A stretch of 64,000 nucleotides of DNA. It comes from Candidatus Hydrogenedens sp. Its GTDB lineage: Bacteria; Hydrogenedentota; Hydrogenedentia; Hydrogenedentales; Hydrogenedentaceae. The DNA lies in assembly GCA_049968235.1 (NCBI GenBank), contig JBMFRC010000006.1, forward strand, positions 107,866 to 171,865, given 5' to 3'. Below the pieces are notes generated by a model. That model ran no database searches and was not told the origin of the DNA. It was given only the letters and a program-made list of their open reading frames with translations. Shown here piece by piece: positions 1 through 64,000 of the stretch. Positions within the stretch are counted from its first letter, which is position 1, and each line of letters opens with the position of its first letter. A program made the position numbers and the translations under genes.

Positions 1-1294
<1,294 letters not shown>

Positions 1295-1343
1295 TTAGAC
1301 TATACATTCTTCTTAATTATAGCAATAAAAAATTAGAGATATT

Positions 1344-3962
1344 TTAAATGTAAACAAGAACTTCTATCTTTTCATTTCCTTCTATCAAACGATATTCTTT
1401 TACATGAAGCATTGCAACAACATCTTTCAAGAGTATTTGACATGCTTCATTTTTCGTGGTTGGACATTTAACTTCTATCTTTGAGACAGGTGCTGCCAAA
1501 CTTATATTCGCATCCGCTTTGGCTTTTCTAATGGGGTTAATCAGCAAGATAAGGTCTTCATATAATTCTGGATATTTTGTTGGAGGCACCTCATTAAACT
1601 CTTCAATAGATGGCCATGGACTCCTGTGAATAGAATTTGCCATGTCTTTATCATTTGAATATTCCCAACTCCAAATCTCCTCTGTAATATAGGGTAAATA
1701 AGGAGCAAATAAACGAATAATAGCACGATGTATTAGTCTTAACGCACTACAAGCGGAGAGCCGTTCATTATTTAATTCCGGTTGATAAACACGAGGTTTT
1801 ATAATTTCCAGATAATTATCACAAAAGACATTCCAGAAAAATTCTTCTGTCAACATTAATGATTGAGCATAATCAAATTCCTCAAAACTGGCGGTTGCTC
1901 TTTGAATACATGTTTTTAGTTCATTTATAACTGAAATGTCAATAGGATTTTGAATAATTCCTCTTTTTAGTAATCCTCTATCCACATTTTGGAGTTGCAT
2001 AATCGCAAATTTACTTGCATTAAATAATTTTGTACATAGTTTTCTACCTACTTTAAAAGCCTGTTCATCGTAAGCAGTGTCCACCCCCAATCGTGCCTTT
2101 GCTGACCAATAACGAACGCTATCTGCACCGTGTTGCTCAATCAGCGGTTCAGGAGTTACTACATTCCCATGACTTTTTGACATTTTTTTTCGGTCAGGGT
2201 CTAATATCCAACCACTTAACACCACATTTTTCCAGGGAATTTCACCATCATGAAGATATGCTTTTACAATAGTGTAAAATGCCCATGTTCGGATAATATC
2301 ATGCGCCTGGGGGCGTATATCCATGGGGAACAATTTTTTATGTCTTTCTGGATTTAAAAACCAATGTGTTGCTATCTGTGGAGTAAGAGAACTTGTTGCC
2401 CATGTATCTAATACATCTGGTTCTCCGGTAAAGCCGTTCGGTTTATCTCTTTGTTCTTCTGTATAACCGTGAGGGACATCCGATAGGGGGTCAATAGGTA
2501 AATCTTTAATATCAGGTAAAATGGGCTTACTATATACAATTATTCCCTCTTCATTTATTGGGTACCATACCGGAATAGGGACACCAAAAAATCTCTGTCG
2601 GCTCAAACACCAGTCCTGATTTAATCCTTCAACCCAGTGTTCATATCGTTTATACATATAATCGGGATGCCAATTTATCTTTTTACCCTGTTCAATAAGT
2701 GCCTCTTTTTTATCAATAATTTTTGTGTACCATTGTCGTGTTGGAACAATTTCCAGAGGTCGGTCACCTTTTTCAAAGAAACGAACTGCATGCGTAATTT
2801 GCGTTTCAGGACGGTCAATTACACTCTCCGTTTGGTTTGCAATTTCGATAATGACCTTCTTGGCATTTCCTGTATATAGTCCCTCCATTCTGGAATAGAC
2901 TTCATTGGCTTTTTGTGGATTCATGGAAGGGACAATCAAGTGGCCTTCATCTAAAGAATTGTTTGGTTTTTCATTGACACTTACAAATTGCACATGTAAT
3001 AAAGTGCCATTCCTCGCCACAATTTGTCGGAGAGGTAAATTGAATTGTTTCCACCATTCCACATCCGTTTGGTCTCCGAATGTACATACCATGACAACAC
3101 CTGTTCCTTTTTCGGGCTCCGCTTTTTCATCTGCCATAATAGGTACGGGAACATGAAACAAAGGCGTTAAGATTGTTTTCCCTATGTATTTCTTATACCT
3201 TTCATCATCTGGATGTACCAGAACTGCAACACAAGCAGGAAGTAATTCGGGACGTGTAGTTGCTATTATGAGATAATCACTACTATCAGGGAAAGGAAAG
3301 CGAAAATAATAAAAAGCAGAAGGGACATCCTTATCTACAAGTTCCGCTTGTGCAATTGCTGTCTGATAATCGATATCCCACAAAACAGGTCTCTCTTCTT
3401 GATATACCTCCCCTTTTTTGTAAAGTTCAATAAAACTTGCCTGAGAAATTAAACGGCAATGTCGGTCTATCGTTGCATATTCTAGGTCCCAGTCATAACT
3501 CATTCCGAGCCTTGTCCATAAGTTCCGAAATGCTTTTTCATCTTCAATAATAACCTGGTCGCATAACTCAATAAAGTTTTTCCTACTTACTGCCATAGGG
3601 GGTGTCCCTTTTTTACCGGGAAAGACTTTAAGATTGGGGTCATATGGCATTGAAGGTTCACAACGGACATTAAGATAATTTTGAACTCTTCGTTCGGTTG
3701 GCAATCCGTTATCATCCCATCCTATTGGGAAAAAGATATTTTTACCTTTCATTCTTTGATAACGAACAATAAAATCTTGATGGGAATAACTGAACATATG
3801 TCCAACATGCAAAGAACCACTTACAGTAGGGGGAGGAGTATCGACAACGAAGGTCTCCTCACGGTTTTTTGTAGGGTCCCAACGATATATCCCTGTTTCT
3901 TTCCATGTTTTTATCCAATTCTCTTCAATTTTCTTTACATCATAATTTTGAGGTAAATCCAT
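1344..3962 (-). CDS. valS: valyl-tRNA synthetase
   Basis: 872 aa class I aaRS. N-terminal PPPTVSGSLHVGH (HIGH motif) and KMSKSHGN (KMSKS motif). Length and N-terminus fit ValRS. Confidence 0.9.
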   Translation of the reverse strand: MDLPQNYDVKKIEENWIKTWKETGIYRWDPTKNREETFVVDTPPPTVSGSLHVGHMFSYSHQDFIVRYQRMKGKNIFFPIGWDDNGLPTERRVQNYLNVRCEPSMPYDPNLKVFPGKKGTPPMAVSRKNFIELCDQVIIEDEKAFRNLWTRLGMSYDWDLEYATIDRHCRLISQASFIELYKKGEVYQEERPVLWDIDYQTAIAQAELVDKDVPSAFYYFRFPFPDSSDYLIIATTRPELLPACVAVLVHPDDERYKKYIGKTILTPLFHVPVPIMADEKAEPEKGTGVVMVCTFGDQTDVEWWKQFNLPLRQIVARNGTLLHVQFVSVNEKPNNSLDEGHLIVPSMNPQKANEVYSRMEGLYTGNAKKVIIEIANQTESVIDRPETQITHAVRFFEKGDRPLEIVPTRQWYTKIIDKKEALIEQGKKINWHPDYMYKRYEHWVEGLNQDWCLSRQRFFGVPIPVWYPINEEGIIVYSKPILPDIKDLPIDPLSDVPHGYTEEQRDKPNGFTGEPDVLDTWATSSLTPQIATHWFLNPERHKKLFPMDIRPQAHDIIRTWAFYTIVKAYLHDGEIPWKNVVLSGWILDPDRKKMSKSHGNVVTPEPLIEQHGADSVRYWSAKARLGVDTAYDEQAFKVGRKLCTKLFNASKFAIMQLQNVDRGLLKRGIIQNPIDISVINELKTCIQRATASFEEFDYAQSLMLTEEFFWNVFCDNYLEIIKPRVYQPELNNERLSACSALRLIHRAIIRLFAPYLPYITEEIWSWEYSNDKDMANSIHRSPWPSIEEFNEVPPTKYPELYEDLILLINPIRKAKADANISLAAPVSKIEVKCPTTKNEACQILLKDVVAMLHVKEYRLIEGNEKIEVLVYI

Positions 3963-4090
3963 AAAAAACCTTCCTTTAATAATTAAAATCTCTTACAAAA
4001 AAATCTGGAAAATCGAAAGGACAGGTAAATAGTATACTAAATCAGAATATTCTTTGGAAAGTTGTAAGTAAAAAATGAATATTTTCACTT

Positions 4091-4750
4091 TTATAGTAGA
4101 TTAAAACCTGTTAAACCGAAAGTGAGTAAAAAACCTGCTATATAATGCAAAGGAGGCGAGATAATTCGTGAACCTAATGTTATCGCAATAATAAGTCCAA
4201 AGGGGCCCATTTGTTGTAAGAATCGTTGTCCTTCCGGTGGAAGAAAATAATTTAAGACATGATGTCCATCTAAAGGAGGTAGTGGAATACAATTGAAAAG
4301 TAGTAAAACAAGATTTATCATTACAATGGAAATGGATACTAAACAGGCTGGAGAGGAAAACATTTCATCCGGGGTTGAAATACCATTAATGATAACGGTT
4401 AATCTTAAAACGAAAGTAAATGCTATAGCCAATAATAAATTTGCTGAGGGTCCTGCTATAGCAACAAAAACAGAATGAAGTCTTGGATTTCTTAAATTCC
4501 GAATGTTTACAGGAACAGGTTTTGCCCAACCAAATAGAAATGGGAATTGCGTTATCATCATCATTAACGGCAAAATAAAAGTTCCCAACAGGTCCGCATG
4601 TTTTATGGGATTTAATGTTAATCGTCCCAACATTCGTGCTGTATGGTCACCAAATCGGTCTGCAGCAGCTGCATGTGCCGCTTCATGTGCGGATAAGCAA
4701 AATAGCAAGCATATATATTGTACCAAGATTTGTAAAATATGGTCAGCCAC
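4091..4750 (-). CDS. site-2 protease family (peptidase M50B) zinc metalloprotease, membrane
   Basis: Polytopic membrane protein with HEAAHAAAADRFGD (HExxH in a TM helix) followed by TLNPIKHADLLGT, typical of M50B/SpoIVFB-like proteases. Confidence 0.75.
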   Translation of the reverse strand: MADHILQILVQYICLLFCLSAHEAAHAAAADRFGDHTARMLGRLTLNPIKHADLLGTFILPLMMMITQFPFLFGWAKPVPVNIRNLRNPRLHSVFVAIAGPSANLLLAIAFTFVLRLTVIINGISTPDEMFSSPACLVSISIVMINLVLLLFNCIPLPPLDGHHVLNYFLPPEGQRFLQQMGPFGLIIAITLGSRIISPPLHYIAGFLLTFGLTGFNLL

Positions 4751-4861
4751 TTAAATAACCCTCGTATAATATTGTGTAAGTATACTTTATATATAATATG
4801 ACATGTCAAAAAGGTATAATGTTTCTAAAATCTATATAATCTATATTTTTTACAACTATAT

Positions 4862-6373
4862 ATGATTGATACATTATTATTGAAAACATATATCACTATT
4901 CTTTCAGTCTTATCTAAGAATAAAGATAATCTATCCGAAAATTTCATTTCGCTTAACGATTTTTTACATCTTTTTTCTCAACCCAAACTCAACCTCATAA
5001 ATACGAAAGACTTCTTACAACAGGTAGAAGAGTGTTTTAATCTTCACATAGAAACTGGAAATAAGCTACATTCTGTTCATTTGAATATTGATAAAATGAT
5101 TGTATTAAATTGTCTGTCTATCTTTAATAAACTTATCGGTAAAAATATTTTTTCTATTTATTATGAGGAAACACAAGAAGGTGGTTTTCTCATTCCGAAT
5201 CTCACTTTGTTTTCATCGAATAATCTGGAGCAATTGTCAAATTTTATCTTGGTTAATAATTTTTTACCTTTAAATACTTCATTCATTAATACACAGTGGA
5301 CTAAAATCACAAATGGTGGAAAAATACAAATCAAACAAAATCAAATTATATTCAAGCTTGCTGGTTTTAAATTACCAGCCAGGAACAATCCTTTATGTGA
5401 ATTTGCCCCTGAATTTTCTTCTGCATTAGAAGAAGAAATCGAAAGTCTCATCTCTAATTATATATCCTCATGGGATTTTAATAAGATAATTGATATTCAT
5501 GTATTTTTCAATTCTATATGGGAATATTTAAGACCGTTTATAACTAATCCTAATAAAATAGAGATTAGAATAGATAAACCTATCCCTATACTAAAGATAT
5601 CGGAACTCAGTTTATCTTCAATACTTCTTTGTAATATTTCTCCATTTATCATTTTGCATAACCTTCTAACAGGGATATTCAGTATTAGTTATGAGACAAA
5701 AGGGAAAAACTTTATGGTCGAAACAGTAATAAGAACGGAGAAACCTTTTGAATATCCTTTAATTGCCCAAAGGGCAATTAAATATTTCGTGGAACAAATA
5801 AAAGGAAGTCTAACCATTGAAAGTAAACAAATAAAAAATGATTGTATATTTACAACTACACTTTCTATTCCCGACAATATCGGCATTTTTTTAGATACCG
5901 AATTACATGGTTGGGAGTGTCTAACAGCAGAAAGTCAGGATATTTTACGACGATTGAGTTATGAATGTTCAATACCTTATGAACATCCATTTATTTCAGA
6001 ACTTATTCGATTTGAAATAGAAAATTATTTTCGTGAACTTTTCTCAAAGCCTCTATTTATCAATCTTTCCCATGAATTATTGGAGAGAAACAAGCGTTAT
6101 ATCAGTCATACTATAAAATCTATGTTAGAGGAAATAGAAAAAGGAAAAATCAAAAAGAATTCTTTTAATCCTTTATCCATAGGACAAATAATGGATGCCT
6201 TTTTAAGTTTACCTGACGTAGAAAATAGATTTCGTAAAATTTTTAATACAGATACAGTCAATATGACACATTTATTAGAATTATCGAAAACATTAAAAGA
6301 ATTCCCCCACTCCAGCAAATCATTGATTTCTATATTAATTTTCTTTATACAAAATACAAAGAAGTCCAATTAA
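4862..6373 (+). CDS. hypothetical protein (503 aa, Asn/Ile-rich, no recognisable motif)
   Basis: Long uninterrupted ORF with no motifs I can recognise. Confidence 0.5.
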   Translation: MIDTLLLKTYITILSVLSKNKDNLSENFISLNDFLHLFSQPKLNLINTKDFLQQVEECFNLHIETGNKLHSVHLNIDKMIVLNCLSIFNKLIGKNIFSIYYEETQEGGFLIPNLTLFSSNNLEQLSNFILVNNFLPLNTSFINTQWTKITNGGKIQIKQNQIIFKLAGFKLPARNNPLCEFAPEFSSALEEEIESLISNYISSWDFNKIIDIHVFFNSIWEYLRPFITNPNKIEIRIDKPIPILKISELSLSSILLCNISPFIILHNLLTGIFSISYETKGKNFMVETVIRTEKPFEYPLIAQRAIKYFVEQIKGSLTIESKQIKNDCIFTTTLSIPDNIGIFLDTELHGWECLTAESQDILRRLSYECSIPYEHPFISELIRFEIENYFRELFSKPLFINLSHELLERNKRYISHTIKSMLEEIEKGKIKKNSFNPLSIGQIMDAFLSLPDVENRFRKIFNTDTVNMTHLLELSKTLKEFPHSSKSLISILIFFIQNTKKSN

Positions 6374-6379
6374 TAGCTT

Positions 6380-6919
6380 CTAAACTTTTAATGTTTTGAT
6401 AATGTTATTTATTTCATTCTCTATTAACTTATATATCTCTATATCATTCATATTCGAGAATCTTTCTCTACATTCTCCCGTGTGAATTGATAAAAGTGTG
6501 TGTGTATTGTGGATAATATAAATTTGCATATTAATATTGGGATTCGTAATAAACATTCCGGCAATGGAATTCCCTAAATCTCCTACTGGCATCCTGTCAA
6601 TATTTGATAACACAAAAGTCAACGCAACCCTGGCACCTCCTAAATCTTCACTTTTACCAATTACAACATCGCCACCGGCTCTTTCTGCTGAACCTTTAGC
6701 CAAACTTAATCCCATTCCCACTATTTTTGATTTTTTTGTTGTATAAAATGGGTCAAACAACTGTTCTTCATCAACGCTAAAACCTTTTCCATTATCTTCA
6801 ATTATCAGGGTAAGCAAATCAGTTTCCTCATTTATATCCAACAAAATTCGTATCTCATTTGCACCTGCATTAATTGAATTTTCTATCAAATCAAGGATAT
6901 GTAAAGAGAGTTCAATCAA
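6380..6919 (-). CDS. stand-alone histidine-kinase-like ATPase (HATPase_c) protein
   Basis: IIEDNGKGF...DPFYTTK...GMGLSLAKGSAERAGGDV matches the N/G1/G2 boxes of GHKL ATPases. There is no HisKA or H-box. It overlaps the upstream PHP gene by 8 nt. Confidence 0.65.
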   Translation of the reverse strand: MIELSLHILDLIENSINAGANEIRILLDINEETDLLTLIIEDNGKGFSVDEEQLFDPFYTTKKSKIVGMGLSLAKGSAERAGGDVVIGKSEDLGGARVALTFVLSNIDRMPVGDLGNSIAGMFITNPNINMQIYIIHNTHTLLSIHTGECRERFSNMNDIEIYKLIENEINNIIKTLKV

Positions 6920-7682
6920 TTTCTATGACCTCCAAAACAGTATTTGTCCTTATTCCTTTTTTTATACCGTCAAAAGTGAGACTATCCACGCATATTTCTG
7001 TTCGAACATGCCCAATTTCATCTATAGAATGTGCATCTGAAGAAGTAATTACCGGAAGATTTTGAGGTAGTGAATATATGATACTTTTTAAAAGAAACTC
7101 TTTCTTTTCGATAACCCTTTTTACTGATATAGGTGATATTTCTAACACATCAAACACATTGTCAGGAATAATACCCAGCTGGCTTGTAATAGAAAAAGAA
7201 GGGCGGTCAACATGACTGGCAATAATCATTGCGTTATATTTTCTTAATAATGCAATTACATTTTCTAAATTCATACCCGATGATAAATACAGCGATTTTT
7301 CTTCTTCTCCTATAACTTCTCCTTTTGAATTAATAATTAGCTGAGGTTCTAAAAAGTCTTTCTTGTTTAACTCTTCACTTAAAGTTTCTCTTATAATTTT
7401 TCCAACCGACTCTGCATCTTCTAAATCGGGAAATATCCCTAAAACATGTACTTCTTCTTCAGTTGTAATCTCTATTCCTGGAAGAAATAATATCTGTGGG
7501 AACCAATTCTGTCCATATTCATAAAATGCCCGCACATTCCTCGTGCTATTGTGATCACATATAGCAAATGCATTTATCCCTTTTTTTATTAAGCGTGGAT
7601 ATATATTCTGGGGTAGCATCATTCGGTCTGCACATGGGGATAAAACAGAATGAATATGTAAGTCAGAAAATAATATGGACAA
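6912..7682 (-). CDS. PHP-domain phosphoesterase
   Basis: N-terminal FSDLHIHSVLSPCAD...AFAICDHNS, matching the PHP (polymerase/histidinol-phosphatase) metal-binding motifs HxH and DHN. Confidence 0.7.
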   Translation of the reverse strand: MSILFSDLHIHSVLSPCADRMMLPQNIYPRLIKKGINAFAICDHNSTRNVRAFYEYGQNWFPQILFLPGIEITTEEEVHVLGIFPDLEDAESVGKIIRETLSEELNKKDFLEPQLIINSKGEVIGEEEKSLYLSSGMNLENVIALLRKYNAMIIASHVDRPSFSITSQLGIIPDNVFDVLEISPISVKRVIEKKEFLLKSIIYSLPQNLPVITSSDAHSIDEIGHVRTEICVDSLTFDGIKKGIRTNTVLEVIEID

Positions 7683-7686
7683 AACA

Positions 7687-8037
7687 CTACCCTCTTATAC
7701 CCAACTCATACAATTTTCCAACAATATTAAATGCAGTATCGGAAGATGAAAATAATAATATTTTTTCTTGTTCTGCTTTCTTCATGACATTATCATCGGG
7801 ATGGCGGTTTTGTATAAAAATGACTGCAGAAATTTCTGCATGGACACATACCGCTATTACATTGATATGTGTCTGTAAAGTAATTAGAATAGAGCCTTTT
7901 TTCGCATTTGCTAAAACATCACTCAGTAAATCCGATACATACCCTTCACTAACTTCTCTATCTAATAAGTCAGCAATTTCAGGAGTAAGTAATTCCAATT
8001 GTAATTCCTCATAAATTTCTTTTAATTTCTTACTCAT
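7687..8037 (-). CDS. DRTGG-domain-like small protein (paralog of 9631..9975)
   Basis: 116 aa. VSDLLSDVL...ILITLQTHINVIAVCVHAE...ILLFSSSDTAFNIVGKL aligns with the DRTGG protein at 9631..9975 (SDLIHSASENTLIITHLNHISL...AFLLVSSLEMYETCGVI). Confidence 0.55.
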   Translation of the reverse strand: MSKKLKEIYEELQLELLTPEIADLLDREVSEGYVSDLLSDVLANAKKGSILITLQTHINVIAVCVHAEISAVIFIQNRHPDDNVMKKAEQEKILLFSSSDTAFNIVGKLYELGIRG

Positions 8038-8053
8038 ACATTTATCTCCATTT

Positions 8054-9634
8054 TTACATTCTATTCAAATATGGGCAGTTGTTTATATCTTTCTTCATTA
8101 TTACAATGTCTTCTGCAAAATTCAAGCATGCGGGTGCTCCACAAACTCCACAATCATAGCCGGGTAATTTTTTATTTATTTTTTCTATCTCACTAAGTTT
8201 CTGAATCGCTATTCTTACATCCTCATCAAGTCGCACACCTTTCCGTGAATTGATAGTGGATACACGGTATATTGCATCTATTTTTTGATTTTCATATTTA
8301 TGCTTCTGTTCATTCCAGAATGAATCAAAAATTATTTTTGACATGGTGGGTTCTTCACCCCAATATGGAGAGCCAAAACAGCCATTATAGCAAGCATACA
8401 ATTCCACCATTTTTATAGGGACAGGTAATTGTTTCTTTTCTATATTTTCTAAAAACGTTTTTACCTGCTCTATTCCAGATATTGTTACTATGCCATCATT
8501 GCTATTTTTGTCAATATTTATATTGTGTATTTTATCTTTTTGTTTTTTCTTATTTGTTTCTTTATATATATCCATTATCATTTCAAATGATTTCTGGGGA
8601 GAAATCATTTGAATAGAAATATCTAAATTTTTATTGTTATTAACTGCGGATATCTGAGCAGGACAAGAAGGTATAAAAAAGATATTTCGTCTTTCAGCGA
8701 AACTACTTATCGCTGTTTCTATAGGTCCCAAATAGGGAGCAATATTATCAATCAATGAAGGATATTCCGTTTGTATCCAGTATAGGACTGCGGGACAAAC
8801 GGGTAATATTAAAGGGAAATTAATTTTTTCATTGTTCTCAATATATTTTTGTGTTTCTTTTTGTAATACTTCCTCCCATAATACTAATGGAAATACTTCC
8901 AATCCTTTTCTGTGGAATTTTTCTTCGAACTCATCCCATGAATAATAAAGTAGAATAGAAGCAATCCATGGTGAGGGGGCGATAAGTATTCCCTGCTTTT
9001 CCTTTTCATGATTTTTCTCGCAATCCTCCAAATCAAATACTTTCGTAGGACATATCTTTATACATTCATTACAATTGATGCAATGGTGAGACAAAATATA
9101 CAAGTTTTTTTCATACAGTCTTATGGCTTTTGTGGGACATCTTGATAGACATTGCAAACATTTTTTACATTTCTCTGCCGTTACATGAACATAACTATCA
9201 ACTTTTGAAAAATCTTTGTCTGACTTTACAAATATAAGTATTTTTAACAAAGTGCCTGTGGGCTCGCTATGTATAACAAAGTAGTCTGAATTTTTCCTTA
9301 TGTTAGGTAAACCCATTCCTGCTCCGAAACCCATTTCTCTTGCTTCGTCGGGTGCAGTAGAGTACCCTTCCTGAACAGCAAGGTCAATTCGGGGAATACC
9401 GGGTCCTGTATCCTTAACTACAATCTCAATTTTTTCATCATCTATTGTAAAATTAATTTCTCCTCCATAAGAATGGATAATAACATTCATCTCCGACTCA
9501 TAAACGGCAATCATAATCTTTCGGATTATTTCGGGGGCTATTGCCAACTTACTTAATATTTCTTTAATTTTTGAAGAAACCTGTCCGCCACCTAAATAAT
9601 CTCCTTTTTTTACTGGATATGAACCTGTAATCAT
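8054..9634 (-). CDS. sensory [FeFe]-hydrogenase-like protein fused to an N-terminal RsbW/SpoIIAB-type serine-kinase ATPase; two 4Fe-4S ferredoxin motifs; C-terminal Cx2Cx4Cx16C
   Basis: Residues 40-125 are HATPase_c_2-like (VYESEMNVIIHSYGGEI...VKDTGPGIP...MGFGAGMGLPNIRK). C156xxC159xxC162xxxC166P and C185xxC188xxC191xxxC195P are ferredoxin motifs. H-cluster-like candidate motifs are LPVC280PAV, IPSC324PAQ and E411LYAC415YNGC419FGSP (compare ExMACxxGCxxG). The C-terminus is C495GVC498GAPAC503-x16-C520. Confidence 0.7.
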   Translation of the reverse strand: MITGSYPVKKGDYLGGGQVSSKIKEILSKLAIAPEIIRKIMIAVYESEMNVIIHSYGGEINFTIDDEKIEIVVKDTGPGIPRIDLAVQEGYSTAPDEAREMGFGAGMGLPNIRKNSDYFVIHSEPTGTLLKILIFVKSDKDFSKVDSYVHVTAEKCKKCLQCLSRCPTKAIRLYEKNLYILSHHCINCNECIKICPTKVFDLEDCEKNHEKEKQGILIAPSPWIASILLYYSWDEFEEKFHRKGLEVFPLVLWEEVLQKETQKYIENNEKINFPLILPVCPAVLYWIQTEYPSLIDNIAPYLGPIETAISSFAERRNIFFIPSCPAQISAVNNNKNLDISIQMISPQKSFEMIMDIYKETNKKKQKDKIHNINIDKNSNDGIVTISGIEQVKTFLENIEKKQLPVPIKMVELYACYNGCFGSPYWGEEPTMSKIIFDSFWNEQKHKYENQKIDAIYRVSTINSRKGVRLDEDVRIAIQKLSEIEKINKKLPGYDCGVCGAPACLNFAEDIVIMKKDINNCPYLNRM

Positions 9635-9975
9635 TGTTGTATTTTTCCCTTTTCAAATATTCCATAAATGACACCACAGGTTTCATACATCTCTAAGGAA
9701 GATACTAAAAGAAAGGCTTTATTTTCTTCCGCACTTTCTATCAACTCATGGATAGGTTCTGAGTCTGTAATAAGACATATAGCAGGAACATCAAATATAT
9801 TAAACAACTGAACTAGAGAGATATGATTTAAGTGTGTAATTATCAATGTGTTTTCGCTGGCTGAATGAATTAAATCACTAATTCGGTCCCCTGCAAAAAC
9901 TTTCCCTATTTCTGTTTTTTCCCCTTTAACAACAACCTCTATACCTAATACCTTTATAATATCCTGTATATCCAC
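9631..9975 (-). CDS. DRTGG-domain protein
   Basis: 114 aa. VFAGDRISDLI...LIITHL...AICLITD...AFLLVSSLEMYETCGVI fits the DRTGG (PF07085-type) pattern GDR...vtpldtfetarrl. ATGA start/stop overlap with the downstream hydrogenase-like gene. Confidence 0.6.
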   Translation of the reverse strand: MDIQDIIKVLGIEVVVKGEKTEIGKVFAGDRISDLIHSASENTLIITHLNHISLVQLFNIFDVPAICLITDSEPIHELIESAEENKAFLLVSSLEMYETCGVIYGIFEKGKIQQ

Positions 9976-10042
9976 CTGAAAAACTCCAAAGTATATATCT
10001 ATTCTATCAAAGATTTACTCTGGAGTGTATTTGAAAAAAGGA

Positions 10043-11566
10043 TTACTGTTCTTCTTCAGATTCCTTATCCTCTTTATTATTTCTTCCTGTTATTTTCATC
10101 TTTTCTAAATACTCATCTAAAGTAAGCCCACTTTCTCGGATTTTTTCAATATATTTAGATACTGCTTCAAAATAAGTAAAATCACATTTTCTTAGTCCTT
10201 CTTTAATCTCGTCTGTATTATTTCCTTCATTTCTTTCCAAAGAGCGTAGCAGTCGATTTTCAAATTCCATTTTTGAGAGCACTACTTTATATGTTTTATC
10301 TGCCACTAAATCTGTTTTTACTGCAACTTTATCTGGGGGGAACGACCTTTCATATTCTGCGTTTATTCCTGCCCATTCCGTTCTACTCCAGCCGTATTTA
10401 AGCAAATCAATTAAATATTGCTCAATTTGCTTTCCTGTCAATGTTATTTCGACCAGTTCTTTAGCGCGGTGTCCTGCTGTTAGATAGACAGCATTGTAAT
10501 CTAATTTAGTGGGTGGAAATGTACTTCGAATAAGTAATCGCGGATGACAAAAGGCAATATCAGCATTGGCTCTTTCTTTAATTGCATTAGCACTTAATAC
10601 TCCAATTTGACTTGTATTAATTAATTTTCTGTTATCTATCAAAAACTCTGATGCGATTGGACATATCTTCTTCTCTTCTGCTGATACCCAATTTAAAATT
10701 CCTTCATCAGGTTTTATAATATCATGTTTCATTTCCACTACCTGGTTCGTATATCTACTAATCTTTTGCTTCTCATTATCTATCACCAATTTTAAATGCC
10801 CCGCATACATAGCATAGGAACCCGCCTGAACGATGATTGCATTTGTATCTTCACACTGCCTTGCTTCCTTCAATAACTCGTGAGTATGTCCGGAAATAAA
10901 CACAGAAATTTCAGGGATTTTTTTAGATATTTCTGCACAGGCGTTACTTCCAAGATGGCATAGTGCAATAATGAAATGACAACCTTGTTTTTTTAATTCA
11001 TCAATCGCTTTTTTTAGTTCGGGAACAGATTCTCTGGCAACTTTCATTTCTTCACCACCTAATTTCACAACACCGATAAAACCTATGGGTAAATTTCCCA
11101 CTTTTTTTACAACCCACGGCTTATAACAATGTTCTAAACCTTCTTTATAATTTGTTCCTACAAATTCTACTGAAGGTGACAGTTCCCTTAACTTGCAAAG
11201 TCGTTCAATTCCTTTATCATAATCATGATTTCCGATAACCATCACATCATATTTCATTTGCTCTATGATCTTATACATCATTTCTCCATCAGTTAAATCC
11301 GCAACCATGTCTCCTTTATCTGTCAAATCACCTGCATCAAGCAACAATACATCTGGATTTTCTTCCCTTACATTATTTACAAATCCTGCAATATAGGGAA
11401 TTCCTCCTACACCCAAATAACCCGGTCGTATATGGTCGTGAATATCATTTGTATAAACAATATTAACTTCTACATCTTCTGAAAATAAATTAAAAGAAAC
11501 CAAAAACAGTAAAATTACACTCAAAAGTACCCTCAAATAATAATTTTTGTTATTCTTTGTCAACAT
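10043..11566 (-). CDS. secreted bifunctional metallophosphatase/5'-nucleotidase (UshA family)
   Basis: Signal peptide. DIHDHI, LLLDAGDLTDKGD, GNHDYD and GHTHE are calcineurin-like phosphoesterase motifs, followed by a 5'-nucleotidase C-terminal-like region and an acidic tail. Confidence 0.8.
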   Translation of the reverse strand: MLTKNNKNYYLRVLLSVILLFLVSFNLFSEDVEVNIVYTNDIHDHIRPGYLGVGGIPYIAGFVNNVREENPDVLLLDAGDLTDKGDMVADLTDGEMMYKIIEQMKYDVMVIGNHDYDKGIERLCKLRELSPSVEFVGTNYKEGLEHCYKPWVVKKVGNLPIGFIGVVKLGGEEMKVARESVPELKKAIDELKKQGCHFIIALCHLGSNACAEISKKIPEISVFISGHTHELLKEARQCEDTNAIIVQAGSYAMYAGHLKLVIDNEKQKISRYTNQVVEMKHDIIKPDEGILNWVSAEEKKICPIASEFLIDNRKLINTSQIGVLSANAIKERANADIAFCHPRLLIRSTFPPTKLDYNAVYLTAGHRAKELVEITLTGKQIEQYLIDLLKYGWSRTEWAGINAEYERSFPPDKVAVKTDLVADKTYKVVLSKMEFENRLLRSLERNEGNNTDEIKEGLRKCDFTYFEAVSKYIEKIRESGLTLDEYLEKMKITGRNNKEDKESEEEQ

Positions 11567-11695
11567 AAACTACTCCTTTAAATGTTTTACATGTATATAT
11601 AAAAATTTGACTATAATTACCTTTTTTAGGTTTATTTTTCTTATATTTATATTTAAACAATTTGCTCTCAAAATTTATTGTAATAAGGAATAAAA

Positions 11696-12316
11696 ATGTC
11701 ATTTCTTTCAAAACAGCCGTTTTTCTTATTCATAACTTTATTTCTCTTTTCCTGCTCCAATGCTATTGTTCAGGAAACAAATCTAAAAGGAGAATTTAAA
11801 GTATTAGAAGTCCAACCTGTATCAGCCCCAATAAATAATATCATTAAAAATGGTTCTTTTATAGAATGGCTCTCTGGAACGCGGGTTCCCTCAGGTTTTC
11901 TACCTCCTTTTTCTCAATACTCTTATGTAAATAAAAAAGCCAAAAAAGGAACCGGCTATGAAGTTGTTCAAAAGTGGATAAAAGCCGATGTAGGTGTGGA
12001 CATAGGGAATATGTTTCGTACTTCTTTATCTGATTTACAACCGAATAGTTACATCTTTTCTGTAAATGCCACATTATTAAAAGGTCCAAAAGTTAATATA
12101 GGGATATGGAAAATATCCGAACCTGGCAAAATGGAACCTTTTATAGACCCTCTTATAGAAGTCTTGGGCGAATTGAATAAACCTATTCATCTTGAAAAAG
12201 AATTCAAAATAGACCAAGGTGACACATATTTTTTATGTGCCTATGCACCTGAAGGAACACCGCAAATTATCTGGTCAGACTGGATACTATCCGTAGCACC
12301 TACAAATAATAAGTAA
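11696..12316 (+). CDS. hypothetical lipoprotein
   Basis: Signal peptide ending LFLFSCSNA (lipobox). No other motif. Confidence 0.5.
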   Translation: MSFLSKQPFFLFITLFLFSCSNAIVQETNLKGEFKVLEVQPVSAPINNIIKNGSFIEWLSGTRVPSGFLPPFSQYSYVNKKAKKGTGYEVVQKWIKADVGVDIGNMFRTSLSDLQPNSYIFSVNATLLKGPKVNIGIWKISEPGKMEPFIDPLIEVLGELNKPIHLEKEFKIDQGDTYFLCAYAPEGTPQIIWSDWILSVAPTNNK

Positions 12317-12321
12317 ATTTA

Positions 12322-12747
12322 TTATTCCCCTGTAACTGTAATTCTTTTCCCTATAGAGACTGATTTCTTAGGTAGTGTTATTTTAAGTAAACCCATTTGC
12401 ATTTCTGCGCTAACTTTATCTTCATCTATCTCATCAGCGAATTCAATAATCTTTTCAAAACTTCCATATAAACATTCGCAAAAAACTGTTTTTTCATCGC
12501 CTTCATCTGCTCTTCTTACTTTATTTCCGCGTATACTCAATTTGTTTTTATCAATAGTCAACACAATATCTCCTTTCTTTACACCTGGCAATTCTACAAA
12601 AACATAATACTCTGCATTTGTTTCATAAACATCAGCAAGAGGTTCCCAGGGTTCACCTTCATTTAAACCTGTATTGAGACGACGCCATACTTCCATCATC
12701 AATTTTCGAGGCAATACTCGTAATGTATCAAAAGGGGAAATAAACAT
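12322..12747 (-). CDS. Hsp20/alpha-crystallin family small heat-shock protein
   Basis: 141 aa. ADVYETNAEYYVFVELPGVKKGDI...GLLKITLPK matches the alpha-crystallin domain pattern. Confidence 0.85.
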   Translation of the reverse strand: MFISPFDTLRVLPRKLMMEVWRRLNTGLNEGEPWEPLADVYETNAEYYVFVELPGVKKGDIVLTIDKNKLSIRGNKVRRADEGDEKTVFCECLYGSFEKIIEFADEIDEDKVSAEMQMGLLKITLPKKSVSIGKRITVTGE

Positions 12748-12883
12748 GGCATATTCTCCTATTTATATTTAGTTGTATCTACTATTATTATATACCAATA
12801 ATGACTGGAAGTGTTTCGTTTTTCTGATAAAAATATTCAATGTCCAATATATTTTTGAAGACAATTAATTGGAATTTACGAAA

Positions 12884-14092
12884 TTAACCGAATATTTCTC
12901 TGGCTGTATAAAACAACTTCGGAATATCTAAATAATAAGGACATTGCTCCATAGCAGTTCTAATCTGCTCTTTTGATAGATTTTCGATATATTTTTGAAT
13001 ATCTTTATAACAATAACGAGCCCAACTTTCATCTCCGTATCTCTTTGCATACAAAATACATCGCCAGACATCTTGCACATGTAGTTCTTCCTGCATACCT
13101 TTTTCACAATGCTGGTTACAACCGGCACAATAAAGATGTTGTGTCCTTTCTGCTATATTTCTCAACTGTTGTTTTTCCAACTCTGTTAATTTCATAGGTG
13201 TTATCGCTGCATACGCATTTTCATGAACATGTTGTATATTCCCCATTTGGGATGCAATACCTGCAATCCGTTCATCTTCCCACACTGCTTTCAATTTTGC
13301 CTGTATTTTTGTAAAATTTTTTGATGTCCATGGTAATAATTCTTCGCCATCATCCGGAATACTACCTAATGTTTTAATTGCTACCAGCCCTATTCCTGCT
13401 TCTGTGCATGCATCTATTGCTCTATTTAAATTATCCTTTCCCATTTCACGAAAACTATACTTAAACATAATCACATCAATTCCTCCTCCTAGCTTGCTGG
13501 CTTTCATCATAAGTTCATGTGCATTCCCGTGATGAGCACTAAAACCAAAATAGCGTATTTTTCCCTCTTTTTTTAATTTATCCCCCATATCTATAAACTC
13601 TTTGTCCAAAAATCGTTCGTGCTTAACAATATGCATGTAAAAAATATCTAAATAATCTGTCTCCAATTCCTGCAACGACAAATTTATATTCTCAACAAAC
13701 TTTTCAGGAGTGGCTTTGTCCTCTGTTTGATGAACTTTGGATGCAATTATCAACTTTTTTCTATCCCCAATTTGTTTAATAAAAGGAGCTATCGTTTTAT
13801 GAGATTGTCCTTCTGCATACATTTGGGCAGTATCTAAATGATTTACCCCTAATTCGTATGCACGATGCAATCTTCTATCATATACCGGATCCAAATTTTG
13901 ACAACATCCCATAATCAGGATAGGTGTTACAATATCCGTTTTACCTAATTTCCTGACTGGAACCTTAGTTCCGGGAGGTATTTTCCAGGAACTCGGCTTA
14001 TTTTCAGTCTCTTCCGAAAAACTTGTTTTAGTTAATATGCTTGCTGTAGTTACTGTTTTAATTGTTTGTTCGATAAAATCTCTTCGATTCAT
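12884..14092 (-). CDS. Tat-exported aldo/keto reductase with a C-terminal Cys-rich (probable Fe-S) extension
   Basis: MNRRDFIEQT twin-arginine signal. AKR core (LDTAQMYAEGQSHK..., IASKV). C-terminal CAGCNQHCEKG...C...C cluster. Confidence 0.8.
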   Translation of the reverse strand: MNRRDFIEQTIKTVTTASILTKTSFSEETENKPSSWKIPPGTKVPVRKLGKTDIVTPILIMGCCQNLDPVYDRRLHRAYELGVNHLDTAQMYAEGQSHKTIAPFIKQIGDRKKLIIASKVHQTEDKATPEKFVENINLSLQELETDYLDIFYMHIVKHERFLDKEFIDMGDKLKKEGKIRYFGFSAHHGNAHELMMKASKLGGGIDVIMFKYSFREMGKDNLNRAIDACTEAGIGLVAIKTLGSIPDDGEELLPWTSKNFTKIQAKLKAVWEDERIAGIASQMGNIQHVHENAYAAITPMKLTELEKQQLRNIAERTQHLYCAGCNQHCEKGMQEELHVQDVWRCILYAKRYGDESWARYCYKDIQKYIENLSKEQIRTAMEQCPYYLDIPKLFYTAREIFG

Positions 14093-14178
14093 TTTAATAT
14101 ACCTTAAATACAGTTGCTTTTATAATTCACACTTTGTTATAAATTATAATTAAACTAAAACACATAAGGAGTACTTTT

Positions 14179-14586
14179 ATGCCATTAATTCAATGGAACG
14201 ATTCTTTAAGTGTCGGCATTCCTTCTATGGATACACAACATCAAAAATTAATCAATATTATAAATCGACTACATGATGCTATGCGTGAAGGAAAAGGGAA
14301 AGATATTATATCCCCCGTATTAACGGAGTTACATAATTATACCGTTACTCACTTTACAGCAGAAGAAAAATTAATGGAACAATGTAAATACAGTGGTCTT
14401 GCCGTTCAGAAACAACAACATAATAATTTTGTCAATCAAATTAAAAAGTATCAGTCTGACTATGAAAAAGGTTCATTAACTCTTCCTCTTTCGGTTTCCA
14501 ATTACTTAAAAGACTGGCTTATTAATCATATTCAGGGTCTGGATAAAAAATATGAGACATCTATGAAATCAGCAGGAATTAAATAG
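14179..14586 (+). CDS. bacteriohemerythrin (hemerythrin HHE cation-binding domain)
   Basis: 135 aa. W-x-D...H...H...E...H...H...D ligand spacing (QWNDSLSVGIPSMDTQHQ...HFTAEEKLM...HNNF...WLINHIQGLDKKY). Confidence 0.75.
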   Translation: MPLIQWNDSLSVGIPSMDTQHQKLINIINRLHDAMREGKGKDIISPVLTELHNYTVTHFTAEEKLMEQCKYSGLAVQKQQHNNFVNQIKKYQSDYEKGSLTLPLSVSNYLKDWLINHIQGLDKKYETSMKSAGIK

Positions 14587-14597
14587 GAGAAATATCT

Positions 14598-15005
14598 ATG
14601 GCTTTTCTCAATTGGAACGATAATTTTAATATTGGAATATTTCAAATTGATGCTCAACATAAAAATCTGGTTAATATTATTAATCAGTTATATGAAGCGA
14701 TGAGTGTAGGGAAAGGAAAAGAAATTATTGGGAAAATTGTAAAAGAATTGGCGGGTTATACAATTACTCATTTTGGCACTGAAGAGAAACTCATGCAGGA
14801 ACATGGCTATCCTGAATTGCCTCAACATAAAAAAGAACATGAACTTTTTGTTAAAAAAGTTCAGGAATTTAATAATGAAATTCAAAAAGGGAATCTTATC
14901 ATTGTTTCTAATGTTGCCAATTTCTTGAAGGAATGGTTGATAAAACATATTCAAGGAACCGATAAGAAATATGGTCCATTTTTAAAGGGAAAAGGGGTAA
15001 AATAG
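14598..15005 (+). CDS. bacteriohemerythrin (tandem paralog)
   Basis: 135 aa, about 50% identical to the preceding ORF, with the same ligand pattern. Confidence 0.75.
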   Translation: MAFLNWNDNFNIGIFQIDAQHKNLVNIINQLYEAMSVGKGKEIIGKIVKELAGYTITHFGTEEKLMQEHGYPELPQHKKEHELFVKKVQEFNNEIQKGNLIIVSNVANFLKEWLIKHIQGTDKKYGPFLKGKGVK

Positions 15006-15083
15006 GAACTGTTATATATACCGTTTTTTAGCATGTTATAACCAATATATTTGAAATGACACTACATTAACTATGAAACCGAC

Positions 15084-16352
15084 ATGTTTGAACCTAAATA
15101 TATTTCGTTATTAATTTTTATTTTATTGTATCTCCTGTTCTTCATCCTGCCTTCGCGTAGAAGTATTACTGCTATTATTGCATCTACTATTATCCTAATT
15201 ACAGGAATAATGGCACCTACAGAATTTTTCTTAGCCATTAACTGGAATGTGATGGGTATTTTTGTAGGTATGCTTTTTCTTGCAGATATTTTTATTGATA
15301 GTCGCTGTCCTGCTTTCTTAGCCACTTATCTCATTCATAAAAAAATGAGCACGCCTGTTGCTTTATTAGTAATTTGTGGACTAGCTTCATTTATTTCTGC
15401 ATTTGTAGAAAATGTTGCTACTGTTCTCATTATCGCTCCTATATGTTTTGAATTGGCAAAACGATTAAAAATTGACCCGCGTGAATTAATAATCGGTATT
15501 GCGATTTCGAGCAATTTACAGGGAACAGCAACTTTAATTGGAGACCCACCCAGTATGCTTTTAGCGGGGTATGTGCATCTTAACTTTTTAGATTTCTTTT
15601 TTTACCATGGTAAACCCGGAATTTTCTTTGCAATACAGATAGGTGCTATTACTTCCTTAACTTTTCTTTACTGGACATTCAAAAAATATAAAAGTGAACA
15701 GGAAGTAAGTATTGAACCTATAAAATCGTGGATACCTACTTTCCTTCTTTTATTGTTAATTTTCCTGCTTGCCCTTGCATCGTTTTTTGAAGAAAGTTTT
15801 TTCACATCCGCAGGATTTATTTGTATGGTAATTGCAGGTATAGGTCTTATCTGGGCAAAGTATACCAGTAAAATCTCTATAATAAATAGCATTAAAGAAC
15901 TCGACTGGGACACTACTTTGTTTCTTCTTGGTGTATTTATAATGGTGGGCACTTTAAATAAATTTGGCTGGACGAACGATATTGCAGAATTAATATACAA
16001 ATATGTGGGAAATAATAAAATTGTGATATATTTTGCTCTTATCATTATATCCATTGTTTTATCTGGATTTATTGATAATGTCCCATATCTCGCAGCAATG
16101 CTACCTATTACAACAATCCTTGCAGAAAAAGGAGGTTTCAATCCTACCTTACTTTATTTCGGCTTGCTTATCGGTGCCAGTCTTGGAGGAAATATAACTC
16201 CTATTGGGGCATCAGCAAATATTGTGGGAACAGGGTTGCTAAAAAAGGAAGGCTATCCTGTATCATTTATGCAATGGATAAAAATTTCCATTCCATTTAC
16301 CCTTATTGCGGTTATCCCCGCATCTATATTTGTTTTATTTATATGGTTATAG
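15084..16352 (+). CDS. ArsB/NhaD-superfamily (YbiR/CitMHS-like) anion permease
   Basis: Polytopic, 422 aa. LIGDPPSMLLAG and internal duplication typical of the ion-transporter superfamily. Confidence 0.7.
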   Translation: MFEPKYISLLIFILLYLLFFILPSRRSITAIIASTIILITGIMAPTEFFLAINWNVMGIFVGMLFLADIFIDSRCPAFLATYLIHKKMSTPVALLVICGLASFISAFVENVATVLIIAPICFELAKRLKIDPRELIIGIAISSNLQGTATLIGDPPSMLLAGYVHLNFLDFFFYHGKPGIFFAIQIGAITSLTFLYWTFKKYKSEQEVSIEPIKSWIPTFLLLLLIFLLALASFFEESFFTSAGFICMVIAGIGLIWAKYTSKISIINSIKELDWDTTLFLLGVFIMVGTLNKFGWTNDIAELIYKYVGNNKIVIYFALIIISIVLSGFIDNVPYLAAMLPITTILAEKGGFNPTLLYFGLLIGASLGGNITPIGASANIVGTGLLKKEGYPVSFMQWIKISIPFTLIAVIPASIFVLFIWL

Positions 16353-16399
16353 GTAAGATAAAATTGAGCATTAATAAATTTCTATCAAGGAGTCTTGCT

Positions 16400-17482
16400 A
16401 TGCCATTATTCTGTTTGCTTATCTCTTCATGCGTTGTTCTACATAATCCTCCTATCCTATCAACTGAAGATTTCATATCAATAGTTCAAAATAGCGGGGG
16501 AACTGTAAACTATATTTTTGAAGATGAACGACCCTTCAAAGAATGCCATGCCTCTACAATAGTCGAAACAGCGGAAGGGAATATCCTATCCGCATGGTTT
16601 GGAGGAACAAAAGAAAAAAATCCAGATGTGGCTATCTGGCTATCCCGATGGGACGGCAAAGAATGGACCACACCTAAAAAAATAGCCAAAGTACGTGAAG
16701 AAGCACATTGGAATCCTGTTCTATTCAAAGACCAGGATAATATTATCTATTTGTTTTTCAAGGTAGGGAAAGATGTACCCATTTGGTCCACTTATTGGAT
16801 GAAAACAGAGGATAACGGAAAGACCTGGTCAGAACCGATCGAACTGGTACCGGGTGATATTGGCGGTAGAGGTCCCGTAAAAAATAAACCTATCATCCTG
16901 CATGACGGGACATGGCTTGCTCCTGCTTCGACCGAAATTAAAGGTTGGCGTTGTTTTGCGGACAGGAGCAATGATAAAGGCGTAACATGGATACGAAGTG
17001 ATGATTGGAATATCGAATCCTCCGGAATTCGTGGGAAAGGCGTTATCCAGCCTACTTTCTGGGAATCTCAGCCTAATTATGTTCATGCACTCATGCGTTC
17101 CACAGGTGGCTGTATTGCCCGCTGTGACTCAGAAGATGGCGGAAAAACATGGGGAAAAGTTTATCGTACCGATTTGCCAAATAACAATAGTGGTATTGAC
17201 CTTATCAAAAATACAGACGGCGTTCTCTGGTTAGTTTATAATCCCATCAGCGGGAACTGGGGACCTCGCAATTCTTTAATGTTTGCATATTCCAGAGATA
17301 ATGGCAAAACATGGACAAATTTCGTTTATCTCGAAAAGAATTTAATCCCCACTCATGAATACTCTTATCCTGCCATTATTACCACACATAAAGGGATTGC
17401 TATTTCTTACACATGGCGTCGAGAACGAATAAAATTCTGGGAAATCCCCAATGATGTCCTAAAAAAATATATAACCCTATAA
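16400..17482 (+). CDS. BNR/Asp-box repeat sialidase-like glycoside hydrolase, lipoprotein
   Basis: I chose the start at ATG 16400 (MPLFCLLISSC lipobox). The track start at 16274 overlaps the permease and is probably wrong. Four Asp-boxes are present: TEDNGKTW, SNDKGVTW, SEDGGKTW, SRDNGKTW. Confidence 0.65.
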   Translation: MPLFCLLISSCVVLHNPPILSTEDFISIVQNSGGTVNYIFEDERPFKECHASTIVETAEGNILSAWFGGTKEKNPDVAIWLSRWDGKEWTTPKKIAKVREEAHWNPVLFKDQDNIIYLFFKVGKDVPIWSTYWMKTEDNGKTWSEPIELVPGDIGGRGPVKNKPIILHDGTWLAPASTEIKGWRCFADRSNDKGVTWIRSDDWNIESSGIRGKGVIQPTFWESQPNYVHALMRSTGGCIARCDSEDGGKTWGKVYRTDLPNNNSGIDLIKNTDGVLWLVYNPISGNWGPRNSLMFAYSRDNGKTWTNFVYLEKNLIPTHEYSYPAIITTHKGIAISYTWRRERIKFWEIPNDVLKKYITL

Positions 17483-17603
17483 TTTCTTCTATCCCTCTGC
17501 AAATGGATATTTACATCCACAACGAATAAATCCGTTGAAACAATTTGTTTTCTATTCGTGTCTTATATGAAACACAAAATTCTCATACTTTAAGGATTTT
17601 ATC

Positions 17604-18917
17604 ATGCTTTCACAGACCCTAAAAATAACTTTCTTTTTTATTTTACTTCTTTGCTTGCTCTCCTTTCCTTATGCCTTTTCTGAACCTGTTTTCAAAGCAG
17701 GCTTTGCAATGGTAGATATTACCCCTCCTGCGGGCATCCCAATGTGGGGGTATGGAGCAAGACATGATTTACCTTCCGAAGGTACAAAATATCCACTGAA
17801 TTTCAAGGTTGTCGTATTTGATGATGGAACAAATCGTCTCGCTATTGGCGGATTGGATTTAGGTCGTTCACCTACACAATGGTCAATGGAAAAAATCACA
17901 GAACGCCTGAAAAAAGAATGTGGCGTTTCTTATGTCATGCTTGCCGGCTCACATACCCATCACGGACCTGTTATAGAACTAATAAATGAACCCAACTGTG
18001 GACAGGGTAAATTTGATAAAGCCATTCAATATGTTGACGAGCTCGAAAACAAGATTTGTACGGCAATATCCGAAGCAACAACAAGACTTATTCCCGCAAA
18101 AATTGGCTGGGCAAGTGAGCAAACTGACTTGAATCGCAATCGTGTATCAAAGAAACCGCAAAAAATGCGAGACCCGGAACTAACCATAATTCGGATAGAT
18201 ACAATAGATGGTAAACCTATTACAGCAATAATTAATTTCTCTGCACACCCAGTACTCGATGATATATTTGACCGTCGCTGGAGTTCCGACTGGGCAGGTA
18301 TTATGCAAAAAAGATTTGAAGAATTATTAAATGTCCCCTGTATATTCCTTCAAGGTTCCACAGGTGATATGTCGCCCAATACCAATGACCAACGAAAAGG
18401 AATGGTCGGATTTGGAAACGCTATCGGAGAATATTCCGCCGAACTTTATAAAAAAATATCAACAACTGTTCCTACACAACCACAAATACAATTCATATCT
18501 GAACGATTTACATACCCTTCCCGCATGGATACAAACAATCCCCTCGTTATGGCTGTTTACAAACAAGGATTTTTCCCGGAACTTATCAACGCACTATTAA
18601 AAGAATTCTCCAATAACACTGTCTCCGTAACCTTATCAACTGCCCTTATAAACAAAGAATTAGCACTTGTTGGTGGTTCCGGCGAATTCTTCTCTGGTCT
18701 TGCCATCCGTCTAAAAACCAATTCACCAGCAAAAAAGACAATATTCTTGGGATATTGCAACGGACATTCCCTTTACATCCCCACTGTAGAAGCGGTCGAA
18801 GAAGGTGGATACGGTGCCGACCCTATGTTTTCATGGGTCCCCCCAGGAACAGGTGAAAACCTAATAGACAAAGCCTGTGCAAACATCAAAGAAATGCTAA
18901 CCCAAACTGCCAATTAA
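17604..18917 (+). CDS. neutral/alkaline ceramidase family protein, secreted
   Basis: Signal peptide. FAMVDITPPAGIPMWGYGAR and LAGSHTHHGP match the neutral-ceramidase N-domain signatures (VDITPP...GYG...SHTHSGP). Confidence 0.75.
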   Translation: MLSQTLKITFFFILLLCLLSFPYAFSEPVFKAGFAMVDITPPAGIPMWGYGARHDLPSEGTKYPLNFKVVVFDDGTNRLAIGGLDLGRSPTQWSMEKITERLKKECGVSYVMLAGSHTHHGPVIELINEPNCGQGKFDKAIQYVDELENKICTAISEATTRLIPAKIGWASEQTDLNRNRVSKKPQKMRDPELTIIRIDTIDGKPITAIINFSAHPVLDDIFDRRWSSDWAGIMQKRFEELLNVPCIFLQGSTGDMSPNTNDQRKGMVGFGNAIGEYSAELYKKISTTVPTQPQIQFISERFTYPSRMDTNNPLVMAVYKQGFFPELINALLKEFSNNTVSVTLSTALINKELALVGGSGEFFSGLAIRLKTNSPAKKTIFLGYCNGHSLYIPTVEAVEEGGYGADPMFSWVPPGTGENLIDKACANIKEMLTQTAN

Positions 18918-19538
18918 TTTTACTTAGTTCGACATTCAACAATCTCTAACAAAAAGCCCCATTTACATCCAGTAATTGTTTACACAATTAATAAATAAAA
19001 CCTTATATCAAAACATCCCATTTTTTAAGCAGGGGCTTTTGGTATGCAAGCGTATTAATGTATAGGCGAAATTTTTTTGCCTCCCTCTCGGATAAATATT
19101 ATTTTTTCATCGGGTATGTGAGAATATGCGTGTTGATGCAATAAAAATGTCTGTATCACAATATTTTTTTATTCATTTATGCGTTTTTTAATTTATCTAG
19201 GACGGATTGATGTATATTTGCGTATTTATTAGTGCGAATGATTATTCGCCACTACATTTTTCTGTGTTCATGATAAATGCATCTTGTGGGAAATTCTATA
19301 AATTTGAATAGGGATTGCTGGTAAGGATTATATTGTTTTCGATAAGATAATCGAATAAAATTTATTAGATAGACAGAGGAAATAACATTAAAAGTCATAA
19401 AAAGAGGAATATATTAGGTCTCCACTAAGGGGATAAGTTTTAATTATCCATTTTGTTATCTATCTGGTCGCATTATTTTTTCTATCTATCCAATTTTGTT
19501 ATATCTATCTCTCCTGTTTAACCCATTACAAAATAATT

Positions 19539-19572
19539 AGCCCTTGTTGTTATTTTTTTTAGAACAAGGGCT
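19539..19572 (-). terminator. hairpin (AGCCCTTGTT / AACAAGGGCT, 14-nt loop) just downstream of the pntB stop. Candidate intrinsic terminator.
   Basis: 10-bp perfect inverted repeat 25 nt past the pntB stop, followed on the minus strand by an A/T-rich stretch. The loop is large, so the structure is only moderately convincing. Confidence 0.4.
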
Positions 19573-19596
19573 ATGAAATTTTGCGATGATATATTA

Positions 19597-21015
19597 TTAC
19601 TCTTGTGCTTCTTTGAATTGATTAATGATTGCTGTTAAGGTTTGTTTAGCGTCTCCAAAAATCATGCGTGTATTTTCTTTGAAGAAGAGCGGGTTTTCTA
19701 CGCCGGAGAAACCGGAAGCAAGAGACCGCTTTAAGACAAAACAGGTTTTGGCATAATCTACATTAATAATAGGCATTCCGTAGATGGCACTCTTGGGGTC
19801 TTCTCTTGCGGAGGGATTAACAACATCGTTTGCACCGACTACGATACAAACATCTATCGTGTCAATTATCGGATTAATATCATCCATCTCCAGCAATTGG
19901 TCATAAGGGACATTGGCTTCTGCTAATAGGACATTCATGTGTCCTGGCATACGACCGGCAACAGGGTGAATGGCGTATTTTACTTCCGCTCCATTTTTTT
20001 CTAATAGGTCTGCTAATTCTTTTACTACATGTTGTGCTTGTGCAACTGCCATGCCATAGCCCGGAACAAAAACTACAGAACGAGCTGCTTCCAATACGAA
20101 ATAGGCATCTTCAGGTGTTAATGCTTTCACTTCACCGGTCACAGAAGTGCTCACTGCTCCTTCCGATGAACCAAAACCGCTGAACAGCACATTTGCAAGG
20201 GAACGGTTCATAGCTTTGCACATAATCGCTGTAAGGATAATACCACTGGCACCGACTAAGGAGCCTGCTACGATTAATACGGTGTTATTTAATACGAAAC
20301 CGGAGGCACATGCTGCCATACCTGAATAACTGTTTAATAGACATATCACAACAGGCATATCTGCCCCGCCGATAGGGATGGTTACTAAAATACCAAGGAT
20401 ATTTGCTAATATCATTAGCAATATAACTGCGGGATAAATTACAGTACCATTGGGACTTGCAAAGAAAAGGACTCCCATCAGGATGCCTAATCCTAATACA
20501 ACAGCATTTACTAACTGTTGTCCCTTAAATAGGATGGGCTTCCCTTGAATTTTTTCTTCTAACTTTGCGTAGGCAACCATACTTCCTGAGAATGTAACTC
20601 CACCAATCAGCATTGCTAAATAGGTGGCAAGTATTAAAACAATATTCTCAAGGCTATATTCACCATAACCTTTGCCGGTATAGGTAACATGGAAATCCGA
20701 CCAACCAACTAACATACTGGCAAGTCCACCTGTTCCATTGAAAAATGCAACGAAGCCGGGCATGGAGGTCATCGGAACTTTAATTGCAGCAATGGCTCCA
20801 ATAACAGTTCCGATAAGTCCACCGATTATTATCCATTCGTAGGATTTAATTACCGGATTTACAAGCGTAACAGCAATAGCAAGGCACATTCCTAATCCGG
20901 AGATGATGTTTCCTTTAATGGCGGTTGTCGGTTTACTGAGCATTTTCAGCCCAAGAATAAAAGTAACCGCCGATACCATATAGGCGACTTCAATTAATAT
21001 TTTAATCTCGTTCAC
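19597..21015 (-). CDS. pntB: NAD(P) transhydrogenase subunit beta
   Basis: 472 aa. N-terminal polytopic membrane domain plus C-terminal dIII NADP(H)-binding domain (GYGMAVAQAQH...VGANDVVNP). Confidence 0.9.
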   Translation of the reverse strand: MNEIKILIEVAYMVSAVTFILGLKMLSKPTTAIKGNIISGLGMCLAIAVTLVNPVIKSYEWIIIGGLIGTVIGAIAAIKVPMTSMPGFVAFFNGTGGLASMLVGWSDFHVTYTGKGYGEYSLENIVLILATYLAMLIGGVTFSGSMVAYAKLEEKIQGKPILFKGQQLVNAVVLGLGILMGVLFFASPNGTVIYPAVILLMILANILGILVTIPIGGADMPVVICLLNSYSGMAACASGFVLNNTVLIVAGSLVGASGIILTAIMCKAMNRSLANVLFSGFGSSEGAVSTSVTGEVKALTPEDAYFVLEAARSVVFVPGYGMAVAQAQHVVKELADLLEKNGAEVKYAIHPVAGRMPGHMNVLLAEANVPYDQLLEMDDINPIIDTIDVCIVVGANDVVNPSAREDPKSAIYGMPIINVDYAKTCFVLKRSLASGFSGVENPLFFKENTRMIFGDAKQTLTAIINQFKEAQE

Positions 21016-21017
21016 GG

Positions 21018-21509
21018 TTATTTCCTTTCCTTCCCTTTAAACATTCTTAACATTCTGTCTGTAACAAGATAACCACCTGCAACATTTATCATGGCACAAA
21101 TCATTGCGATAACACCGATACCTATTAATAACACTGAATCTCTCCCCTGTCCTGCTGCCAGACAGGCACCGACAACTGTAATTCCTGATATAGCATTTGA
21201 CCCGGACATAAGGGGCGTATGAAGTTGGGATGGAACTTTGGTCAATATTTCCACTCCGAGAAATACCGCTATCAAAAAAGTAAATAGAAGTAATGTCATG
21301 GGGTTTAATGCCCTGGTACCGGGTGATGTTTGTTCTGTTGCACATTCCGTAGCAGTAATAGCGGGTATCATTCCTGTCCCTGCATTACTATCCGCTTTTA
21401 CTTTTGTGAAACTTCCTAACAATAAAAGAGATAAGATGGAAGCAAACACTACCAAACTTATCCATCCCATCAGTGGAATTTTATTTAGTTTTATTACATT
21501 TTTTTTCAT
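21018..21509 (-). CDS. pntAB: NAD(P) transhydrogenase subunit alpha part 2 (membrane)
   Basis: Small hydrophobic protein between pntAA and pntB. ATGA overlap with the pntAA stop. The true start could be a later Met. Confidence 0.7.
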   Translation of the reverse strand: MKKNVIKLNKIPLMGWISLVVFASILSLLLLGSFTKVKADSNAGTGMIPAITATECATEQTSPGTRALNPMTLLLFTFLIAVFLGVEILTKVPSQLHTPLMSGSNAISGITVVGACLAAGQGRDSVLLIGIGVIAMICAMINVAGGYLVTDRMLRMFKGKERK

Positions 21510-22639
21510 TGTGAACTCCTTGCCTTTTGTATTAATTCATTTCTCAATTTGCCTTCATGAATTATCAAACATCCATTTAGAATTTCATCTTCTATTTTGT
21601 AATTGAACGATTTTGTTTCTTTATTCCAGAAATGTTCTATGAGATTCCCTAAATTAGCAGAATACATTTGACTTGCATGAACCGCCACGCGTCCCGGAAA
21701 ATTCTCTGCTCCAATCACAATAACATTGTCTATTATCACCTCTTCGCCGGGTTTTGAACCTTCGACATTTCCTCCCGTTTCTGCTGCAAGGTCTACAATA
21801 ACACTGCCCGGCCTCATTGCTTTTATCATATCATTTGTAACCAATAGCGGAGCCTTCTTACCGAAAACCTGAGCGGTTGTTATTACAACATCAGACTGGG
21901 CTATAACTTTTTTCATGCCTTCCCGTTGTTTTTGTTTCTGTTCCTCTGTGAGTTCCAGTGCGTAACCATCTTTTGTTTGTCCGGTAGGTCCCACATCAAT
22001 CTTCACAAATTTTGCCCCTAATGATAAGACCTGTTCTTCTACCACAGGTCTTGTATCGAATGCTTCCACTCGTGCACCTAATCGTTTTGCGGTGGCTATT
22101 GCCTGCAACCCAGCAACACCACAACCGATAATAAAAATGCGAATGGGCTTTAAAGTTCCCGCCGGTGTCATCATCATTGGAAATACCATCGGCAACCTAT
22201 TTGCAGCAACTATAACCGCAACATAACCTGCTAAATTTGCCTGTGAACTTAACGCATCCATCTTCTGGGCTAATGTGGTTCGTGGAATCATTTCCATCGA
22301 AATCGCGTTAACTTCACTTTTAATAAATTCATCCTGTATAGCAAAATCAAAGAAAGGTTCTAAATAACTAATATGCAAAGAACCTTTCTTTTGTAATTTA
22401 ATTTCCTCGATAGGGGGTTTTCTTAATCGTAAAACAATATCTGCGTTTTTCAATCCATCTTCACGTGATACCACCTTTGCACCTGCTTCAGTATATTGTG
22501 CATCTGAATAACCACAATTCCACCCCATATTGGATTCAATACATACCTCTGCTCCCAACTTGACTAATTTTTTTACTGTATCGGGAACTATAGGTATGCG
22601 AGTCTCTTTAGAGTAGACTTCCTTTGGAATAAAAATCAT
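21506..22639 (-). CDS. pntAA: NAD(P) transhydrogenase subunit alpha part 1 (dI, Ala-dehydrogenase/PNT fold)
   Basis: 377 aa. Rossmann IIGCGVAGLQAIATAKRLGARV and AlaDh/PNT N- and C-domains. Confidence 0.85.
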   Translation of the reverse strand: MIFIPKEVYSKETRIPIVPDTVKKLVKLGAEVCIESNMGWNCGYSDAQYTEAGAKVVSREDGLKNADIVLRLRKPPIEEIKLQKKGSLHISYLEPFFDFAIQDEFIKSEVNAISMEMIPRTTLAQKMDALSSQANLAGYVAVIVAANRLPMVFPMMMTPAGTLKPIRIFIIGCGVAGLQAIATAKRLGARVEAFDTRPVVEEQVLSLGAKFVKIDVGPTGQTKDGYALELTEEQKQKQREGMKKVIAQSDVVITTAQVFGKKAPLLVTNDMIKAMRPGSVIVDLAAETGGNVEGSKPGEEVIIDNVIVIGAENFPGRVAVHASQMYSANLGNLIEHFWNKETKSFNYKIEDEILNGCLIIHEGKLRNELIQKARSSQ

Positions 22640-22808
22640 AAAAATACCCTCTCAATCATTTAATTATTCGTTTGAAAAAGAATTTATCTTTTTACCAAAT
22701 TAAATATAGTATAAGAGAACGTGAGTAAAAAGTTCAACTTATCAAGCAATATACTTACCATTAAATAATTAGAAATAATACAATGATTTTTAAAAAATTA
22801 AAAAATAC

Positions 22809-22838
22809 TTGACAAACTACTATATATTGTGCTACTAT
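22809..22838 (+). promoter_or_regulatory. sigma70-like promoter (TTGACA-N18-TACTAT)
   Basis: Perfect -35 TTGACA at 22809..22814 and TACTAT at 22833..22838. It lies upstream of the structured element and the Kdo-kinase-like genes. Confidence 0.4.
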
Positions 22839-22844
22839 ATATTT

Positions 22845-23012
22845 GGTGTTTGGGAATTGCGTATGCCCGATTCCTCAGACCAGCCCAAAACTTCAATATA
22901 AAAATTGAATATGAATTTTCCTCTTGCGCCTACAGAGCAATTTCTCAGACACCCCCCGCAAATATAGCGGCAGGAAGCCCAAACCTGCCGCTCCTCCCTT
23001 TCAATGTTTCTC
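22845..23012 (+). ncRNA. candidate structured 5' leader / small RNA (unclassified)
   Basis: Downstream of the promoter. A direct repeat ATTyCTCAGACmasCCC occurs at 22870..22886 and 22940..22956. A GC hairpin GCGGCAGG-AAGCCCAAA-CCTGCCGC lies at 22967..22991. The 5' GTTTGGG (22848..22854) is complementary both to CCCAAAAC (22884..22891) and to the hairpin loop CCCAAAC. Only short spurious ORFs exist on either strand. Confidence 0.3.
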
Positions 23013-23084
23013 TTTTTTATTTCCATGTATGTGTTTTATAATTTATTATTCTTTTATTACTTACAAATGAGATGTAATAACAAT

Positions 23085-23891
23085 ATGCCTATACAATTAC
23101 CTGCTGTTTATAAAATATTTTCAAATAACATGGGGCATATAGTTTTAAGAGAAGATTTATCCCATGACCTAATTGAAATACTATCTGCATTATTATCTAA
23201 TTCTACACCGGACAAATTAATCCTTTTATCGGGTGGCAGAAATAATGTATTCTTATACAATTTCAATACTCACTTTTCCATTTTGATAAAGCAATATTCG
23301 CATGGTGGCATCTATAGAAATATTTTTCCCCGATATTATTTTTTTTCTAATCGTTTTTTGAATGAATTTTATATGTATATAAATATATTAAAAAATAATT
23401 TATCTGTGCCTGAATATCTTGGGGGATTTTGGTCAAAAAAATTTGGACTTTACAAGTGTGGAATAATCACGAAGTACATCCCGTATACATATACATTAGA
23501 CGAATATTTAAATAATAATTTCTATTCAATTGAAGAAAAATATGACATATTAATCAAATGTGGAAAAATTATTAAGAATATGCACGATATAGGAATTTTT
23601 CATAATGATTTACAAATTCGAAATTTATTAATCAGTTCTACAGAAAAATCTGTTTATATAATTGATTTTGACAATGCAAAAAAGGTATCCACATTAAATA
23701 GTTATTATTGTTCACAAAATTTATTACGATTAAAACGCTCTTTTCTAAAAAGGGGTATCAGTACAGAATTTTTTAATATCCTGTTAAATGGTTATGGTAT
23801 TTCTCATCTCTCTTTCCTTGCAGAAGTCTTTTCATTTCCTCATATACAATGGATAAATTATAAAAATCGTTATATTAATAAAAACAAATAG
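23085..23891 (+). CDS. Kdo/LPS-core kinase family (KdkA/WaaP-like) protein
   Basis: KQYSHGG, IGIFHNDLQIRNLLIS and YIIDFDNAKK match the Kdo-kinase motifs (K-x-Y-x-x-GG, HxDLxxxN, IDFD). The track start at 23004 is upstream. I prefer the ATG at 23085 (or 23067). Confidence 0.65.
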   Translation: MPIQLPAVYKIFSNNMGHIVLREDLSHDLIEILSALLSNSTPDKLILLSGGRNNVFLYNFNTHFSILIKQYSHGGIYRNIFPRYYFFSNRFLNEFYMYINILKNNLSVPEYLGGFWSKKFGLYKCGIITKYIPYTYTLDEYLNNNFYSIEEKYDILIKCGKIIKNMHDIGIFHNDLQIRNLLISSTEKSVYIIDFDNAKKVSTLNSYYCSQNLLRLKRSFLKRGISTEFFNILLNGYGISHLSFLAEVFSFPHIQWINYKNRYINKNK

Positions 23892-23897
23892 ATAATA

Positions 23898-24677
23898 ATG
23901 AAATACAGTAAGAAATCAAAATATCATATTTGGTCAAATGAAGATAACTTTGACCCAGATGTTTTTTTGACTGAAATATTCAATACAGGAAAAGTATTAA
24001 AAGAAACAGATAAAACTTCTTCTCTCCAATGGTATTCTTACTTTGTAAAAAAGACAAACTATTCTCTTTCTGAAGGGATATTCAGGCATCTCTTTTTATC
24101 AAGCCGTTGTAGAAGTGCATGGAATATTAGCAACTACTTAATAGATAATCATATACCTACACCAAAACCTGTTGCATATCTTGAATTGTTAAAATATTCA
24201 TTACCTTATCAGCATTTTTTCATTTCAGAATATCTACGCGGTAGTTATAATATTGAGGTATTCATTAGAGATGGTATTTATTTGAGTAAAGGTATAACAT
24301 TAGAATACTTCTTTGAGATAATGAAAAGATTTCTTATTCTTTTGTGGGATAAAGGAGTATATCATAAAGACCTATCTGGTAAAAATCTATTGACAATGGA
24401 AGGAGAACCTATATATTTAATTGATTTAGATGCTACCTATTTGATAAATCATTTTGCGATAAAATATAAAATAAGGAATTTAACACAGATTTATGATTCC
24501 TTCTGTGATTTCGTTAATGAAAAAATACTGAAAGATTTCATTTTCACAATGCTTGATGATTTATCATTAAAGGAAATAAAGATAATCTATACTAAGATAC
24601 AACAACTCCAGAAGCAACGAAGAAACCAACATTTAAGGAATATTCAGCGGTATAATAAAAAGGATAATTTATCATAA
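23898..24677 (+). CDS. Kdo/LPS-core kinase family protein (tandem paralog)
   Basis: GVYHKDLSGKNLL and YLIDLDATY. Same kinase-like fold signatures as the previous gene. Confidence 0.65.
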   Translation: MKYSKKSKYHIWSNEDNFDPDVFLTEIFNTGKVLKETDKTSSLQWYSYFVKKTNYSLSEGIFRHLFLSSRCRSAWNISNYLIDNHIPTPKPVAYLELLKYSLPYQHFFISEYLRGSYNIEVFIRDGIYLSKGITLEYFFEIMKRFLILLWDKGVYHKDLSGKNLLTMEGEPIYLIDLDATYLINHFAIKYKIRNLTQIYDSFCDFVNEKILKDFIFTMLDDLSLKEIKIIYTKIQQLQKQRRNQHLRNIQRYNKKDNLS

Positions 24678-25945
24678 TGGAAAAAGAGAATGAAATTACA
24701 AAATTAGATTGGCTGGACGACAATATCCGGAATTACATTCAATCCATATATCGAGTTCAGCACTTTTATTCAAATTTAACGGATATTGAACAACTTATTG
24801 TAATTATTACAGAAGAATGTAAAAAAGCATGTAATGCGGAAGCAGGTTCTTTACTACTCTATGATGAGAAAAAGGAAGAACTCTTTTTTCAGGTAACTTT
24901 AGGTCCGGTGGGTTCTGAAATAGTAAAGAAAGAAATTCGCATACCTGTAAACTGTGGTATTGCCGGGGAAGTTGCAAGAACAAAAAGACCTTTGATTGTT
25001 AATGATGTCAAAAACGATTCTCGTTTTTTCCCGGGGGTAGACATAGCAACTCAGTTTTCGACACGGAATATTCTTGCAGTCCCATTGATTGACCGCCAAC
25101 GATTAATTGGCGTTATTGAGATGGTTAATAAAATAGGTAATGCACCCTTTTCGCATGAAGACCTCCGTTTCCTGGAAATATTAGCATCATGGGCTGCTTC
25201 TGCTGTTGTAAGTTCACAATTAATACAAGAGAAATTACAGGCGGAACGATTTGCTACAATAGGTTATACATTAACCGCATTAGCACATCATTTGAAGAAT
25301 ATACTTACGGGAATGTTAACCAGCACAGAACTTATCGAAAAATCATTGAACCAAAAAAATTATGAGGTTGTTCATAAAGCCTGGCCTGTCCTTAAAAGGA
25401 CTTCCCTTTATGTTTTTGAGTTTGTCAAAGATTTATTATTATTTTCAAAATCTCGAACCCCACAAAAAGTATATTGTCATTTAGAAGATATAACCAATAA
25501 GGTATCCGAATTTTTTTTCGACCTTTTTTCAAACCGTCAAATCGAACTCATCATTGATATTTCTCGGGTGAAGGACAAAGTATTCCTTGACCCCAACGGC
25601 ATTATTCATTGTTTAACCAACTTACTTCTAAATTCTGGTGAAGCAGTTCCAGAAAAGAAAGGAGTTGTAAAAATTGAAGGGGAATTGTCTCAAAACAAAG
25701 ATTTGATTATTACAGTATCTGATAATGGAAAAGGAATTCCATCGGAAGATATTGAACATATTTTTGAACCGTTTTTTACAACAAAGGGTTATCGGGGAAC
25801 TGGTTTAGGTTTGTCTGTTACCCAAAAGATAGTAGAGGAACATGGCGGTAGAATTAAGGTTGTTAGCGAAAAGGACAAAGGAACAAAATTTATTATTACA
25901 CTTCCCCAGACAAATACAGAAATAAATAGAAAGGAGACAACTTAA
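24677..25945 (+). CDS. GAF-domain sensor histidine kinase (cytoplasmic, orphan)
   Basis: GAF region (GSLLLYDEKKEELFF...CGIAGEVARTKRP...VPLIDRQRLIGVIEM). H-box TALAHHLKNILTGM. HATPase DNGKGIP...FEPFFTTK...GTGLGLSV. TAATG overlap with the upstream gene. Confidence 0.8.
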   Translation: MEKENEITKLDWLDDNIRNYIQSIYRVQHFYSNLTDIEQLIVIITEECKKACNAEAGSLLLYDEKKEELFFQVTLGPVGSEIVKKEIRIPVNCGIAGEVARTKRPLIVNDVKNDSRFFPGVDIATQFSTRNILAVPLIDRQRLIGVIEMVNKIGNAPFSHEDLRFLEILASWAASAVVSSQLIQEKLQAERFATIGYTLTALAHHLKNILTGMLTSTELIEKSLNQKNYEVVHKAWPVLKRTSLYVFEFVKDLLLFSKSRTPQKVYCHLEDITNKVSEFFFDLFSNRQIELIIDISRVKDKVFLDPNGIIHCLTNLLLNSGEAVPEKKGVVKIEGELSQNKDLIITVSDNGKGIPSEDIEHIFEPFFTTKGYRGTGLGLSVTQKIVEEHGGRIKVVSEKDKGTKFIITLPQTNTEINRKETT

Positions 25946-25948
25946 GCA

Positions 25949-26215
25949 ATGAAACAATTTAAAAACCTTGAATCAGTAGGATGGATTTTCTGGGCGGTTT
26001 GTAGTGTTTTATTACTTGTTCCGAATTACTTTCTCTCTGGGTTACTGCTGTATGATAACTCCCTTGGTGCTTATATAGGTTTCACTATAGGAATGTCTGC
26101 TGTTATAGGTGCCGTTATTGCATGGGTTGTCAACGAAATTCTTTATAGGATAAATCTTGCAAAATACAAAGAAACAAAGAAGAGAGAAAGAAAAAAGAAA
26201 AAGAAAGCCAGTTAA
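25949..26215 (+). CDS. small membrane protein with a poly-Lys tail
   Basis: 88 aa, two TM segments, C-terminal KETKKRERKKKKKAS. Confidence 0.4.
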   Translation: MKQFKNLESVGWIFWAVCSVLLLVPNYFLSGLLLYDNSLGAYIGFTIGMSAVIGAVIAWVVNEILYRINLAKYKETKKRERKKKKKAS

Positions 26216-26238
26216 ATGGTTTATTTTGGAGAACAGCC

Positions 26239-27717
26239 TTGAAACTACTTGATTTGCTTGATTATGTGGAAAAAAATCCGAAAGATTATGAAAAACGTTG
26301 GAAATTAGCAAAGAAACTGTATCAAAACAAAGATTATACATTAGCATTAGAACATTTGAAGGTGCTTATAAATGAATGGGAGTGCCATATCAATGTTTAT
26401 CGGTTCTTATCTGCCACATTATATCGTCTCGGAAAATATGAAGAATCTATAAATGAGTTAAAAAAAGCCATTAAAAAATGGGATAAAGAACCCGGACTAT
26501 ATGAACAATTAGGAAGAGTATTGATTTCATCCGGGAAAATTGAAGAGGCAAAAAAAGTTTATGAAAAACTTGCTGAAATTTGTCCTGAACATAAATGGGC
26601 ACAAACGACGGTATCACGAATAGAAAGTTTTTTGAGTAAAAAACATGTTCGAAAGACACCCTTTCCGTTTACTTTTGGCTCTGATTTCGATTTACTCCCT
26701 GAATCTATCTGTAAGCGTTGTGGAGCAGAAAATCAGGGGTATATTGACCGTTGCTGGAAATGTGGAGAAATACTAACATCTGAAACAAATCCGTCCGATG
26801 TAACTACTACTGAAATCTGTTTAAACCCCGTTACTATATTAACACCAGAAATCATAACGCTTCTTCTTGGATTGGTTACTATTTCATTTATATCTATAAA
26901 TATTTTTATGTCTCTCAAGTTTTTTTTAGGAGATTACAAATCCGTTCATGTTAGTTTGACCTTCTGGGATATTTATCGGTATGACCTTTTCCCTGCTCGC
27001 TTCCTTACCAGTATTATTCTACTTTTCATTTCACCTATTTTTATCAAGTTAGGGCTAAACATTACAGGTTTACGAGATAAAATTCCTTATAATCTAATCG
27101 TTTTAACAGGACTGGTTATTGCTTCTTTTATCAATTTAGCATCATGGTTATCCAAACCTTTATTTTTATGGGGCTTTATACTGGTTCCAATCTTTTCTTT
27201 CCTTGTTATTTTCGGAACATTTGCCATATCTCTTATAAAAACACTAAATCTTTGTTTATTTCAGATGTTTATGTTATTCCTATCAACTGTTATTATTTTT
27301 AGTGCTGTTGAATCTCATATCCTGAATACCTTCATAAATCCTTTTACTCAAATTCCTACTGTTGCCCGCTTCTTCAAATACCAGTATATACAACCACCCC
27401 ACACGATAGAATTAAATAGTCCGGATGGTTCCCCTATAATCAAAAATATATCCTTTGATAAAACAGGTTCTTATTGGCTTGACATGAGAGCCAATAAAAT
27501 GAAGATAAACCTATTTTTAGACAACCCCGACACATTCATCCTTGAAGTTAATAAAGGTGAAACAAAACCTATTATCTACCAAAAAAGTAAAGATAATAAA
27601 TGGTCTGCGATCTGCTTTGTAAATACAGATGAAATCTTTACGATTAAAATCTCTACGGAAAATAAAACTCCATTTGTTGCCCGAATACAAAGTCTTTTTA
27701 TTTTAAGTCCCCAGTAG
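26239..27717 (+). CDS. TPR-repeat / zinc-ribbon / polytopic membrane protein (TTG start)
   Basis: N-terminal TPR-like helices, a CKRCG...CWKCGE zinc ribbon, then about 6 TM helices and a C-terminal soluble domain. No in-frame ATG near the start, so TTG at 26239 is assumed. Confidence 0.45.
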   Translation: MKLLDLLDYVEKNPKDYEKRWKLAKKLYQNKDYTLALEHLKVLINEWECHINVYRFLSATLYRLGKYEESINELKKAIKKWDKEPGLYEQLGRVLISSGKIEEAKKVYEKLAEICPEHKWAQTTVSRIESFLSKKHVRKTPFPFTFGSDFDLLPESICKRCGAENQGYIDRCWKCGEILTSETNPSDVTTTEICLNPVTILTPEIITLLLGLVTISFISINIFMSLKFFLGDYKSVHVSLTFWDIYRYDLFPARFLTSIILLFISPIFIKLGLNITGLRDKIPYNLIVLTGLVIASFINLASWLSKPLFLWGFILVPIFSFLVIFGTFAISLIKTLNLCLFQMFMLFLSTVIIFSAVESHILNTFINPFTQIPTVARFFKYQYIQPPHTIELNSPDGSPIIKNISFDKTGSYWLDMRANKMKINLFLDNPDTFILEVNKGETKPIIYQKSKDNKWSAICFVNTDEIFTIKISTENKTPFVARIQSLFILSPQ

Positions 27718-29332
27718 AGAGCAAAAATTCTCGTGCAATTTTATTGTCTGGGAAGCGATACAGACATTCGCGATACCATTTTATACTCTCTTCTTTTTCA
27801 TCTAATTCTTCTGCACATCTACCTAATAATAAATAAATATTTCCATCATCTATTTTTGTAAGGGCTTCTTTCAAAACTTTGTAAGCGTTATAGTAATCTT
27901 TTTTTCTTATCAATTCTTGAGCATAACCTTCATACATAGCATAAGTTGCAAATTTATAACTTACAAGATTTCGATATTTTTCTTCACAATCCTGCCCTAA
28001 TATTAGTAGTTTTTCTGCTTGCCGAAGTTTATAGTCGGGAACCCATAATTTATAAGTAAGAAATACAATAGATATAAGTCCGAAAACAGAAAGAATAAAT
28101 CTTGTTTTCGTGTTAGCATTCAATAACTTATTAATTTGTATATTTTCCCTTTTGAACATTCTTTGTTTCTCATTACACAATGACAACAACGCTACGACCA
28201 GATGAGAGGAACTAATTAAAATCGGGTTTAAAAGAGAAACTAATATGAATACCAACCATACATAAGGATTTCTATAAATAAAAATAGGAGAAAGATAAAA
28301 TAAACTTACAAATATAAGTCCGGATACTCCTGTTTCCGATAACAACTCAAGTATGTCATTATGGGCATGTAAAGTCAATAGTTCATTCCGAATATGCATA
28401 CTTCCATAACTTGAATGTAAGGCATCAGCCAGATATTTCGGACTCCAATAATAAAAATTTCCCCAACCCACACCTAAAAACGGATTAGATAAAAACATTC
28501 GAATAGAACCATCGTATATCCACAAACGCACACGAAATCCCACATCCATATCAGAAAAACTATACCTTAAACGCTCATATATAAATGGTAATGCAAGTAA
28601 CATTCCCAATAACATAGATACCAAAATGTATGTGTTTTTTTTATTAAACCCTCTATTTTCTTTATATATATTTGTGAAATAAAAAGTCATTATTATTAAG
28701 ATAGAAAACCATGAACTCCGTGAATTGCTTAAAATTAGTCCGCATCCCAAAACAAAAAAACTAAGAAACTTAAACATGTCTCTCATTGGAAACTTATCCC
28801 AGCGAACCAGAATACCTACCATCACCATAGCGATATATGTTCCAGCAAGATTTTGATTTCCGAAAACAGAATACAACTGTTTGTAAAATGAATAATTTGG
28901 AAATAAAACAGGTAACAAATCGAGATATTGCACAATTAATGAAATAGCGACAAATACCCCAGATAATAAAATCCCATACTCTATATATGTTTCATATTTT
29001 CCATCCCTATTTAAATCGGATATTAAAACAAGTGTAATAAAAACTAAAAACAACTCCATAGAACGGAGTAATGTTTGTTCTGGAACTTTCGCATAAAAAA
29101 AAGTTAAAAATAAATATAAATTTAGGATAAAAAAGAAAATGAGAGGTATAGGTGTAAATAATCTTTCTCTATTTTTCAGGAAGTAAGGTAACAATAATAT
29201 TAAAAAGATACTTAACATAATCTCTTTTGGATAAAGAAATGATGTAAATTCAAAAGAAAATACAATCGGAGGAATAAGTAAAGTGAAAAGTAGAATAATT
29301 CCAACTACTTTTTCCTTCCCCACTAAATTCAT
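27698..29332 (-). CDS. O-antigen ligase/polymerase-like (Wzy_C family) membrane protein with a C-terminal TPR domain
   Basis: About 11 TM helices with a large periplasmic-loop region (LSNSRSSWFSILII...). C-terminal TPR helices. 20-nt convergent overlap with the previous gene. Confidence 0.55.
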   Translation of the reverse strand: MNLVGKEKVVGIILLFTLLIPPIVFSFEFTSFLYPKEIMLSIFLILLLPYFLKNRERLFTPIPLIFFFILNLYLFLTFFYAKVPEQTLLRSMELFLVFITLVLISDLNRDGKYETYIEYGILLSGVFVAISLIVQYLDLLPVLFPNYSFYKQLYSVFGNQNLAGTYIAMVMVGILVRWDKFPMRDMFKFLSFFVLGCGLILSNSRSSWFSILIIMTFYFTNIYKENRGFNKKNTYILVSMLLGMLLALPFIYERLRYSFSDMDVGFRVRLWIYDGSIRMFLSNPFLGVGWGNFYYWSPKYLADALHSSYGSMHIRNELLTLHAHNDILELLSETGVSGLIFVSLFYLSPIFIYRNPYVWLVFILVSLLNPILISSSHLVVALLSLCNEKQRMFKRENIQINKLLNANTKTRFILSVFGLISIVFLTYKLWVPDYKLRQAEKLLILGQDCEEKYRNLVSYKFATYAMYEGYAQELIRKKDYYNAYKVLKEALTKIDDGNIYLLLGRCAEELDEKEESIKWYRECLYRFPDNKIAREFLLSTGDLK

Positions 29333-29350
29333 AGATATACCCTGTAATTA

Positions 29351-30244
29351 TTATATTCTTATTTTACTTATATGCTTCTTTAACAAACTAAGAAAAGTTT
29401 TTTCAGTTTTTGACATGTATAAAAATCGTGGATAAATACACACATAAGGAATGGTAGGTGCTTTTTTGATTCTTATTATTTCTACTTTTTCTTGCCAGTC
29501 TACAGCCACCATTCTTGGAACAAAAGATATACCAAATCCTTCTGCAACATACTTCATAATTACATGAAAAGACCCACCATCAATAACACATTTCGGTTCT
29601 ATTTTAAGCGTATTTAAGTATTTATTAATTATTCGTCCCGTCCTTGTTTTTACATCTATCATAACGATAGATTCATTATGCAATTCATAAATTATATTGT
29701 TCGTATTTTTTTTTATAAAAGGATGCTTTCTAGAGGTTACAAGGTAAATGGGGTCCTCACATATCTTTACTTCTTTTAAGTTATTATGTCCTACAGGTTG
29801 TGTAACAACACCAATATTAATTTCACCCTTGTATACCATATTTTCTATTTCATCTGAAGAACGGGTTATGACTGATAACTGGATATGGGGATACTTTTGT
29901 AAAAATTCTCGAATTACTTTTGGCAATAGATGAAATGCAAAAGTATCACTTGTCCCTATTTTTAATTCTGAAGAAAATCCCTGTGTTGCTTCCTGAAAAA
30001 GCATGTTAAATTTTTTCTGCATTAATGTAAATTCTTTTGCCAACTCATAAAAATTTTTTCCTAATGGAGTCAGGCATTTCCTTCTTCGGTCAAATAGTTC
30101 TCCTCCTAGGTTTTCTTCAATACTTTTTATTCGCTGACTTAAGGCAGGTTGTGTCCTCCCTGTTTTTTCTGCAGCTTTCCCAAATGACCCGGTTTCTACC
30201 AACGCACAGAAACATTGTAATGCATCGTAAGAAAAAATATCCAT
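29351..30244 (-). CDS. LysR-family transcriptional regulator
   Basis: N-terminal wHTH FCALVETGSFGKAAEKTGRTQPALSQRIKSIEENLG plus a LysR substrate-binding domain. Confidence 0.8.
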   Translation of the reverse strand: MDIFSYDALQCFCALVETGSFGKAAEKTGRTQPALSQRIKSIEENLGGELFDRRRKCLTPLGKNFYELAKEFTLMQKKFNMLFQEATQGFSSELKIGTSDTFAFHLLPKVIREFLQKYPHIQLSVITRSSDEIENMVYKGEINIGVVTQPVGHNNLKEVKICEDPIYLVTSRKHPFIKKNTNNIIYELHNESIVMIDVKTRTGRIINKYLNTLKIEPKCVIDGGSFHVIMKYVAEGFGISFVPRMVAVDWQEKVEIIRIKKAPTIPYVCIYPRFLYMSKTEKTFLSLLKKHISKIRI

Positions 30245-30253
30245 AAGTTTTAC

Positions 30254-30268
30254 TTATAGTTTTTATAA
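30254..30268. promoter_or_regulatory. LysR-type T-N11-A-like dyad TTATA-GTTTT-TATAA in the divergent lysR/purM intergenic region
   Basis: Perfect 5-bp inverted repeat 10 bp upstream of the LysR start codon. Confidence 0.3.
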
Positions 30269-30404
30269 TTAAAATTCATTAGAATTATACCTTAATATAT
30301 GCTATTATATCTCCAATATTCTGAACAAGTTTGTATTCAATGTGAAAGTATTATACAAAAGATTGCCTTAAAATTATTACTTATGATAGTAAAGGAAACT
30401 TCTA

Positions 30405-31472
30405 ATGGATGAACAGTCAAAATTAAGTTATAAAGATGCTGGTGTTAATATTGATGTAGCCAATGAAGCCGTTAATGAAATAAAAGAATTGGTAAAGAGG
30501 ACTTTTAATGACCAGGTTTTATCTAACATTGGTTTGTTTGGCGGTTTATTTCAACCTGACTTGAATGGGATAGAAGAACCCGTTCTGGTGTCAAGTATTG
30601 ACGGTGTTGGAACCAAAATAAAACTTGCCATTATGGCAAATAAACACGATACCGTTGGTATAGACCTTGTTTCACACTGTGTAAATGATATACTGGTTCA
30701 GGGAGCCAAACCACTTTTCTTTTTAGATTATATTGCTATGGGAAAACTAAATCCTACCACAATTGTTGAAGTGGTAAAAGGATTAACATGGGGGTGTGGT
30801 CAGGCAGGATGTGCTTTGATTGGTGGAGAAACAGCAGAAATGCCTGATGTGTATAAACAGGATGAATATGATTTAGTCGGGACGATTGTAGGTATTGTAG
30901 ACCGTAAAAAAATTATTGATGGGAGCAACATTCAGGCAGGGGATATTATTCTTGGTTTGGCATCATCTGGACTTCATACCAATGGATATACACTTGCAAG
31001 AAAAATATGCTTCGATATTGCCAAACTAAAATTAGAAGATACTTTTCCCGGGACAAATCAATCTGTATACGACACATTAATGGCTCCTCATATTTGTTAT
31101 TCTAAAATTATGCAAATTGTTATAAAACTCGCTGATGTGCGAGGTATGGCTCACATAACCGGCGGAGGAATTACCGAAAATCTACCGAGAATCCTTCCCG
31201 AAGGTATTGGAGCGGAAATAGACCTCTCTTCATGGCAGGTCCCCCATTTATTTTATTTCTTAAAAGAAACAGGCAATGTTGATGACATGGAGATGCTTCG
31301 AGTTTTTAATATGGGTATCGGCTTACTATTTATAATTCCGGAAGACCATTTACCAAAAGTATTAAAGGCGTTTGAGCAAGCCGGTGTTTCTTCATACATT
31401 GTAGGTAAAACGATTCCAGGAGAAAGAAAAGTATACTATAAAGGTAATTTGAAATATGGTAAACCGAATTGA
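30405..31472 (+). CDS. purM: phosphoribosylformylglycinamidine cyclo-ligase (AIR synthetase)
   Basis: 355 aa. DAGVNIDVANEAV...GLFGG...VSSIDGVGTK, classic PurM. Confidence 0.9.
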   Translation: MDEQSKLSYKDAGVNIDVANEAVNEIKELVKRTFNDQVLSNIGLFGGLFQPDLNGIEEPVLVSSIDGVGTKIKLAIMANKHDTVGIDLVSHCVNDILVQGAKPLFFLDYIAMGKLNPTTIVEVVKGLTWGCGQAGCALIGGETAEMPDVYKQDEYDLVGTIVGIVDRKKIIDGSNIQAGDIILGLASSGLHTNGYTLARKICFDIAKLKLEDTFPGTNQSVYDTLMAPHICYSKIMQIVIKLADVRGMAHITGGGITENLPRILPEGIGAEIDLSSWQVPHLFYFLKETGNVDDMEMLRVFNMGIGLLFIIPEDHLPKVLKAFEQAGVSSYIVGKTIPGERKVYYKGNLKYGKPN

Positions 31473-34422
31473 AGTAACAATCCGTCCTGAATTAGAAGAC
31501 CCTATAGGGAAAAGTTTGTGTTCGCAAATTAAAGATGACCTATCTATTAACTGCAAATCAGTTCGAGTTGTAGATGTTTATACTATTTTAGCAGAATTAA
31601 ATCCAGATGAACTTGAAAAAATAGCAGAAGAACTTTTTTCAGATTCTGTTATTCAAATTGCTTCAATAAACCAGCATATACAATTTCCTCCAGAATACCA
31701 ATATGTTGTCGAAGTGGGATTTCGTCCCGGAGTAACAGATAATGTTGGTAAGAGTGCACGGGAAGGCATACAGGACACACTATCAAGAAATCTCAAGCAT
31801 AACGAATTTGTATTCAAATCCACAATGTATTGGTTCGCAGGTCTATCAAAGGAAAACTGTTCGCATATTGCTCAACAACTTCTCGCCAATGAACTGATAC
31901 AACACTGGACACTTTTGTCTCTCGATGATTTACATTGCAAAAAAGATATTTCTTTATTACCTATTCCATTAGTAAGTGAAATGACCGAATCTATAGTTGA
32001 AACCATACCTCTAAATCTCTCTGATTCGGAATTATTAGAGTTAAGTCAAAAAAGACTATTAGCACTCGATTTACACGAAATGAGAGCCATAAAAGCGTAC
32101 TACGAAAATTCTACTACAAAAAAACATCGTAAAGAATTAAATCTCCCTGAATATCCAACAGATATTGAACTCGAAATCTTAGCACAAACATGGTCAGAAC
32201 ATTGTAAGCATAAGATTTTCAACGCAGAAATTAACTATGAAGATGATAATGGAAATTCAACAATAATCAACAGTTTATTTAAAACTTTTATCAAATCTAC
32301 AACGGAAAAACTAAAATCTGAGATTCAATGGTTAGTTAGCGTTTTTCACGACAATGCAGGATTAATAGAATTTGACGATGAACACCTTATATCAATGAAG
32401 GTTGAAACTCATAACAGTCCTTCTGCATTAGACCCCTATGGTGGTGCTATTACAGGAATTGTGGGGGTAAATCGGGATATATTAGGTGCCGGTTTAGGAT
32501 GTCGTTGTATCTTTAACACAGATGTTTTTTGCTTTGCCTCACCTTTCTATGAAGATAAAATTCCTGAACGATTACTCCATCCGAGACGCGTATTAAGAGG
32601 CGTTCATGCTGGGGTTCGTGATGGTGGAAATCAAAGCGGTATTCCTACGGTTAACGGTGCCATTGTTTTCCATGAACGATTTTTAGGAAAACCTCTGGTG
32701 TTCTGTGGAACAGGCGGTATTATTCCCAAAAAAATAAATAATAAATTGTCCCATGAGAAACAAACATATAAAGGGGACCTAATTGTAATGATAGGAGGAC
32801 GAATTGGTAAAGATGGCATTCATGGAGCAACATTTTCCTCCGAAGAACTACATGAAGGTTCTCCCGTAACTGCTGTTCAGATAGGTGACCCAATTACACA
32901 GAAAAAGTTATCGGATTTTCTTTTTGAAGCAAGAGACCGTGGATTATATAACTCAATAACAGATAACGGTGCTGGAGGCTTATCTTCAAGTGTTGGTGAA
33001 ATGGCAAGAGGTTCGGGAGGTGCAAAAATTTATTTAGACCGTGCTCCTCTTAAATACGCCGGATTAGCACCCTGGGAAATTTTCTTATCGGAATCTCAAG
33101 AACGAATGACTGTTGCAGTACCCCCACAACACATTGATGAATTTATGAAACTTGCTCAAAAAAGAGATGTTGAATCTACTGTATTAGGAGAATTTACCGA
33201 TTCTGGTTTTTTGGAATGTTATTTTAGTGGCAAACTAATTGCATCTTTGTCTATGGATTTCTTACATAATGGCGTTCCTACAATGAATTTACGAGCAAAA
33301 ATAAAAGGTTCGGAACCAAAGCCTTTTTATATCCAACATAAAAACGATATTACAGATGACCTGATACGGGTATTGGGCAGTCTGAATGTTTGTAGTAAAG
33401 AGACTTTTGTAAGAATGTATGACCACGAAGTTCAATCTCAAACAGTAATTAAACCGTTTCAAGGGATTAACCAGGATGGTCCCGGTGATGCAACAGTAAT
33501 TCGTCCTGTTTACAATTCCAACCGCGGTCTGGCTATTAGTTGCGGTATTTGTCCAAAATATAGTGATTTAAACTGTTACCAGATGTCCGCAAATGCTGTG
33601 GATGAGGGCATAAGGAACTTAGTGGCAGTAGGGGTAAAATTGGGTGATATTGCAGGATTGGATAATTTCTGCTGGCCTGATCCGGTAGAAAGTGACAAAA
33701 CGCCTGATGGTGCTCATAAATTAGCCCAATTGGTTTTAGCCTGTCAGGGGTTGCATGATACCTGCCTTGCTTATAAAGTCCCTCTTATAAGCGGGAAAGA
33801 TAGTATGAAAAATGATTACAAAATAGGAGACATTAAAATATCTATTCCCCCCACATTGCTCTTCACTGCGATTGGATTCGTAGAAGATATTCAAAATACC
33901 ATGACGATGGATGTAAAAAATCCCGCTGATAAAATTTATCTCATTGGCAAAACTGTTGAAGCATTAGGCGGAAGTGAATGGGCAGAAATACATAAATTTG
34001 AAGGGGGAAGTGTTCCGACAGTAAATACAGATAAAGCGATACACCAATACAATCGGATATATGAAACCATTAAAAATAAATGGATTTCCTCCTGTCATGA
34101 CTGTTCGGATGGTGGACTTGCAGTTGCATTGGCAGAAAGTGCTTTTGCAGGTGGACTTGGGATGAAGATAGATATTAATACAATGGGTGTCCATAATGAT
34201 ATTATCGCACTGTTCAGCGAGACACCCTGCCGACATATTGTAACTGTTCCTCCTCAGTATGAAAATGATTTTCTATTATTAATGAAGGACCTAGATGTCT
34301 TCTATTTGGGCGAAGTAATAGAACAACCTCAATTCTTAGTTTACGGCACTACAAATAACCTCATTATTAATACTTCCATTTATGAACTTAAAGAAGCATG
34401 GCAGAAAACTTTACGGATATAA
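31456..34422 (+). CDS. purL: phosphoribosylformylglycinamidine synthase, PurS-PurL fusion (PurSL)
   Basis: The first ~80 aa, RIEVTIRPELEDPIGKSL...SVRVVDVYTILAEL...EKIAEELFSDSVIQ, match PurS. A linker follows, then a PurL FGAM-synthetase core of about 740 aa (VETHNSPSALDPYGGAITG...). Overlaps purM by 17 nt. Confidence 0.85.
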   Translation: MVNRIEVTIRPELEDPIGKSLCSQIKDDLSINCKSVRVVDVYTILAELNPDELEKIAEELFSDSVIQIASINQHIQFPPEYQYVVEVGFRPGVTDNVGKSAREGIQDTLSRNLKHNEFVFKSTMYWFAGLSKENCSHIAQQLLANELIQHWTLLSLDDLHCKKDISLLPIPLVSEMTESIVETIPLNLSDSELLELSQKRLLALDLHEMRAIKAYYENSTTKKHRKELNLPEYPTDIELEILAQTWSEHCKHKIFNAEINYEDDNGNSTIINSLFKTFIKSTTEKLKSEIQWLVSVFHDNAGLIEFDDEHLISMKVETHNSPSALDPYGGAITGIVGVNRDILGAGLGCRCIFNTDVFCFASPFYEDKIPERLLHPRRVLRGVHAGVRDGGNQSGIPTVNGAIVFHERFLGKPLVFCGTGGIIPKKINNKLSHEKQTYKGDLIVMIGGRIGKDGIHGATFSSEELHEGSPVTAVQIGDPITQKKLSDFLFEARDRGLYNSITDNGAGGLSSSVGEMARGSGGAKIYLDRAPLKYAGLAPWEIFLSESQERMTVAVPPQHIDEFMKLAQKRDVESTVLGEFTDSGFLECYFSGKLIASLSMDFLHNGVPTMNLRAKIKGSEPKPFYIQHKNDITDDLIRVLGSLNVCSKETFVRMYDHEVQSQTVIKPFQGINQDGPGDATVIRPVYNSNRGLAISCGICPKYSDLNCYQMSANAVDEGIRNLVAVGVKLGDIAGLDNFCWPDPVESDKTPDGAHKLAQLVLACQGLHDTCLAYKVPLISGKDSMKNDYKIGDIKISIPPTLLFTAIGFVEDIQNTMTMDVKNPADKIYLIGKTVEALGGSEWAEIHKFEGGSVPTVNTDKAIHQYNRIYETIKNKWISSCHDCSDGGLAVALAESAFAGGLGMKIDINTMGVHNDIIALFSETPCRHIVTVPPQYENDFLLLMKDLDVFYLGEVIEQPQFLVYGTTNNLIINTSIYELKEAWQKTLRI

Positions 34423-34431
34423 GGAAAGTCT

Positions 34432-35217
34432 ATGATTCAAGTTCTTGTTCTAACAGGTTTCGGAATAAATTGTGAACGGGAAACAGCACATACCTTCCAA
34501 CAAGCAGGGGCAGAACCTTTACTCATTCATCTCAACGATTTAATAGAAAAACCAGATTATCTTGATATATCCAAAATTCTTGCTATTCCCGGAGGGTTCT
34601 CTTTTGGCGATGACATAGCATCAGGCAGAATCTTAGCGAATAGAATTCGTTATCGTTTAGAGAAACCTCTCCAAAAATTTATCAATGATGGAAAACTTAT
34701 CATTGGTATATGCAACGGCTTTCAAGTTATGGTAAAAATGGGTATTCTACCGCTGTTTCAAAAAGAATTTAAACAATTAGTAACATTAACCCATAACAAC
34801 TCCGGGCGTTTTGAAGATAGGTGGGTTTGTTTAAATGTAAACAAAAACTCACCATGTATATGGACACAAGGTATAGAAAACATAGAACTACCTGTTCGAC
34901 ATGGGGAAGGTAAATTTATTGCAAAAGACGACATTGTCTTAAAACAACTTAAAGAAAACAATCAAATCGTGATACAATATGCAAAAAAAGATAAGTCATT
35001 GGCAAAAGGAGAATATCCCGCTAATCCCAATGGTTCAATAGAGGATATTGCTGGTATTTGCGACCCATCTGGTAGAATTTTGGGTTTAATGCCACATCCA
35101 GAAGCCTTTTGGGATGCCAAATTACATCCTTTATGGAATCGTCTTCAACTTAAAGGTCCTGGAGATGGATTAAAAATATTTGAGAATGGAGTTTCCTTTG
35201 CCAATTCTCATCTATAA
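34432..35217 (+). CDS. purQ: phosphoribosylformylglycinamidine synthase glutaminase subunit
   Basis: 261 aa class I GATase. GICNGFQVMVKMG has the catalytic Cys, followed by MPHPE. Confidence 0.9.
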   Translation: MIQVLVLTGFGINCERETAHTFQQAGAEPLLIHLNDLIEKPDYLDISKILAIPGGFSFGDDIASGRILANRIRYRLEKPLQKFINDGKLIIGICNGFQVMVKMGILPLFQKEFKQLVTLTHNNSGRFEDRWVCLNVNKNSPCIWTQGIENIELPVRHGEGKFIAKDDIVLKQLKENNQIVIQYAKKDKSLAKGEYPANPNGSIEDIAGICDPSGRILGLMPHPEAFWDAKLHPLWNRLQLKGPGDGLKIFENGVSFANSHL

Positions 35218-35246
35218 CATAGTAACACTAACTTGATTTGTAATAT

Positions 35247-36425
35247 ATGCCTAAGAGAAAAACTGACTTTGCCATAAATGATTACAACCTAATACAAACA
35301 AGAAAAGACTGGGAAAAAACTCTCAAGGTTATTTCGATTGAGTCTAAAATGGCTATTGACCTTGAGGCAAACTCTTTGTACGAATATCCCGGTGAAATCT
35401 GTCTTATTCAAATTTCTATACGTGGTTATGATTTTCTGTTAGACCCATTAGCCCATTTTTCATTCCCTGAATTAGGGGAATTGTTAGCCGACAAAAATAT
35501 TTTAAAAATATTCCATGCATCCGAATATGATTTACGACTGTTCTGGAAACAATATAAATGGCAAATTGTAAATCTTTTCGACACAATGTGGGCAGGAAAA
35601 CTTTTAGGTTGTAAACAACTTGGGCTTGTTTACCTGCTAAAAACATTCTTAAATGTTCAACATGATAAAAAATTTCAAAAATCAAATTGGAAACATCGTC
35701 CTCTTTCCAATCAACAACTAAGTTATGCTTACCGTGACTCTCACTACCTAATCCCCTTAGCTGAAATTTTGCAAAAGAAACTTGAAGAGAAAGACTTGTG
35801 GGATGAGGCACAAGAAATTTTCAATGATTTTGCAAAGGGAATAGTCATAGAAGAGGAAGAACAAAAATCCATTCAATTCTATAAAACATTTAGAAGTAAA
35901 CATCTGCCTGAAAAAAACTTAAAAGTCTTACAGGAACTTTTCTTTTTCCGCGAAGAATTAGGTCAATCCTTGCATATCCTCCCTAATAAGTTAATTTCCA
36001 ACAAATGTCTCTTAAACATTTCTAAAAGAATTCCTGAAACCCTTGATGAACTAAATAATTTAATAACAGGTATATATTCGATATCCAATAAGATAAAAAA
36101 AGAAGAACTACTCGAGATTATATTGAAAACGAAAAACTTAAATGAACCCCTATATGCACCTCCAATAGCCGACAATCCTAAAATAAAAAGCCGTACCTCT
36201 CTTCTTTTACAATGGCGCAAACAAAAATCTATCATGCGAAATATTGATTCGGATGCTATACTCCCTAAAAACAAACTCTTTTTATTAGCATTATACGGAC
36301 CTAAGACCATATCTGAACTGGAAAAGTTAGAAATTCTGGGACCTGTACGTTTAAAAATGTATGGAGATGAAATAATCAATATTTTTAAGAAATCCGATGA
36401 GTTTTCTGAACAAGAACAATTATAA
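35247..36425 (+). CDS. rnd: ribonuclease D (DEDDy 3'-5' exonuclease + HRDC)
   Basis: MAIDLEANSL (Exo I), KIFHASEYDLRLF (Exo II) and YAYRDSHYL (Exo III Y-x3-D), plus a C-terminal HRDC-like region. Confidence 0.75.
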   Translation: MPKRKTDFAINDYNLIQTRKDWEKTLKVISIESKMAIDLEANSLYEYPGEICLIQISIRGYDFLLDPLAHFSFPELGELLADKNILKIFHASEYDLRLFWKQYKWQIVNLFDTMWAGKLLGCKQLGLVYLLKTFLNVQHDKKFQKSNWKHRPLSNQQLSYAYRDSHYLIPLAEILQKKLEEKDLWDEAQEIFNDFAKGIVIEEEEQKSIQFYKTFRSKHLPEKNLKVLQELFFFREELGQSLHILPNKLISNKCLLNISKRIPETLDELNNLITGIYSISNKIKKEELLEIILKTKNLNEPLYAPPIADNPKIKSRTSLLLQWRKQKSIMRNIDSDAILPKNKLFLLALYGPKTISELEKLEILGPVRLKMYGDEIINIFKKSDEFSEQEQL

Positions 36426-36473
36426 TACAATGTTATAAACAACACATGTCTTCTTTATAGAAGGAATATAATT

Positions 36474-37949
36474 ATGCAAATAAGTATAAATAAGTCCCTT
36501 TATAAATTTATTCTCTTTCTGTCTATAATTTTTTCGATGTTTATTATAACTTTCCACAGTTATACAGATGAACCTGCTTTACCTAAAGGATTATCTTCAA
36601 GTGAAAATACAACTTCTCCACAGTTAAAAGACAATAATGAACCTGATCTACCTCAAGGATTACAATCCCAACCGACAAATGAACCTCAACTTCCACAGGG
36701 ACTGGGGGAAATCGCCATAAAAGAAGAAAAAAAAGAAGAGAATAAACAAAAAAAACCGACGCCTCTTAATATAGACATAAAGGGATTTTTGGATAATCGT
36801 GCCGGTATTCGTTATAGAGAAGACAAGCAACAGTCAAAAGATTTAATCCTTGGGGAATCTCGTTTACAATTAAGAGCGGATAAATTCTGGGATAAGGTGG
36901 GTATTGAAACCACAGGGGACTTTTATGGAGATTTTGTTCAGGAGAAATTAAATTTTGACCTGCGTCAGGCACGGTTAACATGGACATTATCACCTACTTT
37001 AGACTTACGGATAGGTCGTCAAATCCTTACATGGGGAACAGGAGACCAAATCTTTATAAATGACCTCTTTCCCAAGGATTGGAATTCATTTTTTGTAGGT
37101 AGAGAACAGGAATATTTAAAAGCTCCTTCTGATTCTATAAAATTAGGTTGGTATCCTGAATGGTTTAACTTTGAACTTGTTTATACTCCTCGTTTCACAC
37201 CGGATAGATATATCACAGGAAACCCAATTACATTTTGGAATCCTCTTTTTAATAGACTTCAGGGAGAAGAGCAAGAAATCCGACCTGACCATCCCGGTCC
37301 TCGATTTCGTGATGATGAATGGGCTTTCCGTGCGTATAGAAAAATTAATAACTTTGAATTTGCCTTGTATGCTTATTCTGGAAGATGGAAAAGCCCCGGC
37401 GGTCAAAAATTATTACCTCCACTACAATCATACTTCCCAAAACTAAATGTTTATGGGACCAGTTTAAGAGGCCCTGTGTGGAAAGGAATATTATCTTTAG
37501 AAATGGGTTACTATGACTCTAAAGAGGACCGCGATGGGACAAGTCCCTTTATTAATAACTCGGAAATTCGTTTCTTAGTAGGTTATGAACAGGAATTAGC
37601 AAAGGACTTTACAGGTGCTTTCCAGGTTTATTTAGAACATATGTTAGATTACAGAAATTATGAAAGCAATCAACCTTTCTGGATACATAATAAAGATGAA
37701 AATCGTCTATTGACTACAATCCGTCTTACCCGACAATTGATGAATCAAAATCTTATTTTGTCATGGTTCATGTATTATTCCCCAACAGACCAGGATTTCT
37801 TTTTAAGACCTAATGTTCGTTATAAAATAAATGATAAATGGTGGGTTGAAGGTGGAGCCAATATATTTATTGGAAACGAACCTTATACTTTCTTCGGACA
37901 ATTTATGGAAAACTCAAACATCTATATAGGTGCAAGATGTTATTTTTAA
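36474..37949 (+). CDS. hypothetical outer-membrane protein (signal peptide, N-terminal EPxLPxGL repeats, C-terminal Phe)
   Basis: Signal peptide. Three EP(A/D/Q)LP(K/Q)GL repeats. Alternating amphipathic beta-strand character. Terminal ...ARCYF. Confidence 0.5.
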   Translation: MQISINKSLYKFILFLSIIFSMFIITFHSYTDEPALPKGLSSSENTTSPQLKDNNEPDLPQGLQSQPTNEPQLPQGLGEIAIKEEKKEENKQKKPTPLNIDIKGFLDNRAGIRYREDKQQSKDLILGESRLQLRADKFWDKVGIETTGDFYGDFVQEKLNFDLRQARLTWTLSPTLDLRIGRQILTWGTGDQIFINDLFPKDWNSFFVGREQEYLKAPSDSIKLGWYPEWFNFELVYTPRFTPDRYITGNPITFWNPLFNRLQGEEQEIRPDHPGPRFRDDEWAFRAYRKINNFEFALYAYSGRWKSPGGQKLLPPLQSYFPKLNVYGTSLRGPVWKGILSLEMGYYDSKEDRDGTSPFINNSEIRFLVGYEQELAKDFTGAFQVYLEHMLDYRNYESNQPFWIHNKDENRLLTTIRLTRQLMNQNLILSWFMYYSPTDQDFFLRPNVRYKINDKWWVEGGANIFIGNEPYTFFGQFMENSNIYIGARCYF

Positions 37950-37978
37950 TCATCTAACACTATACAGGACACTGTATA

Positions 37979-39718
37979 ATGCAAAAGCAAAAAAAAGTAA
38001 GATTTTATTATATTTTCTTATTGCTAACAATTCCTTTTCTTATAACAAATAATGTCTTTGCTAAAAAGAAATCTGCAGATAAAAAAACGCCTTCTCAACC
38101 GTCTATACCCATCAATCAATATGAGAACCAAAAATACAGTGAATATTCAGGACCTAAAGGCATATTGGATATAGATGTAACCGATGTCGTAGGGAAGTAT
38201 TGGGGAGCAAGAGTTGATTTATTAAATATAGAGGATGGGAAACGATATCGTTTTGATTTTCCGGAGGGGAAAGGAGAACAAAAAGTCCCTATTGGAAGTT
38301 TTAGGGCTTATATTTTTGCATATGATAATGGGGTACCTATAATGGTGCAAATCAAGGATATTACAATAAAAGAAAATCAACCCGTTTTTATTCCAATTAC
38401 ACTTCTGGAAGGGACAACAGGTCCTCTTGTTTTGAGAGATTTCGACAGTGATGCTGACCTTGTGCTGGATAGAGTTGAAATAGAATCAGGGACAGACCCT
38501 TACAATCCTCTGGATGTCCCCGGTAAAAAGACAATACCTGTCGAAAACAAAGTTATACAAAATAAACCGGGATGGTACAAAGGTGAATTATGTTGCTTTT
38601 CTAAATATAGCATCGGTAGTGAAACAGTAGGAGAACTAATCAAAAGGGCAGAAAAAGATGGGCTTGATTTTCTCGCTATAACAGATATAAACACATTGAA
38701 ATCCATTGAAGACCCCGAATATCATTCCGATAAACTTGTTCTCATACCTGCAATGAAATGGGGAAATGAACAGATGGGATATGCTCTGGTGTATTGTCCT
38801 CGAACACCTTTAGATAGTCCGACAACAATTCCTGAGGCACAAGCGGAATGTATTCGTGTCCAGGCACAGGGTGGAATTTTTGCTATCGCTCATCCTTGTT
38901 TTCCGACAGGCTTCTGGCGTTGGGGTTTAAATTATGTAAATGCTATTCAAGTGTGGTGTAGAGAGTGGAGAGCCATTCCACCTCTTACTATAGATAAATT
39001 AGATGACTGGCTCAAGGAAAAGAAAAATGGAAAATTTATATATTCACTTACAGCCGCAGTAAATGAATCGAAGATTGCATCTGTTTCTGCCAATTCTCAA
39101 TCAACACGCTTCTGGGATTATGAAGTAGCACGAGGTGCTATGGTATGTGGCATTGCAGGAAGTCATTCTTCAAACCCTTCAGTTCCCTTAGGAAAGCCCA
39201 TAACCTATATACGAGCAGAGAATAAATCATTAGGGGCTATCCTTGAAGGACTTCGTTTGGGAAGAACTTATGTATCTTCTGGGATTAATGGCCCAAAATT
39301 AAGTTTTATGGCAGATTCATTAGCGGATAATAAAATTGATGTAAGCATTGGAGGTATTGTCCCTCTGGGAATAGATATTCGTTTTGAAGCAATTGCTGAA
39401 AATGCAAAAGGAAAAAAATTAGAAGTGTTATTTAACGGAAGACCTATCGTTACAAAAATCATTGAAAGTGATAACTTTGCAATCCGTTTTACGGACAAAC
39501 CTATACGTAGTGGTGCCTACCGACTTCGCATTATTGGTGCTCCGGAGAATACAAAAGGCTTTGGTGATATAGAAGTCTATGCAATGACCAGCCCTATATA
39601 TGCACAGGATATTACTCCCGAATTACTCTGGCGTTTGCCCAAATTTGACCCCAAAAAAGCATGGATAGAAATTAAGCCCAGTGAAGAAGGTTCATACCTC
39701 AATCTCCCTGAAAACTAA
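37979..39718 (+). CDS. secreted protein with a degenerate PHP-like domain
   Basis: Signal peptide. GELCCFSKYSIGSETVGELIKRAEKDGLDFLAITDINT resembles the PHP motif hvHTxxSDG...AITDH, but the His ligands are replaced. Confidence 0.45.
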   Translation: MQKQKKVRFYYIFLLLTIPFLITNNVFAKKKSADKKTPSQPSIPINQYENQKYSEYSGPKGILDIDVTDVVGKYWGARVDLLNIEDGKRYRFDFPEGKGEQKVPIGSFRAYIFAYDNGVPIMVQIKDITIKENQPVFIPITLLEGTTGPLVLRDFDSDADLVLDRVEIESGTDPYNPLDVPGKKTIPVENKVIQNKPGWYKGELCCFSKYSIGSETVGELIKRAEKDGLDFLAITDINTLKSIEDPEYHSDKLVLIPAMKWGNEQMGYALVYCPRTPLDSPTTIPEAQAECIRVQAQGGIFAIAHPCFPTGFWRWGLNYVNAIQVWCREWRAIPPLTIDKLDDWLKEKKNGKFIYSLTAAVNESKIASVSANSQSTRFWDYEVARGAMVCGIAGSHSSNPSVPLGKPITYIRAENKSLGAILEGLRLGRTYVSSGINGPKLSFMADSLADNKIDVSIGGIVPLGIDIRFEAIAENAKGKKLEVLFNGRPIVTKIIESDNFAIRFTDKPIRSGAYRLRIIGAPENTKGFGDIEVYAMTSPIYAQDITPELLWRLPKFDPKKAWIEIKPSEEGSYLNLPEN

Positions 39719-39818
39719 CCTTTTACAATCTCTTTTTTGATAAAATATAATACATCAATCGAAATGATATTGGATTATCCTTTGTTATATCAGTAATCAT
39801 TCTAATAAGGCATATCAA

Positions 39819-40640
39819 ATGGAAGAAGTAAATAACATATACTTAAATGATGACCCGCTTATCATAGCGGGGAGAAAATTTAAGTCACGACTTTTAATTG
39901 GCACCGGTAAATTTCCGTCTGCCGAAGCATTACGAAGAACGATAAAGGCCTCCGGTACAGAGATTGTAACCGTAGCTCTAAGACGCGTTGACCTGAAAAA
40001 GCCAGAAAATGATAGTATCCTTTCTGTTCTCAATCCTAAAGAAATTCTTATTTTGCCCAATACCAGTGGAGCCAGAACTGCAGAAGAAGCATTAAAGTTA
40101 GCACGCATTGCCCGCTCTGCAGGATTAGAACCATGGGTAAAATTAGAACTGACACCAGAACCAAAATATTTACTACCTGACCCTATCGAAACACTAAAAT
40201 CAGCAGAACTATTAATTAAAGATGGATTTACAGTCCTTCCTTATATTCAGGCAGACCCTATTCTTGCGAAAAAATTAGAAGAATTAGGCACGGCAACAGT
40301 CATGCCTTTAGGTTCTCCCATCGGTAGCAATAAAGGATTAAAAACAAAAGAACTTATAAAAATTATTATTGAGCAATCCAATATCCCGGTAATTGTAGAT
40401 GCGGGATTAGGTGCCCCATCCCATTCCGCAGAAGCAATGGAAATGGGGGCAGATGCCGTCCTTGTTAACACTGCTCTTGCTGACGCTCAAGAACACGAAA
40501 AAATGGCGCTGGCTTTCCGTCTATCTACTGAAGCAGGACGGTTAGCTTTTCGTGCCGGATTGGGTCCGCAACGAGATATAGCAGAGGCTTCTTCTCCATT
40601 AACAGGTTTCTTATTTAACACAAAGAACAAATCCGAATAG
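39819..40640 (+). CDS. thiG: thiazole synthase
   Basis: [22 protein letters not shown]-terminus and TIM-barrel ThiG length (273 aa). Confidence 0.85.
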
Positions 40641-40663
40641 CAACACTATCATGGTGTAATGAT

Positions 40664-41818
40664 ATGGAACCCTACTCTTTTGCAAATATTCTCAATAAAT
40701 GGAATTCAGAACTTATTAACGAGGTATATGAAAAAACCAATGAAGACAAAGTATTGTATGCGTTAGGGAAAGAATCTTTATCTATTGAAGATTTAATTGC
40801 CCTTCTTTCACCAAAAGCATTACCTTTCCTCGAAAAAATGGCTCAAAAAGCAAACCGATTAACACGCTGGCATTTTGGAAGAACTATATCCATATACGCA
40901 CCTATATATCTTTCAAATCTTTGTGCTTCGGATTGTGTATATTGCTATTTTGCATCGCACTCCGGTATTCGTGAAAAACGAGTTACACTTACCGAAGAAG
41001 AAATACGAGGGGAATGCATTGAACTGAACAAAAAAGGTATTCAAACCATATTACTTTTGACAGGTGATGCCCCTAAAATAGTTACTGTGGACTATATATC
41101 TCAGGCAGTCCGTATCGCAAAAGAGTACTTTAAATCGGTTAGTATCGAGGTATATTCTATGGATGAAGAGCATTATACTCAATTAGCAAATGACGGGACA
41201 GAAGGGGTCACCTTATATATGGAAACTTATGATAAAGAAACTTATGATAAAGTGCACTTATCTGGAAAGAAAAAAGACTATCTATATCGACTCGATGCTC
41301 TGGAAAGAGCGGGTAGAGCCGGTATCCGCAGGCTTACTTGCGGAGTCCTGCTTGGATTAAGTGACTGGCGTCTCGATGTTGTTTGGCTTGCTTTACATGC
41401 AAAATATTTAGAAAAAATGTGCTGGAAAAGTGTGATTTCACTTTCTTTCCCAAGACTAAAACATACACCTTCTCGATTTAAAGTACCTCATTTAGTCAGC
41501 CTTCAAGAATTGGTTCAAATTATTACCGCAATGCGACTTTTTATGCCTTATTCTCCTTTTAACCTAAGTACTCGAGAAAGTGCAGAAGTACGAAATCATC
41601 TAATTCCGTTAGGGATTACTTCTATGAGTGCTGGCTCGTCAACACGACCCGGAGGATATAAAATTTACCAGAATGTTACTGATACACAACGTCCCGTATT
41701 AGAACAATTCGAAATTGATGACCACCGAACTGTGGAAGGAGTTATATCTGCCATTAAAAATAAAGGATACGACCCTGTCTGGGTTGACTTTGAACCCGGT
41801 TTTATAAAATCATTATAG
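40664..41818 (+). CDS. thiH: 2-iminoacetate synthase (radical SAM tyrosine lyase)
   Basis: CASDCVYC radical-SAM CX3CX2C. About 380 aa. Immediately downstream of thiG. Confidence 0.75.
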   Translation: MEPYSFANILNKWNSELINEVYEKTNEDKVLYALGKESLSIEDLIALLSPKALPFLEKMAQKANRLTRWHFGRTISIYAPIYLSNLCASDCVYCYFASHSGIREKRVTLTEEEIRGECIELNKKGIQTILLLTGDAPKIVTVDYISQAVRIAKEYFKSVSIEVYSMDEEHYTQLANDGTEGVTLYMETYDKETYDKVHLSGKKKDYLYRLDALERAGRAGIRRLTCGVLLGLSDWRLDVVWLALHAKYLEKMCWKSVISLSFPRLKHTPSRFKVPHLVSLQELVQIITAMRLFMPYSPFNLSTRESAEVRNHLIPLGITSMSAGSSTRPGGYKIYQNVTDTQRPVLEQFEIDDHRTVEGVISAIKNKGYDPVWVDFEPGFIKSL

Positions 41819-41838
41819 AAAACAATAGGAGTCCTAAA

Positions 41839-43443
41839 ATGAATAAATACTTTTTGCTCATTTTCTTGTTTGCTTTAACCTTTACCATAAGTGCTCAAAC
41901 AGCAAATCCAACAGAATTAAAGGAATTTTCACGCGAGAAGTACATTGACAAATGTAAAGGGGCATGGTTAGGACAAATGATAGGAGTTACTTATGGAGAT
42001 AAATATGAATTTCGTTCCAATGGAATTCCCATCCTTGAACCCTTAGATGAATGGACATCAGAAGCATTAGAACGAGCCTTTGCTCAAGATGATTTATATG
42101 TAGAAATGACCTTTTTAGAAGGTATCGAAAAATATGGCGTTAATATCTCATTTGAACAGGCTGGAAAAACCTTTGCTGATTCAAAATATCCTCTATGGCA
42201 TGCCAACAAAGCAGGTAGAGAAAATGTCAGAAAAGGGATTATGCCCCCTCTATCCGGACATCCTCGTTTTAATTCTCACGCAGATGATATTGATTTTCAG
42301 ATTGAAAGTGACCTATTCGGGATTATTACTCCCGGACTATTCAAAGAAATGCAACAACTGGGAGAAGTTTTCGGTTCTATCATGAACTATGGTGATGGAC
42401 TTTATGCCGGGTATTTTATTGCAGGAATGTATTCCGCAGCGTTTTTTATTGATGATAATGTCGAAGAAGTTGTTCGTATGGGACTGTCGTGCATTCCGCC
42501 GGAAAGCACCTATCGCAAATGTATCGAAGATGTGATAACATCGTATCATCAGCATCCGGATGATTGGCTGGAAACATGGAAATTTATTGAACATAAGTGG
42601 CAAGATGATATTGACTGTGAACCAGGAAATCTTGTAAATATTGATGCCAAAATTAATGGCGCTTATGTTGCTATTGGGTTACTTTATGGTAAAGGGGATC
42701 TGAAAAAAACGCTTGAAATTACAACCCGTTGTGGTCAGGATGCCGATTGTAATCCTTCATCATCCGCAGGTATATTATGTTGTATGAAAGGTTTCTCCGC
42801 TTTAGAACCTCTATGGAAAGAACATTTGCCAAAAGTTAGTGATAATAAATTCATTTTCACCAACTACTCATGGAACACACTTATTGACGCTTCGGTTCGT
42901 GTTGCTGAGCAAATTATTGTAAAAGCAGGTGGAACTATAGAAAATAATATCTACAAAATCCCTGTTCAAACACCAACTCCACCACCTACATTAGAACAAT
43001 GGGTCAATAAAAAAGATATGTTTAAACTACCTATTCCGCCAGAAGAAGTGGCAAAATGGAACGCTCTCTGGAAAGTAAAATCATGCAAAAAATCGGAAGA
43101 AGTGGGTGTGTTTCAAAACAAATTTGAGCGTAGCAATGTAATTATGATTACACCTCCAGAAGAAGGTGTCCCAGCTCTTATTGAATATTTCTCCGAAATA
43201 CCCGCAAATACTAAACAATTATTAATAGAGACATGCACCCCTAACAATCAGCCCTTCTCACTTCGACTTAGAGTTGATTATCTTCCTATTTATGAACAAA
43301 CTATAAATAATACCCAATGGGTAATATTACCGGTCAATATAGAAAAATGGGCTGGCAGGAAACATGTGATAACCATCGAGATTATGTCCACCGAATCAAA
43401 AAATAAAATAACTGCTTGTTTAGGTAATATTACATTTCAATAA
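41839..43443 (+). CDS. secreted ADP-ribosylglycohydrolase-family protein
   Basis: Signal peptide. N-terminal KGAWLGQMIGVTYGD and C-terminal TTRCGQDADCNPSSSAGILCCMKG resemble the ADP-ribosylglycohydrolase signatures (G-x-G-DA-G ... GGDTDT-AAIAG). Confidence 0.55.
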   Translation: MNKYFLLIFLFALTFTISAQTANPTELKEFSREKYIDKCKGAWLGQMIGVTYGDKYEFRSNGIPILEPLDEWTSEALERAFAQDDLYVEMTFLEGIEKYGVNISFEQAGKTFADSKYPLWHANKAGRENVRKGIMPPLSGHPRFNSHADDIDFQIESDLFGIITPGLFKEMQQLGEVFGSIMNYGDGLYAGYFIAGMYSAAFFIDDNVEEVVRMGLSCIPPESTYRKCIEDVITSYHQHPDDWLETWKFIEHKWQDDIDCEPGNLVNIDAKINGAYVAIGLLYGKGDLKKTLEITTRCGQDADCNPSSSAGILCCMKGFSALEPLWKEHLPKVSDNKFIFTNYSWNTLIDASVRVAEQIIVKAGGTIENNIYKIPVQTPTPPPTLEQWVNKKDMFKLPIPPEEVAKWNALWKVKSCKKSEEVGVFQNKFERSNVIMITPPEEGVPALIEYFSEIPANTKQLLIETCTPNNQPFSLRLRVDYLPIYEQTINNTQWVILPVNIEKWAGRKHVITIEIMSTESKNKITACLGNITFQ

Positions 43444-43524
43444 TTACAAAAATGAAAGAACTACCTTAAATCGTTTAAAATATATACGTGTAAAAAATAA
43501 CGAAACCTCTCTCAAAAAGGAGTT

Positions 43525-44988
43525 GTGAATATGGCTGTTGCACCCATTAACTTTCCCAAAATTCATTCAGGTCTTCCATACAAAATCAAAGATATTAAAT
43601 TAGCAGAATTGGGCAGAAAAGAAATTGAATTAGCAGAGCATGAAATGCCCGGATTAATGGCTCTTCGCGAAAGATACGCTACGAAACAGCCATTAAAAGG
43701 TGCCCGTATTATGGGCTCCCTCCATATGACAATCGAAACTGCTGTTCTGATTGAAACTTTAAAAATATTAGGTGCAGATGTCCGTTGGGCTTCGTGTAAT
43801 ATTTACTCTACTCAGGACCAGGCTGCCGCTGCTATTGTTGCTACGGGAACTCCTGTCTTCGCATGGAAAGGTGAAACACTGGAAGAATATTGGTGGTGCA
43901 CCTACCAGGCAATGTGCTTCCCAAATGGTCAAACACCCAATATGATAGTAGATGATGGAGGAGATGCAACATTACTTATTCATCGTGGATACGAATTAGA
44001 AGAATATGCCCGCAAAAATGGAAAACTTCCTCCTATTATCGATGGACATAAAGAACTCCAAATTATAGACAGTTTGCTTCATCAGATTTATCAAGAAGAC
44101 CCTGATCGCTGGCATAGGACCGTCGAAAACTGGATTGGCGTATCCGAAGAAACAACCACAGGCGTTCATCGACTATATCAAATGATGAAAGAAGGAAAAC
44201 TACTCACCCGTGCTATGAATGTCAATGATTCCGTAACCAAATCTAAATTCGATAACCTTTACGGCTGTCGTGAATCGTTAGGCGATGGGTTAAAACGAGC
44301 TACCGATGTGATGATTGCCGGAAAAACAGTCGTCGTTGCTGGTTATGGTGATGTTGGCAAAGGTTGTGCCCAGGCAATGCGCGGATTAGGTGCTCGTGTT
44401 ATTATTACTGAAATTGACCCTATCTGTGCTTTACAAGCGGCAATGGAAGGTTATGAAGTAATGAGAATGGAAGACGCAGCTCCGATTGGCGATATTTTTG
44501 TTACTGCAACAGGCTGTTGCGATGTTATTCGTGGCGAACACATGCTTAAAATGAAACATCGGGTTATTCTCTGCAATATCGGACATTTCGACGCAGAAAT
44601 TGATGTAGATTGGCTCGAAAAACAGGAAAATATTCGTGAAGAAAACATCAAACCGCAGGTAGACAAATTCATCTTCCCAGATGGCAAAGAAATCATTTTA
44701 CTTGCCCGTGGTAGATTGGTTAATTTAGGCTGTGCAACAGGACACCCCTCCTTCGTTATGTCCAATTCATTCACAAATCAAACACTCGCACAAATCGCCT
44801 TATTTACCGAACCCGAAAAATATGAACGAGGAAAAGTTTATACACTACCTAAAAAATTAGATGAAGAAGTTGCCCGTTTACATCTTGAAAAAATAGGAGT
44901 AAAATTAGACCAGCTTACTCAAAAGCAAGCAGACTACATTGGCGTCCCTATTGATGGACCCTACAAACCCGACCACTATCGCTACTAA
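43525..44988 (+). CDS. ahcY: adenosylhomocysteinase
   Basis: 487 aa. NAD-binding [23 protein letters not shown]. The long-form insertion is present. Confidence 0.9.
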
Positions 44989-45330
44989 TACCATATAACA
45001 AATCCATTTTTTATCCATTTAATACAATTAAAACAATATACCATAACCATTACACTATAACAAGTTTACTTATATCTGTATAATTTAATTAGAATTATAA
45101 TCCCCAACACTACTGATACTAGTTACCAGACAATTAATTCATGTTTTATCCGCATAATGCGAATATAATGATTAACTTTATTTTTTGATTTAAAAAAAAT
45201 TTAATTTAACCCACATTTTTTATTATAGGTGTGAATAATCATTTGCCCAAAAAATCCCTAAATTTACATATGCCTGTATGTATCCGCCCCGCATAAAATT
45301 GGGTATTGTTATTGTTTTGTTATAAAAAAA

Positions 45331-45366
45331 GTAATGGAGAACATGTTTGCTCTCCATTACTTTTTA
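45331..45366. terminator. bidirectional intrinsic terminator (GTAATGGAGA-loop-TCTCCATTAC, flanked by A7 and T5)
   Basis: 10-bp perfect stem, with AAAAAAA before it and TTTTT after it. It sits between the convergent ahcY and glmS genes. Confidence 0.55.
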
Positions 45367-45393
45367 TCGTTTTGTTAAAAAATTTTATTGTTT

Positions 45394-47229
45394 TTATTCG
45401 ACGGTAACGCTTTTGGCTAAATTGCGAGGTTGGTCTACATCACAGCCACGATTTACGGCAATGTAGTATGCAAAAAGTTGTAAGGGAACGGCAACGATAA
45501 TGGGACTAAAGGGTTCGTAGCAATCGGGAACATAAATTACATCTCTGCTATGGGCTACAATATCATCATCACCTTCTGTGGCTACACTGATAACCAACCC
45601 TCGGCGTGCTTTTATTTCCTGTATATTAGATACCATCTTTTCATAAGTATCGCCTTTTACTGCTATACAAATAACCGGGAAGGTTTCTGTTACCAGAGCT
45701 ATTGGACCATGCTTCATCTCTCCGGCGGCATAGCCTTCTGCATGGATATAACTGATTTCTTTTAGTTTCAATGCCCCTTCTAATGCACTCGGAAAATTGA
45801 AGTTTCTTCCTAAATAGAAGCAACTCTCTGCATCTTTATACTCGGGGCGATTTGCCAGTTCTTTTACTTTTTCGTGGTTTTTCAATATATAATCAACTTT
45901 TGCTGGAATTGTTCTTAAATGTTCAATCATTTCACGGGCTTGTTGTTTGGTGAGTGTCCCACGAATTTGCCCTAACCATATTGTAAAGAGAGCAAATGCC
46001 ATACATTGCGAGGTATATGCTTTTGTAGAAGCCACACCGATTTCGGGTCCCGCTTGCTGATAGATAACACCGTGAGATTCGCGTGCAACACTGGAACCTA
46101 CAACATTAACAATTGACGCGACTTTTGCACCACGACTTTTAGCGATGCGTATGGCTTCTAAGGTATCCGCAGTTTCTCCTGATTGTGAGACAGCAATTAG
46201 GATTGTATTGGGAGGGATAATCGGGTCTCGATAACGGAATTCCGATGCTAAATCCAATTCAACCGGGACACGGGCAAATTTTTCTATGAGATATTTGCCT
46301 ACCATTCCAGCATGCCATGCAGTCCCACAGGCAACAACATAAATTTTTTGACAGGCTTTTAATTCATCTTCGGAAATGTTCATATCTCTTAACTGCACTT
46401 TATCGGAACCTTCTTCTACCCGTCCCCGAAGTGTGCTCTGAAGGACTTCTGCTTGTTGGAAAATCTCTTTTAACATGAAATGGGGATAACCTTCCTTCTC
46501 TGCTGCTGAATCGTCCCATTCTACATTGTGAACATGGACAGGAATAGAGTTTCCATCGACATCTTCAATACAAATAGTATCTCTTCTTATTTCACAGACA
46601 TGTCCATTATCAATATAAATAACTTTGCGGGTATATTTCATAATGGCAGGGACATCCGAAGCGATATAGCCTTCGCCATCTCCAATACCTACAATAAGAG
46701 GACTTCCATTTCGTGCTGCTATTAACACATCGGGATTGTTTTTACATATTACACCAATGGCATAGGCACCTCGTAAATCTTTAAGGGCTCGTTGAACCGC
46801 TTTGAACAAATCTCCGTCATAATATTTTCTTACCAGATGCACTATGGTTTCGGTATCAGTTTGACTTCTGAACTTAATACCTTCTGCCTGTAATTGTTCA
46901 CGAAGTTCATGAAAATTTTCGATAATCCCGTTATGAACCACGGCTATTTCCATTTTCATATCAAAATGCGGATGGGAATTTACTTCTGAGGGTTCTCCAT
47001 GGGTTGCCCAGCGTGTATGTCCAATTCCCAATTGTCCCTGTATGGGGTGCTGTTCCAATTTTGCGTCGAGAACTTTTAGTTTTCCAACACTTTTTATATA
47101 CTCTAAACCATTGTTATTTACGACAGCGACACCAGCAGAGTCATAGCCACGATATTCCAGGCGGTGCAGACCTGAAAGGATAATTTCTACTGCATTTTTA
47201 GGACCTATATAACCCACAATTCCACACAT
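45394..47229 (-). CDS. glmS: glutamine--fructose-6-phosphate aminotransferase
   Basis: MCGIVGYIG N-terminal nucleophile Cys, two SIS domains, C-terminal ...KSVTVE. 611 aa. Confidence 0.95.
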   Translation of the reverse strand: MCGIVGYIGPKNAVEIILSGLHRLEYRGYDSAGVAVVNNNGLEYIKSVGKLKVLDAKLEQHPIQGQLGIGHTRWATHGEPSEVNSHPHFDMKMEIAVVHNGIIENFHELREQLQAEGIKFRSQTDTETIVHLVRKYYDGDLFKAVQRALKDLRGAYAIGVICKNNPDVLIAARNGSPLIVGIGDGEGYIASDVPAIMKYTRKVIYIDNGHVCEIRRDTICIEDVDGNSIPVHVHNVEWDDSAAEKEGYPHFMLKEIFQQAEVLQSTLRGRVEEGSDKVQLRDMNISEDELKACQKIYVVACGTAWHAGMVGKYLIEKFARVPVELDLASEFRYRDPIIPPNTILIAVSQSGETADTLEAIRIAKSRGAKVASIVNVVGSSVARESHGVIYQQAGPEIGVASTKAYTSQCMAFALFTIWLGQIRGTLTKQQAREMIEHLRTIPAKVDYILKNHEKVKELANRPEYKDAESCFYLGRNFNFPSALEGALKLKEISYIHAEGYAAGEMKHGPIALVTETFPVICIAVKGDTYEKMVSNIQEIKARRGLVISVATEGDDDIVAHSRDVIYVPDCYEPFSPIIVAVPLQLFAYYIAVNRGCDVDQPRNLAKSVTVE

Positions 47230-47310
47230 AAAAACACTCCTTTATCTCTTTTGTTTTTTTAGATATGCAATTAATGTTCGTTACAAAAATTTTATTTGAA
47301 TAAAAAAATA

Positions 47311-48351
47311 TTACTTTTTGTAATAAGACTTTATATCGTCAAGGGTTAATGGTTTATAGTCACCGGCATGTCCCGATTGTCCAAAAGCCTTCATTCTTTC
47401 AACATATACTTGATATGCCGCTTCACGAGCCGGTTTTAAATAATCTCTGGGGTCAAATTTATCCGGCTGTTCCCATAAAACTTTACGAATGGCGCCGGTT
47501 ATTGCTAAACGACTATCGGTATCAACATTTATTTTACGGACACCATTTTCAATACCTTTTTTAATCTCTTCTAATGGAATACCTTTGGTCCCTGGCATTT
47601 TACCACCATATTTGTTAATTATGTCTACTAATTCCTGGGGGACAGAACTGGAGCCATGCATAACCATGTGGCAATTGGGCATTCTTTTATGAATTTCAAT
47701 AATACGTTCCATAGCTAATTTTGGCGGTAATACTTCGCCTGTAACGGGGTCTTTTCTTGAGGATTTATATGCACCATGACTTGTTCCGATAGCAACAGCA
47801 AGCGCATCTACACCCGTTATTTTTACAAATTCTTCTGCCTGTGCGGGGTCTGTTAAATGGGCTTCTACATCTTTATCGGACAAACCTGCTCCATGTCCAT
47901 CTTCAATTCCACCCAGACAACCTAATTCCGCTTCTACTGTAACACCTAACGGGTGTGCTAATTCAACAACCTTCATTGTAACTTCAAGGTTATCCTGATA
48001 TGTATTTGGTGTTTTTGCATCTTCTTTAAGAGAGCCATCTATCATGACAGATGTAAAACCAAGTTCTATTGCTTGCTTACATGTTTCTACACTGTTTCCA
48101 TGGTCTAAATGCAATGCAACGGGAATATGGGGATATTCCTCTACTGCCGCTTCCATCAGTTTTTTAAGGTAAATCATCTTACTATATTTCAACGCTCCCC
48201 GACTTGCCTGTATAATAACAGGGCTGTTGGTATCGTTTGCAGCCTGCATAATTGCCTGGATTTGCTCCATATTATTTACATTGAAAGCACCAACACCGTA
48301 GCCACCTCTGGCTGCTTCATCAAGAATTTGTCTCATAGGAACTAATGGCAT
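47311..48351 (-). CDS. fba: class II fructose-bisphosphate aldolase
   Basis: MPLVPMRQILDEAARGGYGVGAFNVNN...LHLDHG. 346 aa. Confidence 0.9.
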   Translation of the reverse strand: MPLVPMRQILDEAARGGYGVGAFNVNNMEQIQAIMQAANDTNSPVIIQASRGALKYSKMIYLKKLMEAAVEEYPHIPVALHLDHGNSVETCKQAIELGFTSVMIDGSLKEDAKTPNTYQDNLEVTMKVVELAHPLGVTVEAELGCLGGIEDGHGAGLSDKDVEAHLTDPAQAEEFVKITGVDALAVAIGTSHGAYKSSRKDPVTGEVLPPKLAMERIIEIHKRMPNCHMVMHGSSSVPQELVDIINKYGGKMPGTKGIPLEEIKKGIENGVRKINVDTDSRLAITGAIRKVLWEQPDKFDPRDYLKPAREAAYQVYVERMKAFGQSGHAGDYKPLTLDDIKSYYKK

Positions 48352-48488
48352 AACATTTCTCCTTAATTTAATTGTTTATAGTATTATTACTCTTACAGTT
48401 TTTATAGATTTCATTTACACTTAAACTTATAGGATTATAGACGGGTAGATATAAGTTGAGTAATTATAACATTTATCGAAAATATAAA

Positions 48489-49187
48489 TCAAACACCTTT
48501 TTCTAAATTAAAAACAGGGTATTTGTTTAAGGGGCATTGTGAGCATTTAGATATTTTTCTACAATAATCTTTTCCTGTCCAGACAATAAGCCCATGATAT
48601 TCTTTATAAATATGGACATCTCGAGGTAAATATTTGTGAAAATAGTTTTGTATCTCATTATAATTTAATTTTTCATTGAGAAGTCCATGTCTTGAAAAGA
48701 TTCTTTTGGTGTATGCATCTACAACAAAAATCTGATGTCCACATGCATATAGTAAAATATCATCAGCAGTTTCGGGACCGATACCTTTTATATTTAGTAG
48801 TTCATTTCTCAATTCAATTGTATTTTTGTGTTTCATTTTTTCAATTTTTCCATCATATTTGTCAATCAAATAATTACAAAATATGATGAGCCGTTCCGCT
48901 TTTTGTCGGAAATATCCTGAGGGGCGAATAGCCTGTTCTAATTGATTTTTATTACATTGGACTATTTTATAAGGGTTGAGTAATTGTTGGTTTTTCAAAT
49001 TCTCTATGGCTTTTTCCACATTAGTCCATGCTGTATTTTGTGTTAATATAGCACCTATAGCTATTTCAAATGGGGTATCACCGGGCCACCAGCCTGTTGG
49101 GCCATAAAAATCCGATAAGGTATTATAAATATCCATTAATTTTGGTTGTTCTATTGTCTCTCTCTTCTTCCTATTACAAAACTTCAT
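48489..49187 (-). CDS. HhH-GPD superfamily DNA glycosylase (endonuclease III-like)
   Basis: ILTQNTAWTNVEKAIENL and LNIKGIGPETADDILLYA (HhH-GPD). C-terminal CRKISKCSQCP partial Fe-S loop. Confidence 0.7.
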   Translation of the reverse strand: MKFCNRKKRETIEQPKLMDIYNTLSDFYGPTGWWPGDTPFEIAIGAILTQNTAWTNVEKAIENLKNQQLLNPYKIVQCNKNQLEQAIRPSGYFRQKAERLIIFCNYLIDKYDGKIEKMKHKNTIELRNELLNIKGIGPETADDILLYACGHQIFVVDAYTKRIFSRHGLLNEKLNYNEIQNYFHKYLPRDVHIYKEYHGLIVWTGKDYCRKISKCSQCPLNKYPVFNLEKGV

Positions 49188-49189
49188 GT

Positions 49190-50080
49190 TTATGTTATTC
49201 TTTCAACTTCATTCCGTATTGCTCGGATGTGTTCAGGTGTGGTTCCACAACATCCGCCAATAATTCTGGCTCCATTTTTATAAAAATTAAAAACATATTT
49301 TGCCAATATTTCCGGTGTTTCCGGATAATGAATTCCTTCATCAGTTAATTGAGGTTGCCCTGCATTGGGATATACTAAAAAGGGTATTTCTTTTTCAAAA
49401 GCATACATTTTTTGCAATAGGATATTCATGTCCTCAACGCTTAATGTGCAATTTACCCCAAGAATAGAAACTCCTATTTGTTTCATCTCTTGAATAAACA
49501 TTTCCGGTGTTGTACCCATAATCGTGTTAAAACGTTCTCCGATACTACTTCTCATAAAAGTAAAACTGACAACTATCTCCAATTTTGTATTTTCTTTTAC
49601 AGCATATACAGCACATCGAGCTTCATCCAAATCGGACATTGTTTCAATTGTGCAAGAATCTGCTCCCCCTTCTTCTAAGGCAATAGCCTGCTCACGGAAT
49701 GCTTCATACAACTCATCTTCGGATACATCACCCATCATTATAAATTTACCACTGGGACCGATAGAAGCAAGAACATGATGCTCTTCCCCTATTGCTTTTC
49801 TTGTTAGATAAGCAGATTTCCTGTTGATTTCTTTTGCTTCATCTTCTAAACCAAAAGACTTTAATTTTATCCGATTTCCACCGAAACTATTCGTTGAGAC
49901 CAAATCGGCTCCTGCTTCCTTATACGCAATGGCAATATCACCTATGATGTCCGGATGTTTAACATTCCATAGTTCTGGACATTCCCCTGCCTGCATGCCT
50001 GCTTTTATTAATAATGTTCCCCATCCCCCATCACCGACCAGAATTTTACCCGCCTTTATTGATGCTAAAATACTATCCAT
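49190..50080 (-). CDS. homocysteine S-methyltransferase domain protein (MetH Hcy-binding-module-like)
   Basis: The start was moved to the internal MDSIL Met at 50080, which overlaps the upstream stop by 1 nt. KILVGDGGWGTLL, GVNCT and GGCCGTTPEHI supply the Zn-binding Cys triad of Pfam S-methyl_trans. Confidence 0.8.
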   Translation of the reverse strand: MDSILASIKAGKILVGDGGWGTLLIKAGMQAGECPELWNVKHPDIIGDIAIAYKEAGADLVSTNSFGGNRIKLKSFGLEDEAKEINRKSAYLTRKAIGEEHHVLASIGPSGKFIMMGDVSEDELYEAFREQAIALEEGGADSCTIETMSDLDEARCAVYAVKENTKLEIVVSFTFMRSSIGERFNTIMGTTPEMFIQEMKQIGVSILGVNCTLSVEDMNILLQKMYAFEKEIPFLVYPNAGQPQLTDEGIHYPETPEILAKYVFNFYKNGARIIGGCCGTTPEHIRAIRNEVERIT

Positions 50081-50919
50081 TAACTTTTTTCTTCTCCCAT
50101 CCTTTTTATTAAGTGTTTCCATGTTTCTTTCACTAAAAAACTATTTGGGGCATCTTTTTCAACCTGTAAAAACAATTCCCATGGGAAAGCAATTGTTAAA
50201 TAGTTATCACCTATCTGCTTTTTAACATTTAATCGTGCAGAAATATCTGTCAAACCAATAACCGATTTAGGCTCTTCACCTTCTTTTATATATGCCCAAA
50301 TACCTATTGTCTGACATCCTGCTGAATACGGAGCAATGACGCTATTCATTGTTCTACTACGGAAATTGGCAAGGATTATTAATGCTGACAACTGATGTGG
50401 CTCCACTAAAAAAACGACCGTCCTGGGTTGTTCAATATCAGAATTCACTTGTGATAAAGGCTTGAAGATAACATAATCATATGGGATATCGATAATGGGT
50501 AATGATTGAATAAAATTCTGAACTTGCTCCGGTGCGGATAGATACCCTTCTCCATATAAGAAATCCTGTATAAATTCAGGTGTAACTAAATTTCTAATTT
50601 GTTCTGCGACACCTTCGCCAATAGGATTCCCCTTATTACCTGTCGAAAGAAATCTACAAAAACAATCTTCACCTCCGGGAAAATCTTTATAACAATTTCC
50701 GAAACCAAGTCCGATACCACCACCCCAACAGCCATAGGTCTCCCGAGAGAATACCGCTGTCTTCCCCTTGGCAGAACTAACGAACCACCACATTACACAA
50801 CCCCATTTGCCAGGTTTAAATTCTATCGCATGTTCTGGTTTTTGATTTGACCATAATATCGCTACAGGCTCATATTTCAAAGATAATAAATCCGAAAGAA
50901 TCGTTTTCATACTTTTCAC
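50080..50919 (-). CDS. Cys-rich conserved hypothetical protein, DUF169/COG2043-like
   Basis: 279 aa. Motifs KWGCVMWW, YGCWGGGIGLGFGNCY, GEDCFCRF, YSAGCQTIGIW. I assigned it to DUF169 from memory of the family pattern, not from a search. Confidence 0.5.
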   Translation of the reverse strand: MKSMKTILSDLLSLKYEPVAILWSNQKPEHAIEFKPGKWGCVMWWFVSSAKGKTAVFSRETYGCWGGGIGLGFGNCYKDFPGGEDCFCRFLSTGNKGNPIGEGVAEQIRNLVTPEFIQDFLYGEGYLSAPEQVQNFIQSLPIIDIPYDYVIFKPLSQVNSDIEQPRTVVFLVEPHQLSALIILANFRSRTMNSVIAPYSAGCQTIGIWAYIKEGEEPKSVIGLTDISARLNVKKQIGDNYLTIAFPWELFLQVEKDAPNSFLVKETWKHLIKRMGEEKS

Positions 50920-51597
50920 TTAACTTGCTAATCCTAATTTTTCATCGAGATATTCAATACAACCTTGTGGGTCTGGGGAATAGGCATCTGCACCTATTTT
51001 ATTGCAAAAGTCTTGTGTCAATGGTGCTCCTCCTACTACTATGGTAACATCAGGAACTTCCGATTTCAGGACTTTAACTGCTTTCTCCATGTTAATCATT
51101 GTAGTTGTTAACAGGGCACTCATTCCGACAACAGCACCCGGATTTTCTTTTAATACTTGAAGGAATTTTTCAGGGGAAGTATCAACGCCCAAATCTATAA
51201 CTTTCCAGCCAGCACCTTCCATCATCATTCGAACAAGATTTTTACCTATATCGTGTAAATCCCCCTGAACTGTTCCTATAATAAAAATTCCTTTATGTTT
51301 TGCTTCGCCCCGTTCAAAAGCACTTTTTAAAAAGGGCATACCCGCATTCATTGCTCGCGCTGACATTAAAACATCCGGAACAAACACTTCATTACAACTA
51401 AACTTTTTACCAATAACACTCATACCTTTCATCAAGCCATCACTTAATATTTGACTTGCAGGTATTCCCATTGCAAGTGCTTGTTGAACTAATTCTTCTG
51501 CTCCATCCTGTCCTTTTAAGTCAGGTGGATAAGGAGAATTTTTGTTAATTTTCCCTCTTTCAACGCAAGTTGCAATTTGTTCCAAAATATTTTCCAT
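50920..51597 (-). CDS. cobalamin-binding corrinoid protein (B12-binding_2 cap + B12-binding Rossmann domain)
   Basis: GTVQGDLHDIGKNLV (DxHxxG), then ...GAVVGMSALLTTT and VVGGAPL, typical of MetH-like and methyltransferase corrinoid proteins. Confidence 0.75.
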   Translation of the reverse strand: MENILEQIATCVERGKINKNSPYPPDLKGQDGAEELVQQALAMGIPASQILSDGLMKGMSVIGKKFSCNEVFVPDVLMSARAMNAGMPFLKSAFERGEAKHKGIFIIGTVQGDLHDIGKNLVRMMMEGAGWKVIDLGVDTSPEKFLQVLKENPGAVVGMSALLTTTMINMEKAVKVLKSEVPDVTIVVGGAPLTQDFCNKIGADAYSPDPQGCIEYLDEKLGLAS

Positions 51598-51660
51598 AGT
51601 TATTTCCTTCTCTTGTTTATAAACCTTTGTTAGATAAACTCTCTTTTAATTATTAATAAA

Positions 51661-51984
51661 TTAAGAAATCCTTTTCCAATTGTGACCCCCGCCTTTTTTA
51701 CATGGGACATTGCCATAAGGGCTATCCTTTGACCTTATTAGTAAGCCACATTTACTACATTGATAATTTCTATCTCCGACTTCACCCAAACAACGCCAGG
51801 AATGTCCACCGCCTGCATTATAACTTCCCATCATGGGTTGATTTACTGATTCTATATGCGTCCCACATTTGGGGCAATAATAGTTTTTTAGGGATTTTAC
51901 TTCGGCTAATGTGGAATGAGTAAGAAGAAATAGAAAAAGAATTAAACACATTATAGTTATGAGAAAATATATTTTTCGTTTCAT
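51661..51984 (-). CDS. small secreted protein with a duplicated CxxCG...GGGHxW module
   Basis: Signal peptide. YYCPKCGTHIES...GGGHSWRC and YQCSKCGLLIRS...GGGHNWKR form an internal duplication. Confidence 0.4.
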   Translation of the reverse strand: MKRKIYFLITIMCLILFLFLLTHSTLAEVKSLKNYYCPKCGTHIESVNQPMMGSYNAGGGHSWRCLGEVGDRNYQCSKCGLLIRSKDSPYGNVPCKKGGGHNWKRIS

Positions 51985-52090
51985 AATAAATCTCCTTTCC
52001 AGATTGTTATATTTTCTATAATAACATAGTTAATATATAAAAATGATATAATTCCTCCGTTCAAATCAAATTCAATCTTTAAGTATTAGC

Positions 52091-53275
52091 ATGAATATTC
52101 CAGTACAAGAAAATAAAAAAGAGATTTCTAACCTATCCTTATTTCAACTTTGTTGGGAATTTTTGAAAATAGGGACAATTGGTTTTGGTGGGGGCTGGGT
52201 AGTAATTTCACTAATTCATAATAGTTTTGTAAAACAAAAAAGACTTATCAGTGATGAAGAGTTTGCCATAGGAATTGGTCTCAGTCAATTTTTAGGGGCT
52301 TTCGCTGTAAATACAACTTCATTTGTTGGTAGAAAATTGAAGGGGATAAAGGGTTCTATTTTATCTACATTTTTCTTTTTGCTTCCTTCCTTTGTAATCG
52401 TCTGCATTCTTACAGGATTTTATTTCAGATTCAATAAAACATTTGATTTTGGGAATATATTAAAAGGCATTTCTCCTGTTATTATCGCACTTATGCTTTC
52501 TACTGCATTTGATTTATCTATTAAGATTAAGAAGGACATTGTATTTATACTCATTCTGGGTTTTGTAATTATCGGTGGGCTATTTAATATAAATTATGTG
52601 ATATTACTTATTGCTTCTGGTTTCTTTCAAGTATTATCTATCTATACAAAAAGAGATAGAACAGATAAGAATCTCTCCCATTCTTTTTATTTTATACAGT
52701 ATCCTTTTAATTTCCTTTCAGGTGTTTCCGTTTCCTTTTCAATTATAGGAGTGAATTCTTTTTTTACCGTAGGTCTGGTGTTTTTGGGAATAGGTTTTAT
52801 CTTTTTTGGAGGTGGGTATTCACTTCTTCCACTACTTCAAAATATTTTTGTAAATAAACTTCATTGGATTTCAAATCACGATTTTATCGTAGGAATAGTG
52901 ATCAGTCAGGCGACACCAGGTCCATTTGCAATAATTGCGACTTTTATGGGGTATTATTTAAAAGGTGTTATGGGTGCTTTTATCGCAACTTTCATGATAT
53001 TTTTACCTGCATTTGTTTTCTTACAAATACTTATTGGTCTGCAAAATAACTTTAAGGATAACGAAAATGTTCAGGCTTTTATAAAAGGTATTAATATTGC
53101 CACAATAGGACAATTACTACTTTTATCTTATCACTTTTTTATTGAAATATTAACCCCTTTTTCTATCCCTTTGATTATTTTCCTAATCATTAGTTTTGTT
53201 TTGTTCTTTATTTACAAAATGCCCTCTCTTCTTCTTATTGTGGTAGGAATTATTTATGGACTTCTTTTTATCTAA
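52091..53275 (+). CDS. chrA: chromate transporter (CHR) family protein
   Basis: Two homologous halves carrying GFGGGWVV and FGGGYSLLPLL motifs. Confidence 0.8.
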   Translation: MNIPVQENKKEISNLSLFQLCWEFLKIGTIGFGGGWVVISLIHNSFVKQKRLISDEEFAIGIGLSQFLGAFAVNTTSFVGRKLKGIKGSILSTFFFLLPSFVIVCILTGFYFRFNKTFDFGNILKGISPVIIALMLSTAFDLSIKIKKDIVFILILGFVIIGGLFNINYVILLIASGFFQVLSIYTKRDRTDKNLSHSFYFIQYPFNFLSGVSVSFSIIGVNSFFTVGLVFLGIGFIFFGGGYSLLPLLQNIFVNKLHWISNHDFIVGIVISQATPGPFAIIATFMGYYLKGVMGAFIATFMIFLPAFVFLQILIGLQNNFKDNENVQAFIKGINIATIGQLLLLSYHFFIEILTPFSIPLIIFLIISFVLFFIYKMPSLLLIVVGIIYGLLFI

Positions 53276-53281
53276 TAGAAA

Positions 53282-54772
53282 TTATTTCAAAATCTTACGA
53301 CCTTCTGAAGACTTAATACCGGAAATAATTCGCTCAAAGGCTTCTTCATTGGAGCAGGCACTCATTGCTTCCTCTTTCGTTACTAATCCTTTTTGATATA
53401 ATTCCACAGCATATTGGTCGAAACTCTTCATATCACCATCCACCTCCATTATCCCATGAAGTTTATCAAGATCACCTTCAAGAATAGCCTCACGAACAAT
53501 AGGTTTACCACCTAATAATATTTCGAGACATGGAATTCTGCCACCACCAACTCGTTTCAATAACCTCTGGCACACCACTCCCTGAAGCGAATACGCTAAT
53601 TCCTGTCGGATTAAATCACGCTCATTCTGTGGGAAATAACTGATGATACGATTGACAGTATCTACCGCTGTCGTTGTATGGAGGGTACTAAAAACGAGGT
53701 GTCCTGTTTCTGCTGCACTTAATCCTGCGCGAATGGTATCTCTATCACGCATTTCACCTACGAGAATTACATCGGGGTCTTCACGCAAGGAACCACGCAA
53801 AGCATTGGCAAAGGATAAGGTATCTCTACCTACCTGCCGTTGAGAAACAATACTCTTTTTATCGGAATATACATATTCAATAGGGTCTTCAATAGTTATT
53901 ATATTAGCGGAACGAGTTGCATTTATGTAATCTACCATTGCTGCTAATGTTGTAGATTTACCGCTTCCTGTGATACCACATACAAGGAATAGTCCTCTCT
54001 GTTTATTGCATACATCACGAACCACTTCCGGGATATTTAATTTTTCAAATGGTAACGGTTCTTCAGGAATCAAACGTATAGCCAGTGCGGGGGCACCCAT
54101 TTTTATATAACCGCTACAACGAAGATAACCTACCCCTGCTGCGTGATACTGGAAACTTGTCTCGCGTTCTGTGAAGAGCATATCAACCTGGTCTTGACCC
54201 CCCAATTGATATAACAAGTCTTTCATATCCTCTGCATTTAACGGAGGCAAATCTAACGGTGCAAGGTCGTTATCTACACGAATATAAGGCTTGGCTCCGG
54301 CTCTCAAATGCAAATCTGAGGCATTTTTGGCTCTCATCATTTCTATCATCACATTGATGTTAAAACCTGTATTCACATAGGAAAGCACTTCTAATTGCCA
54401 TGTGCGAGAACGAAGTGATGATTTGCTATATTTTTCTATGACATCATCGATAGGTAGAAGAAGCGGTAATTGCTTCCAGTTAAATCCGGGAACTAAAACT
54501 TTGCATAAGCCATCTTCACATCGGGAACGAATACCTATCCGGGTATCATCAAATGCCTTATTTATTTCATTATGATTTATAGATTCTTTGGTTGCAAATG
54601 TAATTTGCATCGAATCTACCTTCTTACTCAAATCGTTAGACTTGGCAATAAGACTACATCCATCCGTAGTAATTTTTACCTCAGATGGGACACCTGTTGC
54701 CCGGATTACTTCATGAAGCCCGATTCTCAAAATATCCACGATAGTTGATTTAGATTGACTACCTATAAACAT
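53282..54772 (-). CDS. pilT: PilT-family type IV pilus retraction ATPase with an N-terminal extension of about 150 aa
   Basis: Walker A GITGSGKSTT. Asp/His boxes and the PilT core begin near residue 150. Confidence 0.75.
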   Translation of the reverse strand: MFIGSQSKSTIVDILRIGLHEVIRATGVPSEVKITTDGCSLIAKSNDLSKKVDSMQITFATKESINHNEINKAFDDTRIGIRSRCEDGLCKVLVPGFNWKQLPLLLPIDDVIEKYSKSSLRSRTWQLEVLSYVNTGFNINVMIEMMRAKNASDLHLRAGAKPYIRVDNDLAPLDLPPLNAEDMKDLLYQLGGQDQVDMLFTERETSFQYHAAGVGYLRCSGYIKMGAPALAIRLIPEEPLPFEKLNIPEVVRDVCNKQRGLFLVCGITGSGKSTTLAAMVDYINATRSANIITIEDPIEYVYSDKKSIVSQRQVGRDTLSFANALRGSLREDPDVILVGEMRDRDTIRAGLSAAETGHLVFSTLHTTTAVDTVNRIISYFPQNERDLIRQELAYSLQGVVCQRLLKRVGGGRIPCLEILLGGKPIVREAILEGDLDKLHGIMEVDGDMKSFDQYAVELYQKGLVTKEEAMSACSNEEAFERIISGIKSSEGRKILK

Positions 54773-54888
54773 AAATAATGCCCTTTATTAAGCCCGTTAT
54801 TTTTGGTATTAAATTATATAAAATCTATAAATATTGAAAATGTTAACATAATATAATAAAATTTCTAATCAAAAGTCAATATTTTTAT

Positions 54889-55977
54889 CTATAGTTTTTC
54901 AAAAATTTTTCTTATTTTTTCATCAATAATTCCGATTTCAAGTTCATGTGTTCTTGTTTCACCCGCCTTTAGATAGTCCATTTTCCCTCTTTTTTCTGTT
55001 TCATCCCTTCCTAAAACGCCTGCATTGCAGGGTTCTAAGCCAATCACATATTCGCCTGTGCCTAACATTTTCCATTGGACTAATTGGGGTAATTGTAATT
55101 TCTTATATTTAATATAAACACCATAGAAATTAGGTTCGAGTTCTGGTTTCGCATGATAAATACCTATCACCACTTTTCCATTTTTCTGTGTTTTGACATC
55201 GTGAAAATATACACGTTCCTGATAGTTTTCAGCAGGGGGCGTTATCTCATACCAGGCATCTTTTCCCTGTTTTGCTATTTTATCTCTGGGGACAGTTTTT
55301 TGGGCAGGGATACAAACCTTTGCACCTTTACAAACAACAGGCCAGCCGATATTGCAATGATATAACATCATGAAGGGTGTTTTACGAAAGCCTTCGTTTG
55401 TTATGGTATCCGTAATCGTAAAAGAATTGGCTCCTAAATATGTTTCTATCTTTCTTTCTACAACAATATTTTCAGCAAAAAGAGCGGTTTGTCTCATCTT
55501 ACCTTTTATAGATAGAAAATATTTTCCGTTTATCCACTTTTTTTCAATGCAAACATCTTCTGCGGGTATATTGCTTATTCTACCATGCAATCCATCGCCT
55601 GTTAATTCACTTTTTTCACATGGGGGACCAACATTGGTTACACCACAGGTGGTTAAAAGACCACCGAAATAACTTCGTAACCAGCGAATACCTTCGGGCT
55701 CGTAATAAAATGGGGCAACATCTCCCGGTGTAGAACGCCACCCTAACGGAATACCTTTATAACTTGCATGGGAAATATCCATACAACGGTCTAAATAGAC
55801 AGAAAACTCCAAACCGGAACCGTTATATACAAATGCAGACCGTGATGGAAATGCCCTGCCATCTTGAAGTATGGCTGTCTGGATACCTGCAATCTGGTCT
55901 ATCTGACCTGCATATTTTTTTATTTCCATTGGAAATAATTCATACCAATTTTTTGTCATTCTTGATTTTTCTTTCAT
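54889..55977 (-). CDS. hypothetical protein (possibly sugar-epimerase-like/DUF4432-like)
   Basis: 362 aa, no clear motif. 3-nt gap from the upstream dehydrogenase gene. Confidence 0.4.
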   Translation of the reverse strand: MKEKSRMTKNWYELFPMEIKKYAGQIDQIAGIQTAILQDGRAFPSRSAFVYNGSGLEFSVYLDRCMDISHASYKGIPLGWRSTPGDVAPFYYEPEGIRWLRSYFGGLLTTCGVTNVGPPCEKSELTGDGLHGRISNIPAEDVCIEKKWINGKYFLSIKGKMRQTALFAENIVVERKIETYLGANSFTITDTITNEGFRKTPFMMLYHCNIGWPVVCKGAKVCIPAQKTVPRDKIAKQGKDAWYEITPPAENYQERVYFHDVKTQKNGKVVIGIYHAKPELEPNFYGVYIKYKKLQLPQLVQWKMLGTGEYVIGLEPCNAGVLGRDETEKRGKMDYLKAGETRTHELEIGIIDEKIRKIFEKL

Positions 55978-55980
55978 ACC

Positions 55981-56952
55981 TTACCCTTTCGTATTTTGGA
56001 AATCCATTAATACTTTCAGGCAATCGTTGTGTTGAGCAATCTCAAAGGCTTTTATGGCATCAACAAAAGCGAATTTATGGCTTATCATATATTCTACTTC
56101 TACTTTCTTTTCCGCTAATGCTTTCAAGGCAGGGGCAAATGGACCGCATCGAGAACCGATAATACTAATTTCATTTACAACCAATTTAGAAAGATTTAGG
56201 GTATTCAGTTTTTCTGTGGTGCTTTTCATAATTAATGTCCCCTGAGGTCGTAATATATCTAAGGCAAAGGATTGGGCAGTAGGATTCCCTGTGGCATCTA
56301 TTACGACATCTATATTCTTATCTTTCCAATAGTCAAATAAACATGTATCAATTCCAAGTATATTTAATAAATACAATTTTGTGGAGTGTTTTCCTACACA
56401 TACCAGCCTTCGGACATAGGGATTTATCACTTGAGAAATAATTTGACCCATTCGACCATCACCCAAAACAACGACAAAATCATCCGGATTAAATTGGACT
56501 TGTTCAAGAATGCGATAACACGCTGCGACAGGCTCTGTAAATACGGCAATTTCATTCGGAATATCATCCGGAACAATGTGTAAATTTTTTTCAGGAAGTG
56601 TGGTATATTCAGCAAAGACTCCATTTCTATTATATATCCCGAGCACAGTTCGGTTCAGACAATGGTTCGACATACCTTGCAGGCAGAATGCACAACGATA
56701 GCATGGACAATTTATCTCTCCAACAGCCCGTTTACCAATCAGATTTTTATTCTCTGCTTCAATAACTTCACCTACAAACTCATGCCCTAAAATCCCCTTA
56801 AAATCCATGTAGCCTTTCACAATCTCCAAATCCGTCTTGCATATCCCTGCCATGCATACTCGAATTAACACTTCTCCCTCTTTCGGAACAGGTATCTCTG
56901 TTTCCTTTATACACAAATTCCGCCCATCAAAGCAAAGTGATTTCATTTTCAT
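55981..56952 (-). CDS. Zn-dependent medium-chain alcohol/polyol dehydrogenase
   Basis: CMAGICKTDLE...GHEFVGEV catalytic-Zn motif. Structural-Zn Cys cluster CPCYRCAFC. Rossmann VLGDGRMG. Confidence 0.8.
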   Translation of the reverse strand: MKMKSLCFDGRNLCIKETEIPVPKEGEVLIRVCMAGICKTDLEIVKGYMDFKGILGHEFVGEVIEAENKNLIGKRAVGEINCPCYRCAFCLQGMSNHCLNRTVLGIYNRNGVFAEYTTLPEKNLHIVPDDIPNEIAVFTEPVAACYRILEQVQFNPDDFVVVLGDGRMGQIISQVINPYVRRLVCVGKHSTKLYLLNILGIDTCLFDYWKDKNIDVVIDATGNPTAQSFALDILRPQGTLIMKSTTEKLNTLNLSKLVVNEISIIGSRCGPFAPALKALAEKKVEVEYMISHKFAFVDAIKAFEIAQHNDCLKVLMDFQNTKG

Positions 56953-57407
56953 AGTATAAGACCTTTGAATAAGTCATACGAGTTAGATGATATAAATTAT
57001 ATACGAGTATGGAGGTGAGGGAAAAAATGAAACGAGAAGAGAAGGAAGTGATTGCTATAAATATAGTAGAAGTATTGCGGGTTGAATAACAAAGCAAGGA
57101 AAAACTGTAAATGGGAAAAGGTCCACGCAATATGGTAAAAAAGATAGAGCAAACAAGTTTCAAAGATTACGAAATGTCCCATCAGAAACCGACCCATCAT
57201 AGATGCTTTTTGAGACAGATGCAAGAGGTGATACCATGGAAGGAACTTTGAGTAGAAGTGTATTTAGAGAAGAGCATACAAAGCGAACCGGGGGATAGCG
57301 GAAACTTCCGTCTTTACTATTTTATGAATTGTTAAACTGTATGCGATGATTTCTCTATATTCTCTTTGCAAGTAATTTGAATAATGGCGATAGCACGACT
57401 TTTTTCT

Positions 57408-57491
57408 CCGTGTTTCTCTGTGTTCTCTGTGGTGATTATATTTCTTTTCATCATGGAGGACTCGGAGAATTACAGAGGACACAGAGAGAGG
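57408..57491. repeat. imperfect inverted repeat (about 16/17 bp arms: TTCTCTGTGTTCTCTG / CAGAGGACACAGAGAGA) separated by about 40 bp
   Basis: Seen by eye inside an ORF-poor 1.1-kb stretch. Confidence 0.35.
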
Positions 57492-58045
57492 AGCATATCA
57501 TTTCTTGTTAATGACAAAATATAAAAGGAAGCCAAAGGAGAGTTCTGCATAGATAACAAAAAGATAGAAAAACGGACAGAAAATAGTAAATAAAATAAAT
57601 CAAAAGAGATACAGACTTTTGTTTTTTAATTTTTTATCGGGATTTTATCTCGTAAAAAACATGTATAATTTATACCATCGACTTATACACGAATTATTCA
57701 GAGGCTCATTTAGCAAATGACATGCGGATAAAAAATAAAAGGGAATCTTAATCTTATTAGTATTAATGTTTCTACAAAATTTTTTCTCTATGTCCAAAAC
57801 ATAAATCTAATTGTGAAGGCAATATCCTGAAGGCTGTTCCATGGTTATGGGTTCTACCATCCGCATATTGTCCGATTCTTATATCTATTAGAATTGTTCC
57901 CTTCCTTAGTAAACAAACAAAATTTTTTAAAGAAAATCCATTTAAAAACCATGCTTCATTAAACCAGAATTCCTCATTAGCCCCCTACCCCGAGAATCTG
58001 CATTAACATATAGTAATTTAGGCATTTTTCTATCAAATGACTTTT

Positions 58046-58477
58046 TTAAAATGTCCTTGTCCCAATATCCAATAATTTCATTTTGTCCGTTACTAAATTT
58101 ATTTTATATCTTTTTATAACAATCTTAAAACCAGGTTTCCCCTTTAACATATTAATTTTTTTAGCAGAAATAGTGCTATGCAATTCTTTTTTGCCAGTTT
58201 TATGGATAGATTTATAACCAAATTTTTTCAATAATGTATCATTTGCTTTAGGAGGTAATGGAGATTTAGTAAATAAAGTAAGCATACTACTCGTATTTTT
58301 TCTTACAGATTTTAATTCAATATTGTGCAAATTGGGACCGGAAATATTATTTTCTTCTATACCTAAAAGGTCTTCTAATGTTTTACCGATGCCTGTACTA
58401 CCTGCTCTGTGGGTTTTAATATAACCCATATCTTTTATTTCTTTTAATCTCTTAAGTAGAGAACTATAACCCTTCAT
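58046..58477 (-). pseudogene. truncated MvaI/BcnI-like type II restriction endonuclease (N-terminal 143 aa only)
   Basis: THRAGSTGIGKTLEDLLGIEENNISGPNLHNIELKS resembles the N-terminal motif of MvaI/BcnI-family enzymes. The ORF is roughly half the expected length. Confidence 0.4.
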
Positions 58478-58548
58478 AATCTCCAGAAATCGAGTATATA
58501 TTCGAAAGTTGTACTTAGTGTTATATAATTACTTGGGAAACCGAATAT

Positions 58549-58779
58549 TCATACTTTCTTTACTAAATTTCTTTTATCCCAAATAATAATATTTCTTAAT
58601 TCGTAACCAATCCCTTCTAATGCTTCTATAATATAGGCATGAGTTGGATACCTATGATTATCTTCCCATAAATCATTAACATTAATAACACAATGAGCTT
58701 TAGGCTTTAACAATGGTGGTATTTTTTTATAAATTTCCGTCAATGATTTAATATATTCTTTCATCTGCATAGTACCCAA
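58549..58779 (-). pseudogene. fragment of an N4/N6 DNA methyltransferase (N6_N4_Mtase family)
   Basis: 76 aa, TTG-initiated fragment. YIIEALEGIGYELRNIIIWDK matches the conserved ..iiW.K segment of N4-C/N6-A methyltransferases. There is no DPPY or SAM-binding part in frame. Confidence 0.4.
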
Positions 58780-58922
58780 ATCTCGAGGATTGTCAGAATA
58801 TTGTTGAATCTTAAATTATGTAGAAATAAACTATTTTATTTAAGTAGTAAAACAATTTCTCTCCTCCCTTTTGAATCTTAAAAGGTAAAATTTTCGCCAC
58901 AATGTAGTAATAGTTTTCCAAC

Positions 58923-59015
58923 TGGCGGAGAGAGTGGGATTCGAACCCACGGTGCCGGGTAAACCGGCACAACGGCTTTCGAGGCCGCCGCCTTCAACCA
59001 CTCGGCCATCTCTCC
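58923..59015 (-). tRNA. tRNA-Ser (anticodon CGA)
   Basis: Reverse complement reads GGAGAGATGGCCGAGTGGTTGAAGGCGGCGGCCTCGAAAGCCGTTGTGCCGGTTTACCCGGCACCGTGGGTTCGAATCCCACTCTCTCCGCCA. Long variable arm, anticodon loop CTCGAAA, T-loop GTTCGAATC, 3' CCA encoded. Confidence 0.9.
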
Positions 59016-59329
59016 GTTGGGATATTATCCCTTTTTTATACTACATTTCAGAGATTTAATTCAAAAACTTTGATTGATTTTATTGGAAACTTTTAAGTAA
59101 TAAAAATTAAATTTTCTATTCATTACCATAGTTTTGTAAGATAAATCAAGCAGGGGGCATTAAGTTCAAAACAGGACAATACTTATTCTTTTATTTTGTT
59201 TCAAAATCAAACACACAAATTATATAATATATAAGTTACTGTTAAATATATATTTACAACATTTACATTGTTTGGCATAATGATTGCTTTATTAAAACCA
59301 GTGAAAACATTAAGATAAGGAGTTTAAAT

Positions 59330-59524
59330 GTGACAATAGAACGGTATTTGCGACTTATTGCAGGGAGTTTTGTGTTACTCAGTGTGGCTCTTGCCTATTT
59401 ACATAGTCCTTACTGGCTATTATTCACTGCTTTTGTTGGGTTAAATCTTTTTCAATCAGGTATTACTAACTGGTGTCCTATGGTTTGGATATTGGAAAAA
59501 TTAGGTGTACCTCATCAAAAATAA
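59330..59524 (+). CDS. DUF2892 (YgaP-C-terminal-like) small inner-membrane protein
   Basis: 64 aa, two TM helices. RYLRLIAG...GLNLFQSGITNWCPM pattern. Confidence 0.55.
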   Translation: MTIERYLRLIAGSFVLLSVALAYLHSPYWLLFTAFVGLNLFQSGITNWCPMVWILEKLGVPHQK

Positions 59525-59586
59525 TTGAAAGATAATAAACTTTTTGTTATCATTATATAAATCAAAAAGATAAAAAGGAGCATGTT

Positions 59587-62490
59587 ATGAACCCCGGATT
59601 TAAAATGATAGAATTTTCTGTTAATCGTCCCAAAATGGTAGTTGCTATCATCTCAATAATCACTTTGGTAATTATTGCCCTTGTAGCCCTGCCTAATTTA
59701 TTTCCGCAAACATTTCCTATGCTCAGTAAGATTAGTATAGATACAGATCCTGAAAACATGCTCAACCAGAAAGAAGCGGTGCGTGTCTTTCATAATGAGA
59801 TGAAAAAGCAATTTACTATTTATGAAATTGTAGTTTTAGGGATTGTAAATGAAAAACATCCGCAGGGGGTTTTTAATGCGGATACATTGAAAAAGATATA
59901 TGAGGTAACAGAGTTTGCCAAAACGCTTCAATGGCAAAACCCGACTGACCCTGAGAAATATGATGGTGTAATAGCCAGTGAACTTATTGCTCCGTCAACT
60001 GTGGATAATGTTGAACAGGGAGGCATCGGGGAAGTTCGTTTTGAATGGCTTATGAATACACCTCCTGCAACGGATGAAGAAGCATTAGAAATAAAGAAGA
60101 AAACTGAACGTCTTCCGTTCTTGAAGGATACGCTTATTTCTGAAGATGGGAAGGCTATTGCTTTATATATCCCCATTACAGCCAAGAACCAGAGTTATCG
60201 GGTTAGTAAAGCATTAGAAAGTAAAATTGCCACTTTTAAGGGGAATGAAAAATATTACATCACGGGATTACCTGTTGCCAATGATACCTTTGGGGTAGAG
60301 ATGTTCAAACAAATGGCTATTTCTTCCCCTCTTACTATGTTGGTTATTTTCTTACTGATGTTATTCTTCTTCCGTAAATTACTTTTAATCCTCTCCCCTC
60401 TTATTGTTGCTATGATAACAACCATCTGGACTATGGGACTTTTAGTAATTTCCGGGAATACCGTTCATATCATGAGTTCTATGATACCTGTTTTTATGAT
60501 GCCCATATCGGTGTTGGATTCCATACATATTCTTTCCGAATTCTTTGAACGATACACTCCCCAAAAACCGAGAAAAGAGATTTTGTTATCCGTAATGGAT
60601 ACCCTTTTCATGCCCATGTTATATACTTCATTGACCACACTTGCAGGTTTCGCATCCCTTGCTCTTACACCAAATCCACCGGTTCAAATCTTTGGTATTT
60701 TTATTGCTCTTGGAGTTGCTATCGCATGGATTTTAACCATGACTTTTATCCCTGCCTATGCCATGCTTCTATCCGAAAAGAAACTCAAAAACTTCGGTGC
60801 CTCTGCGAATAAAACTTCTCATGAAGCAGAGGAACATACATTGTTAGCGAAAATATTATATGCCCTCGGCAAATTTACTTACAATCAATATAAACTCATT
60901 CTTTTAGGCACGGCTATAATGATAGTTATTGCTATCTATGGAATAACGCAAATAGAGGTAAATGACAATCCTACGCGATGGTTCAAATCCACCCATAGAA
61001 TCAGGATAGCGGATACTGTTCTAAACAAGCATTTTGGCGGAACATATATGGCGTATCTGGCTTTGAAATCCGATGAAAGCCAATTCTCATTTGATAATTA
61101 TCAAAAAGGTTTTAAGGAACGGCTTGCTAAGTGGTTCAAAGAGAATGGAGCGGAAGAAACAACTGCGAATGAAATTATTGAAAAGGTTTACTTGGAACTC
61201 ATCAATTTACATAAAAAAACCAGTGATACGGAATTAAAATCTACACTTGAATTGCTTCGAAATTGGTGTGATGAGCAACTGAACAATGCAGACAGCAAAA
61301 TTCAAGATACATGGGACCTTGCTGAAAGGTTTGTGGGACTGGAACTTCAACGGAGCGAAATATTCAAACAACCCGAAGTGCTTCATTACATTGACCAATT
61401 AAATGACACGATGATAAAAACAGGTATCGTAGGCAAAACAAATTCTTTGCCTACCCTTATAAAAACCGTTCATAGAGAGCTTATGGGAGGTGATGAGAAG
61501 GAATATCGGATACCGGAGAGTTCCCGGGCTGTGGCTCAATGTATCATGACCTATGAAGGTAGCCATCGACCTCAAGATATTTATCACTTCGTTACACCCG
61601 ATTATAAATCTGCCAGCATCTGGGTTCAATTAAAGAGTGGCGATAACAAAGACATGACTAAAGTTGTTGAAACAATAGATAAATTTATAAAAGATAATCC
61701 TCCACCATTCCCTATGAGACATGAGTGGTATGGTCTGACTTATATCAATGTTGTCTGGCAGAAAAAAATGGTCGTTGGAATGTTAGAAGCATTTTTAGGG
61801 TCGTTCCTGGTGGTTTTAGCCATGATGATAATTTTACTCCGTTCCGGGCTATGGGGACTGCTAAGTATGATACCACTTACAATCACTATCGGCGCTATCT
61901 ATGGAGCCTTAGGGTTAATTGGAAAATATTACGACATGCCTGTTGCCGTGTTATCATCATTAACACTCGGTCTTGCAGTTGACTATGCCATTCATTTCCT
62001 CGCAAGAGGTAGAGTTGCCTATAATGAAACTGGCTCGTGGGAAAAAGCCCTCATGATTTTATTCGGAGAAACCGCACGGGCATTGTATCGCAATATCATC
62101 GTTATCGCATTGGGCTTTACTCCATTATTGTTCACACCGCTTGCTCCCCATGTTACAGTAGGAACCTTTATGACTTCTATTATGCTATTCTCCGGCGTAG
62201 GAACATTAATTATCCTACCTGCACTAACTCGACTTTTCGAACCGCTCCTCTTCCCTAAAACAAGATTTTGTAGTATTACCTGCATGTGCAACACCTGCAT
62301 CGTTACCGGGATTACAATTGTATCTGCTGCTGCTATTAATATCTACCAATTCCTAAATATAGGCTGGACCACTATCAGTTGGGGTTCATTGATAGCCATT
62401 ATCATCCTTTCCATAATTTGCTTCATCAGTTCTCGTAGAAATCAATGCAAACCTTGCCTTGAAACACCCATAGAAAATCAAAAAAATTAA
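59587..62490 (+). CDS. RND-superfamily MMPL/HpnN-like transporter
   Basis: 967 aa. Two 6-TM bundles, each preceded by a large periplasmic domain. SSD-like TM region. Confidence 0.8.
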   Translation: MNPGFKMIEFSVNRPKMVVAIISIITLVIIALVALPNLFPQTFPMLSKISIDTDPENMLNQKEAVRVFHNEMKKQFTIYEIVVLGIVNEKHPQGVFNADTLKKIYEVTEFAKTLQWQNPTDPEKYDGVIASELIAPSTVDNVEQGGIGEVRFEWLMNTPPATDEEALEIKKKTERLPFLKDTLISEDGKAIALYIPITAKNQSYRVSKALESKIATFKGNEKYYITGLPVANDTFGVEMFKQMAISSPLTMLVIFLLMLFFFRKLLLILSPLIVAMITTIWTMGLLVISGNTVHIMSSMIPVFMMPISVLDSIHILSEFFERYTPQKPRKEILLSVMDTLFMPMLYTSLTTLAGFASLALTPNPPVQIFGIFIALGVAIAWILTMTFIPAYAMLLSEKKLKNFGASANKTSHEAEEHTLLAKILYALGKFTYNQYKLILLGTAIMIVIAIYGITQIEVNDNPTRWFKSTHRIRIADTVLNKHFGGTYMAYLALKSDESQFSFDNYQKGFKERLAKWFKENGAEETTANEIIEKVYLELINLHKKTSDTELKSTLELLRNWCDEQLNNADSKIQDTWDLAERFVGLELQRSEIFKQPEVLHYIDQLNDTMIKTGIVGKTNSLPTLIKTVHRELMGGDEKEYRIPESSRAVAQCIMTYEGSHRPQDIYHFVTPDYKSASIWVQLKSGDNKDMTKVVETIDKFIKDNPPPFPMRHEWYGLTYINVVWQKKMVVGMLEAFLGSFLVVLAMMIILLRSGLWGLLSMIPLTITIGAIYGALGLIGKYYDMPVAVLSSLTLGLAVDYAIHFLARGRVAYNETGSWEKALMILFGETARALYRNIIVIALGFTPLLFTPLAPHVTVGTFMTSIMLFSGVGTLIILPALTRLFEPLLFPKTRFCSITCMCNTCIVTGITIVSAAAINIYQFLNIGWTTISWGSLIAIIILSIICFISSRRNQCKPCLETPIENQKN

Positions 62491-62513
62491 CCATAAAGAT
62501 AAGGAGATTTACC

Positions 62514-63311
62514 ATGAAACATGTATCTATCTTATTAACAGCAATTGTGGCAGTTTTCCTGCTCATGCCAAAAGGATTTTCCCAGGACCTGACAGATGTA
62601 AATGAAATTGTCAAGAAAGCCAATCATTCCGCTTATTACAAAGGAAAAGATGGCAAAGCCCATGTCAAAATGACCATCAAAGATGCGCAGGGTAGAGAGA
62701 GAACACGCGATTTATCTATCCTACGCAAAAATATGGACGATAAAGACGAAGAACAACACTTCTATGTATATTTTCATCAACCTGCAGATGTTCGAGATAC
62801 TGTATTTATGGTGCATAAACATGTCGGTAAAGATGATGACCGCTGGTTATACCTTCCCGCTCTCGATGTTGTTAAAAGAATCGCCGCTTCCGATGAACGT
62901 ACCAGTTTCGTCGGTTCCCATTTCTTCTACGAAGACGTCTCTGGTAGAGGTATCGACGAAGATAATCATGAATTAATTGAAACCACTCAAAACTTCTATG
63001 TCATCAAAAATACACCGAAAGACCCCAAAACCGTTGAGTTCGATTCTTACAAAGTATATGTTCACAAAGGCACATTCCTGCCAACTAAGGCAGAATATGA
63101 AAAGAATGGAAAAGTCTACAGAATTATGGAAGCCCTCGAAGTAAAAGAAATTCAAGGCTATCCCACTGTAGTCAAAGCGAAAATGACAGATACCAACATC
63201 GGCGGAGAAACCTTATTAGAATACTCTGATATCCAATATGACATTAACCTACCCGACGATATTTTCACTGAACGCTATCTGAGAAAAGCCCCCAGAGAAT
63301 ACCTAAAATAA
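62514..63311 (+). CDS. LolA-like outer-membrane lipoprotein-sorting protein (MMPL partner)
   Basis: Signal peptide. 265 aa. DRWLYLPALDVVKRIAASDERTSFVGSHFFYEDV matches the conserved core of LolA-fold proteins that pair with RND/MMPL transporters. Confidence 0.65.
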   Translation: MKHVSILLTAIVAVFLLMPKGFSQDLTDVNEIVKKANHSAYYKGKDGKAHVKMTIKDAQGRERTRDLSILRKNMDDKDEEQHFYVYFHQPADVRDTVFMVHKHVGKDDDRWLYLPALDVVKRIAASDERTSFVGSHFFYEDVSGRGIDEDNHELIETTQNFYVIKNTPKDPKTVEFDSYKVYVHKGTFLPTKAEYEKNGKVYRIMEALEVKEIQGYPTVVKAKMTDTNIGGETLLEYSDIQYDINLPDDIFTERYLRKAPREYLK

Positions 63312-63363
63312 ACCTATATAGTATAAGGCAATTTTTTCATTGAAAAGACCGGAAACCTGGCTT

Positions 63364-63398
63364 AGGGGCGAAAAAATTTTCGCCCCTATATTTGTATT
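63364..63398 (+). terminator. intrinsic terminator AGGGGCGAAAA-AA-TTTTCGCCCCT followed by a T-rich run
   Basis: 11-bp perfect stem immediately after the LolA-like gene. Confidence 0.6.
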
Positions 63399-63606
63399 AT
63401 CACGATGCAAACATATGTAAACCAACAATAAAATCCGTATTTAGTTGATAACAACCTTACCCGCCCCCCCCTGATTTTCCACCCACCCACCCCCGACCAG
63501 CATTGTTTCTCCTAATCCCTATCTTTTATACTCCACTCTCTAATACCACAAAATATAATAATTTACCCCCTTTATACGATAATGCTGGTCTATTTTCCTC
63601 TAACTT

Positions 63607-64000
63607 TTTTTATTTTGTGGGAAGTGCCCGCTCTGCTATAATGCCAGTTGACGTTGACTTTGAATTGTTTGTGCTTTGTTTTGAAGGAAGTGCTCGCTCT
63701 GCTATAATTATCTGCATTAGAGTTAAAGCATCAATCATGCTATGTTTTGAGGGAAGTGCTCGCTCTGCTATAATGAGCACAGTAATTAGAACATTAGTCG
63801 GATTGCTATGTTTTGAGGGAAGTGCTCGCTCTGCTATAATTAAAGCTTGCTACAAATGTGTGGAAACATTGCTATGTTTTGAGGGAAGTGCTCGCTCTGC
63901 TATAATATTTTTTCCCGAAAAATAATATCTCTTGAAGCTATGTTTTGAGGGAAGTGCTCGCTCTGCTATAATCTTCGGTATGTGAACGTTCATCTTCATC
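63607..64000. CRISPR. CRISPR array running off the window end: 36-nt repeat GCTATGTTTTGAGGGAAGTGCTCGCTCTGCTATAAT, 30-nt spacers
   Basis: Repeats at 63607 (degenerate 5' half), 63673, 63739, 63805, 63871 and 63937. Spacers at 63643, 63709, 63775, 63841 and 63907 (30 nt each) and 63973 onward (cut off). Repeats 3-6 are identical, repeat 2 has 2 mismatches, repeat 1 is degenerate. Confidence 0.9.

Follow-up and report, generated by a model that had tools for sequence, protein, structure and literature searches.

The locus beside tRNA-Ser(CGA) is very probably a non-functional relic of an MvaI-kind Type IIP restriction-modification (R-M) operon, lodged in a variable slot on the 3' side of that tRNA gene. 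In the window, by which we mean the whole 64,000-nucleotide stretch of Candidatus Hydrogenedens sp. DNA that was analysed, both genes of the locus are homologous to an intact and widespread operon in which a methyltransferase gene (M) is followed by a nuclease gene (R), and both carry disabling lesions (Table 1). An earlier note on this DNA had described an inactivated R-M cassette next to a tRNA-Ser gene, and this description is borne out, as is the tRNA gene itself, which shares 99% identity with its counterpart in the related genome L005. It is also confirmed that no ORF longer than 143 aa occurs between 56953 and 59330. The note was mistaken in placing the remnant 5' of the tRNA: on the tRNA's own strand it lies 3', that is, downstream.

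Table 1. Features of the tRNA-Ser(CGA) locus (window coordinates) and the contents of the same slot in related genomes.
Feature	Position	Strand	Remarks
Zinc alcohol-dehydrogenase (ADH) gene	55981..56952	-	First core gene; left-hand limit of the slot
Non-coding spacer, about 0.8 kb, from nuclease stop to ADH gene	56953..57771	.	Part of the strain-specific block
MvaI/BcnI-family restriction endonuclease pseudogene, full-length	57772..58477	-	Two 1-nt deletions
N4/N6 DNA methyltransferase remnant, last 111 codons	58480..58812	-	In-frame TGA at 58549-58551
AT-rich 110-nt stretch, tRNA to methylase breakpoint	58813..58922	-	GC 25.5%
tRNA-Ser(CGA), intact	58923..59015	-	Found by ARAGORN and Rfam (tRNA, 62.5 bits)
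Right-hand limit of the strain-specific block			3' end of tRNA-Ser(CGA)
Slot in L004			Empty; ADH gene 45 nt from the tRNA
Slot in L001			GGACT gene
Slot in L002			MjaI-type R-M system
Slot in L005			C gene, putative nuclease, methylase and DUF6544
Slot in L096-L102			AAA_14/DUF4143 ATPase

The nuclease gene is present along its entire length. The 143-aa ORF at 58046-58477 on the minus strand, which had been read as an N-terminal MvaI/BcnI fragment, matches positions 1-122 of the 227 in Pfam MvaI_BcnI (E 7.7e-29, 101.7 bits), so that the family assignment stands; the ORF is, however, the first segment of a gene whose remainder persists out of frame down to a TAG stop at 57772-57774. The NCBI annotation already calls this ORF an MvaI/BcnI-family nuclease. 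Three tblastn segments in three frames (58477-58091, 58082-57981 and 57990-57775) recover the gene, with single nucleotides deleted at about 58081-58085 and about 57981-57986. Indeed, a 706-nt DNA alignment with intact nuclease genes is colinear apart from two single-base gaps. The frameshift-corrected product of 236 aa matches Pfam MvaI_BcnI (PF15515) over positions 1-227 of 227 with 173.5 bits, where the cut-off is 25 bits, and is 74% identical at 100% coverage to intact 235-aa homologues. In all, 2101 homologues were retrieved, all of about 235 aa, the best being 74% identical over its full length; no closer intact allele was found above that value in the protein collection or in the JGI metagenomes. 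The earlier note had allowed that its fragments might match unrelated full-length small proteins: with the frames reconstructed by tblastn, R-M homologues were found and no such match appeared.

An uninterrupted frame of about 235-250 codons is absent, the nuclease being split over three frames, and the gene as it now reads can therefore be predicted to make only the 143-aa N-terminal product. This product has an ATG start and keeps the E...ELK part of the active site, and is without counterparts of MvaI Asp207, Arg209, His223, His225 and Arg230, which belong to the recognition lobe. Moreover, the corrected nuclease departs from the consensus at 9 of the 109 columns that are at least 95% conserved among 116 intact homologues, whereas intact members depart on average at 1.6 and never at more than 7 of the same columns. 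These departures at conserved positions would point to relaxed selection.

Upstream of the nuclease lies what is left of its methylase, namely residues 203-313 of 314, or the last third of an enzyme of about 305-314 aa. The 76-aa ORF at 58549-58779 (minus strand), which falls inside this 111-codon remnant, was taken in the earlier note for an internal fragment of an N4/N6 methyltransferase; its identity and its TTG start are upheld, but what the remnant represents is a permuted enzyme's C-terminal third, not an internal piece. On Pfam N6_N4_Mtase the 76-aa ORF scores weakly (E 7e-4, 20 bits, under the 26.7-bit gathering score), and the 111-codon remnant aligns with profile positions 24-104 of 221 (E 1.7e-4), the fragment scoring 20-22 bits and thus staying under the cut-off, while intact partner methyltransferases reach 105-108 bits on PF01555. 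The identity of the ORF is settled instead by tblastn with the intact M proteins of L081 and L085, which match at 84-85% identity over 111 residues (E about 1e-61). Compared with other N6_N4 methyltransferases of PF01555, the remnant spans the region from behind motif IV to the C-terminus, including IIIWDK and FEYILDF; compared with the Pfam model itself, the motif order is permuted, with motif I ahead of motif IV. About 200 codons at the 5' end (residues 1-202) are deleted, and with them the SAM-binding motif I, DPFVGIGTT (residues 100-108 of an intact homologue), and the catalytic motif IV, SPPY (residues 175-178). No motif IV of the form (S/D/N)PP(Y/F) was found in any frame of 58813-58922. 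At its other end the remnant terminates in the native overlap with the nuclease, whose ATG overlaps the methylase stop (ATGA).

The intact counterparts are (C)-M-R operons from metagenomes (L081, L085, L088 and L089 among them; L085 is Candidatus Hydrogenedens sp. GCA_020216745.1), uncharacterised and encoding 235-aa MvaI/BcnI-family nucleases. Their M genes (301-314 aa) precede their R genes (235 aa) with a 4-nt ATGA overlap, some with an HTH_3 controller (C) gene upstream, and the remnant keeps this M-R order, strand and overlap. L081 shares 77% DNA identity with the remnant over 1037 nt; the R proteins of the intact operons are up to 74% identical, the L085-type protein P0058 being at 68%, while the M fragment stands at 84-85%. 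Several of these loci likewise lie directly 3' of a tRNA-Ser gene. They are intact, whereas the remnant has neither a C gene nor residues 1-202 of M, its M carries a nonsense codon and its R two frameshifts. No controller gene was found at the remnant, and tblastn with the C gene of L081 returned no trace of one. Leader and trailer sequences of the intact cassettes are unrelated to the flanks of the remnant.

Could the nuclease really be intact, the two frameshifts having arisen in short homopolymer runs by faulty sequencing or assembly? We consider this very improbable. The gaps do lie in or beside a run of four A (58081-58084) and a run of five G (57981-57985), and the genome is a MAG. Nonetheless, the independently assembled MAG contig L095 (GCA_049971155.1), which has 1 mismatch in 1895 nt to the window locus, is gap-free across both frameshifts and the TGA. 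The accession series of the two frameshift-bearing MAGs are alike and both may have been sequenced on one platform, which would allow for a systematic homopolymer error. Against such an error speak the five flanking genes, about 6.6 kb in total, whose lengths are within 2 residues of those of their L001 orthologues, and the excess of substitutions at conserved nuclease positions. Additionally, the truncation and the nonsense codon of the methylase are not indel errors, so homopolymer error would not rescue that gene, and a nuclease left intact would be toxic in the absence of its methylase. Less credible still is a remnant that remains in use, for instance because slippage at homopolymers makes the R-M system phase-variable or because the 143-aa polypeptide serves to bind or nick DNA. 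The start codon and E...ELK of this ORF and the position of the frameshifts at short runs could be read in that way, but the runs are just 4-5 nt long, both independent frameshifts would need to revert, methylase protection is lost along with motifs I and IV, substitutions have piled up at conserved positions, and the truncated product is without the recognition lobe (PMC1874612).

We therefore return to a dead operon. Because R has two frameshifts and M is without its cofactor-binding and catalytic motifs and bears a nonsense codon, neither nuclease nor methylase activity can be expected to remain. Judging from the intact homologues, of which the closest nuclease is just 74% identical, the ancestor would have been a co-oriented (C)-M-R unit. 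Its methyltransferase, of about 305-314 aa and with motif I before SPPY, would have N4-methylated the target cytosine, and its monomeric, MutH-like nuclease of 235 aa would have cleaved at unmethylated sites, CC/WGG being the most likely target. In R-M systems, loss of methylation is lethal while an active nuclease persists. For this reason the nuclease was probably disabled first, whereupon the methylase would have become dispensable and been deleted.

The likely specificity follows from comparison with R.MvaI (CC/WGG; PDB 2OA9/2OAA) and R.BcnI (CC/SGG; PDB 2ODH), both monomeric MutH-like Type IIP nucleases of PF15515. The corrected product aligns with residues 6-239 of the 249 of R.MvaI (E 5e-34, 2OA9) and with residues 9-238 of the 238 of R.BcnI (E 1.4e-16); it is thus more distant from BcnI than from MvaI, with only part of the sequence common to either. 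Among the residues in the active site (Glu36, Asp50, Glu55, Lys57) and the recognition residues of MvaI, as numbered in PMC1874612, the alignment has counterparts of Glu36, Glu55, Lys57, Arg25, Thr29 and Thr68, and also of Asp207, Arg209, His223, His225 and Arg230. The catalytic Asp50 aligns with an Asn (in GPN) both in the corrected product and in the consensus of the 116 intact homologues, and because it is common to that consensus this Asn would be a subfamily trait and not a sign of decay. Since the whole 235-aa subfamily has it, the chemistry even of intact relatives may not be fully MvaI-like. Further differences from MvaI are Ser for Asn28 and Asn for Asp224. The DIRIG segment with Arg209 is common to the corrected product and MvaI and is different in BcnI (PMC1874612). 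Within the window, CCWGG reaches 0.48 of the expected count, lower than any other of 32 comparable pentamers, and CCSGG reaches 1.02; the depletion of CCWGG is modest, could have many causes and is measured over 64 kb only. Of the two targets that had been suggested, CCWGG therefore appears more likely than CCSGG, given the closer match to R.MvaI, the DIRIG segment and the depletion of CCWGG but not of CCSGG. The intact partner methylases carry SPPY, which is the usual form of m4C enzymes. As MvaI sites are protected when their inner C is N4-methylated (PMC3001055), the proposed pairing with an m4C methyltransferase would be a reasonable one.

The relic is part of a larger block of about 1.97 kb that we regard as strain-specific because homology to related genomes breaks off at the 3' end of tRNA-Ser(CGA) and returns with the next core gene. 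For all relatives it ends at 58908-58922, and for L001, L005 and L096-L102 it resumes at or below 56949. The block, with a GC content of 29% against 35% for the window, is missing from every relative compared, and both points suggest that it is of foreign origin. In the AT-rich stretch next to the tRNA, the nearest 15 nt or so are native trailer (L096-type relatives align down to 58908), and a 12-nt repeat has one copy at 58871-58882 and the other at 58804-58815, on the methylase deletion junction. Nothing in this stretch matches the leaders of intact cassettes. An Rfam scan of the region and of those leaders returned nothing but the tRNA in either, and a promoter and terminator scan gave counts at chance level. 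On the far side of the nuclease, the spacer showed no homology to relatives or to other cassettes and no match in a six-frame Pfam scan. It holds a hairpin at 57399-57493 (-43 kcal/mol, z -5) and a 46-aa ORF at 57111-57251 (plus strand) with a faint likeness to the N-termini of IS5-family transposases. Searched by tblastn against plasmids, this ORF gave E values of 0.5-8 only, nearly all in IS5 transposase N-termini; Pfam and NCBIfam gave nothing, and a search of 5.8 billion proteins returned just the ORF itself. An origin from an IS5 transposase is thus a faint lead.

How did the block arrive? Including the remnant, the interval between tRNA-Ser(CGA) and the ADH gene is found in six states among related genomes, with cargo that is always co-oriented with the tRNA, and contigs of several close relatives break there. 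L101, tried as a third slot state, was rejected as a chimeric contig. The block's presence/absence polymorphism, with the tRNA as its boundary, the empty site of L004 and the atypical composition give the locus some of the marks of a tRNA island, and delivery by a tRNA-integrating element, as the earlier note suggested, is plausible in so far as the block is bounded by the tRNA 3' end and absent in relatives. The block might then be cargo of an integrase-bearing island that entered site-specifically at the tRNA-Ser 3' end and later lost its integrase and distal att site. The exact abutment of the tRNA 3' end and the GC content below the host's agree with this, as do homologous intact cassettes directly 3' of tRNA-Ser genes of four anticodons and a cassette after tRNA-Ala in the congeneric MAG L085, with an N-terminal fragment of a tyrosine recombinase in between. 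Still, we hold such an island to be rather doubtful. Integrase homology is missing from every frame of the block: six-frame Pfam scans of 56940-57960 and 56953-57790 gave no match, and tblastn with the L085 integrase fragment gave nothing significant. Nor does part of the tRNA recur downstream: in the window and at eight other cassette loci next to a tRNA, repeats of the tRNA 3' end came only at the chance level of 7-9 nt. In the window itself, the 25-nt tRNA 3' end occurs once at up to 3 mismatches, the longest downstream match to the tRNA is 8 nt, and none of the repeats in 56900-59100 involves the tRNA. Furthermore, at the tRNA-Ser loci the 128-270 nt between tRNA and cassette are too few to hold the tRNA-proximal integrase that such islands typically have.

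The reading we favor, at a little under an even chance, makes the interval between the tRNA and the ADH gene a hot spot of recombination, whose contents are exchanged with no dedicated integrase, either through homologous recombination within conserved flanks or through illegitimate insertion. The six slot states, the shared orientation, the contig breaks and the lack of att repeats would all fit a hot spot, with the R-M cassette as one of many successive occupants. In the block, tblastn found no trace of neighbours' cargo, namely the L096 AAA ATPase and the L081 247-aa gene. A hot spot alone leaves unexplained why the cassette recurs next to tRNA-Ser in unrelated genomes. By a hand count without formal de-replication, it lies downstream of tRNA-Ser in about 6 of some 45 distinct contexts, the window included, in different hosts and beside anticodons CGA, TGA, GCT and GGA, at a distance of 128-270 nt (110 nt in the window). 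It might be that the (C)-M-R family is itself a small mobile unit preferring sites 3' of tRNA-Ser, co-oriented and without att duplication or integrase, an idea to which we give little credence. If tRNA-Ser adjacency does reflect targeting, this would help in understanding how minimal R-M units pass from one genome to another, and among Type II R-M systems targeting of the tRNA-Ser 3' side would be an undescribed mode.

For annotation, two pseudogenes should be entered at this locus in place of one short nuclease gene followed by an unannotated gap. Between tRNA-Ser(CGA) and the ADH gene, Hydrogenedens genomes have a hypervariable slot that at least three different R-M systems, along with other cargo, have passed through. 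What remains in the window is an ordinary decayed R-M system, a common kind of genomic fossil. With decayed and orphaned R-M systems it shares a disabled nuclease, a truncated methylase, low GC and strain-specific presence. The methylase of such systems commonly outlives the nuclease as an orphan; here both genes are dead, and the locus has neither an integrase gene nor an att scar. Finally, it resembles tRNA-adjacent variable and defence hot spots, in which the same slot of relatives is filled with alternative cargo, other R-M systems included.

Sequence analysis showed both genes of a restriction-modification (R-M) cassette beside tRNA-Ser(CGA), the only tRNA gene in the window, to be disabled, such that neither enzyme can be produced. 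The earlier note, which proposed an inactivated cassette here, was therefore right in substance: its two ORFs are real, both have Pfam matches to R-M families, and between the alcohol-dehydrogenase (ADH) gene and the small DUF2892 gene no ORF exceeds 143 aa. Its placement immediately 5' of the tRNA has to be corrected, as the remnant lies 3' of the tRNA on the tRNA's own strand (left in window coordinates). The translated search it suggested for reconstructing the genes recovers the nuclease in three frames and the 3' third of the methylase.

Features of the locus, occupants of the tRNA-Ser(CGA)-ADH slot in the window and in relatives' loci, and intact methylase-nuclease cassettes beside tRNA-Ser genes (coordinates refer to the window or to the L-numbered locus named)
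Feature	Location	Strand	Description
ADH gene	55981-56952	-	zinc alcohol dehydrogenase
ORF, 143 aa	58046-58477	-	Pfam MvaI_BcnI positions 1-122 of 227, E 7.7e-29
ORF, 76 aa	58549-58779	-	TTG start; Pfam N6_N4_Mtase E 7e-4, under family gathering score
tRNA-Ser(CGA)	58923-59015	-	Rfam 62.5 bits
DUF2892 gene	59330-59524		small gene
Slot, window	56950-58922		R-M remnant
Slot, L004	9312-9355		empty; tRNA 45 nt from ADH gene
Slot, L001	8644-9297		GGACT-family gene
Slot, L002	1-2247		MjaI-type nuclease and N6_N4 methylase
Slot, L005	1539-5918		another C/R/M system (controller gene, 219-aa protein, N6_N4 methylase), DUF6544 gene
Slot, L096-L100 and L102	L096 2504-4589		494-aa AAA_14/DUF4143 ATPase
Intact cassette, L081	3544-5708
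Intact cassette, L088	2735-4708
Intact cassette, L089	2850-4708
Intact cassette, L111	894-2667
Intact cassette, L165	22-1906
Intact cassette, L168	1935-3708
Intact cassette, L180	1045-3204

The nuclease had been taken for an N-terminal fragment of an MvaI/BcnI enzyme. The family assignment stands, but three-frame translation showed that the homology does not end where the 143-aa ORF stops but runs on in two other frames, and tblastn with intact homologues as queries resolved three abutting segments (58477-58091, 58082-57981 and 57990-57775), followed by a TAG stop read off the sequence at 57772-57774. The DNA is colinear with two intact genes over its whole length, the sole exceptions being two single-base gaps, one in an A4 run or next to it (about 58081-58085) and one beside a G5 run (about 57981-57986); the gene is thus full-length but frameshifted. 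Once corrected, the product is 236 aa long and spans the entire Pfam model (1-227 of 227, 173.5 bits). It has 2101 homologues, nearly all of 235 aa, the best with 74% identity over 100% of the query. Among 109 columns at least 95% conserved in 116 intact homologues, the reconstruction departs from consensus at nine (intact members: mean 1.6, maximum 7), an excess that fits relaxed selection. It is a homologue of PF15515, not a functional member. Throughout the 235-aa subfamily (P0001-P0120), intact members included, Asn replaces the metal-binding Asp50 of MvaI (GPN vs APD; codons at ~58330-58338 in the window), and counterparts of MvaI Glu36, Glu55 and Lys57 are retained (active-site residues as in PMC1874612).

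Matches to the nuclease led us to intact homologous cassettes, in which a methylase gene (301-314 aa, PF01555) precedes the nuclease gene (235 aa) with a 4-nt overlap, at some loci behind a 50-aa HTH_3 controller gene; no controller gene is left in the window's remnant. The window matches the intact methylases only at 58812-58480, corresponding to residues 203-313 of 314 (tblastn, 84-85% identity, E ~1e-61). This remnant keeps a single frame, carries a TGA (58549-58551) in place of the homologues' Gly, and ends by overlapping the start codon of the nuclease gene in ATGA, as intact cassettes do. The AdoMet-binding DPFVGIGTT (residues 100-108) and catalytic SPPY (175-178) motifs both fall within the missing part. 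The piece is a homologue of PF01555 rather than a functional member. It does derive from an N4/N6 methyltransferase, yet what survives is the gene's 3' third and not an internal fragment; it seemed internal because motif I precedes motif IV in this family, an order permuted with respect to the Pfam model. A 12-nt exact direct repeat, TTGAATCTTAAA, occurs at 58804-58815 and 58871-58882, 67 nt apart, and the former copy coincides with the methylase breakpoint. By our estimate 2.2 kb would contain about one such repeat by chance, but its position on the junction stands out. The ends of intact cassettes can also be frayed: L088 and L089 retain only the last ~25 controller codons (2823-3060 and 2942-3069, respectively), and in L088 a downstream 247-aa gene is reduced to its first ~35 nt (4709-4750).

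An assembly artefact does not account for the frameshifts. The window's proteins derive in NCBI from a Candidatus Hydrogenedens sp. MAG, and the identical 143-aa ORF is found in a second MAG, GCA_049971155.1, whose contig (L095, 1987 nt) aligns with window positions 56705-58691 without a gap anywhere and with one mismatch over the first 1895 nt, a stretch spanning both frameshifts and the TGA. Moreover, five neighbouring genes are at most two residues off the length of their Candidatus Hydrogenedens terephthalaticus orthologues (496/496, 362/362, 323/325, 64/64 and 967/967 aa). At the contig's other end (L095 1-92, window 58600-58691) there are 20 differences, mostly synonymous, resembling another methylase allele (88% to L106), which points to the assembly graph having branched into a second copy of the cassette in that sample.

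Nucleotide homology to all relatives breaks off at the 3' end of the tRNA (58908-58922) and is found again from 56949 or lower, so the block 56950-58907 (~1.96 kb) is lineage-specific; the remnant has 29% GC vs 35% for the window, and the RND transporter adjoining the tRNA is 90% identical to its Ca. H. terephthalaticus counterpart. The tRNA-Ser(CGA)-ADH interval is hypervariable in Hydrogenedens genomes, with six states, and its cargo always has the tRNA's orientation. Comparison with related genomes, as the earlier note proposed, revealed an empty site (L004). One genome with the ATPase in the slot, GCA_020216745.1, has an intact cassette of the MvaI type at a different locus, behind tRNA-Ala(CGC) and the N-terminal fragment of a tyrosine recombinase; the nucleases of this cassette and of the window share only 68% identity, so the two were acquired separately. 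A further contig, L101 (GCA_049969095.1, JBMFPN010000231.1; 1-183), shares 98.6% identity with the window starting at the tRNA. Past the tRNA 3' end its DNA is clearly G+C-rich, with an opposite-strand reading that begins MSYLVLARKWRPQSF and by eye looks like the DnaX N-terminus of another organism; the contig is probably chimeric, joined at the conserved tRNA-Ser gene.

Delivery by an element that integrated at the tRNA, as first envisaged, is plausible but unproven: no frame of the block has integrase homology, and neither the window nor any of eight other cassette loci next to tRNA genes has a duplicated tRNA 3' end. A hot-spot model, in which cargo is swapped between the conserved flanks of the slot, accounts for the six alternative occupants at least as well. 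No coding content could be recognised in the 0.8-kb spacer (56953-57771). A 46-aa ORF within it (57111-57251, + strand) is without a Pfam or NCBIfam match or a homologue among the proteins of the collection; it resembles database sequences only in weak tblastn matches (E 0.5-8), which lie almost all in N-termini of IS5-family transposases, and it may be an IS remnant. The spacer also holds a long, imperfect hairpin of 95 nt (57399-57493; -43 kcal/mol, z -5 vs shuffles), which matches no Rfam family above threshold and occurs elsewhere only in the second MAG's contig. A tandem array that reaches the window end (63672-63972; period 66 nt, at least 4.6 copies, 72% matches) and recurs in related genomes (L096 9299-10190) does not look like a CRISPR array because its whole units resemble each other.

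The one feature of possible wider interest, outside the finding itself, is the recurrence beside tRNA-Ser. In at least five further, independent contexts, intact cassettes lie 128-270 nt downstream of co-oriented tRNA-Ser genes, whose anticodons are CGA, TGA, GGA and, in two hosts, GCT. The share, roughly 6 of 45 distinct contexts by hand count in an uncontrolled sample of loci without formal de-replication, is far above the ~0.2% we estimate for a random intergenic position. These contexts contain no att duplication or downstream partial tRNA repeat; L081 and L088/L180 have in common a ~120-nt leader, rich in GC and in hairpins, directly after the tRNA. The remnant itself adds a new, dead member to a well-known family, and its location too is of a well-known kind.

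Judging from the families, the ancestral system would have methylated and cut a CCNGG-type site. In Type II R-M systems, methylation loss while active nuclease is still present kills the cell; the nuclease was therefore probably lost first. Against maximal-order Markov expectation, short palindromes are strongly avoided in the window (GATC 0.07, CTAG 0.09, GGCC 0.20), and CCGG and CCSGG are at about 1.0; MjaI recognises CTAG, and the same slot in L002 is filled by an MjaI-type system. As for the type of methylation, m4C is suggested by the SPPY motif that the intact partners carry and by N4-methylation being known to protect MvaI sites (PMC3001055). Between the two targets named in the earlier note, CCWGG is more likely than CCSGG, given its depletion in the window (44 observed vs 92 expected; ratio 0.48, the lowest among 32 comparable pentamers, vs 1.02 for CCSGG) and the closer match to MvaI. 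The corrected nuclease aligns with residues 6-239 of 249 of R.MvaI (2OA9) at E 5e-34 and with R.BcnI (2ODH) at E 1.4e-16. It also retains the DIRIG segment of MvaI, with the Arg209 by which the central T:A pair is read (PMC1874612), whereas BcnI has DLCID there.

Follow-up and report, generated by a model that had tools for sequence, protein, structure and literature searches.

Structure of the CRISPR array and its upstream flank

The window (the whole stretch of 64,000 nucleotides analysed here, from Candidatus Hydrogenedens sp.) ends in a CRISPR array, which occupies its final 394 bases and is read here on the + strand. Six copies of a 36-nt repeat with the consensus GCTATGTTTTGAGGGAAGTGCTCGCTCTGCTATAAT are found at 63607–63972 with a period of exactly 66, together with five complete spacers of 30 nt each and a 28-nt partial sixth spacer at the window end. 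An initial annotation of this DNA had described the 36/30 geometry and an extended -10 element at the end of every repeat, and both descriptions hold, TGCTATAAT forming the 3' end of all six repeats. The repeat core gave no match in 100 shuffles, and within the window it is confined to the array.

The first repeat (63607–63642; TTTTTATTTTGTGGGAAGTGCCCGCTCTGCTATAAT) is the oldest, "extra" repeat. Six of its bases differ from the consensus, and the 5' half is degenerate, as had been noticed before: five of the six mismatches fall within nt 1–12, the 3' 14 nt are intact and TG-TATAAT is kept at 63634–63642. It is followed by spacer 1 (63643–63672; GCCAGTTGACGTTGACTTTGAATTGTTTGT) and by repeat 2 (63673–63708), which has two mismatches and carries TTGAAG-N16-TG-TATAAT. 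Then come spacer 2 (63709–63738; TATCTGCATTAGAGTTAAAGCATCAATCAT), repeat 3 (63739–63774), spacer 3 (63775–63804; GAGCACAGTAATTAGAACATTAGTCGGATT), repeat 4 (63805–63840), spacer 4 (63841–63870; TAAAGCTTGCTACAAATGTGTGGAAACATT), repeat 5 (63871–63906), spacer 5 (63907–63936; ATTTTTTCCCGAAAAATAATATCTCTTGAA) and repeat 6 (63937–63972). The first 28 nt of spacer 6 (63973–64000) reach the window edge, and the array runs on beyond it. Repeats 3–6 are perfect copies of the consensus; in repeat 3 the promoter-like elements are TTGAGG at 63747–63752, TG at 63766–63767 and TATAAT at 63769–63774, and repeats 4, 5 and 6 contain the same elements.

On both strands of the window the motif TGNTATAAT occurs 11 times, six of them in the array, where about 7 per 128 kb of strand are expected by chance. 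For a given 36-mer, the chance that the motif falls exactly at its 3' end is about 5e-5, and its position in the repeats is therefore not background. Of the five copies that lie elsewhere in the window, at least two (− strand, 48463; + strand, 52044) are intergenic and lie upstream of correctly oriented Open Reading Frames (ORFs).

Upstream of the array, a LolA-like gene (62514–63311) lies ahead of an intrinsic terminator on the + strand (63363–63398), which consists of a hairpin at 63363–63388 with an 11-bp stem (TAGGGGCGAAA/TTTCGCCCCTA) and a T-rich tail; the terminator scan gave this one site, compared with 0.3 expected in shuffles. Next on the + strand is a C-rich tract with CCCACCCACCC (63460–63494), which on the − strand is a G-quadruplex-type motif (G5TG3TG3TG2...G8). 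The composition of the flank is strongly skewed, with 55 C and 9 G from 63460 to 63606. The initial annotation had listed only a terminator and a C-rich tract in the 300 bp upstream; both are present, but the same interval also holds a conserved helix with a U-tract. This long-range helix (63495–63590, + strand) is formed by arms at 63495–63507 (GACCAGCAUUGUU) and 63578–63590 (GAUAAUGCUGGUC), which pair over 13 bp around a 70-nt loop without G. Its energy in RNAfold is -16.2 kcal/mol (z = -5.7), and none of 200 shuffles folded as well. A U-rich tract (63591–63606, + strand) leads from the 3' arm of the helix to repeat 1. A second pairing, between the flank loop and the 5' part of repeat 1 (63546–63565 with 63601–63620), which would amount to a pseudoknot, gained no support in minimum-free-energy and partition-function folding (probability at most 0.14). 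From the terminator at 63363 to repeat 2, no promoter-like site was found on the + strand.

Related loci and cas gene content

No cas gene was detected in the window: the best tblastn match to a Cas9, Cas1 or Cas2 query had an E of 0.16. An exact-pattern scan with the repeat found no match in the species-representative genome collection and none in viral contigs; a metagenome scan returned five contigs (L001–L005). Two of them (L001 and L002) contain an array only, with the same repeat in 36 and 33 copies and diverse spacers. L004 is syntenic with window positions 49817–63777 at 80–84% identity, with an identical repeat, the array at the same place and a first repeat that is likewise degenerate at its 5' end. 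The remaining two, L003 and L005, are 99.85% identical, and both contain cas1-cas2, a 50-nt leader and then the identical repeat in reverse orientation. In L003 the order is gltX, tracrRNA, cas9, cas1, cas2, the 50-nt leader and the repeat, directly consecutive. The Cas9 of this contig has 1060 aa and matches TIGR01865 with 743 bits; NCBI already annotates it as Cas9. Cas1 scores 249.9 bits against the type II model TIGR03639 (cas1_NMENI; cut-off 120).

A search with Cas1 added L006, a genome contig of 116 kb whose repeat is one mismatch away from that of the window. It contains a contiguous module of tracrRNA, cas9 (1068 aa), cas1, cas2 and at least 113 repeats, followed by a distal flank like that of the window. 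The gene order in a further locus, L088, is the same as in L003 and L006. In L089 a PDDEXK_3 ORF, which matches no Cas4 family, is inserted between cas1 and cas2, and the array has shrunk to one repeat with no spacer.

The earlier assignment to type II, with leader and cas operon placed beyond the window, agrees with these loci. The proposed search for cas9, cas1 and cas2, made here in the related loci, found cas9-cas1-cas2 and no type V or VI effector; L003, with the identical repeat, and L006 carry these three cas genes only, with the TIGR03639 and TIGR01865 matches given above. Leader and cas genes lie at the opposite end of the array in the related loci. Neither csn2 nor cas4 was found on any contig that has this repeat beside genes, all of which show cas9-cas1-cas2, and this gene content therefore indicates type II-C. 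The best PDB match of the Cas9 (E 2e-76), which we take to be Neisseria meningitidis Cas9, ranks ahead of other type II-C Cas9s, and one further PDB relative is presumably Campylobacter jejuni Cas9. A type II-C subtype for the window array is supported by these related loci. The idea that the array belongs to type V or VI, or to II-A, II-B or II-D, can draw on one point, the absence of cas genes in the window, and is effectively refuted by the csn2- and cas4-free operons, by a score of 151 bits with the Cas9d model (cut-off 375) and by the presence of a tracrRNA.

The same absence of cas genes in the window, and the reduction of the L089 array to a single repeat, would also be expected if the array here were an orphan or a decaying remnant without an adjoining functional cas9. 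We consider this very improbable, as repeats 3–6 are perfect copies, the array contigs with the same repeat hold 33–36 units with diverse spacers, and intact cas9, cas1 and cas2 stand beside the identical repeat in L003. In addition, MAGs of the L004-like relative, with the identical repeat, appear from shared accession prefixes to carry both a LolA-like flank protein of at least 90% identity and this Cas9. From these MAGs and the contigs with an identical repeat we infer that the window array is probably joined to a cas operon.

tracrRNA and direction of crRNA transcription

Neither an anti-repeat nor a tracrRNA candidate had been seen in the window before, and our search agrees: the best local scores are 22–23, inside the range of shuffled repeats (22–28). 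A search for an anti-repeat complementary to the repeat had been suggested, and in the related loci it was successful. A tracrRNA with a full-length anti-repeat, hairpins and a terminator is located upstream of cas9 and on the opposite strand in L003 (7628–7739, − strand), L006 (about 6590–6696, − strand) and L089 (about 290–402, − strand). The anti-repeat is ATTATAGCAGAGTGAGCATTTCTCCTCTTAACATAG, and 3' of it come a nexus-like hairpin (TAAGGAG...CTCC), another hairpin and finally a GC-rich terminator that includes a T run. The window repeat is predicted to pair with the anti-repeat over the full 36 nt at -53.9 kcal/mol, with one internal loop and one bulge. The promoter of the L003 tracrRNA, TTGACA-N17-(TG)TATAAT, agrees with the consensus at 12 of 12 positions, which indicates that this lineage uses canonical sigma-70 promoters. 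Rfam at E <= 1 gave no match on L003 and L006, and the tracrRNA thus matches no curated family; in the window, Rfam at the gathering threshold found nothing but a tRNA.

Because the tracrRNA tail sits 3' of the anti-repeat, the crRNA sense is the + strand of the window. This direction opposes that of the cas genes and leads toward cas2, which places TGCTATAAT at the 3' end of the repeat in the crRNA sense. A genome scan with the Cas1 profile yielded 80 loci. In 14 more distant relatives with 36–38-nt repeats (several from Planctomycetota, the rest from various phyla), a repeat-like element is found divergently upstream of cas9. In each of them a strong terminator flanks the element on one side only, and that side implies crRNAs antisense to cas.

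Promoter-like motif in the repeats

In the crRNA sense, repeats 2–6 read TTGAGG (TTGAAG in repeat 2)-N16-(TG)TATAAT and match 10 of 12 promoter consensus positions, in addition to the TG of an extended -10 element; repeat 1 keeps TG-TATAAT and has lost the -35. The extended -10 element reported in the initial annotation is therefore present at all six repeat ends, but it is not the whole motif, as the -35-like TTGAGG lies 16 nt upstream. The proposed likeness to the type II-C arrangement of Neisseria and Campylobacter is borne out by the array being antisense to cas, with TGCTATAAT at the repeat 3' end in the crRNA sense.

The comparison covered 21 distinct repeats, drawn from Hydrogenedentota, Planctomycetota and other phyla and all placed in the crRNA sense (antisense to cas), an orientation that the tracrRNA confirms for most of them. 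Positions 31–36 are close to invariant as TAnAnT: T31, A34 and T36 never vary, and A32 hardly does. TAnnnT occurs in 20 of 21 repeats, and TTG is found at positions 9–11 in 16 of 21. The central part of the repeat shows free variation. Conservation of TAnAnT could partly reflect recognition by Cas1-Cas2 or pairing with tracrRNA, because the hexamer is also the leader-proximal end of the repeat. As a new comparative result it was rejected, such conservation having been reported by Pearson et al. (2015, PMC4607530).

Transcription from within repeats is known in homologous systems. In C. jejuni, experimental mapping placed internal starts downstream of a -10 element in the preceding repeat (Dugar et al. 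2013, PMC3656092), and internal transcription starts were mapped in N. meningitidis as well (Zhang et al. 2013, summarised in PMC5965381). In Neisseria, RNase III processing occurs alongside internal initiation (PMC5965381). Across 132 type II systems, Pearson et al. (2015, PMC4607530) describe it as general for type II-C that the repeat carries a gnTAnaaT promoter at its 3' end, that the array is convergent and antisense, and that the proximal repeat is degenerate. The repeat-promoter interpretation is consequently not new, since the pattern has been reported in this literature (PMC3656092, PMC5965381 and PMC4607530).

Motif, position and homology suggest that the repeat motif may fire as a promoter here. 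A start predicted 6–8 nt downstream would fall within the spacer, and about 23–24 nt of guide would remain. Alternatively, expression as in type II-A might prevail, in which RNase III and tracrRNA process a long precursor that arises by read-through or from an unrecognised upstream promoter. TAnAnT would then have no significance as a promoter and would be retained, for example, for recognition of the leader-side repeat end by Cas1-Cas2 or for pairing with the 5' end of the tracrRNA. The conserved hexamer is after all the leader-proximal terminus of the repeat, the anti-repeat pairs with it in a full-length duplex, and RNase III processing accompanies internal initiation in Neisseria (PMC5965381). 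However, the + strand between the 63363 terminator and repeat 2 holds a terminator, a helix and a U-tract instead of a promoter-like site. The -35-like TTG is conserved too, at the correct 16-nt spacing, and what survives intact in the degenerate first repeat of the window, of L004 and of L093, a further related locus, is precisely the promoter half. With internal starts also mapped experimentally in two homologous systems, we regard a long precursor as unlikely, at roughly one chance in seven, and prefer promoters within the repeats.

Array polarity and spacers

The window end of the array had been interpreted as leader-distal and old, and this is consistent with the degenerate repeat 1 and with the leader and cas operon at the other array end in related loci. 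L001 and L002, which come from different samples, share the consecutive spacers 27–28 and then differ completely toward cas2. This pattern fits acquisition at the cas2-proximal, transcription-downstream end, which would be the same end as reported for type II-C (PMC12080349). Over 4.9 kb, L093 matches the window at 98.7% identity, and it shares both the flank and the degenerate repeat 1; nevertheless, its spacers adjoining repeat 1 are entirely different from those of the window. The simple model of addition at one end does not predict this, which might be explained by the loss of old units or by an exchange between arrays through recombination. A near-identical target of window spacer 3, with a 3-nt offset, is found in L001 as spacer 29.

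A search of virus collections with the complete spacers, which had been suggested earlier, produced no target in IMG/VR or INPHARED. The five complete window spacers had no match in IMG/VR (3' 21-mers, with spacer 3 as a degenerate 27-mer), nor had a recurrent spacer pair of L006. Against INPHARED phages, 74 spacers and then the whole L006 array gave no significant match, the best being a chance match to a Staphylococcus phage (E 0.7). Likewise, 174 spacers of this repeat family had no match in INPHARED, the window or the fetched loci, and no self-target was found. As no protospacer came to light, the spacers yielded neither a PAM nor an independent check of the orientation.

A conserved flank that may act against extraneous crRNA

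A flank block of about 130 nt is conserved in L004, L093, L006 and L089. The C motif is unique in the window and, among 99 fetched loci, is found at the same array flank in L004, L006, L089 and L093; its sole other match, in L032, is taken to be chance. The same helix is predicted in these four loci, with compensatory changes and a 22-bp stem in L006. The neighbouring genes on the array side are LolA-like and MMPL genes in the window, ClpS and ClpA in L006, and MaoC and a secretin in L089. The neighbourhoods on the cas9 side differ too, and homology there begins exactly at the tracrRNA terminator. The flank block therefore belongs to a moved or rearranged module.

The first repeat of a type II-C array could yield a guide-less "extraneous" crRNA (ecrRNA; Feussner et al. 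2025, PMC12080349). Three measures against it have been described, namely mutations in the first 15 nt of the repeat, upstream terminators, and helices over the would-be guide, and all three occur together in only 3.5% of systems (PMC12080349). The window appears to have all three, its helix being a candidate for the third. The first 18 nt of repeat 1 are predicted to pair with the 3' half of the anti-repeat, the part bound by Cas9, at -7.7 kcal/mol, compared with -19.1 for the consensus, and the predicted intrinsic terminator stands upstream. Within the published framework (PMC12080349), the U-tract and the 3' arm of the helix fill the position of the would-be guide of an ecrRNA; the arm (63578–63590) extends over the initial 9 nt of this 25-nt region, and the 70-nt loop is atypical.

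Tentatively, the array-distal flank of about 150 nt, made up of the (CCCA)n tract, the helix around its G-free loop and the U-tract, might be a dedicated insulator in a mobile CRISPR-Cas module that goes beyond the three published strategies, using Rho-dependent termination on a rut-like C-rich RNA or a G-quadruplex block on the template strand. We rate this as doubtful, with perhaps one chance in five, and blocking of either kind by the C-rich, G-poor tract is speculation. If it were true, the insulator would stop incoming transcription before repeat 1 and would be co-inherited with the tracrRNA, cas9, cas1, cas2 and the array.

Comparison with known type II systems

Like the system described here, those of N. 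meningitidis and N. lactamica have cas9-cas1-cas2 only, 36-nt repeats, 30-nt spacers and a convergent array that is read from the strand opposite to the cas genes. The tracrRNA of Neisseria is likewise upstream of cas9. The Neisseria repeat, listed in PMC4607530, ends in TGCTACAAT, whereas the Hydrogenedens repeat ends in TGCTATAAT. Outside the last 8–9 nt the two repeat sequences are unrelated, and Neisseria has TCCCTT where the Hydrogenedens repeat has the -35-like TTGAGG at 16-nt spacing. The Neisseria starts have been mapped in transcripts, whereas the Hydrogenedens promoters are predicted from sequence.

In the minimal type II-C system of C. jejuni, the tracrRNA sits between cas2 and the array, unlike the Hydrogenedens-type tracrRNA, which is upstream of and divergent from cas9. 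The C. jejuni Cas9 is also smaller (984 aa, compared with about 1060 aa here). Both systems have a degenerate first repeat, and C. jejuni too has a terminator or hairpin upstream of the array (PMC12080349).

The pattern set out by Pearson et al. (2015, PMC4607530), in which repeats end in TAnAnT, the array runs antisense and the proximal repeat is degenerate, is shared by the window and the 21 relatives. For example, the repeats of Clostridium perfringens and Haemophilus parainfluenzae, listed in Table 1 of that article, also end in TGCTATAAT. In the cited portions of the article, with the species list of Table S1 set aside, Hydrogenedentota, Planctomycetota and a -35-like element are unmentioned. 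Compared with the systems of Feussner et al. (2025, PMC12080349), a mutated extra repeat and an upstream intrinsic terminator are common features, and a helix over the would-be ecrRNA guide is apparently another. The window flank differs in that its helix has a 70-nt, C-rich loop without G and is preceded by a (CCCA)n/G-quadruplex motif, and in that the entire flank accompanies the CRISPR module from one genomic context to another; PMC12080349 describes neither a helix of this (CCCA)n/C-rich-loop kind nor a flank that moves with the module. The type II-A system of Streptococcus pyogenes has a Cas9, a tracrRNA:crRNA duplex and the 36/30 geometry in common with ours. According to PMC4607530, it differs by csn2, by a single leader-driven precursor on the cas strand, by acquisition at the transcription-upstream end, and by a repeat that ends in C with no -10.

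Proposed model and implications

From the above, the window most probably contains the cas-distal, oldest end of a type II-C array of Candidatus Hydrogenedens in which each repeat carries a sigma-70-type crRNA promoter, a reading to which we assign a probability of about 0.78. Beyond position 64000 we would expect more repeat-spacer units, a leader of about 50 nt with CCCTCAAACATA, cas2, cas1 and cas9 on the − strand, and the tracrRNA on the + strand. The crRNAs would be read on the + strand of the window, toward the leader and the cas2, cas1 and cas9 genes on the opposite strand. In each repeat the putative promoter would consist of TTGAGG, a 16-nt spacer ending in TG, and TATAAT as the final six bases, and RNA polymerase would start about 6–8 nt into the downstream spacer. 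The transcript would then be a guide of about 23–24 nt followed by the next repeat, which is predicted to pair over 36 nt with the anti-repeat of the tracrRNA (about 110 nt), the duplex being bound by Cas9. RNase III may trim the 3' side, and the 5' end would probably be defined without RNase III.

New spacers would be inserted at the cas2-proximal end, which is downstream in transcription. Repeat 1 would have no spacer of its own to serve; it retains only the promoter half, and the half for pairing with tracrRNA is lost. The upstream terminator and the conserved helix with its U-tract may block outside transcription that would otherwise make repeat 1 an "extraneous" crRNA.

In summary, the finding confirms a known rule of type II-C systems and breaks none. 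It also supplies a parts list for a new Cas9 orthologue of about 1060 aa, a candidate editing tool, which includes the repeat, a tracrRNA of about 110 nt with its promoter and terminator, Cas9, Cas1 and Cas2. The conserved flank that travels with the module is a modest lead on how type II-C arrays avoid guide-less ecrRNA. With this array, the Candidatus Hydrogenedens lineage, together with relatives in Planctomycetota and other little-studied phyla, joins the type II-C systems with promoter-like repeats.

The array-distal flank

The flank at the array end far from cas is conserved in the window (63460-63606) and in four related loci: L004, which is syntenic with the window (~13780-13918), L006, a contiguous CRISPR module (~19215-19400, minus strand), L089, a close relative whose Cas9 is 83% identical to that of L003 (5583-5712, minus strand), and L093 (~4723-4870). 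It consists of the CCCACCCACCC/G-quadruplex motif, which occurs only once within the window, followed by a long helix with a G-less loop and a U-tract. The flank stays with the CRISPR module across three array-side gene neighbourhoods, and the cas9-side neighbourhoods differ too.

A 20-nt inverted repeat (85% complementary) joins window positions 63546-63565, in the loop of the helix, with 63601-63620, which cover the U-tract and nucleotides 1-14 of repeat 1. The two segments might pair as a pseudoknot and thereby sequester the extra repeat, an interaction to which nested folding gave no support.

Farther upstream of the array in the window, two minus-strand features were found: a 143-aa ORF (58046-58477), whose exact product has a MvaI/BcnI restriction-endonuclease Pfam match, and a 90-nt tRNA gene (58926-59015) about 4.6 kb from the array.

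Leader and first-repeat hairpins

A conserved 50-nt leader separates cas2 from the newest repeat in L003 (12372-12421), a contig with a repeat identical to that of the window, as well as in L006 (11636-11684) and L089 (5485-5535). It carries an incomplete inverted copy of the 5' end of the repeat (CCCTCAAACATA) and also a weak hairpin that has a run of T, which could terminate both cas2 transcription and the transcripts that start from the promoter of the last repeat.

Inverted sequences lie by the first repeat in L099 and L097, two GC-rich type II-C loci from Hydrogenedentota. In L099 (~12920-12990, minus strand), a perfect 15-nt inverted copy of the first repeat's 5' end lies before that repeat (CCCACAAACCACAGC ... 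GCTGTGGTTTGTGGG), resembling the leader-repeat hairpin of type II-A, which according to the literature has not been observed in type II-C. In L097 (~11984-12035, minus strand), a perfect 20-bp hairpin adjoins a first repeat that is truncated at its 5' end.

cas9 and cas1-cas2 regions

On the strand opposite the tracrRNA anti-repeat, the sequence likewise resembles the repeat and retains TGCTATAAT directed at cas9 (L003 7700-7800; L006 6660-6760). A palindromic sequence, TTGACATGTCAA in L006 and TTGAAATGTCAA in L003, is common to the tracrRNA promoter and the candidate cas9 promoter, and therefore these two putative promoters would overlap back to back.

Between cas1 and cas2, L089 contains an inserted ORF of the PDDEXK_3 family (region 4597-5600). 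In the same interval of L006, a 55-nt sequence occurs twice as identical direct repeats separated by 140 bp (10973-11167), an arrangement suggestive of a small insertion or duplication.

Spacers and array turnover

L089 has only one repeat and no spacers between leader and distal flank (region 4597-5600). The L006 array (at least 113 repeats; 11.7-19.2 kb) includes several internally duplicated blocks of 2-4 spacers. L093 is 98.7% identical to the window and has the same degenerate first repeat, with wholly different adjoining spacers (L093 4870-5108 vs window 63607-63842); none of the supposedly oldest spacers is common to the two. Spacer 3 of the window (63775-63804) and spacer 29 of L001, an array-only contig from another sample, have nearly the same target with a 3-nt offset, which suggests that a mobile element is recurrently targeted.
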